Shown piece after piece: positions 1-64,000 of a DNA stretch of 64,000 bases. The translations under genes were made by a program, and so were the position numbers. Under the pieces are notes generated by a model, which made no database searches, was not told where the DNA came from, and was given only the letters and a program-made list of their open reading frames with translations. The stretch is from Bugula neritina (Eukaryota > Animalia > Bryozoa): contig OZ037767.1 in assembly GCA_964035545.1 (NCBI GenBank), forward strand, positions 15,504,998-15,568,997, in the 5' to 3' direction. Each line of letters begins with the position of its first letter. Positions within the stretch are counted from its first letter, which is position 1.

Positions 1-99
1 AGGACTAATAGTATTATTAGGTCCAGTATTATTCTTGTTACCTTATTCATCATTTATGAGTTATCAAATTTAAAATTACTACTTATTAGCATCAGCATA

Positions 100-3000
100 T
101 GTGACCAGTCGCGACAAAACCGGGGATGTGGCGGCGTTTATAAAGTGTAGTAAATGAAGGTTTAATTTGGATATACTTAAATTTGAAATTGATTTTCAGT
201 TTTTAGGTTTTGAACTTTTCTAATACAAAAAAATCCAAGGATTTCAAAAATCATACTTTCGCAAGCATTTGATGATTCCTTCAGCTTCAAAATTGCATTT
301 AAAGTTGGTAACTAAGGCATTCAATTTTTTAAATGGTGAAAAATTTGCGAAGTTATCAAATAAAGAAAGAAGACAATTTTAGTCATTTTCATAGCGTGAG
401 ATCTTGCAGATTTATTTTTTATCAAATGAATTTAGCTTACACCTCTTTCTTCGCATTGTCAGAAGCATCGTATTTAAAATCGCAGGCTAGTTTTAGTTTT
501 TCATCGTGCTCCATCCAAAGTTAGCTTTTAAGTTACTGAGCTGTTTTGCCCTTTGGCCTTTGGTGATAAATGCTAAACTTAATTTTTATCTTTAGCGTTC
601 AAGCTTAAAAATCACGACAATACAGGTAATTATACTTAAAACCATCCTTTACGCTATTAACTTAGAATTGTTGCCAGGATTATTTGTAGTTATCAATTTA
701 TTTATATTCATACTATCACTAGGACTGGAGTATGTCTATTCTTATTCTATACTAGTAACTATTTAAATGACTCTCACTATGACTCACAGGTTGAGGTACG
801 GTTACTCATAATGATAATCATAATGAATATTATTCATGATTTACTGATACAGGTATTTGGCAGTAAAACTAAATGTAGCTCATTAATATTAATACTAATA
901 CTCAGAGTCAGACTCAAATAGTGAATTTATAATTATTAATTATTACTTATACTATTAGTAATAGTATAAGTAATAATTAATAATTATAAATTCACTATTT
1001 GAGTCTGACTCTGAGTTTCACCTTCGGTCTTAAAACTTGATACTTATACTGATAGTATTATATTTATTAATTTATTCTATAGTTGATATTTAAATTTACT
1101 TTGGACTTATTCTTAGTAACTTTTAGCCTCTGTCTTAGATTTTGTGAATACAGTTACTGATTACTATTACTATTAGTATTACTATTAGTATTAACGTTAG
1201 GCCTACTAGTCGAGCTACCGTTTCCTTTTGTGATTTTCAAATTAGCTCAAAGTTTGATTTAAAATATAATGATAAAATCTTTATCACATTATGCAGGCTT
1301 ACAGTTACTGTCAAAACTCAATTGGTAATCCTATTTATATTGATAAAAGCATCACCTATAACCAAATTGAAATGGTAAATGTGATTAAATGTAAATGAGT
1401 ATAATGATGAAATATTAATGTGAGTTCATATTGATTCTATAGTTGACTGACTTAGTTCTTCAGTAAGTTACTTTTAGTCTTATTTAGTGAGTAGTAACAC
1501 TAACTGAATGCATAAATAGTCTAAACTTTTTAATTTTATTATAAAGGATGAGCAAAAGTTTATTCATATTTTAAAGTAATTTATTGAATTCAAATTGATT
1601 TCATAGTAAATGTCTTTAATATATTCAGTTGCATTTAGCTAGCTTTTTTACTCAATTAAATGCCTGAGTGGTTAATAGTTATCGAAAGACATTGCTTCAA
1701 AATTGCCAATTGCAGATATGCTAGATATTCAAGTGCATAATGTGTAATTTTACTGATAATACTATGTTAATATAGAATAATACGATATTCTGTACATTTT
1801 AGAAAGTGGGCTTATGAGAACATTAGAGTGAAGACTTATACCTACACAACTCTACTACCTATCAATCTAACACTCCTAATGTAGACACTCTGAATTTTGG
1901 CTTGCAAGGTTATGGCTTGTGCTTATTTCATTCATAAAAAGGTTTGCAGTCTTTTAATGATGTGCTTAAAAATGTTCAACAATTTTTTTAATTTAAATTG
2001 TTCTGTTTAAATGTTGATAAAATGCAGGATGACAATTAACTGCTGCCATAATAGTACCACAAGACTGTTTAACCAACTATTTTTTTATAATATAACTGCG
2101 TATAGTTTCTAATCAAGCTACCGTTTTCTTTTGTTATTTAAAAAAATCAACATTGTACTTGCAGCTCTGAAATAGACAATAGATGGGTAGATTGGCAGAA
2201 TAGATGTCAAGTAGCGGCATCTATAATTGCTAGAAAATCAACTGATGATAGTGATGAAGCTTTTGCCACATACATGGTGTTATGTGTTCATACTCCGTAA
2301 ACTCATATTATGAAGACCAAGGAAGTAGAAAGATGAAAAGTGCCTTTTTTGCAAAAACCGTAGAAGCTACCTAATTTTCTTTTCTTGATAAGAGTTAATT
2401 CAAGCATAATGGTTGTATCCAGGCTCGATTTGTTACTGCATTTAATTAGTTTTTTTAAAATAATGTATTTGATGTTTTAAATGTGAATATTAATGCCTAA
2501 TAAAACTCAAAAGTTCTAATCGCTGATTTTATGTTTATATTTTCAACATCAATTGCTAAATTTAATTGCCGTTAGAGATTATAAAGATATTTATGAATGA
2601 ATCTCGAATGATCTCATAATAGTCAAATGATTTTCTCATAAGTGTTCTACTCATTAAGCAATAACTATGAAACAGCACAGCTCAATAGCTGCAGTTTGAT
2701 ATATTACACAATATATTAGAGGAGAGGAAGATATTCAATGTATAACAGGAAGCAGCTGCCATTTTGTTTTATATGACTTCCTGCTAACTTAGATGCCCAA
2801 TTTAAATATCTCAACACACAAATTTGCTGAAACATCCTCCTCTTTGCTGGAATTGTTGAACCTTTCAATCATTAAACAAAGTAAAAAGCAAATTGACAAA
2901 TAAATTAGACAAAAAGTTTGGCGGCCATATTTGACCTAATTTTATGTTGAGGCAGCATGAAATTTAATTTAACAGAAAGCCCAAACTTTCACAATTATTT

Positions 3001-3302
3001 TGATACCAAATTTGTCACTATTCCTATTATACAAAGACCCGTTGCTAAGGCTTGTAAATTGTAAACAAATAATTCTCAATTTATTCTAGAGTTGCCAACT
3101 TTAAACGCAATTTTCTCGAAACAGTAATTTAGAAATTCTAAAAACGTTAAAGTTTTTAAATACTGATATCTCGAGTTCTATTTATGCTAGAGACTTCAAA
3201 TAAAGTGCAAAATGTTCAAAAAAGTCTGCTCTATCACTCTATAGTAATAACTAAGTTTTCAACATTTTATATACATCCTTTGCTTTGTGGTGCCAGGTCA
3301 CA
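100..3302. mobile_element. Putative old non-autonomous DNA transposon (TGTGACC...GGTCACA termini, TA-flanked)
   Basis: TA|TGTGACCAGTCGCGACAAAACCGGGGATG at 98-128 versus reverse complement of 3274-3304 TA|TGTGACCTGGCACCACAAAGCAAAGGATG. Degenerate ~30-bp TIR; no transposase ORF inside. Confidence 0.4.
900..1016. repeat. Perfect palindrome, 58-bp arms, 1-nt centre
   Basis: 900-957 ACTCAGAGTCAGACTC...TACTATTA is the reverse complement of 959-1016 TAATAGTA...GAGTCTGACTCTGAGT. Confidence 0.9.
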
Positions 3303-5658
3303 TATAAAAATGTGATCATTAGGAATAACTATCATGAGGTATGATCTATGATTTGCATTATCTATATATAGTTTAATACCAATATGATATATTATTATTG
3401 CTGATAGTTTATGTTATAGTTAAATTTATACTTATCCTTACAGTTACCTATAGTAGCACTTATTAGTTATTTGTGGTAGCCAAACTAATGTTTAATATTA
3501 TTAAATTAAACTGAGTCTCATAAAAGTGTTACTAAGAATTTTAATTATAATCGCAATGGTGATCATATTACTTTATTATAATTATTATATTTTATCATTA
3601 ATGCTAAACTGAGTTAATGTATATACTTTGAGTTTTACTATTACTAATCATATTTACACTTATAGTAAAACTAAATATGCAAAAGTTATACTTATACTTT
3701 TACTATTAGTATTTCATTATCTCATCTCATCTCATCTAATTAATCTCACTCGGAGCGCTTTGGCTCCTTTATCGAGATGCAGTGGTGTATGAACAATTGT
3801 TTAAATTATCAGTAGTAAGGAAGAAAACCATTTTGTCTACGAGATAAGAATATAGTTAATTATGCTTTGATTCAAAGCTCAATAGCTAGTTACTGCCAGG
3901 AAAGAAAAAAAGGAAAAAAAAAAGCAAATAAATAAATAAATATACACCGCACAGCTTCAGATGATATAAAGCAGAGTCGGTGTAAAGTGCTTATAATCAG
4001 TTAGGCAAAGCAGCTAGAACTTACATCTAAGATTGCAGTCCCATTACTATTACCACTAATACTACTATTAACACTAGTACTACTACTAGTACTAATACTA
4101 GTACTACTACTACTACTAGTACTACTACTAATACGTCTACTACTGTACTAGTACAACTACAAACTTTGAAAATAACTGCAAGAGAGGTATGATTTAGTCT
4201 TTCTCTTTTTCTTAGTCTTACTGTGACTCTCAGCCGAAATGTAAAATAAAATTGTGAACTAATAAGTTAAACCCGAGGCCGAAATTTATTTATTTAAATT
4301 TAGACAATCTGAATCTTTGGCTCAATCCTTGAGTTTGACTATTAGTCTTAGTATTAGTATTACTATTAGTATTAGTATTACTATTACTATTAGTATTACT
4401 ATTAGTGTTATGATTGTGATTATCATTGGCATTATCATTATGTCATTATAATTTTGGTAATTCTAACATTAATCATAATCATAATATAAGTGGTAATGAT
4501 TAATGATAATTATTTTCATTTTGTAATCATAATGATAATCATATTGATGTAAATTTTGATGCAAAACCGAGATACTAAAACTAAAACTAAAAGTAAAAGT
4601 TATAAAATTAAATGATAAAATATTCTTATTATATTCATTAATATTATTATTAAATATATTATTTCATTAGAAAATAAGTTACAGCTTAGCATGATTGAAA
4701 TTCAGTAAAAATTAGTTTATCGACAGCGAACATGCACGCGTCTTGTCAACATTCGATTCGTAGTGCCATAGAGAAATCCAGATCACTGGTAGTACGACTA
4801 CTACAAATATTACTACCAGTATAACGGATTACAGATCCTTGGCGATTTCAGCTGTGAGTGACCTTCACCTTACATTCTTGTCACGTGCGCGGCATAAGAC
4901 TTAGTAGAGGGTATTATAAAGCGCTGAGCTGGAAAAGAAATATATTATAGGTAATATAATTATGGTAATATAGGTAATATTATTGAGGTAATTGGTATGG
5001 AGTATAGACCTATCACTGATAGTATCAGCTACCAGTTACTTAGTCTTACAGTTACTACTTTAACTTATAAATTACTACTCAACTGCTTGGAATCATTTGT
5101 CTTTGATCATATTCATATTGATATCATGGCATTGTCATTGTGATTGTAATAACTATTAATATTTTTAGTTCAACATCAATGCCGAACATATTGTAATAAC
5201 TAATAAGATAACCATAATGTTGATATATTTTGCTAATAGTTATAGTAATAGTAATTCAGTGTCACTCTCACTCTGTCACTGTCAGTGTGAGTGGTCGTGG
5301 ACTGGTGGAGTGAGACTCAGACTTAGAGACAGAGTGACTCCGAGTAAGTCTGAGTGTTGGTAATAATAATAGTCATATAAATTTAAATTATATTTACTTA
5401 TTACTGGCAATCACAATGGCAATAGTTATAGTAATAGTAACTTTCACTTACTCTTAAATCATTGAATCTGAACTTAAAGTAAAATTAAGCATTATGATTA
5501 TGATCATCATTATGATTATTTATGATTATACCTATGATTTTATTATGTTTAAATTAAAAATTAATATCATGATAACATCATAGTGATGAACATAATGATA
5601 AATGATAATATAAAAGTAAATCGATAAAATATACATTGATTTTGAATCATGGTGATAC

Positions 5659-5963
5659 TGTTATGATTTTCAGATTTAGGGTTGATGTGCTATCCAGAGA
5701 GTCTATTTATTTGCTATAGAACTGCACCAGGATAAGTCGAGTGAACGAGTATATTTTACACACAATTATACATTATAAAAACGATACATTATATTCAAAC
5801 AAGTTACACATCTAATCTATTTCACACTCTAGCTTCGACTGAGTTAACAGCGGGAAACTATAATCGCTGCTAACTATCAACTACGCTAATTGGCTATCCA
5901 TTGTTCCGGGTCAATTAGGCGACCCTACATGTTGTGCTGCTGGTAGTTCCACGAACCACCACA
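5659..5963 (-). repeat. 3' LTR of element A
   Basis: Matches 12820-13124 except one mismatch seen by eye (5918 G vs 13079 C). Confidence 0.97.
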
Positions 5964-5994
5964 CCGCCCCCACCAGCAGAAAGCCATCTTTCTG
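5964..5994 (-). other. G-rich PPT with upstream CAGAAAG/CTTTCTG hairpin, element A
   Basis: Minus strand reads CAGAAAG-ATGG-CTTTCTG-CTGGTGGGGGCGG immediately before the 3' LTR TG. Confidence 0.75.
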
Positions 5995-6253
5995 ATATAT
6001 ATATAAAAAAAAACATTCATTAGTAACCGCATACATCAGTGGACAAAAATAATACATAATATACAGGAAGAGACATAATAATAGACAGAGTCATTATAAC
6101 GATCCGTTGCATACAATTGGCCAGCTGTAGATAGACGAGGAATACTAGCTAGCTGTGGTGTTAGACAGGGGATAACCTGTTAAGCAGTCAAACATTTACA
6201 TGACATCTTGGTTTCTCCCAAGAGGCGGAGTTGGAGTACTCCGGGTAGTCTAA

Positions 6254-7331
6254 CTAGAGTCCTTGTTGGGCACGCCGGTGCTTGGCTTGGCATGTACGCA
6301 GTTTCCGTTTCATACGGCATACGGATCCCTTTAGCTGGAAGAGTCCTGTGGTAGTGTTAAGTAGATCTGGTGCCAGCTGGGTGAATTCTTCTTGTAATCG
6401 CAGGAGGCGTTCTTCTACTGTGGCTAGGCGGACTGGGTCTGGGGACGGTGTCCGTCTGCGGCGCAAGGGTGGACTGGGGGACCTGGTTCGTCTCTTCGTC
6501 GGGGTAGGGGAGATCTCTCCTTCTTCTGGATATGTGAATTCCTCGGGAGTGTATGTAATTTGAGGGCGGTCAGACACCAACGGGGATTGTTGGCGGGCGT
6601 TGTCTAACACACGTTGGAACCCCGAGGACAGAACGGCTAACAGCATGGCCTTCTTCACCAGAGGTCGTATAAGTGTGAGGAACTCCGGGTATAGCTTAGC
6701 GTCGACCACGTAGTTTTCTCCAGGGAAACAGCCCGTCGCTCGGTGTCTGGTGACGGGGTAGGGATACACATCATTGTACCCGCAGGGGCAGAATGTTAGT
6801 AGGAGATGAGCATTGACGTGTAGTTTAAGGGAGCGGTGAGAGGCGCAATCTTCACCACAGATCTGGCATCTCGTCCGTCCTCTGGACCCCCAGGCCGTTT
6901 CTATTTCTTCTTCTGTTTGTGGAGACACCCACCGCCAACGGCGGCGTAGTGGCTCAGGCCGGTCACCACTAGCATACTCCTCCGGATGCGGAGCGGGAAG
7001 TGTTCTATCCCGTACCCTGGTTGTAGCGGGTCGAGTGTAATCTGAAAAAGTTTCAACAGTGTTAATACAGTACACTGCCGTGTTGTCAGCTTGAACAGCT
7101 TGGCAACTCCTAATTCAGTTACCTCGTAGAGATTTATGGTAGTGAATAGTCAGATAGAACACGTATTGCAATGAGATTATAAAAATCTCTAAGTCAAACT
7201 GAGTTCTTACTACGGTATTTCACTAACCTATCTCCAGCTCGATTGACTCAGTGAGTCCGAGCTGAGCGATGCAATCTAGTTTCGTATTAAGATATAGTTA
7301 ACTCACCCCACGATCTGTTGTCGTAAGACAT
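6254..7331 (-). CDS. Element A ORF3: spliced zinc-finger/coiled-coil accessory protein (exons 7331-7307 + 7041-6254, ~270 aa)
   Basis: ATG TCT TAC GAC AAC AGA TCG TGG G|GTGAGT ... TTAAC ... TTTTTCAG|AT TAC joins in frame. Contains CQIC-x12-H-x3-H and CPC-x12-H-x4-C, an RSPSPPLRRRRTPSP tract and a C-terminal heptad helix. Homologous to ORF3 of element B. Confidence 0.8.
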
Positions 7332-7355
7332 ACTGAATGTGTGAAATGGTTTGAA

Positions 7356-10300
7356 CTACTGCTTAGAAACACGTCTACTCCTGACTGCATCAGCGTATGA
7401 AAAGATCGAGCAACGTGGTTGGGGTGCGTGATTAAGACTTTGTGCACCCGGCGGATGAATTTTGTTTCTATTTCCGCCGATACAAAAGTTGATATTTCCG
7501 TGGTGTTGACAACTCCCACATTTGCTCGATACTTTTCTCGTACGGTTTTCCCCTAGACTTTCATACGCGCCGCTTTTAACGCAGTCGCATATGAAGTCCT
7601 TCAAGTATGCGGGGGGTTGCCTCGTACGCTGTCCCCTTTCTAGGGGGGGTGACACGCTTGCCGGTTCGTTAGTAGGGGCCTCTAATGGCGTCTCTACTTC
7701 ACCGTTAGCGGTCACCTCTTCTTGTTCTCCGGATGGAGCCCCTCCCTCCGTGGGGGTTTGCACTTCCGGAACCGGTTCGGTTTCTGGAAGTGATGGAATT
7801 AGACTTGGCGGTGGCGGACACGCTTCTGTTGATAAAAGCTGCCGCTCCTCTCTCACCAAGTTTTCTTCCCGCGGTATGACCACTTCGTATTCAGGTCCAT
7901 GCCGCCGTCGCCCGCGCGTTGTTGTCTGCCTCCTGGGCTCTAACAACGGGGGGGGCTTCTCCCACTCTGTCGGGGCTAGCCCAATATGGTTTCAAGCGAG
8001 ACTCATTCTGGATAAACACCTGTCCTGAGCGCTCGATCTTGTACGTATGATTGGGCATAGCCTCGACTTCAGTTTATCAGCCTGTCCGCGACGCCTACGG
8101 TAATTGACCATCCACACCTTATCTCCCGTTTGATAGAGAGGTGGTTCATCGGAATCTTCGTGCCGCACCTTCCACTGCTGTTGGCGCAGTATATCGTGTG
8201 CGGCCTTCATCCGTTCCACTAGTTCACTGGCATACTCGTGAACCGAGTTGTCTTGCTCTGGAACGTGATAGGTGAGATGGTCAGGGACACGAGTCTCTCT
8301 CCCGAGCATCAAGAGGTTTGGGGTCTCACCAGTACTGGTGTGTGGGGTGCTACGGTATGCACGCATGACTTGCGGCAACACCGTATCCCATTCCTCTTGA
8401 CCTCGTCCAAGGAGGAGACTCCGGAGTGCATCACCTAGCATCCGGTTGTTGCGCTCCACCACCCCGTTACCTTGAGGGTGGTAGGGGGTGGTCCTGCTCT
8501 GATTTACTCCCCAGAGGTGGCAAAGGTCGCTCATCAGTTGAGACTGGAATTGAGCGCCTTGATCAGAGTGTATCTGTTCGGGGAGCCCAAAATAACAGAA
8601 TACATGTTGGTCTAGTGCCCTGGCCACTGTTGGGGCTGACGCATCTGGGATAGCCAGAGCATCCGCCCACCTAGTAAAGTGGTCGGTTAGTACTAGGATC
8701 CAATTATTGCCTCTGGGGGTCAGGGGCATGGGTCCGACTAGGTCTACAGCGACTACTTGCCAGGGCCTACCAGCATATAGCCTCCGCCGTCCTGCTTCAC
8801 CAGGGGGGCGGCTATGCTTACTGGCCTGGCAGATCTCACACTGTTTGACTCTGAGCCGGACGTCACGCTCCATTTGTGGCCAATACCACCGGAGTCGTAA
8901 TTTGGACATCACTCTCTTGACCCCTGCGTGGGCCTGTTTGTGAGTATCCCAAATCAACTCACGGCGGATGGCCGTGGGGCAGACTACCCTCTTCCTCTCC
9001 GGGTGTCTGCCGCTGGCGGCTAGAGAGATGGTTAATAACCCATCCTGCCCGATCCGCAGCGAGTCCCAACGCTGACAGTATAGCCGGAACTCGTATGCGT
9101 TCCTCGCTGGGTCGTCGCCCTTCCCTTTTGGCCCGGTATATGTCTGCCACGACTCCAGGCAGCTCTTCGTGGAGCTTCTTCAGCTCCCGAACATTACCGG
9201 CCAGTACAGGGTTGGCGCGGAGGTTTTGTACATCCTCCGGGGACTCATCAACTCTTTGCCTGGGTTGACCTTGGTCCCAGTCAAACGGTGCTCTGTGGTG
9301 AGCCAGCGTCTCCAACTCGCATCGCGGGGGACCTCCATCCCTCCTCTCGATGTTGAGACACTGTTTGCAACCTCCGTCAGGTTGGCGACTCAACCCATCC
9401 GCATTGCTGTGTCATTTGCCCGGTCGATGTTCGATCCGGTACGAGAATTCAGCTAGGATTTCGAGCCACCGGGCGACCTGACTAGAGGGCTCTGCTCTCT
9501 TGCACAACCAGATCAGCGAGGCATGATCCGTACGCAGCCGGAACTTCCTGCCGTATAGGTATGGTCTGAAGTGCTTCACTGACTTGATTACTGCCAGCAG
9601 CTCCTTGCGGGTAGTGCAGTAATTTCGTTCAGCGGGTGAGAGAGACTTGCTGTAGTAGGCTACTACTACCTCTCGGCCTTCCTGCACTTGTGACAGCACA
9701 GCGCCAACATTTTGGTCACTGGCGTCCGTGTCGAGGATGTACTCCAGAGTGGGGTCTGGGTAGGCCAAGATGGGCGCCGTTAGTAGGCAGCCCTTGAGGC
9801 GGTCGAACGCTTCTTGTTCGACTGGGGTCCACTGCCACGTCACTCCCTTTGCGGTGAGCCGGTTTAACGGCTGGGCTATGCCCGCAAAGTCTGGTATGTA
9901 TTGCCTGTAATACCCTACCAGCCCCAAGAAAGCCCGGAGTCTGGTCAAGTCTTGGGGGGTGACCCAGTCTTCTACTGCCCGTACCTTTTCGGGATCCGTT
10001 GCCACGCCGTTTCGACCGACAACGTGCCCCAGGTACTTGACCTCCGGCTGCAATAGAGCGCACTTGGAAGGTTTGAGCTTAAGACCGGCACCTCGGAGTC
10101 TCTCGAAAACCTCCTGCAGACGACTGACATGTGTCTCGAAGTCTGGAGAGATTACGATGACATCATCGAGGTAGACCAGCAGTGTCTTCCAATGGAGTCC
10201 GCTAAGGACTTGTTCCATCAGCCTCTGGAAGGTGGCTGGGGCGGAGGTTAACCCGAAGGGCAGTACCTTCCACTTCCACAAACCGTCCCGTGTGATAAAC

Positions 10301-11886
10301 GCCGCTTTCTCCTGGGCGTCGGGACTCAGAGGAACTTGCCAATAGCCGCTTAGGAAGTCTAACGTACTGAAGTACTTGCTGCCGGCTAGGGCGTCCAATG
10401 ACTCGTCAATACGAGGTAGAGGGTAAGCGTCCTGTATGGTTACGCTATTGAGTTTGCGGTAATCCACACAGAACCGCCAACTGCCGTCTTTCTTCCGGAC
10501 CAGTACGACTGGCGAGCTCCACGCACTATGGGCGGGCTCTATCAGTCCCCGGTCCAGAAGATCCCGTACTTGTCGGCTAACTTCCTTCTCTTTTTCAGGC
10601 CCCAGTCTGCGTGTGGGCTGCCGGACAGGGACTGTCCCTGCAGTCAGCGGTATTTCGTGCCTGACAACTCCAGTCAGCCCCACGTCATGATCTCCGCTAC
10701 TGAACACATCACCGTAGTCGCGTAGCAACTTCGCCATGGCTTGGCGTTCCTTGTTGTTCGCGCAGCCGCCACTGGCTGTTCCGTATATCTCCCGGAGATG
10801 TGTTGGGACTGCCCCTCGTCCCTGAATAGGGCACTGAGGGAGTGCCTCTGTCGCATCACCCAGCGACGGGCCTACGTCTCCCTCCTGAACAGAGTGAAAA
10901 CGGCCCAGCATCGACCCAGCCGGGAGCTTGATAGGCTCGGTAAAGGGGTTGACGCACTGCACTAAGATCTCCCCTTGCTCAGTCAGCTGATTCAGACTGC
11001 TGGCAAGTTGGATCTTTTCGTGCGCGCCTTCAACCACCCCGAGTCCAGAGATCCGGCTATTATTCACCCTGCAGTGAATGGTAGCCCGGGAGTGGCCTGG
11101 TATGATACGGTTGCGTACCACTTGCACACCTCCCACTAAAGGGCGGCCGAACTTGTCGACGCAGGCGAGTTCCCGCCCGGACATCATCATTGCAGATCTG
11201 CTAAAATCTATGTGACATCCGTGCCGTTTAAGGAACGGCATCCCGAGGATAGCATCCTCCTTGAGCTGACTGACGATGAACGTCTCTTGGATCGTTTGAT
11301 CACGGACTCGTCCCGTCAGCTCAATTATACCATAGAAGGGAAGGCACGACCCGTCAGCTAGGGTGCCGTATTCCCCTTCGTATGATTCCATCTCGCCCCT
11401 GACCCTAGCACTGAGGGTGTCGAAGAGTTGGCGGCTTAAGAGGTTTGTGGTACAGCCCGAATCAATGAGGAAAGTAACAGCTTTGCCTTCCAGTTTACCG
11501 GGCAAGAAATAGCTGTTCCCATGGGGCTGCACCTGAACTCTCTCTTCAGGCCCTACTCTCGCAGGGAGTACCTCCCTCGCTTTGGGTCGCGAAGGAGGTC
11601 TCTTGGGGCGGTGGTAGGTAGGCCTCGGGGGTGCCGAGGTTAGATCCCCGGCTACCTTTGTGGGCTCCCATCCAGATTCTTGGACTCGTAGCCCTGTGAA
11701 TCTGTTGTGAAGGGGCATAGAAAAGGCAGCCGCGGGGCGAAGCCCCTTGCTGGTCCGTCGTGGCTGTTGCCACTGTTGGTTGCCAGTACGCGGTACCCGT
11801 CTGGGTGACCTGCGTTTCTTCTTCCCTGGGGGTTTCATCGTCGGCCCGCAGGAGGTGGGAACATCTGCGGGCCGCGGTAGTTTAAC
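7356..11886 (-). pseudogene. pol: Element A pol (protease, RT, RNase H, integrase, Pro-rich tail), disrupted
   Basis: LIDSGC protease, YLDD RT, LDTDAS RNase H, HHCC and DLVG..D..E integrase. In-frame TGA at 9414-9412. Deletion frameshifts near 9105 and 8070 relative to element C. Confidence 0.93.
11822..11886 (-). promoter_or_regulatory. Candidate -1 ribosomal frameshift signal (G_TTA_AAC + stem/pseudoknot), element A
   Basis: In the gag/pol overlap: GTTAAAC, 5-nt spacer, CGGCCCGCAG/CTGCGGGCCG 10-bp stem, loop TTCCC complementary to a downstream GGGAA. Confidence 0.75.
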
Positions 11887-12788
11887 CCCTGATTTAGGAA
11901 GGGACAATATCGGCGGAAATGCCCTTGATTTCCGCACTCCCAGCAAAAACTGACCGTTTCTCCATGTGGCGGCGCCGATGGCCGCATGGGCTCAGGGGCG
12001 GTACTCACTGGGTTTTGTGGTGTCAGTGTTGCTATCAGCTTGGCTAGCATATCTGTCAGTTGAGTGACTTTCGATGCCGTCGCCAACTGGGACACGGCAG
12101 CCGCGGCGGGGGTTTCCTCCCCTTGTCCCGCGGCCGTGTCTGCGCGGTCTATCTCCACTTGATGGGAGCTTCCGCGACTTTTATGCATTTGATTAGCTAG
12201 GAGGTAAGCTTCCCCCTCAGTCAGAGCATCTTCAACGGTGGTGACTCCCCTAGCTAGAAACTGGTGGTGGAGACCCAGATCGTCGACAGATGCTATGAAA
12301 GCGTCGAGGGTATACCTCTCGCGGTTGACTGGGGGCAAGTCGCTGTACGCGATCTGTGCCAGCTTCATGACCGCGGCGGCATGCTCCCGCAGCGGGGTGC
12401 GGGGATCACGCCGCAACCTCTGTAATCGGGCCCTGGCATCTGTAGCAGAGAGGCCGAAGCGGGCCCGCAGAGAAGCAAAGATATTATCAATGTCTACGCC
12501 CAGCCCATAAGGCTTGGCTTTGTCCATCAATGCCATTCTAAGCTTCAGCAAGGCCACCCTAGGGGGCCACTGGGCGACGTCCATTACGTCGCTAAACTCT
12601 TGGATAGATTGTTCCACCTCCTCTTCACCCGTGAAGGTGGGCGCCTTTAACCTGTAGCGGTCCTCAGCTAGTTCTCGCGGAACCCTTCGCTCTTCTACTA
12701 CATGGTTAACAGGCATTGTCTCTACAGCATTGTCTCTACGCTCACCTTCTATTGCCGGTGGTTGAGTTCCAGCATTTTCAGTCTCCAT
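11835..12788 (-). CDS. gag: Element A Gag (capsid + CCHC zinc knuckle), intact
   Basis: 317-aa ORF starting at an ATG just after the PBS; CWECGNQGHFRRYC knuckle. Confidence 0.93.
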   Translation of the reverse strand: METENAGTQPPAIEGERRDNAVETMPVNHVVEERRVPRELAEDRYRLKAPTFTGEEEVEQSIQEFSDVMDVAQWPPRVALLKLRMALMDKAKPYGLGVDIDNIFASLRARFGLSATDARARLQRLRRDPRTPLREHAAAVMKLAQIAYSDLPPVNRERYTLDAFIASVDDLGLHHQFLARGVTTVEDALTEGEAYLLANQMHKSRGSSHQVEIDRADTAAGQGEETPAAAAVSQLATASKVTQLTDMLAKLIATLTPQNPVSTAPEPMRPSAPPHGETVSFCWECGNQGHFRRYCPFLNQGLNYRGPQMFPPPAGRR

Positions 12789-12800
12789 CTTGGATGCACT

Positions 12801-12818
12801 ATCCCACCGCTGCCACCA
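12801..12818 (-). promoter_or_regulatory. Primer binding site, tRNA-Leu
   Basis: TGGTGGCAGCGGTGGGAT, complementary to the 3' end (ATCCCACCGCTGCCA-CCA) of eukaryotic tRNA-Leu(AAG/TAG); lies 1 nt from the LTR. Confidence 0.88.
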
Positions 12819-12819
12819 C

Positions 12820-13124
12820 TGTTATGATTTTCAGATTTAGGGTTGATGTGCTATCCAGAGAGTCTATTTATTTGCTATAGAACTGCACCAGGATAAGTCG
12901 AGTGAACGAGTATATTTTACACACAATTATACATTATAAAAACGATACATTATATTCAAACAAGTTACACATCTAATCTATTTCACACTCTAGCTTCGAC
13001 TGAGTTAACAGCGGGAAACTATAATCGCTGCTAACTATCAACTACGCTAATTGGCTATCCATTGTTCCGGGTCAATTACGCGACCCTACATGTTGTGCTG
13101 CTGGTAGTTCCACGAACCACCACA
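12820..13124 (-). repeat. 5' LTR of element A
   Basis: Direct repeat of 5659-5963, adjacent to the PBS. Confidence 0.97.
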
Positions 13125-14624
13125 ATACTTATACTCGTACCGGTACTGATAGTGATAGTAATACTAATAGTAATAGTAATATAAATTTAAATAATATTTA
13201 CTCATTACTGGCAATCACAACGGCAATAGTAACTTAAACTGTAACAGTAATGGTATGGGTATGTTTGAAATTGTCACCATCAGTATTGCTATGAGTCAAA
13301 ATATAATGCTATCATACCAATAATTTAAAATAGTAGTATTACAAAGCTTCATTTGTAACTTTTACTTGTACCAATTTGGAATTTTGAGTTATACATATTC
13401 TTAGTAAAAGTCTTCAAATTTATTGTCAAAATGAACTTGAAATTAAACACTCAGTGGTAAAAATTAAACTAAGACTGACTGTAAGTGACTAAAATTAAAA
13501 ATAAGTAATTTTAAATATCGATTTAGTATTTTTCTTACTCTTTGTCTTAAAATTGATTTTTTTTTCTATTTCTATTACTATTGCTATTAGTATAGTTGAC
13601 TTAAATTTAATAATAGATATGATTATATCTTTATAAATGTGATCTTTGATTTTATGAATAGTAATTCGAAAACTCTTTGTTATTATTTATTTTTGATCAT
13701 TGTAGTTATTATCATTATATTTGTATAATAATTATGATTATCAACTTCAATATCGATATTTGTATCATGATATGGATATCTGCCTCCATCCCATGTTCCA
13801 TCCCATGTTCCATCCCATGTTCTATTTTGCAGTGCCTTTTTACATTCACGTCTAGGTTCACATTGCGATGGTCATACTGATAGCACTTGGGGATAGTGAG
13901 GAGCATAATGATTATCACTAATATTAAGATTATCGTTATTAGGATTTAGAATAATTTAATAAACAAGCAACTTAAAGCAAATGTTTTTACTAATACAAAT
14001 ATTAATTACTAATATAAATATAATACTATGAATATTATAATTATTATACTTTACAATTCAAAGTAAGATAATCATAATACGAACTGGTAAAACTAAATAT
14101 AAAGTAAACGTAATAATACTAATAGTAGTTATTCATTCTCCTTTGGTTTCACATACTAATAATTGGAAACCTCTGTCCTAATATTATTTCTATTATTATT
14201 GCTCAAAGTTTGATCCCCATTTAATTTTATAGTTCACTCACCAGCTACATAATTTTATTAAAATACATGTGGTATTAGTTATAGTAATAGTGAAACTTGA
14301 AGTTGAATAGCATGCTTATTACTCACTGCTTTTTGCTTACATTATTAGGGTTACTCTTTAGTCTTAGAGATACCCTAACATAAACTTGAAAGCTGGAGGT
14401 AGTACTAGTCTAGTGCTGTGTTAATTCTACACTGTTGACTTATCAACACTGTGACTATAATTATGACTCCTAAGTCAAAGTCATTTTCATAGAGTAGTAA
14501 TCACTATGACAGACTGAAAGTCAGGATGATTAAATATAATGATAAAGTGTGTAAGAATAAATCATAATTCTTCAATTATAAAGATAAATGGATAAAAATT
14601 GCAATCATAGTTTAATGTGCCTAT

Positions 14625-14976
14625 TGTAGTGAGTAGTGCAAGTACAAATACAGGAATCGCCCTCTCCCTACTCTTGGAATACTTAGACTCTTATGTAGCA
14701 ACCAATTAGCAGCTCCGGAAGATATGCTTCCGAGTCACGTGACACTTCCCGGGTTATTAGCATTATATCACGTTGTTGTAAGCGGAGGCTTGTAGTAGTA
14801 ACATGTGTTAGTAGTTGACTCTTGTATAGGATAATTTGATGTGATGTTTGGTTTATGCTTTATTGTGGATAATAAATATAATTACTCGACAGCTACCCTA
14901 GTAATTGATAACAGAATAACCAGCTAACTATACGCAAGTAAATAACTCACGCTCAGTAATTGCACAAATTACTACA
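14625..14976 (+). repeat. 5' LTR of element B
   Basis: TGTAGT...ACTACA; contains CCAAT, CCGGAAG, a GTCACGTGAC palindrome and AATAAA. Confidence 0.97.
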
Positions 14977-14977
14977 G

Positions 14978-14995
14978 TGGTGGCAGCGGTGGGAT
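14978..14995 (+). promoter_or_regulatory. Primer binding site, tRNA-Leu
   Basis: TGGTGGCAGCGGTGGGAT, identical to the PBS of elements A and C. Confidence 0.88.
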
Positions 14996-15011
14996 CTTGC
15001 GTATAGCAGTC

Positions 15012-15962
15012 ATGGCAGAAGACGGCACGGAGCTACCCATTCCACTGAATGAAGGTGAGAGAGATAATGTTGATATACCTGTGGAACCAGTGGTGTTAGA
15101 TGAAGAAGTGAGAATTCTTAGAGAGTATGGTGAAGACAGATACCGGATGAAGGCGCCCACCTTCGCAGGCGAAGAAGCAGTGGAGCAGTTTATCCAAATA
15201 TTCCAAGATGTGATGGAGATTTCAGAGTGGCCGCCAAGGGTGGCGCTGCTCAAGCTCAGGATGGCGCTGACGGGCAAAGCTAAGCCGTACGGAGCGGGAC
15301 CTGACATAAACGGAATCTTTGCTTCCCTGCGGGCCCGTTTTGGCATCTCTCCCATAGATGCGCGGGCCCGTCTACAGAGGATGCGGCGTGATCCTCACAC
15401 GTCACTAGAAGAGCACGCTGCCACGGTGTACCCACTAGCGCAGATTGCATTCCGCGATCTGCCTCCGGTACACCGTGAGAGGTATACTTATGATGCCTTC
15501 GTGCAGTCCATCAACGACTTGGGGCTCCACCATCAACTCCAAGCGAGGGGAGTCACCACGGTCGAAGATGCACTTGCGGTGGGAGAAGCCTACCTCTTGG
15601 CGACTCATATGCACCGCAACCGCGTGGCCTCCCGCCAGGTGACCACGGAGCACTCTACTGCTCACACCGAATTAGACGCGGAACCCTCCGCGGTGGCTAA
15701 TGTGAACCAGATGTCACTAGCGTCAAAAATCTCACAGATGACTGACATGCTAGATAAACTGGTCACCACATTAGCTTCCCCAAGCCAGGTAGATACTGCC
15801 CGTGAGCCTAGCGGGCCGCAGGTACAATCACCAGGCATGGGGCACCACTTCTGCTGGGAATGCGGAAGGCCAGGACATTTCCAGAGAAACTGCCCTCAAC
15901 TCCCACCAGGGTTAAACTACCCCGGCCCGCAGATGTTCCCACCTCCTGCGGGCCGTCTGTGA
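15012..15962 (+). CDS. gag: Element B Gag (capsid + CCHC), intact
   Basis: First ATG at 15012; clearly homologous to element A Gag; CWECGRPGHFQRNC knuckle. Confidence 0.93.
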   Translation: MAEDGTELPIPLNEGERDNVDIPVEPVVLDEEVRILREYGEDRYRMKAPTFAGEEAVEQFIQIFQDVMEISEWPPRVALLKLRMALTGKAKPYGAGPDINGIFASLRARFGISPIDARARLQRMRRDPHTSLEEHAATVYPLAQIAFRDLPPVHRERYTYDAFVQSINDLGLHHQLQARGVTTVEDALAVGEAYLLATHMHRNRVASRQVTTEHSTAHTELDAEPSAVANVNQMSLASKISQMTDMLDKLVTTLASPSQVDTAREPSGPQVQSPGMGHHFCWECGRPGHFQRNCPQLPPGLNYPGPQMFPPPAGRL

Positions 15963-15975
15963 ATCACCCAGGGAG
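15911..15975 (+). promoter_or_regulatory. Candidate -1 frameshift signal, element B
   Basis: GTTAAAC 15911-15917; stem 15923-15932/15946-15955; loop TTCCC able to pair with GGGAG 15971-15975. Confidence 0.75.
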
Positions 15976-18169
15976 GCCCGCGCGTCTGTCGCCCCGCTGG
16001 GCGCCGCGCGGAGATGCTGTGAAGTGGCGACCCCTGCGGCAAGTAGGCTCAAGCCACTCGCCGCCTGGGTCCTCTACGCCACTCCGGCACCAACACGGAG
16101 CCGGCAGACGGTTGACCACAGAGCCTGCGAGGGAAACGGTACAAGCGCCGCAAGGCGTACCGCCCCAACCTCGGCAGCTGGTCAATAGTCGCCGCCAACC
16201 GTGGACCCCTCGACCCACAGCGAGGGAGGTGCAACCACGGCACACTCAATTGCAGCCGCACGGAAGTAGCTACTTCCTGCCAGGGAAGTTAGCCGGCAAG
16301 CCTGCCAACTTCCTCCTGGACTCCGGCTGCACCACCAACCTCCTTAGCCGTCAGTTCTTTGACACCCTCAGCGCTAAGGTCAAGGACAGGTTGGCACCGT
16401 ACGAGGGGGATCATGGCACCTTGGCAGATGGGTCGTGCATTCCCTTCTACGGCATTATTGAGCTAACTGGTTACGTCCGTGACCAGGCCATCCAAGAGAC
16501 GTTTATCGTCGGGCAGCTCAACGAGGATGCTATCCTCGGGATGCCATTCTTACAACGACACGGTTGTCGCATCGATTTCAGTAAATCTGCGATAATCATG
16601 GGCGACAAGGAGCTCGCTTGTGTCGATAAGTTTGGTCGTCCTCTAGCGGGAGCAGTGCAGGTAGTACGGAGCTGTACTATACCAGGCCACTCCCGGGCTA
16701 CCGTCCGCTGCAAGGTAGACGGTGGCCAAACCTCTAAGTTGGGAGTTGTCGAAAGTACGCACTCGAGAGTCCAACTTGCCCGTAGTTTTAGCCGGCTCAC
16801 GGGGCAAGGAGAGATCTCAGTGCAGTGTGTCAACCCCTTCTCAGAGACAGTAGACCTACCACCCAGATCCATGCTGGGTCGCTTCCATCCTGTCCAGGAG
16901 GAAGCCATTGGGCCGTCGTCGGGAGCTACGACGGAAGGTCCTCAGCAGAGCCCGTCTCGAGGGCGGAGGACCGTCCCAACCCACGCCTCCCCTCCTCCAG
17001 GGACGCGTGGCTGCACAGGCAACGGGAAGCGCCAGGCTATGGCTAGGTTGCCACATGGGTACAGTGAGGCGTTCAGCCACACAGACCACGGAGCCCGCCT
17101 AAATAGAGCAGGCTGCCGTGAGGTACCACGGGCGGCGAGGACCGCCCCTGCTCAGCCACTTCAACAGAGGGCTGACACGCCCCCGGAGGCTGCCCAGAGC
17201 CTCCGCGCCAAACCTGTATGGGCTGGTAACGTTAGGGAGCTACCGAAGCTCCAGGAATGCCTTCCTGGGGTGGTAGCCGACGTGTACCGAGCGAAACAGG
17301 AGGGGCGACGACCCAGTAGTACACAACGGCGACAGGGATGCGCCGAGTTACGGCTGTACTGTCAACGTTGGAGCTCTCTGCGGGTCGGGCCAGATGGTCT
17401 GCTAACCATGACCTTGGCCGCCAACAACGGACAGCCAGCCAGGAAGAGGGTTGTCTGCCCAGTTGCCATCCGCCGGAAGTTGATACAAGACACCCACGAG
17501 GAGACTCACGGAGGAGTCCAAGGGGTGGTCACCAAGCTACAACTCCGGTGGTACTGGCCTAACATGGAACGGGATATCCGACGCAGAGTGAGACGGTGCA
17601 AAGTCTGCCAGACCAACAAGCATAGCCGTCTCCCTGGTGAAGCGGGGCGGCAGACGCATTGTGCGAGAAGGTCTCGGCAGGCGGAGACTGTCAACCTGGC
17701 CGGAAACACCTCCATGACACGTCAGGAAGACTTGGCGAGGCGAGAAAGGCCACTTCCGTCCTTGAAAGTGCGCCCACCGCCCCCAACGTCAAGCCTGCCA
17801 TCATCACCACTTCCGGAACCAGAAACAGGTCCGGAAGTGCAAAAACCCCCCGTGGGAGGGGCTCCGCAAGGAGATACCAACATAGGACCAGCACCACACA
17901 CTAGGCAACTTCCAGCGTGTCTCAGAGACTGTGTACGTGACCGCGGTATAAGCGGCAGTAACAAAAGTCTAGAGAGGCCTCGCATGGGAAAACAGGCAAA
18001 GAGCCGTGGGAGTTGTGATCACCACGAGAATCTCAACTTTTGCCTCGGCGGAATCTCACACGAGATTCATCCGCTGGAAGTGAAAAGCCCTAGTCACGTT
18101 TCACAACCACGCTGCCCGGTCTTTTCCTATGTTGATGCAGTCGAGAGTAGACGTGCCAGTAAACAGTAA
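15911..18169 (+). CDS. pol: Element B truncated Pol: protease + linker + integrase Zn-binding remnant + conserved tail
   Basis: LLDSGC protease intact; no YLDD; in-frame junctions near 17155 (RT/RH lost) and 17705 (IN core lost); uninterrupted ORF to 18169. Confidence 0.85.
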   Translation, partial: VKLPRPADVPTSCGPSVNHPGRPARLSPRWAPRGDAVKWRPLRQVGSSHSPPGSSTPLRHQHGAGRRLTTEPARETVQAPQGVPPQPRQLVNSRRQPWTPRPTAREVQPRHTQLQPHGSSYFLPGKLAGKPANFLLDSGCTTNLLSRQFFDTLSAKVKDRLAPYEGDHGTLADGSCIPFYGIIELTGYVRDQAIQETFIVGQLNEDAILGMPFLQRHGCRIDFSKSAIIMGDKELACVDKFGRPLAGAVQVVRSCTIPGHSRATVRCKVDGGQTSKLGVVESTHSRVQLARSFSRLTGQGEISVQCVNPFSETVDLPPRSMLGRFHPVQEEAIGPSSGATTEGPQQSPSRGRRTVPTHASPPPGTRGCTGNGKRQAMARLPHGYSEAFSHTDHGARLNRAGCREVPRAARTAPAQPLQQRADTPPEAAQSLRAKPVWAGNVRELPKLQECLPGVVADVYRAKQEGRRPSSTQRRQGCAELRLYCQRWSSLRVGPDGLLTMTLAANNGQPARKRVVCPVAIRRKLIQDTHEETHGGVQGVVTKLQLRWYWPNMERDIRRRVRRCKVCQTNKHSRLPGEAGRQTHCARRSRQAETVNLAGNTSMTRQEDLARRERPLPSLKVRPPPPTSSLPSSPLPEPETGPEVQKPPVGGAPQGDTNIGPAPHTRQLPACLRDCVRDRGISGSNKSLERPRMGKQAKSRGSCDHHENLNFCLGGISHEIHPLEVKSPSHVSQPRCPVFSYVDAVESRRASKQ

Positions 18170-18192
18170 TCAGTTACCACTCTCATTCCAAA

Positions 18193-19194
18193 ATGTCTTA
18201 CTATTCTGGATCGAAGGGTGAGTTAATTATGTTTTTGGTATGATAACTAGACTGCATCAGTCAGCTTAGCTACACTAGCTAGCTGGAGATTCGATAATGA
18301 TAAACAGTGGTGGGAATACACGTCGACTTTGATTTTAAATAATCTGTCATAGCGAGTGTGTTCTCCATCAACTATTCATTAGCCTGAATCTCACGAGTGT
18401 AACTGAACAGAGTACCGGTCAGGCTGTACACGCCGACGGTGCCTCAGTGTATAATCTTTAACACTGCTACTCTTTCAGATCACACTCGAGTGACCACCTC
18501 CCGGTCACGGGACCAGCCAACCTCTCTGTCTATGGAAGAAGAGCCTGTAATGGAGAATGGCATACCAGTAGTACTCCGCCGACGACACCGTTGGGTGTCA
18601 CCCACGACAGAAAGGAGAATTGAAGAAGCCTGGGGACCCAGTGGACCACACCGAACCTGCCAGGTCTGCTTTGAGGAGTGTCCGTCACACCGCTCCTTGC
18701 GTTTACATGTAGATGCCCATTTCCTACTCCACTTCTGTCCCTGCGGGTTCCACGACGTCTACCCGTATCCCGTGACAGTACATAAGCTAAGCTGCTTCGC
18801 CGGAGAGAACCACACTGTTGATGAAGACAGTTTCCCCCTATACCTGGATGCCATCAAACCAGTCATCAGGAAGGCTATTACCCTGGCCGCACTAACGTCA
18901 GGGTTTCACGTACTGTTACTATCTGCCCGCCATAAGTCTCCTATGGTTCAGGGCCCACCTCCTACCCCCGTCAACCCTAGCAACACCCCAGAAGTAGAAG
19001 AAACAACCATATCCCGTATAACGGAGACCCCTATAACCCCACCAAGGCCTAGCCAGCTGGCTAACGTAGAAGAGCGGCTTCTAAGACTGCAAGCCGAGTT
19101 CACACAACTTGCCCCTGACTTGCTGGATACGACGACAGGTCTATACCAGTTGAAGGACTCAGTGGGACGACTGAAGAGGCGGCTACGGGCCTGA
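18193..19194 (+). CDS. Element B ORF3: spliced zinc-finger/coiled-coil accessory protein (exons 18193-18217 + 18479-19194, ~246 aa)
   Basis: ATG TCT TAC TAT TCT GGA TCG AAG G|GTGAGT ... TTAAC ... CTCTTTCAG|AT CAC joins in frame. Contains CQVC-x12-H-x3-H, CPC-x12-H-x3-C and the VEERLLRLQAEFTQLAPDLL helix shared with element A. Confidence 0.8.
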
Positions 19195-19504
19195 CAGGCT
19201 CGACACAGAGCACGGTCGCTACAAGAAGCAGAGTCCAACCAATGAGAATGCCTGGGGTAGGCACCTTCGTTGAGCTATAGCTCGTTTGGAATGTGACGAG
19301 CGCTCCGACATTGGCCCGCGTGCTGGTAAGCACCCTCTCTCTTAATAGCTGACTAGATGTGTGTGATCGATCACCCTGTTGTCTTCTAATGTAAACGTTG
19401 TCGTGTTTAACTATTTCTTTTCTTACTCTTTGTGGGTTTACTTATGTATATTTTCCTTTTTGGATTATTGTATGGTTTTTCATTATGTTTTTTTATTGTG
19501 TTAT

Positions 19505-19536
19505 CAGAAAGTAGGGCTTTCTGCTGGGGGGGACGG
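19505..19536 (+). other. Hairpin + G-rich PPT, element B
   Basis: CAGAAAG-TAGGG-CTTTCTG-CTGGGGGGGACGG directly before the 3' LTR. Confidence 0.75.
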
Positions 19537-19888
19537 TGTAGTGAGTAGTGCAAGTACAAATACAGGAATCGCCCTCTCCCTACTCTTGGAATACTTAGAC
19601 TCTTATGTAGCAACCAATTAGCAGCTCCGGAAGATATGCTTCCGAGTCACGTGACACTTCCCGGGTTATTAGCATTATATCACGTTGTTGTAAGCGGAGG
19701 CTTGTAGTAGTAACATGTGTTAGTAGTTGACTCTTGTATAGGATAATTTGATGTGATGTTTGGTTTATGCTTTATTGTGGATAATAAATATAATTACTCG
19801 ACAGCTACCCTAGTAATTGATAACAGAATAACCAGCTAACTATACGCAAGTAAATAACTCACGCTCAGTAATTGCACAAATTACTACA
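19537..19888 (+). repeat. 3' LTR of element B
   Basis: Direct repeat of 14625-14976. Confidence 0.97.
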
Positions 19889-21404
19889 CTATTTTAAGCT
19901 ATCAATTTAATTACTATAATATAAGTGCCCAAAGTACAACTTTCATAATTATGTTTTAATTTAATACAGATACCATAGTATCATATACGGTAGAATCAGT
20001 TGTATCTTATTTAATAATAAAGTAACTTATTGCAGCTTTCACAGTTAATAATTATTCACTTGTTAGTCTTTGAACTAGGACAATGTTTGAAACTTGAAGT
20101 AGAATGAAGTTTGATTTCAGTTGCCGCAATGGTATCTGCAGTCACAATAGGGATATGCATATAACTATGTTTATACTTGTGAAAAATATATAGTCAAAAC
20201 TAGATAAGGTAATAGTAATTATAATTAGTTTCACTTTTAATATATTCCTTTAAACTGGAAAATAGACAGAAGCATTTAATCATGAAAGTAGTGGAAGTAA
20301 ATCAATTCACTAAGTATAGTAAAATATTTACTATTCAGTGAGTTTATTTACTTTAGTTAATTGTACTTGATTATTTCTGTTGGTTTTTCAGTTGGTTTTT
20401 CTGCCTTTTGCTATAGCATATCAAACTACCACAAAATCATGCTTCAATATTACAATGTTAAACATAGTGTTACTGTGTAATGTTATTGTAATGTGATAGT
20501 AATATTTGGATCATTGTAAGTATTTCTGTTGTTGTACTGATTGATAAATATTTTTTGGCTTGCATGGATATTTAAAACGATCAAGGTGTCATTTGAACCT
20601 GGACTGGAATAAAGATGGCAAATCGAGAAGCTAGCTACAATTCTTCTGCAGAAAGAAACTTGGTAAGCAAACATAAGCTGCAGCATTAAGCAGTAAGCAA
20701 TATGGCAATGAACTTTGCTTGATTTTGATTGACCTTAAAATGTCTGGTCACCTTTTACCGCCGTGGTCCTGCGCGGTTGGCGGTGACCTTAAAATGTCTG
20801 ATGCACGTAAAATAAATTTTGTGACGGTCAAAAGTATGCTGATCTTTTTTGTATTTCAATGCATCGGTGTCTTAGCTTAAGAGCTGAACCCAACAATTAT
20901 GATCTAAAGCTGTTTTTTACAAGAAAGTGATTTTACTGTCTTTCTGATTATTCTTGGTTTTTCAGCTTGATGATTTGAATAAATGGAATTGATTTTGGAT
21001 ATTATGTAATGGATGAAAGAAATTTTTCTTAAATTTGTACTGAGCAATTTTTGCTATTGCTATGATGTTTAGTGATAAAATTGCACCCTTAATAACCCTG
21101 AAAACTTTCATTACTAGCATTTGCTTATGTTCATTTTTAGGAAATTAAAATGAAGACACAACTCACCGATGCTATCTCACTGTGCCTGCATGCAGTTTAT
21201 CTAAAAAGGTACTCCTATTAGCTGGCTCTTGCCCAATACCTGGTTGTTTCTGTAACTATTTTTTACTCGCAGATGAGTTTTTTGAGCTTGACATTTTATT
21301 GATTTTGAAAGTTATAGTGAGCTTTGAACTTGCTAGCATCGTTTTTTAAAGACTTGCTGCAGTTTTTATCAACATTTTTTAAGTCAATGGTGTTGGTTTG
21401 GAAG

Positions 21405-21723
21405 CTCTCTCACTCCTCTCTCTGTCTCTTTCTCCCACACCTTCCACTCAACCTCTCTCTCTTTCTCTCCCTCTCTCCCACCCTCCCTCTCTCCCACCCT
21501 CCCTCTCTCCCACCCTCTGTCTCTCCCACCTTCTCCCTCTCTCTCCCACTCTCTGTCTCTCCCAGCTTCTCTCTCTCCTAACCTTTCTCTCCTCTCTTTT
21601 CCACTATCTCTGACTCTCTCCCTTTCTCTCTTTTACCCCATCTCTCTTCCATCCTCTCCTAACCTTTCTCTCCCGCCCCCTCTCTCTCTCTCCCACCCTC
21701 TCTCCCACTCTCTTTCTCTCTCT
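21405..21723. repeat. CT-rich polypyrimidine low-complexity tract
   Basis: Degenerate (CT)n and CTCTCCCACC units. Confidence 0.9.
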
Positions 21724-24700
21724 AGTTTGCATGGCTTTACCCAATTTTGGTTTATTTTTTTATTTTGTTTCAGAGTATCCAAAAGGAAAGCTAAAATTTA
21801 TTTAATATATATTATACCAACTTGAGCTTTACTATAATATCAAATAAATGCTGTGTTTTGTTAAAACAATGTTTGCAACTTTGTAGTATATTCAAATTCA
21901 TAATTTATTTGTAGAGTCACACAACAAGACACTACTCTGACACACTCACAAGTTGCCACTGATCCAGCAGTATAGATGATTGTTTTCTCCACTGGCTATG
22001 CTGTCACACTTTACTGATGTGGTGTTTGAAACAAACCAATTGTTTGCCTACGCAGACTAGGGTGAGAAAAAAAGTGAGAAATGAAAGCTGTTTTTAATAC
22101 CAACTACACTTAGTTTTTATTGAATGAAAAACAAAGTGAAATCATTAGTTATCAGTTAAATGACTAAATCACTGTTTATAAAGATGAAACACAAATAATC
22201 TTATAATATGCTAATGAAATTTGGCTTTCAAATAGCTTTTTTCGTATATTTGTTGAGGAAGTTTATCTTCAACAAAACTTCGTAGCTGTTGAACATGTGG
22301 AGAGTATTTTATGTTGCATAAATTTATAGAGTAAAAGGTTCTTATCAAACTTTTACAACTTAGCTTATCTACGGTTTAAAAGTGTGAGTCACCCTTCACA
22401 CTAGAGTTTTATAAAGTTTTAATGAATGTGCAGTATTTCATAGAATATTGTGTGTCTTGTTTAGCTATTTATACCTTTTCAGTGAGATTGGAGTAAACAC
22501 ACCTCAAAATTCACATCTGGTATCACATTGATTTATCGCAAGTCAAAGTACACCTACTAACTCGTCCTTCCTTAATACCTGCTTGCTTTTGCACTTCTAC
22601 TTATTTCATATACCTAACATTTCTCTTGCAGATGAATTACATCTTTTAAGTTGTAAAAGCCTTAAATAGCATGAAATTAATGAGGTTTAAACCGTGGCCA
22701 CACTAACTATTGATGCGTTTATTGATGGGTTAAATTACACGAAAATATTTTTTCTTTCTTTTCTAGTTTTACCTAAAGTATTACATACCATTGATGCAGG
22801 CTTTGCTGAAGTTTTTGGGTGATGATTTGTCAATAATTTTCCAGAGAAGATGATACCACGGTGGCTGAAGTCATTATGCAGTTTCCAAATTTCTTTTGGC
22901 TTTGCTCTAGTGAAAATGTTGAAAAACAATCAACAAAAAGGTTTGTACCATAAACTAAGTTATTATGTGCATGTTGCCAAAGCATAAAGTGTGCCGGACA
23001 TATTTAAGTTTCTGTTGAATTGCGTTTATGCTTTTCCTGCATGAAAAAAGTTCAGAGTTTCAGTTAATATCACTTGCCTAGTACCCACCTACGTTTTAAA
23101 TCATATTGATGCAAAAGTTCTTTTTGTGATAATAAAAGTTTAACTTGCTTAATTGCTATTCAATGCCCATTGAAGTTTCCAAACGTAATTAATTAGTTGA
23201 TTTGGCAGCATAGTATCGATAATTAATGAAGGCAGCCGGTATAATTATAAGCATAAATATTTATATCTACATGAAGATGTCATTCCCAATGATTGTTATT
23301 CTGAAATCAGCTGATTAAGTTATCACAAACTAAGCATTTTGACCAGTGGCTTTTACAATGTAACTCGGTGAAATTTCAGTCCTATAAGATAAATTGAATT
23401 TCTTACTGAAAATCGTGAAGGTATTAAAGTTTAAAGTGAAAGTTTAAAGGGTTATCTCTCTGCAAATTCTAATAGCATTGTGCCAATTAGACTTGAAAAA
23501 ATTTCAAGGCACTATAAAGCACTAAGCCCATTCTTACAAGTAGTTTCAAAGTGCACTGGAATTTCAGTTTACTTGTCCTTGTATAGAATTCTGATCTACA
23601 CTATATAGCGTTCACTATTGCCTGCTTCTTCTAAGCATCTATAATGTACTAACTATAGTTTGCTTTGAGAAGTGAATTTCTACTTGGTATTTTTTCCTTA
23701 TCGTTCCGTTGTTTGCCAGTAGTATTAATTTAATGGATTTTCTCTTTTCAAACACATCATGCAGCCTGCAACTACACAATTAGTCAGTAATTTCTTTCAT
23801 TAAAGTAGCTCTTCTGGTTACTCTTGCTCACCTAAAAGCCTGAGCCTCATTCAAATTGCAAGTTTTTAGAGTTGTTAATTTTTCATGCAGTCTTTCATTT
23901 TTTTTTGTTGGGCACAAAATTAGTATTCACTAGACCTAATCATTCATCTGCATGTATGCCCATTGTTTGTTCATAAAAGAAAAACCTCTGCTGAATATTG
24001 AACTAATAATGAAAATAAATTCCCTAAACTAAAGGTAGCAGTGTGATTTTGGTATTACAATTAGTTGTTGGCATAGAGTCGAGTTATTGACAAGAATTTT
24101 CAAATCGAAATGAATGAACTTCATTGTAAGTCAGCAAGATTTAGTCTAAGTAAACATACCATTACATTGTGTTTTATTTAGCATTTGTAGAAGGCAACAT
24201 ATATTTTAAGGATTATTGTAAACTTAAATGTAATTTTAAGTACTTTCCATGTTTGTTATTGTAGATGGTCTTGTTCTTTGGAATGGAGGTAGCAACTCCT
24301 TGTGTCAAGCTTAACTGATTGACTACTGAATCCCAATCATATGTTTTGCCAAAAAATGTGAAATGGAGTGCATGTCTATTTTATTTGAGAAAATATTAAA
24401 AATACTTTTGAAACTTCATCTAGCCAAACAATACAACAGTTTCATTTTATTAAAAAATATCATTTGCCCAAAATGTATTATGTAATCAAACAATTTCTAG
24501 AAAAAAAGTGCTTTCTTTCAGTTTTGCCAATGAATTACATATTTCATTACATGCTTGTCTTTATAATTTTATTAATTTTTTTTTGGTGAGTCACTTAAAG
24601 TCAATTCAACCTAGAAAAGTCTGAATTTCAGACTTAATTTCAAGCTGGAATATTCACATTTTTAGGTCTGCGTTTGCAAACTTTGTTGTGTTACTTTACT

Positions 24701-26388
24701 TTTTATAATTTTTAAAATAAATATCTTTTTAGCCTGTGCCTATCCATGATTAGAATAGCATAATAATATTTAACTTTTCTTCAATTTTAATAGATGAAAA
24801 TGTTGATCAGTTGGAGTATTCAGTTTAGCTGAATTTAACTTGCTTCTGCCAAAACAATCTTTTGGAGTTGTCTGCCCTTTCTTTAGGTAATTTTTTGACC
24901 TATGGTCAACGCAATAATTATAACTTTTTAAAGATGCTTGTGAACCTAACAATATAGCATAACTATCAAACCACATTATTCATTCAATATCTGCATAAAA
25001 TTTAGCCGATAATCTGCCACCCAATGAGCTTGAAAAGATGTTAGAATTCTAGCTCAGTGCTGCCATCAATGTAGATATTTATAATGATATAAAGCCAAAA
25101 CTCATTATTTATAATGATATAAAGCCAAAACTCATTATTGCATGAAATTATCTAACCATTCCTGACAAAGAATTGAGATAATAACTCCAAAGTTGGTCAG
25201 TTGAAACCATGGCAATAATACTTTAATCCTAATAATTGTCAGGTTTAATTTTATACCAAGCCCCAATAAGTACATATCACTATGACAACACAGCCTAAGC
25301 ACCTCAAATGCAAAAAATGTAGTAATGTGGTGCTACAAATCCACCAGTTACAAATGAGTAGAGCTTTCATGATTATTGGTCTACCATAATGTTTATTTAG
25401 TTTTAAGAACTGGCATAAATGCTATTATATGTGGGAGGTATTTGAAAAGCTTCCAACTCCATCTTCAACTACGGGCTATTATAATTATGCCGATAGTCGA
25501 GATACTACACTCAGACTGCCCTGTTATAGTACTATGATTGGCTACTGCAAAATTTTTGCCGATAGACAACATTTATTTATGATGCAATGTATCTCGTATT
25601 GGTACATAAGTGTTATGTCTGAGGACGAGATACTGTGAAATTATGCCCTGGCATCTATAGAGGTAAAGATAATACGACGTAAATCTGTTTTTCTATTTAA
25701 TATATTACACTGTAATTATATAAAATTTATTACATATGTAATGTATTAAAATTGTGATTCTTTTATATCAATTATATATGACTAATATTACCTTTATTTT
25801 GAACATATTATAATATTGTTTTATTCTTAAACAGCAATTATATTTTTATTATGTTGTTTTTATCCAGCTATATAATACTTATGGCATCTTGATATTTTAT
25901 TATTTTTGTACAGCAACTATATAAACATTATATAATTCTTGTAGAGTAGTTATAAAAATGTTACAATATTATTGTATATTAGATATATAAACATTATATC
26001 ATTATTCTATTGCAATTATCAGTGCATCACACGGCTTTTACGACTGTCAGGGTCGATCCTCATTTTGCCATTTCGCGATATTAGCCGCAATAAACAATAT
26101 ATTTTCGTGCGATAACATCGACTGTCTAGGGCGCTACTGTTGACGAATCAGAACAAAGAGAGCACATGAGCGCTGTAAACATGTACGTGTTGTTATGGTT
26201 ACTAATGATGATCTGCTACGTAATTTTTGTAGTAGACAACTCTCACAGAAATCATTAATTTGTCTTTTCCTTATTTAGCTAACAACTTTTGCCTAGAAAA
26301 GAGAGAAGGCAAGGTGGCTCAAGCGATGCTGTATTTTTTAAGAATGTTTTAGCATAAATTCTGTTTGGTTTATCCTACTAGAATGTTA

Positions 26389-29300
26389 CCTGCTGCAGCA
26401 TCAACACTATCATTGCAAAACTATATCTACTTATAACAAAATCTTGATGCCCATAGCAAAATTATCTACTTTATTGTGGCGGATGTGCAAGAGTTTGGAG
26501 TCATCTCATCAATTACACATAGCAACAGAAGAACACAATATAGAAGTAACAGAAAGCCAAAGACGGTATACCTTTATTTTTAACCAAGAAAGAATTTTGT
26601 TAATAAACATTATATTGTTAAGTTCACCATAAAAAAACTGATTTTACAAGTGGTTACATCTTTTCCGAAAATGAAGTCGTCCGCTCACCAGACACCTAAA
26701 AAATAATTATGCAACATGATATTTTTAAAATTAAACACAGATATGCAACAGTCATCACCTACATAATTTTTTATAAATTTAACAAGCTTGTTTAGTGAAA
26801 GTGTATAATACAAATACTAATGTTGATGGCGAAAATGCAGCGGTAGCCATGTTCCAGCAAGATAGTAAATCAATATATAAATAAGAAGTCATATCATATC
26901 TATGTTATATATGTATTCAATTCTGGTTTATGCTTTATGCCTTCAACTATGAGTGCACAACCACTAATCCTATTTCTACCAACACCATCTCTACCGCTAA
27001 CAGTACTAACGTCAGAACCAAAAGCAACTTCACCACTACTACTAATAATTCTATTATTTTATTATTATTACTTCTACTACTATACTACTGCTACTACTAC
27101 TACTACTACTAGTAGTACTACTGCTACTACTACTTCTACTACTGCTGCTGCTGCTACTACTTCTACTACTGCTACTACTGCTGCTGCTACTACTACTACT
27201 GCTACTACTACTACTGCTACTACTACTTTTACCACTACCACCGCCGCCGCCATCACTACTATAAATATTGTTTCTACTACAAATACTGTAAATCTTACCA
27301 GCAGCAAGTTATATTGGAAACTGTTAGCTCAATTTATCATTGTATTAGTGCAATAACAAAATGTTTATATTTTAATATAGTCAAACCTTTTAAAAAACTA
27401 GGCTGCTACTTATGAACTAAGAAGTTGTGCTACCCACCTTGATATGCACTCAGCTCCAACACCAAGCAGGTGGTTATGATGCTTCTCCACAATGGCCAGG
27501 CCATCCAGCTGTCCGATTGTATGCATCTACGTAAAAATTATTGGCATATGGTGCAAGAAATGATTAAAAACCAGATAGGTGTGCTAGAATTTATACAGCA
27601 TAATATAGAGTAAGGTAAAAGAGAACAGACCGTCAAGTGGTACAGCATAGAAACAATTACTAGCTATTATATGCTTTATAGAAGTTGGCAAATTGTAGCC
27701 CACTAGATATGAACTTTGGTTAGCATTTTATTTTGGCTTTCAGCAACTGCTTTAATCAATGATCTTGGTAAAACCAATATGTTTACAAATTAACACCTCC
27801 ACTAGATAGGTATACAGGTCAAAATATTCCAATTGGTGACATACTAAAAGAAAATGTATATTTATTCATCTTTGAAAGATTGCTAATAATTTATAAAACA
27901 GCGTCGAAATCAGTAAAGTAACAGCGCAAATAAGTTTATTAAACAGCATTATAGGATTGCCTATTACTAGTTTCATGATTTCTATTATTTTACTGGTTTC
28001 AAACATAATATAGGCTGAAAAAGCAATATTAGTTCTCTCACTTTTGCTAACTACATTGCTTGGAAGGCCATCATAATTAGATCAGATCAAACAAATGTGT
28101 TGACAGGTAGACTGGAACAGGCCTAAAATTTGCAAGGTATAATTTAAATGTATCTGGCCTGAAATTGCTGAAACTGACAATACAATAATATGAGAAACGA
28201 GCAGGGTTTTTTATTAAAGCTAGCAAAAATAATTCCTCTACATATAATTAACATACAGTTCATACATATAATATATTACTATGTCCAGGCAGCAGTGCTT
28301 GTTCTAGCCAAAAGAAAACTGATTTAATGGCTGATTTTAATGGCCATCAAGAAATTTATGGCGCACAGTGGCATTGTCATATTTTTAATATTCAAAATTA
28401 CAGTTCTAATCTATCAATCATTTTATCAATACTACTATACTATGATCTACTCCTGCTGCTACTGCTGCTGGTTCTACCACTGCTACCATACTGCTGAGTA
28501 ATGCAAGCTAAGTAATTTAAATTACAATTAAAAAAATTATCGGACTTTCTTTTCTATTACCTGTCCAGTTTAGCATTTCTTTCATCATAGCTTGCCATAG
28601 TAACTTGAAAATTCACAGGGTTTGAGTTAGACCTATGGAATATACTTACAAGTAGAATGAACCCACAGTTCTGCAATATGTCATAAAAACATTCAAAATA
28701 AAACTATAGGAAAACCAAGTAAATGCTTCTAAGTATTAGCGCAAGTAAAGATGCTATGCAATCTATCCAACATGCAGCCAAATGTCTCAAAATAAGTATC
28801 AGAGTTATAAATATAAAATGTTTCCAAATCAAGGCTAGCAACACTTCTGTTGTTGTGATAGCAAATTTTGCTTAATAAAGTAAGGAAACCAGCTTCCCTT
28901 GCATGACTCAATTTCTATTAAAGAAAAATTCTACTCTCCTAATCGCTGAAACACAGGCCTGTCACAAGTACATGAATGGTAAATCTACATGTTTCCCTAA
29001 AACCATCATCAAAACAGTAAACACACTGCTAAATATTTATTTTTACTTTTTCTGCTCAAACATTTAAATGGGCTCTGCAGGATATGACAAATACCAAAAT
29101 AATTCCACTTTGTGAAGTAGCAAATATGGACAAACAACCACCCTAATATTCACGCCAAAAGAAAAGTCTACGAAGTTTGTGTTCTCAGCATTCTTCCTTG
29201 TGGATCAAAAAAATGGGCAACATGTGGACTGCAAGAATCAAAGCTCAGCACTTTTCTTACCTGGAGTTTAAGATACATGTTGAGTAAAATCTGGGAAGAT

Positions 29301-29490
29301 AAAATGATAAATGAAGATGTATTTGAAATCACAGACCCGGATTCTCTTTCTTCAAAACTGAATTTCTTCTGTCTTCACTGAGCTGGTCAACATGCCAAAG
29401 TATCTCATCCGCCGCACTCGATTGCATGCATTAATATCAAAAGGAACTCATCCAGCTAGAAGAACTTATATCTAAGGTTTGAGGATGTCC
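26389..29490 (-). other. Candidate exon chain (lncRNA or decayed gene)
   Basis: AG/GT-bounded GC-richer blocks near 29490-29261, 28631-28560, 27528-27437 and 26571-26389. No continuous recognisable ORF. Confidence 0.3.
27055..27260. repeat. Compound trinucleotide microsatellite (ATT/ACT/GCT)n
   Basis: Direct reading. Confidence 0.92.
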
Positions 29491-30654
29491 TGAAACAAGA
29501 GCTTAAGAAATTTTACATAAAATCCAATCAATTTACCACCTCTCAAATGGAGGCAAAGCATTCTTGCAGGATGGGCATTCAACACTGGAAACAATATAAA
29601 GGGAGCTATGGCTAGATGTTCAAGACATGAATGCTAAGGGTGTCATGTATATGATCACTGAGATATTTATGACAATCTCTCAATATACCTTAGCATATTA
29701 AATATGCTTGTAGTTATAGCTATTACTATAGTTGTTATATATGCTACTAACTAACAAGCAATAACCGTATTACAAACATAGGTGAATAAGAAAAATAATT
29801 CAACAGTGGTGATATCAGTATAGGTATTATAATTTAGCAATTGGCATACAAATTAAAAATGATGAATATAATGATGGTTAAAGTTATTAGATACCTAAAC
29901 TTATACCTATATTAATTAAAACAGTGACTTGTTGAAAAATAAATAAACTAATATTCATTAAAACTTTATTAAATTAAAAGATAATGTTGAAGTAAAATGA
30001 ACAGTTAAACTTAATTTATTCACAATAATTTTAACTTTTTATGATCAACCTTAAAATAAAAACTCAAGTATTTGTAGCAAAGTTTTGAATAAAGTTGGAT
30101 TTTGCAACGGTTTGAGATACTTTCACTAGCACTATGTGCATAACTGTATAAGTTTTATCATATTAATACAGTTACATACTCATACTCAAATATATAGTAA
30201 CATTTTCAATAAATCAGGTATTAGTATTGAGATTGCGTTGGTCGAGATAACATCATGGTTACTCACTTATGGTTGTATACTTTAGCTTATACTTTTAGTT
30301 ACATGTACTACTGCCCTATTATTAAACTTAATCTTAGTCTGTCATCACTTAGAAAACATAATTCAGTCTTGAGGCAAATCAGTTTGAGTGTCGTTAGTTT
30401 CATTACCACTAATCATTAGATTTAGTCAGTGTACTTAAAATTTATTGATCAATATTACCATCAAATTTAAGTGACTATTATTATGAATACTATATCTATC
30501 AAATATCAAAAACTGCAAGCTTAATAAGTATGATTAAGAAAATCACAGCCAACATGGCGATGATTGAATTGTATGCTCGTGCTATTGAGATTCCTAACAT
30601 AAAGGTTAACCTTACATAATGATTAGATAACAATCATATTCAATTTTTCATTAC

Positions 30655-30783
30655 TGTCATTTGTTAGGAAAAGCATCCAGTCATAATTACTCCTATGCTC
30701 CAACCAAATAATTGCTTAGCCCCATTTAACAAAAAACCTTTCCCATCAGGGGTTTCTCACAGGGATGCCAACTATAAACTTGC
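30655..30783 (+). mobile_element. SINE fragment (same family as 58410-58630)
   Basis: TGTTAGGAAAAGCATCCAGTCATAATT...ATCAGGG...ACTATAAACTTG aligns with 58499-58622. Confidence 0.6.
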
Positions 30784-33567
30784 ACAACTTTTATTTAATA
30801 GTAAATTAATTTACTTATATAAAAATTATTACATTCACAGTGATACATTGATGGTCATAATGTTTTATATATCAATATCATCATTATGATACAATTATCA
30901 CTATTACTATATGATATCTTATCAATAAAATTTCATAAAGTTCATGAAAAACATTAAATATAACAATTTAATTAAAACTAAATCACTGCCAAAGGGCAAG
31001 GTAGAGTCAAAATTAAATAAGCTATAGGGTGTAGGCTATAAGTGTAAGTATAATTATCACTATAAAACTAAGTGACTGATGAGTTGGTACTTGGTAGAAT
31101 AAACATATAATGAACATAAACAATCATAAACTAAAACACCATTACACATATGATTTATGACCCTTTGGTTTCTATTTTTAATTTTAGCTTTACCTTGTCT
31201 TTTGGCATTGGTTATAGTATTAGTTTAGGTTACACCACTATCAGTTACTATGACTATGAGTATGAGTGAGTAGCCTTGCCCGTAGAACTAGGAGTAAGAG
31301 TAGATCACTAGAAGTAGAAGTATGGGTATCGGGGTGTGACTATAAGTATAACTCATAGTCATAGTATGATTATCTTACTGAAAGTGATACTCATAAACCT
31401 CAAGTGATAATCATAATGATACTCAGCATGACATGTAAGGTGTATGATAGTCAGTCTCGGTTATACAGAGTAGAATATCAAACTTTAAGTTTAACTGCTA
31501 CTTTGAAGTAGGACTTAGACATCACCATTTATGGGTATGTCATGCCGTCATAGACTATAGACATAGTATAAGGTTCTAATACTATAAGTATAACTATTAC
31601 TACTATAAGTATAAGTCTTTAAGTTTAAGTATAACTATATTTACTATTGATTAATTTCGATTTGATACTATTACTATTAGTAATACTGTATTAGTATTAG
31701 TATTACACTTTACAGTATTACTATTAGTATTAGTTGATCCCATACTGATAGTGATACTCATACCACTACCATTATGATTATGATTAAGAGTACTACAGTG
31801 AGTTATACTCACAGCTATACTGATTACTAATTTAAGATCACTCTAATCAGTAACTGTTATCACTAAGTATTAGTGGATTATTTATCATTTTATGATTTTA
31901 TCATAGTCATAGTGAAACTGATTGAGTAATACTTATAATTATAGCTATATTCATATTGGTAGTGATACTGATAGTGATGCTGATAGACTTAGACTTAGAG
32001 TTAGAGTTAGAGTCAGAGTGTGAGTCAGAGTGAGAGCGATATTCATGTTTATAAATATGATTATAACTAAGACTAAGAGTAAGAGCAAATGTAAAGTCTA
32101 ATCGTGACATTATAACTATTACCATTAGTGCATTCGTATTACTATTAGTATTAGTATTACTAATTATTAATCTATTTTCCAATAATAACCATGCATATGC
32201 CCTAGCCTATAACTATAAGTTTGAGCACGCCTATGGTATTCAAAATTGAAATTGAATCTTTGGGTCATTTGACCAAAGGAGCCGCGGACTCAATTAGGCA
32301 TTGGACCTTGGGGGCGATTCTAGTGTTCAAGTAGAACCGATATTCGGTCAAAACAGGTCTGGTCTATCATGGTGGCCAGTAATTTATCTGCGCAAATTTA
32401 CTCGACTCTTGTGTTCATAATAAACTCGGCCTGACTACTCCGCAAATGGGGCGATAATCATAAATTTCATAATAATATATTATTAGAGACTAATTTAGTA
32501 TGTATACACATGTCGGTAATTACAATCTAGTTCCATTCTTCAGGAAAACCCATTACGGATCAGGTTGGTACTATTGCTATTACTATTAGGTTGAGAATAT
32601 TATTAGTAAAACAATGTGCTCATTTTTGATATAAATTATTATTACTACTAGTACAGTAGTAGTACTAGTAGTAGTACTAGTAGTACTCTAGTTACTAGTA
32701 CTACTACTAGTAGTAGTAGTAGGCCCACTAGTAGTTATGGTGTCTAATACCTTGATTGAGAACTGTGAAAATCATTAGATTTAGTGATAACAGACTACCA
32801 CTGTAAGTCTGTAAGTGCTTTAGAGTTTAGTACTAGATGTACCACAAGTATCAATGCTTTAGGTTTTTATGGTGTTAAATACTCATTGTTCTTACAATCA
32901 ACTATGAAACCTTGTGAGTCTATGCCTAGTAGATGCGTTACTGATAAATAACTAATAATATCTGCTTGTTATATGGGGAAGAATTTTTTGCATAGTAATT
33001 TCTCTCGTGTTTGTATTTTGATTTTTCTAATTTCAATATACTTAAGAAATATCCTGGAAAGCATTTTTTGCCAGTTCATTTCTTCTCTTTATTTCTTGTT
33101 CATTTTAACCATGCGATATCAGTTATTAACTCTCCAAGGTATACTGTTTTAATTATTCGTTGCTCTGGTGTAGCATCTAGGATGGTGTTGATTTTAAGTG
33201 TGGTGCAGACTTTTTGAAAATCATGGCTTTTGTTTTAAAACCTTTCTTATCCATATCACAAAGTTTTCTTGCTTGTTTACCGCAATGAGTCTTAATCTAA
33301 ATAAAAAAGCAATATTTGATCAATTAAATTTTCAATCTGAAATTGGTTTTCAAACTGCTTTTGCCATTTAGTGTTCTTTTGCTGATGCTATATTAATGTG
33401 ATTTTAAAAGGGAGTTTGCTGCGTTATTAGATGTACTTATAATATGGGTATTTAAGTTCAATGGGAATATAAATATCCTTTTCATTATTGAAATGTTCAC
33501 AATGACAACTCTGTTCATAGCTGCTGACTACAACTTAAAAGTTATCTGTTTGGAATGATTTTTATAG

Positions 33568-36500
33568 ACTCTTGATAATGATGAATAGGCTATAGCTATT
33601 CCCTGTGCTTGCCACAACTTGAGACATTGACTGAAAGGAGTATGGCAGAAGATGACGTCAGAAGTGATGCTGCAAAAAGTTGAAACTTAATAAATAAAGA
33701 TTGAAGCTGCGTGAAAAGTAGGTGCATCTTACATATTTATTAAAATTCTACATCAATTTGTATTTATTCATAATACCTATTTGAAAATTCCCTGACACAC
33801 TATATTTATACAGCATTACAATATATAATTATATGTAATATCTTAGTTCTCATCTGTTTGTGGGTTGCATGTTCAAACAATTTTGTTTTATAATAATTTT
33901 CTGCAAATGCAGTCATGCTCAAATTTCTTGGACACCCATAGATAATTTTTGGTTTTGTTGGTAATTCATGTTTTCCTCAGTATTTATGAGGTAATATAAG
34001 ACAATGTACACACCAATTAAAAGCTAAATATGCTCTCAACATGTTTTAATTTCTGTGAAAAATTGCTATAAATCTGTTTTTAAGCATAGCTCTCTGGAAT
34101 TACAGTGGTAACCCTGAGAAAGGCTATTGAAATTCATATCGTATTGGCGAGGGTGGGGATATAGTTGAACCAAAAATTGTGTTTTTTAGCATGACTTGTA
34201 GAGAATTATTTTGCCAATCCAAAGACCATAACCATAAAAGTCAGTCATATGTTGCTGTCTTTGTCCTTTGAAATCAAATGTGTAAACATTTTACTCACTA
34301 ACATAGAGCCCATTTTTTTACTAATTTTTTTTTACAACGTGCCTCTGTAGGGGGCAGATTGAATCGCTCTGTGAAAAAGTTGAACCAGTACCATTTATCC
34401 TATAATATAAATTGTTTTACCACTTTTGCAAGTTGAAAAAAAATTATGAAAGATTGAGGATAAAAATCAATCAAAAAATCAGAATGAACTGGCATAAACA
34501 AATGGTAGAAACTCTGGATATGATCTGTGACGGTTACCGTTTATAATTTCATTAATGGGCAATGCAAAAAACTCTTTAAAACCGATGCGGTTATAGTAGC
34601 AAACTGATAAGAAAGCTTTCAAATGCTGTTTTCTTGTAATTCTTCTTTAAACTAATCACATATATGAAGTGGGGTTCTCCCATATGACATCAAAAATACG
34701 CGGCATGGTTGAGCATAACCAACTTTTTTAGAGGGCTGTTTGAGGCTCTCAATTTGATTGCGTATGATTTACAATACAATACAATTTACCAACTATTGTT
34801 CGATGGTCACATGTCTTGTTTTATTTTTTCATCTTTTTTGTTTTCAATATGAGCAAACAAGTAAGAATTGTATGGGTACGTTAAATTATTATTTAATTTT
34901 TCAGAATATTTCAGTTGGTGGCCACTATGGAGGAATTGAATGGAAAGCTGCAAAGACGGTTTCAGGCACTTATATGTAAGGCATTGGATATGGAGAGAGG
35001 GAGATCTGTGCTTATCCTTATATAATGCAAGTAAGTTAATTAATGTATTGCTGGCTTTTATTTATATGCATATAAAGTTTGTTTAGTGACTATTTGTGCT
35101 TGAAATTATTTGCAAAATTTAATTTGTCCTCTGCTTATAAAAATCTATTCAGAACTTTTTGCCTGTAGAATCTTCAACGTTTTAATTATATTTTTGTGGA
35201 GTTTTAGAAACAATTTCTTGGTACACAATCTGTTGCTACCAATGTAAGGTGACGGTACTTCTCTTGACTTCTAAAATGGAAGCAAAGCTTGTTTCCTCTC
35301 ACAATTACTTTTTGAGTGTGATGTTCGCTAAGGCACACATTTGAACATGTCAGTTACTACACTTTAATAGATGTTTTAGTATTGAATATATTTTAGTTTT
35401 AGGTAACATGAAATATTGAAAATAATGTATGCGAATCTGGTGAATGTTTAGACTTCAACTACCCCTATGCAAATGCAGGTTTAAACCATATAATCAAACT
35501 AAAAATCAATTATTTTTCTTTATAGTTGATTTCTAGTTTTTTAGGTGAGAACTTGTTTTGTTTTGTTAAAAATTGTGGTTGGAAAATATCCTTATTCACC
35601 AGGCCACAGCTGCAACATTTACACTGCATGTCATCGTGATTTATGATTGAAGGCTAAGTGCAGTGGTAGAGTGTGGCAAGGCATAGGTCTAAGTACTGAA
35701 GAGACCACGGAGCAGAAAAATATTTATATCTCAAGATGTGGCTTGATTACACAGCATATGAATTATGATGGTAACAAAATATATGCCTTTCAACTTTAAA
35801 GTTTTTTTAAGCTTGCATTAATCTTATTCAAGATAGTATCTGTCCAAGCATTTAACAGCACATTGTATAAGGTTTTGCAAATGTTATTTAACTTTGTTTA
35901 CTACTTGTTTTTTGCTATTTTCAACAACTCGAACATGCCGCCAGTTTTTGTAATTTTCAAACAAGAAATTTCACAAACTCCATCAAATTGATTCAAATAG
36001 ATGTTATATGCACTATGCAGTTACAAAAGAATATTTTATTAACTAATTATGAGTCATAGTGTGTTGTAAAAATCTAAAACTTAACTATGTATTATTATGT
36101 CTCGTAAGACTATTTTTCAAAAAATTCTAAAGGGTTTTATTTATATATAACTCAAAGCCTGCAAAGTTTTTTTTTGTCCAAAGTTCTTATTGTGACAATT
36201 AAAAGTCGCATCATAGTTTTTATTCTGTTGAATTACTTCATCACCCTTCGAAATTATTTCTTTCACTATGATTATTATAGTTGCTACCTATGATTACTTA
36301 ATTCAACATATATTCTTATTGTTATCAATTTTTTTTCATAACTGTCTTAATTCCATTTTCAAAAACTTATTTAAAAATGATATTAGCAAGTTGAATAGTT
36401 AGTTAAATGTGGCTTCAGATGCCATACGTGCATACATTGTCACTTTTTACATAGGCAATCATTGTATTTCCTAAATTAATTATTTCTTTTTAGTTTAAAA

Positions 36501-38814
36501 TGAACTACTCGATGGCTGTTGTGGTGAAGCTGAAAAATGCTGACATAGAAGATGTAATGGAAAGACTTTGTTTTGCTTGTCCAGGTAAATCATTTGTACA
36601 AAATTAAAAGTCTATTATGATAACAGATGATCTAAAAATAAATTGCATATCTTAAGGCTTAGTGGTAATATAATATACTTTGAGCACAAATTTAAAAGAT
36701 TAAAAAGCCCTGCATTGCTTACCTAGTATATTATCTCTTTACACATATTAGAAAAAGAAGTCATCATAATTTTTTTACTACAGAACATAGTCAAATTATT
36801 ACATTTACTTTTACATGAATAATCAGTTTCTCAGTTTTTTTTCTTTATCTTCATGAACAAGCATTAACTTTGAAGACCTAAAAATAATGCACACAATTTT
36901 GAGGTATTTTTCTTCTTAAGTGTTTAAAATGTTTGACAGTTGGAAGAATATTTGGACATGATGTCAGTATGTTTCCTAGTTTTTCATATGGTTGAACTTG
37001 ATTTTTGTCATCCTCCTATACTCCTTAAGTGTGGAGTCCTGAATGTACACTTTTACTACGCTATTGTTCAGGGTTGTTTTAATTTTACTCTGTTACTTTA
37101 CTATATTTTAATCAACAAACCCCTAATTTATATTGATGGTATTTATGGTTATATTTTAGTCAAGCTGACCTAACACTTGTTCAGTTCAGGCTCATCAATG
37201 TATGTTTGGTTTAGAAAATTAAACTGCAATGTGAAGTATTCAGACTAGTTACTTAACTAAAAAATGCACTAAATGCAAGGAAATATTATGTTAATATTTG
37301 TTACCATAGTTCATTTCAAACTCATACATGTGATCAACAAAATACTTCATTTTGTTTTGCAGTGTAATCAAGATGAAATTATGAATGATGAAATTATGGA
37401 TGGCAGCCAATTTATTTTGACTATCAGACAAGGACTACAGTTTTTATGGTAATTTCAATTTTTGAATATATCTCTTATATTATACATAAAATGTTCACCT
37501 TCTGCTTTAATTTGCAGCCAGGTTTTACTCATGGCTGCTGTATTCAAGTCACCTCATCACACAGCCAATCTACAAGACTGTCATAAAAGTTGCTATTATA
37601 TTTTTTCACCAATTAATTAAAAGAAATAGAACTTCGGCTTCACAAGTGGTGTCACTCTCATACTCATTGTTTTACTTAATTTTGCCATCCTCCTATTCTT
37701 CACTGTATTCTTTTAGGTCGCAGTGTTCTGCACTAATCTATGATCTCTTTTGATTTTTAACCCCCATGTTTAAATGTTTTGGTCTTGCTCTCTTTCTCTG
37801 GAGTTTCACACTGATGTAGCTGATTCCCTTCTTGTTTTATTGTTCTCTGCTGCATAGGTGCCCATATTATTCCAGCCTTCTCTTTCCCACAAATATAGTT
37901 ACTGCATTTACTGCCGCCCTGTCTCAGATCCCTTCATTTCTGGGGACGAAGCAATATTCCGAAGGCCCATTGCTCCGAAGGTCCATTAGTCCGAAAATTA
38001 GTACACACAGGCATCCTCACTGAGAATATCATTAATATCACTCACAATTCAGTTTAAGTTCTTGCTATATTATTGATCTGTGGGTGGCATGCTGTTTGCC
38101 TATTTGTGATTGTTTAGCCTGAGATTACACTATGATCAATAAGGGCTGTATCAACATTCCATTATGGCTGCTCCATAAACAAAGTACACACCAAGCTATT
38201 CATTAGCCTGTCACCTCGCAAGCCTGTAATTAATAATGTACCGTACGCATAATCATGTTGATAGATGATGTAGCAAGTAGGCAACACACATGCCACCCAC
38301 AGAGCAATAACATAGCTAGAACTTAAACTGAATTGTAAGTGAAATTAATGATATTCTCATTGAGGATGCCTGTGTGTACTAATTTTCGGACTAATGGACC
38401 TTCGGAGCAATGGGCATTCAGAATATTGACTAGTTACCCTCATTGCTTATGTAGCACAACTCATCTCCATGAAACCTAATTGATCCTCTAGGTACTAAGA
38501 ACTAGGGGCTGTCTGCAGTCATAATTTATTGCCAAAAGACATTGTCAGTCAAATGCACATTTTATATCAGCATTTTCAATTTTGTTGGAGTCTTCTTGAT
38601 GGAGCCTTACCCTATTTCTTTTTCTACCCCTGTTTTGCATACTCTGTTGCTATGTGTCACTTCAATGAAACCATCGCCTCAACTTATTTAGTTTGACTGT
38701 TGAAATATATTTTGCTTTTACAGGTCTAAAAGAAAGTGGCCATTTGAGTTTAAGTGCAGCTTCACTATTGACAAGAACATCTACGTTAGAGAAGAAAAGC
38801 ATCTAGCTATATAA
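33568..38814 (+). other. Candidate exon chain (decayed gene or lncRNA)
   Basis: Canonical AG/GT-bounded blocks at about 33568-33717, 34905-35030, 36494-36584, 37363-37448 and from 38724. Internal stops; no recognisable domain. Confidence 0.35.
37942..38439. mobile_element. Foldback MITE with ~165-bp TIRs, 8-bp TSD
   Basis: 37942-38106 is an inverted copy of 38274-38439; flanks TCATTTCT / TCATTGCT (7/8). Confidence 0.85.
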
Positions 38815-41346
38815 TTAAGATGATTTGCAGTGATTTGCACCCTGATGTTACCCTACCAGTGGTTCTGTTGTCATACTATTGTTCTTTCATACCTTTGTAC
38901 TTTTTATTGTAAAGAGCTAGGCTTGAGCTCTGTAATAGGCAAGCCTACAATATATATTGACTGACCACAAATATGTCATCTCTCTCTCTCACATAATCGC
39001 ACTAGCATTGGTTCCAAAAACTCACACCTTAGTAATTAGATGCATAGCACAAAATTTTAGCAATAGGAGTATTGGTAAATTTTCCACATGAGTGGTGAGG
39101 AAATAACACTAACTTGAGACATTTCTAAAACTATGAACATTGCTTTGCAAATAATCTGTACAGACCAAAAAGCTATACTTATCGTCTTTTATTCAGTGCT
39201 ATAAGCCGGTATTTTTCAGAATTTTGGCCACAGCAAAGTGTTTTGCCTTTTTTTTGTACACATAATATTTGATTTGGAAAACTTGGAAGCTGCGGCTTAC
39301 ATGCACTGCATTTCATCATTCTCATTCAGAAATGAATTTCTCATCACCTCATGGAACTAATTACATACCAAAAGAAACCACAACTAATATGTTACTGCAA
39401 CTACGAATTCACACAATGCTCAGTCATAGAAGCAAGTAATAGAAATCTCAATGTCAGCCCTGGTCAATATTTACCTAAATGGCAACAAACAAATTTTACT
39501 GCACCATTTCAACAAGTTAAGAGGTAAAACGCCTATTCTTTTAATTTGATTGTTCAGCTTTATTTTATTTTTAGGTTGTGCTGGCTGGTGCAATAAAAAT
39601 ATATTTGGAAAGGCTTTAGTTTTATAGAGGAAAAACAGTGAAATAACTTTCGTTTTACCATGCACCCCTAATCAACGCTGTTGCAGTTTAAGAGCTTAGG
39701 CTAATAAAGTTTCTCAGCTAATTAATCCCACCTGCACACATCTTTACACATAATTATCAGTCATCTCAGCACCATGCAGTTTTTAGTTGCATATTTCAAG
39801 TTATTCTTTTATTGTAAATTAAGAGATAAAAACAAAAACTGCAGGGCTTACCTACAGCCAAGTAGAGAAATATTCAATGTGCTGTCAAAGGCAAACAAAC
39901 AACACGAACTATTATAATATGATATTAACTATATGCACATGTGCTATGCTTCTATTTATTTTTGAATTTTGGCTCAGATATGCTAAATACTCAAACTTGG
40001 CTTACTTCTTTTTCTATTCAGCTGTATAAGTCAATAGCTAGTATTTTAAGAATAAAGTTTCTACTTAAATAGAATTTCTATAGGGTAGTCTTTAGTATTA
40101 TACATTTTTTGTCTGCTAAAATTTATGTGCAAAGTAATATTTATAGTACTGTTTTGAAAGAATAACACACCATTTGGTGCAGGAATGTGGTCCCTATAAA
40201 AATGCAAGTGTTGGTGATGGAAGTAGTAAACCAATTGCTACTGCAAGTGTAGAGTAGTGTGACTTTCAGCCATGACAGAACGTACTTCAGAGCGTAATGA
40301 CATAGCATAACGTCAATAGTTGTGCATTACATGGATTAGTTGCCTGCTGGCCCGTTTGTAACACATTCTGTTAGTGCAAATAGTCGTAAACCAGTAGGCC
40401 TAATGGGGCTGCATTCGCGAACTATTAATAGTTAACATATTATGCCGACCACACTGTCATTAACCTTTGACCATATTAATTGTTTTCCATATGCCTATTG
40501 TGAACTGAAATATTATGTTAGCCGCAACGCGTTTGGTAAGCTTATCAGTTTAGCTTTAGCTATATAAGTACTTGTAAGCTCGCATGCTCCAGGCAATACC
40601 ATGGTAGGCCAACTGCTAGGACCATGACTAGTGCAGCCACAATTAATGTAACCAACCAGTTTTGACTGTATAGTGTGGCCATATGTTTGGCTTTGTTGGT
40701 ATTTTGTCAGAGTGCAAGTCTCAACTGATGCCATAAATTGCAATGTGAAAACTATCATGAATCAAGTAATATGTTAGTAAAGATATGCAAAACTGTATAG
40801 CAAGTCACAAAGTTATCTCAAAACAATCAGGGTTTCAAATTTCATCACTGATGGCCATAGCTCAAGCAAGTTGAATGTCATTGCAACAAAAGATATAAAA
40901 AATGAAGCAACTTGTGTTCTCCAAAAAATTAGTTATTGTACAAAATTTACATCTAATATTAGTTTAGATCTTTTCATGATTTGCTGACGTAAACCTAAAA
41001 TTGAGGCTGCATGTGTTCTTAAACCAAAGTGTGCTCACCTATAAAAGATAATTTGACTTGTCAATCTATTATCTAGTACATCAGTACCATAGCTCTGACC
41101 ACTGGCTGTGCCTTAGTAATAATATACAAACTACTTATTTCTAACTGTTAGTTCATTTAATCAAGATACCTTTACAAGTAGCAACGGAGTCATAGGCTAA
41201 TTTTAAAACAAGATTGCAATCCACTGCTAGTGAACACCCTGATGGAATATAACCCACTCATTTCTCTAGCTAAGGAGTCTAGCTGCATGTTGTTTATATT
41301 ATTATAATATAGTTGCTCATGTATTAGCTTTCTTCTGCAGATGATG

Positions 41347-41420
41347 AATTGGCTTAGTGGTAAACAGTGTCTCCTATGCACCCTGTAGGTATGGGTTCAA
41401 GCCTCAGCAAAAGCAAATTT
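41347..41420 (+). mobile_element. tRNA-derived SINE head
   Basis: A box TGGCTTAGTGG and B box GGTTCAAGCC at tRNA-like spacing, without a clean cloverleaf. Confidence 0.5.
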
Positions 41421-41875
41421 TTTTACAATCTACTCTTGCCAAATACTTCCACTACATTTTTTATACTAATTTTACACAATGATATGCGTAATAATAGTGA
41501 TGGGTCAAATATGACTATAACTGTAGCATTTCTTTCACTTTTCAAATATCATTCAACATGCAGGTGGACAATATATATAGTACATGCATATTAGTTAGAT
41601 ACTGAACACTAGGCTAAATATAGTGTTTAATTAATAAGTAAATATTGAGAGTTGGTGCAATAATAGAGGAATTAAGTTATGTTCTTGTGATTACATTTTT
41701 ATTAACCCGCACCCTACGCTAAAATTTATTATCCAGATAAGGAAGGTTAGGCTATCAAAGCTTTTAAATTACTGCACAGAAGTGTAAAAATAGCAGCCTA
41801 GCTATTTCTTCTTGTAATAATGAAATGACATTCATTATGTATATAGGCATATATATCGTCTATACCTACATACAT

Positions 41876-42065
<190 letters not shown>

Positions 42066-42495
42066 TTTTTTTTTAATTCTGTTACATCATATTTTAGCTT
42101 TAAAACATGCATGTTATGTGCATTTGTTTATCACACCCATGCAGTAAATATGTCAAAAATTCCTTACTTTTGGTACCTAAAATTTCTTTTAAAATATAAG
42201 CAGCTATATATAGAGCATTTTTTCAAGTTAAAAAATATGTATATATATTTTTTAACTATGTTTTAAAAGGAATACAAATATGTAAACCCCAAAGCAGTGA
42301 TTGCCTTCTTTCAATGCCATATTTTTGATGACACTAAGAAAGAAGGTGATAATGCAACTCCTAAGAGCATGTTGCACTATGTCGTTCCTCTGTTTGCGAG
42401 TATACCATTTGTATTAATGTATGAAGTCTTCAACATATATTTCAACTTATTTTTGCAAGTAACTCGTGACAGTAAACTATATGCTTGCCTTTCTT

Positions 42496-42866
<371 letters not shown>

Positions 42867-44836
42867 AAAAATGCAGCACTCATAATAGTTGTTATTTTAT
42901 GAACAGCTTACTATAGCTACAGTTATATGTAATTGCATAGGAATGTTGCAAGTGTATGCTAAAAGATGGTATACAAAACATGTTGACGAATTTGTTGTGG
43001 AGAAATTTAAATAATTACTTAGCATGTTCATGTACAAATCAGAAACACCAAGTTGTAGGCATATATTTCAAATAGTATGCATGAATTTGCAAAAGAAAAT
43101 GTAACCTAAACTCTACCAACGTTGTGTTTCTTAAAGTTAGGAGATATTTACCAACAAAGCAAAAAATTAAAACCTATACTTTCACTATGAGTATATATGT
43201 TTTATATATGTGCTCATTTTGTATATACTGCACAATATGTTATATACAATGTTAAACCAAAAGAATCAGAACTTTATAGTGTAATACAGGCACATCTACA
43301 ATGTTAACAAATATAACGTTAAAAACAAGAAACAAAATTGTTGGTCTCTTTTACTTAATTTTTTACAAGCAGAAACTTATTATTGCCGCAAACTAAATTT
43401 AAATGCTGAGGTTCGTAAAGGTATATGCTTGTTAAATTATTTCACATTTGTTTATATTCTACAAATAATTTCTACATCTTTTCTAAATGCGATATTTCTT
43501 TTCGTCTACTACATGCAGCTCATTATATGCATATGTATATACAACGCAGCATAAAATTTTATAATACTAAGCAAAAAATGCTAGAAAATATTAAAATTTT
43601 ACAAGATGATATTATATTATGGTGGCAATAAAGTTGTAATAGACTATTATTTAATGAGAAGACAATTATGTTTTTATAATGAAGATTGATAAATTTATAA
43701 TATGAGCTGAAATTGAGTGAGAAGACAATTATGCTTTCAAAATACTTACAAGACTAAATTCTTATCTAATAGCTACAGTAATTAATATCTTTTGTTTAGA
43801 ACAAAGTCTAAAAGGAGCGGATTTAAATAAAAATTCAGACCTGCATTTGTTAAAGCTTTTCAATCAAAATTATTACATTATATTATTTTTTCTCATAACT
43901 CCTAGCTCCTAAAAACCTTTCAAATAAAAAAATTGATTTTGAATGCAAATTACTGCTAGAAATTGTCGTGTTAATGTCAACCCTAACTGTATCCACCACT
44001 TGTTATAGTTGTTACGATCGTTGCCTAACCAATGAAGTTGAACTGGTTGTACCTCCAGCCAATCAATTACTTATTTTAATTGCGCCTCGTTAGGCGAGGA
44101 TCGTTGACGAAATCTATATAATATAATACAAACCCCATTACCACTGATTGACCCGAAGTTCTCTACGACTTCTGTAGTGGTATAGGATAATAGATATACT
44201 GGCAATTATATAAATGCTATTTGCTTATTTTAGGCCAGATGTATGCTGGTTTGCAGGATGGCAGAGAATGCTTCTGTGGTACAACCTTTGACCTCTATGG
44301 AGCTCTAGACGAATCAAGTTGTAGCAGTAGATGCACGGGGAATACAAGTCAGATATGTATGGGGGAAGATGGGCAAACAGTGTATACAGAGCACTGTCAG
44401 GTAAGATGAGACATTTTTAGATAAAATGAGAAAAAATCTTTAAGTAATACATGGAATTAGAATTTTTTAATCTTCAAGACATCAAGTTTTATTTAACCAA
44501 GTATTTAATTTTGCAGATGATAATAGTTTTAAAAAATTGGCTGATAGCGAAATAGCTTTTAAAGGAATATTAAAATAATTAAATTCAATTACGAAAGTTT
44601 GAATGATTTGACCGTACTTCTGACAAAAAATAATAATACCATAATTATTTAATTATTACCAAATAATAATTTTTTTAATCTATAGCTACATTGTTTAGTT
44701 TATTTTCACATTCTTGTAAGTAACAGTATGGTATAGTACAGTATATAACATGTTTTTTGTTGAATCGTGTAAAATTCTTGTTACTTTATGATAAATTATA
44801 ATAACTTTGCTGCTTCCAATATGCTAAATAAATGTA

Positions 44837-46607
44837 CAGTGCTGTGAAAAAGTTTAAGGACGCCTCATTGTTTTCCATAATAGCAATGTTCCAAGCTAAT
44901 TTCAAGGCATAACAAAAGCATTTCCATATAGGCATGATGTCTATCAAAATGTTCCTCAAGATCTTCTTATTTCATTTATATAAATTATTGGTGTTTTTTT
45001 CACTTTCTTCCAAAATTTGAGTGAAACAATGAGATACTATGCATATATGGGAATTATTCAATGTTTTCACAATTTGTGTGTACTGTAGGACATCAGAATA
45101 GTTTACTTGAAATATAGAAAAATATTGTTTGTGAATTGTTATACACATTATAGCAGCATTGCAACACACAGTGCTTTAAATTTTAGTATCAATGTTTTGT
45201 TGGCCAGCCTTTATTCTCAATCACAAGTCGACAGCGAGGAGGCATCGACTCGTACAGCTTCTCTAATTCGTTTTCAGCCACGACATGATGCCATGCATGA
45301 ATTACAGGCTCTATGAGTGTCACCTTAGTTGTTGGCTTCTGTGAAGTACTATTTTAGTCATTCTTGACCATGAATTTCTTATTGGGTTTAATTCCCAGCT
45401 TTGTGCTGGCCACTTAAGCATTGAGACCCTCTGCTTTTTCATCCACTCTTAAACAGTTTTTGCCCAATGGCATGGTGCATTGTCATCTTCAAATATGTTA
45501 ATTTCATTTAAAAAGAAGTTTTTTATGATTGGAAGAAGTGTAGCATTGAAATTCTCCATATATTTTGGAGCATTAACATCATTCCAGAGCAATTACTGAG
45601 TTGACCTACACCTTTTGATGTTATACAACCCCAGAACATAACACCGATAAGGTGCTTAATTGTTCGAAGAATACATTAGGGGTTATATTTCTCATACTGG
45701 TATCTTCTAACAAAACAGTTTCCAGCATGATTGTTTACATTAAATGTGGATTCATCTGAAGTAATTACTTTTTTGTAATCATTCACTATCTAACTACCAT
45801 GCTCCTTGGCCCACCGTAGCCGGTTTTTTGCTACTTCTCGGTTAGTAGAGGCTTCCTTCTTGCTTTGCAACCTCGTAGACCATGGCTCAGCAATCTTTGC
45901 CTTATCTGGGATGCCGAAGCTGCTGTTCCTGTTGATTCTGGGCATTCTTTGCTAACTCAGAACTTATTTTATGACGATCCTTCTGTCTGATCCTAATGAG
46001 AACCTTGTCATCTCTAGGTATGCTTATTCTTGGTCGTCCACTTCCAGGTTGATCTGCTACACTGCCAGTCTCCATGAACTTCTCGATAATTTGATGTACA
46101 GTTGTCTTCGCTTTGCCAACCTTTTCAGGTAATTTTCTAACTAAATAACCTTCCTTACACAAGAAAATTATTACAAACCTTGCTTTTGAAGTAAGATTTA
46201 CATCTCTCATTTTGTCTATGGCAGCACCTAAGTGGACGCCATGTAAAAGCTTACAACTGAATGACAGATTTTAAATTATGAAATAAAGTCATACTTTATG
46301 ATATCATGATGCCATGCACAAAGTCAAATTTCACTGTTTAGCCTTTTGTGGTTATCATAAGCGATAAACTTTGGAAACATAAAAACACAGGAGTTGCGCT
46401 TTCCTAGCTACTTGTGTGGTTAGCCCGAAAATGGGTAGAAAACATTGCAGCAGTAAAAATTTATGAAGTAGAAATTGTAGTGCACATTCTAAAGATCATA
46501 TTGATATATAGAACTTGCAGGAAAGTACTAAGAACTTCCAAGAAATGCCTATTAAACAAAATACAGAGAAATTTCTGCAAGCGTCCTTAAGCTTTTTCAC
46601 AGCACTG
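44837..46607 (-). mobile_element. Tc1/mariner DNA transposon (in intron of WSC gene copy 1)
   Basis: 27-bp TIRs CAGTGCTGTGAAAAAG(T/C)TTAAGGACGC, TA on both sides. Confidence 0.95.
45189..46210 (-). pseudogene. Tc1 (DD34E-type) transposase, frameshifted
   Basis: HTH region with GSGRPR, then VITSDESTF, MFWGCI, FEDDNAPCH and degenerate WPAQSWELNPIRNSW in other frames. Confidence 0.9.
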
Positions 46608-48171
46608 TACATATCTTTAGTATGTTCAAGCTTGCTGACCCAAATAATTATGTATGTTTTAAGATATATGTAATACATATTTATTTATTTAGTAATATTT
46701 ACTTCTGTGTTTTTATGAGTTTCTAGAATCATACTTTTATTGTTACATTATTTATTATTGTGCTATTTTTAGAAAATGTCAAAACACGAAAAAACAAACC
46801 CGCAAACTTAGTCCAAGTCAGAAATATTGAAGTTAGAGAAATAAGTGATGACATCATATCCTTTATCGAACATCCGGCTGATTCTACTAAAATATTAGCG
46901 GCTACATCAAAACAACTTGTAGAGATCAATCACCATGGAGACTGTATAGCAGTAGCTGGTGTGCAGCTACAAGGTTGTGCCTATCAATCGAATGAATTTT
47001 CTTTTTCCTCAATCGGTCATTTTATTTATGCCCATTTCAACAAACTGAAAGTCTCTCACAGTCTTTTCAACAAATCAGCCATTTTGGTTGCTGATGCAGG
47101 TAATCACTGCGTAAAGTTTCTCATTCTAAAAAATTTATCATCTTTTGAGTTTGAAAATTCAATAAATGACTACCATGTTGGTAAGTGTGGATCTTTTAAA
47201 AAAGAATCGTTCTTGGAGAGCCTTCAAAGTTTAGTTGATCTTAAAGAAATGGAGCTGAACACCCCAAAACATCTTTCTCTGTACCATGACTCTGAGACTA
47301 TCAGACTGGTTGTTAACTGTGTACTGACTGAAGTATACTCTGTTATTGTTGGTATCTATCCAACTCACACTGTAGCATATGAGTACAGTGGACACCCTGG
47401 GTATGTAACTGATGTTTCTGAAAATCTCTATTGGCCATTATTTCGATCAAAAGGATTGAAAAGTCTTTCAACTGATAACAGCACATCAATAAACCAAATC
47501 ATTGTCATTAATGGGAGTTACTCAACTACTGCAAATTATCATTGTAATTCCAGAAACAGTTCTGCTATTCCTAGACTGTTTCAAAGTTGGCCTTTAGTTA
47601 TTGCAAATGGTGAATTGAAATCTCTGGTTTATAATTCGACAAGCAGTGAAATCAAACTAACTAACATAAATATTGCTAATCTTTCTACAAAAACACCCCC
47701 TGAATTTAGCCAGTTTACTATGACAAAGGAATCCAATCAAATTATTCTCTACAATCAAAGCCTAAAGAAATTTTATTATGCAAAGGCATTTTCTCGCTAT
47801 CGGAAAATTCTGGAAATGTTCTGTAGTGACTATGTAATAGCAAAAGCCATTGTGGGTGGACCTGAAAGTTGTGCTTACATCTGCAGTAAATATGGTAGTC
47901 AGTGTGTTGCTTTTTCTGTTAATGATTATGATAATTCTTGCTACATTCATGACCACTTTGACTTGGCCGATGCCTACATATTGGATGACTCAGCTTGTTA
48001 TTTATCTATAACATAATTATAACGTATAATTTTATAGTTGAACACCACTTTCTGATGACAACATTAGTGATGCTTTATTTTAATTTATGTTAATTTTTAT
48101 TAATCATAATTATATTATTTTCATTCAATCAAATAGTTTTTGGATATGATACACAGTGGCTTTTGAAAATT

Positions 48172-48378
48172 ATGTGTGTGTGCGTTGTGTGCGTTGTGTG
48201 CGTTGTGTGCGTTGTGTGCGTTGTGTGCGTTGTGTGAGTTGTGTGCGTTGTGTGCGTTGTGTGCGTTGTGTGCGTTGTGTGCGTTGTGTGCGTTGTGTGC
48301 GTTGTGTGCGGTGTGTGCGGTGTGTGCGATGTGTGCGGTGTGTCCGGTGTGTGCGGTGTGTGCGGTTTGTGTGTGTGT
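48172..48378. repeat. 9-bp tandem repeat (GTGCGTTGT)n
   Basis: Direct reading; ~20 units with variants at the 3' end. Confidence 0.95.
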
Positions 48379-48631
48379 AAATAAAGTATTCTATATACAG
48401 AGTATGTATTTATTACAGACTACAGATTTCTATATTATATTTGTGTGTCTATAAAATTCAATAAAATACAAATCAATGATATTATTTATTTGAAGCTTAT
48501 TTGGGAATTTGTTATTAAATATGTGTGTGTGTGAGTATATTATATATATAATTATATTATAGATATAATATAATTATAGATATAGAATACTTCTAAATAA
48601 AAAATAGTTATAGATATAAACAGGTTATCGG

Positions 48632-48803
48632 TGTAGAATAGTTATAGATATAGAATAGTTATAGATATAGAATAGTTATAGATACAGACTAGTTATAAGT
48701 ATTGTATAGTTATATAAGTATAGAATAGTTATAAATATAGAATAGTTATAGATGTAGAATAGTTATAATTATAGAATAGTTATAAATGTAGAATAGTTAT
48801 ATA
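48632..48803. repeat. 18-bp minisatellite (TAGAATAGTTATAGATA-like)
   Basis: About 9 degenerate units. Confidence 0.85.
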
Positions 48804-50211
48804 TATAAAAGTGCAGCAGTCAATAATTTAAACAACCTTACAAACACATCATTATATATCTTATACACAAACATTCACCAGATATATTTAATAATTTATG
48901 ATGCACATGGTCAAACATGCAATTAATATTGCTAATATTTAACTTTAAATACGTTATTACTAATATTGTTTACATGAGTGCATTTGTTGAAAAGAATGGT
49001 AATAACAGTTATAAAAGACAATTAAAATTTTTACTGGGTTATGTAATATACTTTGTTTATCTGCATGTTTCTTTTAATTACCAAATATATAAAATAATAT
49101 TTTAATGAACACAAAGTTATTCACTGTTTCACAAATTTGTTTTCTTATGATCAATAGGTTTTTCCACACTTTTTGTATTTGTAAAATAAAAATTTCTAGA
49201 TTTATTAGCTTAATATTAAACAGTGTCTGTTTATATTTTTAAAAATAGACAGTGTTTATTTTAATCATTCTCAAGAAACTTAGGTAGGTAAAAAATAAAC
49301 TATCAAAAATTGAAAATTAATTGCCAAATCCAAGATACATCAATTCAATATTACATTTAAATTTATAAAACAAATGATTTTCTGTTTTTGATAATAGATT
49401 TTTTTGTTTTATTATACAAGCTCTTTTGTAAAAAAATGCTTTTTGTAGTTATTAATATATTTTAAGAAATGATTACAGTTTCAAAAGTGGTCAAATTACT
49501 GCAGCTGCTTGGCTTCAGTGAAACAACTCTTGTTGCTTAAAGCTAATGGGCTTTGAAATTATGTTTGTTATAGAAGGATTATTAATGTAAATATCTATAG
49601 AAGCTTGTAGACTAAGACTTAGTGCCTTGTGATTAAATATCATTTTACAAATATCTTAAACACTGACGTATAACTGACAACAAAAAAGGTATTCTTTCAT
49701 GTTTGAATATTGGAACTGAAAATTATTGATTAATTTTTAATTTTTATTATATAAACAAAACATGGAAGTTTACTATACATTTAAAAACTTTAAGCTACAA
49801 AGCAACACTAAGTACAACAATTTCAGACCAGCTATAGAGATCAAATCTTGAAAAATAAAATCTAATCCTGTCAAGATACTGAAGTCAGGTATTATGAGCA
49901 TTACATATATTTATATACCTACATTTAACTTTCTATGTTTTACCTTTTACATGCAGTTTAGGCTTTATGATTTACAAATTTTATTTTGTATTCCACATTT
50001 TGCACTCTGTATTTTATATTCTGATTTTCATATTGCACATTTTGTGTTTTATGCTCTACGTTTCACCTTCCATGTGTGACATTCTACATTTTAAGTTTTA
50101 CATTTCGTATTCTAAATATCGTATCATATTAGAGGTAATGTTTTATATATTTTAGTAAAACGATCGTAATATCACAGCCTCGCACTTAGAGTATAAATTT
50201 TATAGGCATAT

Positions 50212-50480
50212 TGTAACGGGCGTGGTTTACTCGTCTCGCGCACCCCCTGCCAATCACAGAGAGTGATAGATAACAATTGTATTAAGCCAAGCAGTAGTAG
50301 TTAGTTAGCATGTAGCAACAGTGATGTAAAGCAGTAATTACCGTGATACTTAGAGATATTTTCATGTTTTATTATATACTTGTAATAAAGATTCCAAGTG
50401 AAACTACGATTGTATTGTCTGTGACTAAATGATAATTGGACTCACTAGAAGCCCACATAATTATTGTGCATCGCACAACA
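50212..50480 (+). repeat. 5' LTR of element C (start inferred)
   Basis: TGTAACGGG...CGCACAACA with CCAAT and AATAAA, followed by the PBS; no full second copy to confirm the start. Confidence 0.65.
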
Positions 50481-50481
50481 G

Positions 50482-50499
50482 TGGTGGCAGCGGTGGGAT
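50482..50499 (+). promoter_or_regulatory. Primer binding site, tRNA-Leu
   Basis: TGGTGGCAGCGGTGGGAT. Confidence 0.88.
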
Positions 50500-50532
50500 A
50501 TTTCTAGCTGAGACAATGAACAGACGGGAAAC

Positions 50533-51235
50533 ATGACAGAACACACAACAAAACACCCGGGAGGTAAGCCAGCCAATTTTTTTGCATATAGAGGAGGTGT
50601 ATAGAGATAAACTGACCGCTCCCACCTTCACGGGTGTAGAAGATGTGGAGCAATTCATCGAGGAATTCCACGATGTGGTAGACGTCGCTCAGTGGCCGCC
50701 ACAAGTAGCCCTCGTCAAACTGCGGGAGGTATTGACGGAGCGCGCTAGACAGTTCGGACAGGGACGGAGCGTGGCGGAGATATTCACTGCACTACGGAGC
50801 CGTTTTGGCACCTCCGCCCTGGAAGCCAGGGCCCGTCTACAAGTGCTACGCCAAGCGGAAGACACTCCACTCCGTGACCACGTTGCCTTAGTGAAGAGAC
50901 TGGCACGGAGCGCGTACAGCGACCTGCCAGAAACACACCGACGGAACTTTACTCTCATTGACTTCATGCAGTCCCTGAAAGATGTGGGTCTCTACCACCA
51001 ACTAAAGGCGAAGGGAGTGACCACCTTAGAGAGTGCCCTCCAAGTCGGGGAAGACTACCTCCGGGCCGAACAGCTATATACCGAGAAAGCAGAAGGCAAG
51101 CAAGTCACCGCGGCGGTAGCCCAATCACTCGGAGAGAAGATGGGCCGGTTGACCGTCAGACTGAAACAGATGGCAAAGACCCTTACCGATGCCGGGCCCC
51201 CCAGCCGAGGACCAAAGGGAGAGACCCCAGAGTGA
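50533..51235 (+). pseudogene. gag: Element C Gag, frameshifted in T-run near 50577-50583, no CCHC
   Basis: APTFTG...WPPQVAL...EARARLQ capsid motifs shared with A and B; the ATG at 50533 is out of frame with the main ORF. Confidence 0.8.
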
Positions 51236-51852
51236 ACTACCCGGAGTAAGAAAAGCGGCAAGCCAGGGCCTTCCCGCCCAAGAGACCCCCAACCCAGAAG
51301 AAGGCCTCACGGGCCGAAGAGAGAGCAACCACGGGGCGTACCCCGTGAATGGCAGATACCACGACGGACCAGCCGCCCTAATGGGCAACGCGAACCGTTC
51401 AGGCTACCAATCACCAACCGCTTCAGCCAGTTACCGGAGACGAAGCTAGCCCTCGGGACATCGGAAAGGAACTAAGCACCCCTCCGCCAAAGAAGCGGCA
51501 CCAGCAGGCCACCAAACGGACAACACGCCGTTTGACGGAGACTGCGCATGCTAGGGAAGTAAGGTTGCAACCGCATGGAGAGAGCTACTTCTTGCCCGGG
51601 ATGGTAGCCGGCAAAGCCGTCACGTTCTTGCTAGACTCCGGTTGCAACACGAATCTCCTCAGCAGACGAGTCTTCGATGCCCTCCCTCTCCAGGTGAGGA
51701 AGGAATTTGCTCTCTACACCAGGGAACCTGGCACCCTCGCAGACGGGTCGCGTATCCCCTTCTACGGTGTTGTAGAGCTGCCTGGTCGCGTCCGCGACCG
51801 GGCCATCCAGGAAACTTTCATCCTCAGCCAGCTGGAAGAAGATGCCATCCTG

Positions 51853-52608
51853 CACAGGATAGTTAAGGGCAACCTTTTAGCTGCAACTGCCTTGCTGAGG
51901 TTTGCATTGTAATCATATAAGAATTCAGTACCAGTAAAATAAAATCTCACCTAATTATGCTAGAGTCAAAATTTAAAAACTATGCTGTAGATCTTCTTTT
52001 TCTCCAGGGTAAATTTTTTGGAAATTTCAATTTTAATTTTTTTTGCAAAGTTATAGACAAAAAACTGCCCAATTTAGGCCAATTTTGCCTGAAAAGCTGA
52101 CTTTTCAGTACCAATAAAATATCTCAGCAGCAAAACATGATATCTGAATAAAAATTGCACTGCTGGAATCCTGAGATATTTCTCCAGGGTAACTTTTTTT
52201 CTTTTTTCAATAATTCTTCTAGATTGCCCACAAATTGGTGATTTATACACTGAAAATGCCATATTTTTTCATAGTAAATTAGCAGCGCGCAGTGCTTCAC
52301 GCTTCAATGAGCACGTAGGGATGAGAAGATATTGGCGCGTACATGCTAATTATAGGCTTGCTAGCTGGCAGGCTATAATGAATAGCTTGCTTGGTACTTT
52401 GTTTATGTAGCGCCTATACTGGAATGTTGATAGATAACGCAGCCCTAATGAAGGTTGCTGCTTATTGGTTGTAGTTTGATCTTAGGCTAAACAATTGCAA
52501 GTAGGCAACACGCATGCCACCCGCAGAGTAGTATTATTCAGGAACCTAACCTCCATTTTGAGAGAAATTTATGATATTCTTAGTGAGGATGCCCTTAACT
52601 ATCCTGTG
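51853..52608. mobile_element. Non-autonomous TIR element with CAC...GTG ends (CMC/EnSpm-like), inserted in the protease of C
   Basis: 19-bp perfect TIR CACAGGATAGTTAAGGGCA; TG on both flanks; splits EEDAIL|GAPFLKRH. Confidence 0.85.
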
Positions 52609-53990
52609 TGGGGCGCCGTTCCTGAAGCGACACCAATGCCATATGGATTTCCATAAGTCCGCCATACTAATGGCAAGCCGGGATTTTTCCTGTGTCGATA
52701 GGTTCGGCCGTCCCTTGGTCGGGGGCGTGCAGGTGGTACGTAATTGTACAGTACCCGGCCGCTCCTGGGCGATCATTCACTGCAGGGTGAATGACCACCA
52801 ACTCTCTGGATTAGGGGTCGTTGAAGGAACGCACAAGAGAATCCAACTCGCCAGTAGCTTGAACCGGCTAACTGACCGAGGGGAGATTTTGGTGCAGTGT
52901 ATCAACCCCCTTTCAGAGTCGGTGACACTACCATCCGGATCCCTACTGGGGCGCTTCCACACGGTCCAAGAGGGAGACATAGGGCCGTCGCTGGGCGAGG
53001 CGACGGAGGGTCCCCAAGAGCGCCCGTCTGTACGGCGGGGGACCATCCCGGAACACGTTCAAGAGCTATACCAGTCAGCCTGTGAAGGCTGCGTGGGCAA
53101 CAAGGAGCACCAAATTATGGCCCAGTTGCTGCGCCAGTATGGGGAGGTGTTCAGCAGCGGAGACCAGGACGTGGGCCTGACTAGGGCCGTCCGTCACGAA
53201 ATACCGCTAGCTGCCGGGACTCTCCCTATCCGCCAACCCACTAGGAGACTGGGGCTGGAGAAGGAGAAGGAGGTCAGCCGACAAGTCCGGGATCTTCTGG
53301 ACCGCGGCCTCATAGAGCCTGCACATAGTGTGTAAAGCTCCCCAGTCGTTCTGGTCCGGAAGAAAGACGGCAGTTGGCGGTTCTGTGTGGATTACCGCAA
53401 ACCTAATAGCGTAACCAAACAGGACGCCTACCCTCTACCTCGGATAGACGAATCCCGGGACGCCTTTGCCGGCAGCAAGTACTTCAATACTTTAGACTTG
53501 CTGAGTGGCTACTGGCAATTCCCCCTGAGTCTCGACGCCCAAGAGAAAGCGGCGTTCATCACCAGAGATGGGCTGTGGAAGTGGAAGGTACTGCCCTTCG
53601 GGTTAACTTCCGCTCCTGCTACCTTCCAGCGGCTCATGGAACAGGTTCTCAGCGGGCTCCACTGGAAGACGCTGCTCGTCTACCTCGATGATGTCATCGT
53701 GATCTCCCCAAACTTTACGACTCATGTCAGTCGTCTGCGGGAGGTCTTCGAGCGACTCCGAGGTGCCGACCTCAAACTCAAACCTTCCAAGTGCGCTCTC
53801 TTGCAGCCGGAGGTGAAGTACCTGGGGCACGTCGTCGGCCGCAATGGCGTGGCGACGGACCCCGACAAGGTGCGGGCTGTGGCCGACTGGGTCACCCCCC
53901 AGGACTTGACCGGACTCCGGGCCTTCCTGGGGCTGGTAGGGTATTATAGACAATACATACCAGACTTTGCGGGGGTTGCACAGCCGTTAA

Positions 53991-54670
53991 CCCTTTGGCG
54001 ATCAACTTTGAAGTTACGTAGTTTTAAGCCTCGTTTGAGTTTATCGCTAAATTTGCTAACAAATATTGCATAACTTTCAATTTCATTATTAAAAAGTTAC
54101 ACTTGATTTTGGCTTTAAATAAACTGGGTATTATAATTTTGAGAGTATCTTCTTTTATAAAAAGCTTCTTAAAGTGAGGGGAGACCTCAATTCTAGCTAA
54201 AATCAGTCATTTTAATTTGACCTCTCAAAACCGCCATTTTAAAATTAAAAATTCAAAATGATAAAATTAATTTATAATATGATTCAAAATATAGTGATTT
54301 TAACATTTCTGTTTATTTAGATGTTCTTCTAAATGTAATCTGAATAAAATAAACTGGCTCTCTATAACTTGACAGCAGTTTTTTGCATTTGAAAGTAGCG
54401 TTAAAATTTACCGACAATTTTGAAATTTAGGGATTAAATTGAAAAGCAACTAGCTGGCTTGGTAGCTATTAATTTAATGGCTCTAATTATCCCAAAATTA
54501 CTAAGCTGCCCTATCAACATCAATTACAAAAACTTTTAGGCTTTTCGGTTGAAAACTGGAAGTTTAAAGTAAGCGCTATCGTTTATTTACCTAAAAGACC
54601 ATATATGGTCCATTGATCTGTGGATAGCGTCGCTTTGAGGGACATATATGGTCCATTGATCGCGTAAGGG
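53991..54670. mobile_element. piggyBac-type MITE inserted in pol of C
   Basis: TTAA TSD (53987-53990, 54671-54674); TIR CCCTTTGGCGATCAA / CCCTTACGCGATCAA; removal restores AQPLNRLIAKGVAWQW. Confidence 0.92.
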
Positions 54671-57600
54671 TTAAATCGGCTCATCGCAAAGGGAGTGGCC
54701 TGGCAGTGGACATCCGTCGAACAAAGGGCATTCGGCAGTCTCAAGAGTCGCTTGCTAGAGGCCCCAATTCTGGCCTACCCAGACCCCGCTCTGGAGTACA
54801 TCCTTGACACAGACGCCAGTGACCAGAACGTTGGTGCTGTGTTGTCACAAGTGCAAGAGGGCCGTGAAGTAGTCGTAGCTTACTATAGCAAATTGCTCTC
54901 ACCCCCTGAGCGCAATTACTGCACTACCCGCAAGGAGTTATTGGCAGTAATCAAGTCAGTGAAACACTTTCGGCCTTATCTTTACGGTAGGCCATTCTGC
55001 TTACGGACGGACCACGCCTCCTTGATTTGGCTGTGTAAGAGAGCTGAACCGTCCAGTCAGGTCGCCCGATGGCTTGAAGTCTTGGCCGAGTTTTCATACC
55101 GGATCGAACATCGACCCGGTAGGAAACACGGCAATGCGGACGGGCTGAGTTGGCGGCCGGACGAGGGGTGTAAACAGTGTCACAACATCGAGAGAAGGGA
55201 TGGGGGTCCCCCAAGATTCGAGTTTGCGACACTGGACCACCCTGGAGTGAGCTACGACTGGGACCAAGGTCAACTCAAACCAAGGAGTCCCAACCCACCG
55301 GAGGCTGTCAACAACCTCCGAGCCAACCCGGTCTTAGCTCGTAATATCAGGGAGCTGCAGAAACTCCAGGAAGACCTCCCTGGGGTGGTAGCCGACATAT
55401 ATCGAGCTAAACAGGAAGGGCGACGACCCAGCGAAGAACAGCTGCGGCAGGGGTGCGCCGAATTACGGCTGTACTGCCAACGCTGGGACTCTCTGTGGAT
55501 CGGGCCAGATGGTCTGCTGACCATCACCTTGACCGCCGACCAGGGACACCCTGGTCGAGAAAGGGTGATCTGTCCAGCCGCCATGCGCTGGGAGCTAGTA
55601 TGGAACACTCACCGACAGGCTCATGCCGGAGTCCGGAGGGTGCTTTTCAAGCTAAGGCTCCGGTGGTATTGGCCCAACATGGAGCGTGACGTCCGACTAA
55701 GGATCAAGCAATGCGAAATCTGCCAGGCCAGCAAGCATGGCCGTCTTCCTAGAGAGGCGGGACGACGTAGGCTATATGCCGGTAGGCCGTGGCAGGTGGT
55801 AGCTGTTGACTTGGTCGGGCCCATGCCCACCACCCCCAGAGGAAACAGCTGGATCCTAGTGCTGACCGACCACTTCACTAGGTGGGCCGACGCTCTGGCC
55901 ATCCCGGATGCGTCTGCCCAGACAGTGGCCAGCATACTAGATCAGCGTGTATTCTGCTACTTTGGGCTGCCCGAGCAATTACACTCGGACCAGGGGTCGC
56001 AATTTCAGTCTCAACTGATGAGCGACCTCTGTCGCCTCTGGGGAATAAAGCAAAGTAGGACCACTCCATACCACCCTCAGGGCAACGGGGTGGTCGAACG
56101 CAACAACCGGATGCTGGGCGACGCACTCCGCAGTCTACTACTCGGCCGAGGCCAGGAGGAATGGGATCTCGTATTGCCACCGGTCATGCGGGCCTACCGC
56201 AGCACGCCACATACCAGCACCGGCGAGACCCCCAACCTCTTGACACTCGGTCGTGAGACACGAGTGCCCGACCACTTCGCCTATCATATTCCGGAGCCAG
56301 AATACTCTGTCCACGAGTACGCTGAGGAATTGATAGAGCGTCTGAGAGTCGCACACGAAATACTGCGGGAGAAGCAGCGGCAGGTGCGACAGGAAGACGC
56401 TGACGAGTCACCCCTCTACCAGACTGGAGACTGGGTCTGGATGATCAACTACCGTAGGCGTCGAGGACAGGCGGCTAAACTACAGCTTAAGTTCGTAGGA
56501 CCCTACGTGGTAGTTGAGGCAATGCCCAATCATACTTACAAGCTGGAGCGGTCTGGACAGATATCTGTCCAGAATGAAGCCAGCTTGAAACCCTATTGGG
56601 CTAGCCCAGGTGCGGCACGAGGTGCCCCCCCCATTGTTAGAGCCCAGGAGGCAGACAACAATGCGCGGGCGGCGGCGGCATAAACCCAATGATGAGTGGG
56701 TCATGCCACGGACAGAAGACTTGGCAAGGCAAGAGAGGCCACCCCCTCCAACGGGGACGCGCCCTCTGCCCCCAGCGCTAAGCCGTCCGGCCCCAAGGCT
56801 ACCACCACCACTTCCAGAACTAAATATACTTCCGGAAGTGCAAAACCCCCCCACGGGAGGGGCTCTGTCCGGAGAGAACAGGGGAGAAGAGGGAATGCCA
56901 GCCGACGGGAGGCAGGAAACACCACCAGTAGAGTGTAGCAGCCCACTGGTGAGTACACCACCTCCCTCACCAGCTACCCCACCTACCCACCGCACAACAA
57001 TCATTATAGATGTTATAAAATTAGTTGGGTGATAAAGTTTGAAAATGCACAATAGCATGAAGTTATTAATTGTTCTAGTATTGATGAGCCATATGAGTTT
57101 ATTTTACAAGTTGCTTTTATTATGACCTGTAAAAGTGTTAGGATTGTTAGACTAACAAAAACATAGTTTTTCTCTGTAAATTATTAAAACGAGATCATGA
57201 AATCATTAATTTAAAGTTTTTTAGGAGTTTATTCAAACTTAATATATAGTTTTATAAAACAGGTTTAATAGTTATTATGTTTAACTTGGAAACCAAAAAA
57301 ACTTTAAATAATAATTTTCAGATCGTTGAAATATTATTTTTTACTAAAATGCCTCTATTGTATGAGATAATATATAACATGTCACAAATTGTTATTGGTA
57401 GGTGACGAATGAAATACCAATACCGGTACTGTTATATATAATATATATACTGTGTATTAACCAAACTGCTTTTATTAACAAAAATATACTAATACTGTTA
57501 TATATAGTATAATGGTTTTATCCCAGATAGACCCTATTTTTATTTCAGTTTCATATAATTACATAATGATATATAGCTATATAACTGTTGTAATAATTGC

Positions 57601-57994
57601 TAAATAGCTAAAATACCAATGACTTATTATATCAGCCAACATGAATTATTTGGAATATTATTCTAATTTTCACAAATTTGTGAGAGACAAAAAACAGTGT
57701 AATACAATAATAATAGACATTACATTTAATTAATAACTACTCATTAACAAAATATCTGCATTTAAACAAAAAGAAAAAGAATATTCGAAATTATTGTTAA
57801 TGCAAATCAAAGAAATTAATCCTGTGCTAAATATGTGCTTCATTTAAATATACATATATATTTCAATAATATTAAAATAAATTGCATATAAAATATATAT
57901 TACACCAAAATTAACAAGTAAGGTCTAACTGGGCAGCGTCTATTTAGGATAACACCCGAACAAACTGTTTTTATTACCAGCAGCTGTCTAGAAG

Positions 57995-60862
57995 ATGCAT
58001 GAATATCTGATGTGTATAGCACTGGTTCCTATAGTTTATGGTTCAGTGTACATGGGTTGTTACGTGGACACTCGTATCAGAGCTCTACCATTGAGGTATG
58101 ATTCTATAGTGACATGACAGTCGACCTTTGTATTGGCTACTGCATTTACAGAGGTAAGTATTCCATTCACTTACTAAGTTGAATTTTTACAACATAGTGA
58201 AATTGTAACCTATAAAGCAGAGCTAATAAATTAGCCATCATTTTAGGATTAACTCACAATATTATCTTGAAACTTCAAAGGAATTGCAATTATTCTGAAA
58301 TAAGATTGCTACATACTTATTCTTGAAATATTTGTGCTTGCTTTAAAGTTTAGACATTTTACCTGAGCTACAAGTATTTAAATAGTGTCATGCAGTTGGT
58401 ATCTAGCACAGTGAGCCGCAGCGGTATAGGGGTCAGAGCGTTTGCCTACAAGTAAGCACAAAGTAATAAGTTTGAGCCCCATTATAAGCCTGCCGTGATG
58501 TTAGGAAGAGCATCCAGTCATAATTGCTCCTGTGCTTCATATGAATAAGTCTTAAGCCAGCTTTAACAAAAACCCTTTCTATCAGGGATCTTCTCATAGG
58601 TATGGTGACTATAATAAACTTGTGTGACTTGGTATATATTAGCATGTGTGCACATAATATATCCAAGAAAATTTGCATGTCGCAAAATATATTAAATATC
58701 TACATAACTTTGAAATCTATAGCTAACTAGTTGTTTGATTGGCTATAAATATCATATTACAGTAAATTATTTAAAGTGAATTGATTATATCAAATTAATA
58801 TGTTAGCAAGCATAAAGTCAACTAATATTAATAATCGCCTTAGTTGTAAACTGAGTCAACAAATGTAAATAAATCAATAAAGAAACATTAGGTATACAAG
58901 CAATTAGCTGCTCATAATATTTGTTCAGTAAGTGTAAATATTATACATGTTCAGAAACTGCTTGCTTAAGTTTACCTAATTAATAGCAAGTATAAACATT
59001 TTGTCATTTATATAGATGCTACGATATTGAGTTTGTCAGAGGAAAATTCAATTATGCAATTATTGGACTAGTCGTAAAATTTTTTTTGAATAGTAGGATT
59101 AATTGAAGAATACTCAAATAATAGTTTATTAATCAAAGTTTTATTCACATTAACTAGAACTCACAGCTCTCTATCACTATATAGCCATGATAAATTTGCT
59201 AAAATTTTGGGAAAAAGTAACTATATGTTATAATGGCAAAATTGCTACTTATATATTTTCTAGTACATATATATATGCTCATTAAACCATAAATTTTATT
59301 CAAATAAAATGTTGACATGAAGATTAATCAACCCTGCTGGTATTTCAAGGTCACCCCTACGCTGGTGTGCAGACGGATGACACTTGTTTCTGCGGAAGTG
59401 AGTACGACAAGTATGGAATTGGTGAAGAAACGAGCTGCAGAGACCCTTGCAAAGGAAATACTAGTCAGATATGTGGTGGAGGCTGGAGAAACAGTGTCTA
59501 TAAAATAACTGGGAAAGGTACATAAAAGATCAACTCAAAATGAAATTGACCAATTAAATTTCGATGCAAATAAGGAAAATAAAAATAATTTTGATGCTCA
59601 TTTACTATTATTTTAAAGCCTAAAAATTTGTATATTTGCACCTAAACTTTAATAAGATTTTAATCGCAAAATATGCTTAGATTTAAAGTCACTTCAACAA
59701 TGTATCTAACAGCTGAATTTTGTTTAAATATATACTGTAGAAAAGAATGAATCTAGCCAAAGTGTACCAAGACCCATTCGCTATGTCGGCAAAATTGAAG
59801 TTGGAGGACTGACTGATGACATCATATCCTTTATTGAACATCCAACTGATTCTACTAAAATAATAGCAGCTACATCAAAACAACTTGTAGAGATCAATAA
59901 CCATGGAGACTGTACAGTAGTAGCTGGTGTGCAGCTGCAAAGTTGTTTGCATACGCAAAACTCACTTTCATTTGCTTCCATCAGCCATATTGTTTATGCT
60001 CACTTCACTGATCTGACTTCACATCACTTCCTGTTTAACAAGTCTGTCATCTTGGTGGCTGATGAAGGTGACCATTGCATTAAATTCTTTGAATTTCAAC
60101 AGAAACCTTTGTTCTCTAATTTTCAAACCTACAAAATTGGCAATTGTGGACTTCCACAAGTATCCCCTTTGTTAGCTGATAAAGTTCGACACTTTAGTGA
60201 ACCTCAGGCAATCATGCTGAACAGCCCAAAACATATTTCTCTGTACCATGACTCTGAGACTATTAGACTGGTTGTTAACTGTGTACTGACTGAAGTATAC
60301 TCTGTTATTGTTAGTATCTATCCAACTCACACTGTAGCATATGAGTACAGTGGACACCCTGGGTACGTTACCGATATGTTAGGTCATTTTCATTTTCCAT
60401 TGATGAAATCACAGGGATTTAGCAGTGTGGAAAACAAAAGCGATTTAGCAAAGGTGGAATTGCATATTGAGGATAGTTTTGGCACATTAATCGGGGTTTA
60501 TCTTTATTTTTGTGCGTCAACTATAAGTTCAGAAGTTCCCAGACTGTTAAATGATTTGCCAACAATATTAATGAGTGGTTAAATTCAATATTTGATTTAC
60601 AATCATACTAGTCAGGAGCTGTTCATACGGAATTTACAAATTTTACATCTTCCTCTGGAAGCGGAGTCTAAACTGAGTCAATATACTGTAGCACGTGATT
60701 CTCTCATACTCTACAGTCAAAGCCTGAAAACATTTTATTTCACAAAGAGATATTCTCAATATCAGAGAGTTAGTGAGAGTCAGTGTAGTCAGTCTATTAT
60801 ACAAAAGTTACAGGTGAATGGAGCTGAATCTTGTGCTTATGTCTGCTTTAAATATGTTGAAA
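57995..60862 (+). pseudogene. Secreted WSC-domain gene, copy 2 (exons 57995-58153, 59350-59517, 59741-~60862)
   Basis: MHEYLMCIALVPIVYG signal-like peptide, YMGCYVD...MTVDLCIGYC, then YAGVQ...CFCG...CGGGWRNSVY. 1-nt frameshift near 58105, TAA at 60580-60582, PAN-like domain cut after ESCAYVCFKY. Confidence 0.8.
58410..58630 (+). mobile_element. tRNA-derived SINE
   Basis: Degenerate A box (GGTATAGGGGTCAG) and B box (GTTTGAGCCC), followed by an AGGAAGAGCATCCAGTC core; second copy at 30655-30783. Confidence 0.6.
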
Positions 60863-60872
60863 AATTATTCAT

Positions 60873-63800
60873 TCACTTGTTTTTCTTCATTCCAAAAATG
60901 GTAAGCTTTCCATCATTTGCTGCTTCTTTCACTTTTGACCAATCAGTGACTGCTTCACATAAATCGCCAAGCGCAGACAAGCCTCCTTTCTTTGCACTGT
61001 CCATCCATTGTCCAGTTATCTGAAATTTATATTATGTGGGAAGTTTAAATAAAAATGCATTATAGTACCAATGTTTATATATCATTATAGAAAAAATATT
61101 ATAAGATTGTAATACTATCACTTGTTTTGTGGCTTCTATGAAACATAATTATTAAGCAACTGGCAAAAACGTTTTTTATGCTATAGTTATTAAAAACTCT
61201 GCAAAAATAATTAAATAATTTCTGCATGGTTCTATACTTTGTATACTATGTTATATATAAAAATGTAGAACGCTATAAACCTCAATTACATCAAGAAGAT
61301 GTTTGTATGTTAATACAACTCAACTTTGTAACATGACACAAAATATGAGCCTGTTCAAAATAAACACCGTGAGGTGGTGTTAAAGCTAATGCTGATAGTT
61401 GCATAGTTTTCAATACAATAATTCTTGTTTATAGAAGATTCTCGTGGCATATTATAACAGCACAACTTTAGATGTTAGGTTTATACTACTTCTAGAAATC
61501 ACAAAAATCAATGCCTATAAACAAAAGTACGGATGTTGCTTTTATTATTATATAACTAGGATATGTAAGTTAAAAGTCTACCTCATCTAGTTTATCTTTA
61601 TCCAGTACACTCAGGTAGTAGATGTATCTGAATCTGTCAATAGTTTTACGACATTTCCCTGTTGGTTTAAGAGCATCATGAATAGATTTGGCTCTTTTAC
61701 TAGCCAGTTGGTTATGTACATATTCCATCAACTGTATAGCCTGTTCTGGTGTTTGTACTGCAAGGAACACAGGATAAACTATTTACATATTAAGATATGA
61801 GAAGATATGAGTATTAGTATTCTACCTCTGCTATAGGAGATATTACTGGGTGTAATATAACAGCTGGTCATATATATCAAACTCTAGAGTTGCCTCTTCA
61901 TCTTATATATAGTAAGAGTTGTCTTACCTTATTATATATAGTAAGAGTTGTCTTATCTTATGATATATAGTAGGAGTTGTCTTATCTTATGATATATAGT
62001 AAGAGTTGTCTTATCTTATTATATATAGTAGGAGTTGTCATACCATATTGGAAACTTTTTGCAGCATTAGGAGCTGACAAATCTTGGCCAGCCTGCTTGT
62101 CACTGACTCTTTCTACAAAATACACAAAAGTCATGCATGCTATCGTAATGGGTAGCCTCAATGTATATATAGGAAACTTTATAAAAACATGTTAAATTAA
62201 AATGTTAACAGAATGTTACATTTTTATTCATGATTACTATAATTTATTTCAACAAACCTGTAACCAGTGTTTCTTGGTTCTCAACAAATATTGAGAATGG
62301 AACATCCACTAATCCAAGTCTGAGACAGTCGGAGTATCTCGATTTATCTGAAAAAAAAATACAAGTTGATCAAACAAGTAAAACCTAAAATATCCGTCAA
62401 TTATCTACTTTTACCTGCTATAGGCAAAGATTACAATAAAACAAGTATACATTACCTTCATTTAGAATACGAGTCACACAGTCCTTTCCAATAAAACGTT
62501 TGAGATCTTCAATAGTCATGTGATCTTCAAATGGGTAAACTATATTCTCTCCTTGAACTTTTACAGTTACTTTACAGTTTTTCACTTTACCTGCATAAAA
62601 AACTCATCACATGATCACAAAGCCAACTTTAATCTTAGCGTAATTACACATCATCAATGTAACAAATAGGTATCTTTAGAGGCACACACGGAAGTAACTT
62701 ACTCTTGAATGGCCCATCTGATCTGGTAGGAAGTGAAACTGCTTGGTGTACTGCTACAGTAGCAGGTATATCTTGATGTGGTGCTGCAACCGCTGGATCT
62801 ATCAGAGAAGGAACTTCAGTTGACTGCGCCATGTTCTCCATTGTGTTTTCTGCTGACACATGCTCATGTGGTGCTGTAACACTTGAGAAAGCTTGGTGTG
62901 GTGCCACAGTGTTAAACTGACTTAGTTGTGATGATCCTGTATCTGGCACTGGATCATGTGAAAGAGTAGTAGTTTGGTTTAGTGCTTCAAAAGTAAAGGT
63001 AATACAAATAATATAGCTATATTAAATGTTGATGATATTAAATCATACTTTCTCTCATTTAGTAGAAAGACTCAATATATGGCAGTCAATTAGCATTTGT
63101 CTATCAACTCAATGGTCATAATTACCTATATTGCAAATTTCAACATTTAAAACACTTAGAGTTTTAGTGAACTGCAAGAATCAGCTTATAGGACTAAAAG
63201 ACTACAAACTTATATAACTCACATGCAGTCCTTTGATATTTAGTTGAGGGCAAAACTGTCATAGCTGGTTCTGCAGGTCTTTTGCTGCCCGAAACTTTGT
63301 CGGTTTGCTTTTTCAAGTCAAAAACTTGAATAAACGAATCGCTTTCTTGTGCCGGGTCAATAACAGGAGAGTTTGCGCTACTTTTCAATTGCAGATCAAA
63401 TTCGTGTTCATTTTCCATTTTCCTGCTTCTGAAACCTCCTTCATGTATTTTTACTCCTGATGACACATAGTTAGGAAAGTTGGACATTAGAGATGAGGGC
63501 CATTTGAATCGAGTGTCTGCTTCTCTATGGATGTTGCTTTCATCATTCACATGCGAAAGAATTGTAGAGGTCATGTTGTTGGAAGTTGGAGGAATGAATG
63601 GAGACAAGTCCTCTGAATGGTTGAAAAATGGAGCATTCAACTGAGGAGATGGAGATGGTAAACTGACTGTGGGATTCTCTGGTCTAGGAAACCACTGTGG
63701 TGTTGACAGTGTGGGTACACTTGGCATAGAAGAAGACCCATTAGTATTGTTTAGTCGGTGGGCCTCCATGTTTGATGGAGGGAGTTGGAACCAAGATGGC

Positions 63801-63933
63801 TGAAGAGAAGTCAACTGTGGCGCTGTTTGTCGATACAATGGTTGTTTTAGATGTGGTGGTTGCCAGTGCTGCGAAAATATTGGTTGATGTGGAGACAAAG
63901 GATGGTGTGTCTGTTCTTTCCAGGGATCCGTCT
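60873..63933 (-). CDS. 3' exons of a multi-exon gene; low-complexity N-part, CCDC106-like C-terminal domain (5' end outside window)
   Basis: Exons 63933-63223, 62984-62703, 62590-62456, 62347-62258, 62112-62044, 61757-61582, 61019-60873, all GT-AG and phase-consistent, stop at 60875-60873. Domain call is by eye only. Confidence 0.75.
61900..62038. repeat. 29-bp intronic minisatellite (TCTTATCTTATGATATATAGTAAGAGTTG-like)
   Basis: 4-5 tandem units. Confidence 0.85.
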
Positions 63934-64000
63934 CTAAAGAAATGTTAAACATGTAAAATAAAATTTCATGCATGTAAACGTGTCATTCAGCTTGTAAATG

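Follow-up and report, generated by a model that had tools for sequence, protein, structure and literature searches.

Results

Three related Gypsy elements in the window

The window, by which we mean the whole 64,000-nucleotide stretch of Bugula neritina DNA that was analysed (contig OZ037767.1), is AT-rich at about 30% GC and contains three related, GC-rich Gypsy elements, A, B and C. Element A (13124-5659, minus strand) has LTRs, a target-site duplication (TSD), a primer-binding site (PBS), a polypurine tract (PPT), gag, pol and a third gene, here called ORF3. Its 305-bp 5' LTR (12820-13124, minus) has TG..CA ends and differs from the 3' LTR (5659-5963, minus) by one mismatch; the 4-bp TSD is GTAT. 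The PBS (12801-12818, minus) is of the tRNA-Leu type, and the same 18-mer occurs in B (14978-14995) and in C; the PBS 12-mer of the three elements is given as tRNA-Leu type in the supplements of PMC13524379. The gag gene (11838-12788, minus), which has a weak zinc-knuckle match, is followed by a pol gene (7356-11991, minus) for protease, reverse transcriptase (RT), RNase H and integrase. Two in-frame stops (9412-9414 and 7992-7994) and a frameshift near 9100-9260 disrupt this pol gene.

Element B (14625-19888, plus) has identical 352-bp LTRs (14625-14976 and 19537-19888, plus), the second with the PPT directly upstream, and the TSD CTAT. Its gag (15012-15962, plus) is followed by a pol remnant (15812-18169, plus) and then by ORF3. 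The remnant is a single open frame of 785 codons that retains protease and the integrase zinc finger, deletions having removed about 1.35 kb with RT and RNase H and about 0.9 kb with the integrase core. Element B thus looks like a recently mobilised non-autonomous form that has retained gag, protease, the cis-block and ORF3. Element C (about 50480-56990, plus) is of the same lineage, its pol DNA being about 80% identical to that of A. Insertions at about 51852-52604 and 53993-54659 interrupt it, it is cut off past the integrase tail, and close to the degenerate start of gag it has a donor-like GAG|GTAAGC. It ends before the third gene, and within the window an ORF3-domain profile matches only A and B.

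LTRs with TG..CA ends, TSD, PBS and PPT identify the elements as Ty3/Gypsy LTR retrotransposons, and the order of gag followed by protease, RT, RNase H and integrase is present in A and C, B being internally deleted. The best 120 RT relatives are mostly unnamed, and those with names are 47-57% identical. A preliminary description of the locus had assigned A and B to two families with unrelated LTRs. The LTRs are indeed barely alignable, giving no blastn match at E < 0.5, a global alignment score of z 3.9 against local shuffles, and just two 9-mers in common; but because the Gag proteins are 63% identical, the PBS is the same and the PPT with its upstream block (5964-5994, minus, in A) is nearly so (28 of 31 positions), the two are sister families. 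As A and B form one lineage, ORF3 was acquired once rather than twice.

The elements have observed/expected CpG ratios of 0.78-0.83, against 0.35-0.57 in the flanks. Elsewhere in the window are a MITE-like element (37952-38428) with 156-bp terminal inverted repeats (93%), which has a relative inside element C (52347-52593); two paralogous long open frames (46727-48016 and 59728-61023, both plus), with 77% DNA identity over 600 nt, a Cys-rich C-terminus and no credible Pfam match; and a near-perfect 117-bp palindrome (900-1016).

Structure and splicing of the third gene

As previously described, a coding region lies between pol and the PPT in both elements, and the two copies are homologous (52% identity over 259 aligned residues, E 4e-83). 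The same description had taken 6254-7331 and 18193-19194 each for a single ORF, which is ruled out by the many stops met when either interval is translated; in its place we find two exons. In A, a short ATG exon (7307-7331, minus; 8 codons plus 1 nt) with the donor GG|GTGAGT precedes a 265-nt GT..AG intron (7042-7306, minus) with TTAAC and a pyrimidine tract, and then a main exon of 261 codons (6254-7041, minus), which contains two zinc fingers (about 6868-6806 and 6790-6728), a Pro/Ser/Arg linker, a coiled coil (about 6427-6299) and a basic tail. The counterparts in B are a short ATG exon (18193-18217, plus; donor AGG|GTGAGT), a 261-nt intron (18218-18478, plus) and a main exon of 237 codons (18479-19194, plus) with fingers at about 18658-18720 and 18736-18795, whose stop (19192-19194) falls within the basic tail, roughly a dozen codons before that of most relatives. 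Both introns end in TTAAC..TTTCAG, and the main exon follows a conserved phase-1 acceptor.

This acceptor is compatible with two donors, both of phase 1, one lying 43 nt into gag and the other after the 8-codon ATG exon behind pol, so that two forms of the ORF3 mRNA are predicted. The first form would begin with a gag-start exon of 14 codons plus 1 nt, at 12746-12788 (minus) in A, with the donor AAG|GTGAGC at 12745, and at 15012-15054 (plus) in B, with the donor AAG|GTGAGA at 15055; both donors are in phase 1 at the same distance from the gag ATG. The second form would begin with the short ATG exon.

Expression of the third gene from a spliced subgenomic RNA is represented by one assembled junction for each form, each seen once, in independent assemblies. 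For the gag donor, residues 1-14 of a public protein (P0023), which belongs to a B-like element, match the start of B Gag at 12 of 14 positions (E 1.5e-7, against the window), and residues 15-39, directly after, match the ORF3 main exon. Its contig, at 5,320 nt, is longer than such an mRNA would be, so that P0023 probably represents the spliced RNA copied back into DNA. This JGI contig would imply mobile mini-elements of about 2 kb, spliced from gag to ORF3 and made up of only PBS, PPT, LTRs and ORF3. For the short exon, whose splice sites had been predicted from sequence before the junction appeared, one contig of run X2 joins 18217 to 18479 with GT..AG ends, leaving out exactly the 261-nt intron of B. 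This junction, which is among the joints listed (15 of 22) and shows the one-base ambiguity expected from the sequence, comes from a single contig whose shorter side is 28 letters long (the bar being 31), at a likeness of 80 and in a run of unrecorded kind; should X2 be DNA, the contig would represent an intron-less copy, which would still imply splicing of an RNA intermediate. Further joints of X2 in the B intron (from 18381 and 18400) have no splice signals at their ends and were set aside as diverged segments.

The ORF3 acceptor is also supported by homologues predicted with prokaryotic gene finders, which, where they reach it, mostly read S-D or L-D at this point, and by P0026, which begins V-S-Y about 88 codons upstream, as expected from a GTGAGT donor. 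Among the joints listed for A (15 of 42), none falls at its splice sites. RNA run X1, in which DNA carry-over is possible, yielded 18 short contigs on A, a coverage too thin to be of use, with no junction among them; one (219 nt) lies in the main exon. A conserved pyrimidine tract with GCAG before the pol stop (7377-7356, minus, in A; 18141-18169, plus, in B) could be a further acceptor, and joining it to the gag donor would give a short upstream frame that closes with the pol stop codon, the short ATG exon beginning about 25 nt further on. In both A and B, ORF3 is in the sense orientation relative to gag-pol, which sets it apart from antisense accessory ORFs of the brtn/Grande type.

A zinc-finger and coiled-coil protein

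The predicted proteins of A and B both contain the features earlier attributed to them: a C2H2 finger (CxxC-x12-H-x3-H), a second finger (CxC-x12-H-x3/4-C), which across the family is closed mostly by Cys, an LRRRxRWVSP motif and basic patches, with Arg-rich motifs at both ends of the protein, and a heptad helix, in which 12 of 13 a/d positions are hydrophobic in A. The RSPSP/RRRR insert of the linker, also reported, is present in A, but of 37 close members only two have it, A itself and the near-copy P0001. Across the family, the core consists of a Trp-bearing helix, the C2H2 finger, a 5-residue linker, the CxC-x12-H finger, a strand and three helices, and in 72 diverse members eight positions reach a conservation of 90% or more (C58, C61, H74, H78, C84, C86, H99 and D113). 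A disordered linker runs from the core into the heptad helix, which is followed by the basic tail; among distant members with long tails, the C-terminal heptad helix is found in 16 of 36, as against 18 of 720 shuffles.

A model of the core (131 residues, 105 sequences) reached a pLDDT of 94 and a pTM of 0.87, while a full-length model drawing on 59 close sequences was of poor quality (pLDDT 54), and a fold search with it returned nothing. Foldseek found no match to the core in PDB or BFVD at E up to 0.001, and among 48,161 chains searched with VIA the best Z was 3.8 and none was 5 or above, which does not in itself prove a new fold. Only the finger pair resembles a known structure, and weakly: Kaiso (Z 3.7, rmsd 3.0, 57 aligned). 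Profile matches point to SALL and ZBTB fingers, and the ESM Atlas returned clusters of generic C2H2 type, with little overlap of features and a TM of at most 0.23 by query. NCBIfam gave nothing credible for ORF3, and at an E of 0.1 or less Pfam zf-C2H2_4 matches 26 of 72 members, with 1 of 69 passing the curated cut-off in a separate scan. As a whole protein, therefore, ORF3 matches no family catalogued in the Pfam, PDB, BFVD and NCBIfam searches, and a confident match to a characterised Env or accessory family was absent from the Pfam, PDB, BFVD and VIA results alike.

The pair departs from classical tandem C2H2 fingers in having a hydrophobic linker of five residues, not of the TGEKP type, and atypical reading residues. 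In the close family the reading helix of finger 2 is P-Y-P (P 37, Y 37 and P 36 of 37), and position 6 of finger 1 is L or V in 37 of 37 members; these reading helices look ill-suited to base reading, as judged from their residues. In distant members the reading helix carries R-D (53 and 49 of 69), and acidic, aromatic/Leu-rich N-terminal windows occur in 11 of 49 members, a count with no shuffle control. Patterns of nuclear export signal (NES) classes 1 and 2 common to A and B are absent outside the finger and the adjacent helix, and those of class 3 lie inside the coiled coil only.

The preliminary description saw neither a signal peptide nor a membrane anchor, and hydropathy agrees: the highest KD19 value is 1.51 in A and 1.43 in B, below 1.6 and internal, the first exons are hydrophilic, and the judgement is one of simple hydropathy rather than of a dedicated predictor. 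In 7 close relatives a mildly hydrophobic internal helix reaches 1.6-2.2, with Lys/Arg within it. Each of the two proteins has one sequon. No Env-like row, and no F- or gB-type fusogen match, appeared in the Pfam, PDB or BFVD searches, and a protein of about 250-280 residues with a zinc-finger core cannot hold an ectodomain of the F or gB type. Given this absence of membrane features and a Cys/His pattern that is that of zinc fingers, the proposal that the third gene is not an Env holds.

Selection, homologues and spread

Had ORF3 been drifting, the ratio of nonsynonymous to synonymous change would have been near 1. Between the main exons of A and B, pN is 0.32 and pS 0.77 (saturated), and the bootstrap upper bound on dN/dS is 0.23 (0.15 in the gag comparison), far from 1 and indicative of purifying selection. 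Mismatches are concentrated at third codon positions (147 of 234, against 87 and 69 at the other two), the most constrained regions being the fingers (pN 0.24) and the C-terminal helix (pN 0.12); the linker and the 30 codons at the N-terminus seem to evolve almost neutrally.

The gene is also present in other members of the family, there being 71 more close homologues and dozens of distant ones. A word search returned 72 proteins, including that of B itself, none with a name or a Pfam domain, and an exhaustive search returned 108 representatives of 50% clusters. Species names were attached to 5 clusters among 30 proteins looked up, and all were bryozoan (Watersipora subatra and Bugula neritina). 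Because P0048 and P0080 start with pol-tail sequence (E 2e-11 and 2e-5), a place after integrase follows at least for the close family and for one member further removed; 120 Pol relatives included none with the ORF3 domain or the pol tail, so that no fusion was seen. When metagenomes were scanned, alignment A2 gave 82 pattern matches and P0099 gave 24, with no relative among them, and a viral scan with the integrase of A gave no match. On a quick, unrooted and poorly resolved tree of 98 of 133 domains, the close family having been thinned, the annotated bryozoan sequences are spread over four positions among unnamed ones, the deep branches being unresolved.

Conservation and folding at the pol end and in the intron

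As background for conservation outside coding constraint, we took the four-fold sites of ORF3, gag and protease, at which A and B are identical in 113 of 265 cases. The last 165 nt of pol (7356-7520, minus, in A; 18005-18169, plus, in B) stand well above this, at 75% (123 of 165 identical; Fisher p 7e-11), as does the 5' part of the short intron (78 of 110; p 5e-7), while the 3' UTR is at background (113 of 245; p 0.48). Coding constraint was considered for the pol-end block and rejected, no frame having a third-position excess (mismatches 22/16/20, 12/13/16 and 13/16/12); the block is a candidate cis-element, be it an internal promoter, an upstream acceptor or an RNA element. No 9-mer is common to the LTR of B and its internal block.

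The intron alignment scores z 12.7 against local shuffles after removal of the splice signals, and the intron folds better than its shuffles in both elements (z -2.8 in A and -3.7 in B, with 3 and 1 of 200 shuffles as good). The predicted fold in each is a short hairpin and a long stem, with 24 pairs identical between A and B and 55 of the 75 pairs in A lying within two columns of pairs in B. Three common pairs have changed on both sides, although two sequences cannot prove covariation. A comparison with Rfam gave no match. Unusually good folding is also predicted for the part of the pol tail that precedes the conserved block (7900-7500, minus, in A; 17700-18020, plus, in B), 120-nt windows descending to z -4.9 in A and -4.0 in B, as low as or lower than the intron.

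Discussion

That these elements carry a real third gene, which is under selection, expressed by splicing and not an Env, we regard as very probable. No description of the ORF3 family was found in the literature, as searched by titles and the beginnings of abstracts; repeat databases such as Repbase, Dfam and GyDB may contain the family without annotation. Judging from the fingers, basic patches and modelled core, the protein is likely to be a nuclear nucleic-acid-binding regulator, the class to which the preliminary description assigned it. Among the activities that such a class could include, regulation of RNA export or splicing is favoured by the splicing of the gene, its Gag-derived first exon and the conserved, structured intron. 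We put a probability of roughly 40% on our main reading, that ORF3 acts in the manner of Rev or CERV on structured RNA around the pol end and the short intron.

Because a strong donor lies just inside gag, the genomic RNA must avoid being spliced. Under the main reading, default splicing from this donor, 43 nt into gag, would yield the ORF3 mRNA first, and the protein would enter the nucleus by way of its Arg/Lys patches, oligomerise through the coiled coil and bind a predicted element carried only by intron-containing RNAs. Unspliced gag-pol RNA so bound could evade splicing and be exported, and output would shift towards genomic RNA. The folded intron would be absent from both forms of the ORF3 mRNA, just as some RNAs of HIV lack the RRE. 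On the other side, many simple retroviruses and errantiviruses splice their RNAs without any Rev, which counts against this reading, as do the lack of a common NES pattern of classes 1 and 2 outside the finger and its adjacent helix and the equally strong folding of parts of the pol tail; and the Kaiso-like superposition, the R-D helix of distant members and the acidic windows favour DNA binding and thus argue against a Rev-like role.

The main rival, which we consider rather unlikely, builds on these last features. In foamy viruses, the transcriptional activator Tas works together with an internal promoter, and ORF3 could likewise be a DNA-binding autoregulator of transcription, the pol-end block serving as internal promoter for early transcription of the short-ATG-exon mRNA, whose protein product then activates this promoter, the LTR or both. 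C2H2 fingers that superpose, if weakly, on DNA-bound tandem pairs and match SALL and ZBTB profiles would fit such a role, as would the R-D helix and acidic windows of distant members, the occurrence of the domain in annotated bryozoan genes, and the position of the pol-end block, conserved with no codon periodicity just upstream of the ATG exon; and Tor elements are described in PMC4402516 as having internal promoters for their third gene. However, the close family has P-Y-P in the helix of finger 2 and neither A nor B has an acidic, activation-like window. The finger-1 helix is nearly invariant although the LTRs are barely alignable (two common 9-mers), the LTR and internal block of B have no 9-mer in common, and the conserved folded intron would be left unexplained.

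Other roles appear less probable still. An anti-silencing factor, or one that targets integration or chromatin, acting in trans on element DNA or host chromatin, would have the nuclear type of architecture seen here and would agree with the high CpG ratios of the elements relative to their flanks and with two young insertions with similar TSDs (GTAT and CTAT), but young insertions are CpG-rich in any case, nothing ties ORF3 to integrase, and domain and fold searches returned no reader or catalytic domain; we hold this to be improbable. About equally improbable is a cytoplasmic or particle-associated protein, such as an RNA chaperone or a packaging or restriction factor, linked to Gag by the 14 Gag residues or by the coiled coil: the common N-terminus, and a coiled coil with basic patches, would suit assembly of ribonucleoproteins, yet those 14 residues are all that is held in common and are poorly conserved, the alternative first exon gives an unrelated N-terminus, and the basic clusters resemble nuclear localisation signals. 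The position of the gene in the env slot, its spliced expression, the internal helix that reaches KD19 1.6-2.2 in 7 close relatives and the existence of host-annotated homologues might recall a degenerate or unusual Env or fusogen, or a captured host fragment kept with no function. This last reading is largely refuted, and we judge it very improbable, by the strong purifying selection, the zinc-finger Cys/His pattern, the lack of a signal peptide and terminal anchor, the single sequon in each protein, the Lys/Arg inside the hydrophobic helix and the failure of Pfam, PDB and BFVD to return anything Env-like.

The closest functional precedent for the Rev/CERV-like reading is CERV, encoded by the Cer1 element of C. 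elegans (Sun et al. 2023, PMC10309623), which is nuclear and needed for export of Cer1 genomic RNA, and which is translated from a spliced mRNA, has its N-terminus in common with Gag and contains a Cys finger, a leucine zipper and a nuclear localisation signal. ORF3 likewise is an accessory protein of an LTR retrotransposon, with a spliced mRNA that includes the Gag N-terminus (by way of P0023) and strong splice sites in gag. Compared by description only, CERV is a protein of 517 residues from five exons that overlap the gag region, with a C4 loop, a ring-forming M domain and a G-protein-like domain, and is described as having no homologues outside nematodes (PMC10309623), whereas ORF3 has its main exon in the env slot, C2H2 and C2HC fingers and a second first exon. 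On the Rev-like reading, ORF3 would work like CERV, by analogy, and we do not class it as a member of that family. With HIV-1 Rev and HTLV Rex it would have in common a predicted logic: a spliced regulator with Arg-rich motifs that oligomerises and recognises a structured element found only in intron-containing RNA. There is no homology, however, and Rev, for which a CRM1 export signal is proven, is without a zinc finger (PMC10309623); no such signal is evident in ORF3.

In errantiviruses and Tor elements (PMC13524379, PMC4402516), the env gene is also a third gene after pol, served by a donor near the start of gag or by an internal promoter, and errantiviruses in some cases also have a tRNA-Leu PBS (PMC13524379). 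Their Env, however, is a glycoprotein of the F or gB type with a signal peptide and a transmembrane anchor, all of which ORF3 is without, and in bryozoan errantiviruses a gB-type env is placed between gag and pol (both from PMC13524379). Extra genes after pol that do not encode an Env are known from plants, fungi and rotifers (PMC7264820, PMC5408684); the accessible part of PMC8220671 holds nothing relevant to them. As in the bdelloid ORF3s (PMC5408684) and in Grande gene23 and Boty brtn (PMC7264820), the extra gene here lies between pol and the 3' LTR throughout its family. GENE23 of Grande is nuclear, and a regulatory role is suspected for such genes (PMC7264820). The bdelloid proteins, however, are esterases, exonucleases, transmembrane or coiled-coil proteins (PMC5408684), and the genes of Grande and Boty are antisense (PMC7264820), while ORF3 is sense; a spliced, sense-strand protein with tandem C2H2/C2HC fingers is not described in PMC7264820 or in the accessible part of PMC5408684.

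CERV is the sole worked-out Rev-like case among animal LTR retrotransposons that our literature searching returned. If the Rev/CERV-like reading is correct, ORF3 would be a second, unrelated solution, based on zinc fingers and paired with a candidate response element, which would mean that control of this kind evolves repeatedly; and the compact protein-RNA pair, with its many natural copies, could be tested in reporters. Accessory genes for regulation are a mark of complex retroviruses. We tentatively suggest, while leaning against it on present evidence, that this Gypsy lineage is a 'complex' retrotransposon with an independently evolved switch of the Rev/RRE type, consisting of an undescribed family of tandem zinc-finger domains exchanged with host genes, two alternative first exons (the Gag start and the internal ATG) and a structured RNA in its own intron.

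The occurrence of the domain in annotated bryozoan genes offers a test case for capture versus domestication. XP_067940964 and XP_067944745 of Watersipora subatra, and KAF6037488, KAF6040923 and KAF6028766/KAF6040397 of Bugula neritina, have the same two-finger core, often with the C-terminal heptad helix; unlike the element-borne ORF3, they are annotated as host genes, and some have a tandem domain. KAF6028766 is a fragment belonging to the close family, at 57% identity. Each of these homologues may be a source gene, a domesticated copy or a mis-annotated element. Two of them, P0125 (XP_067944745, Watersipora) and P0203 (KAF6040923, Bugula), have in common an extra N-terminal block (37% identity, E 5e-11) and may be orthologous host genes, either the source of the element-borne domain or a domesticated copy of it.
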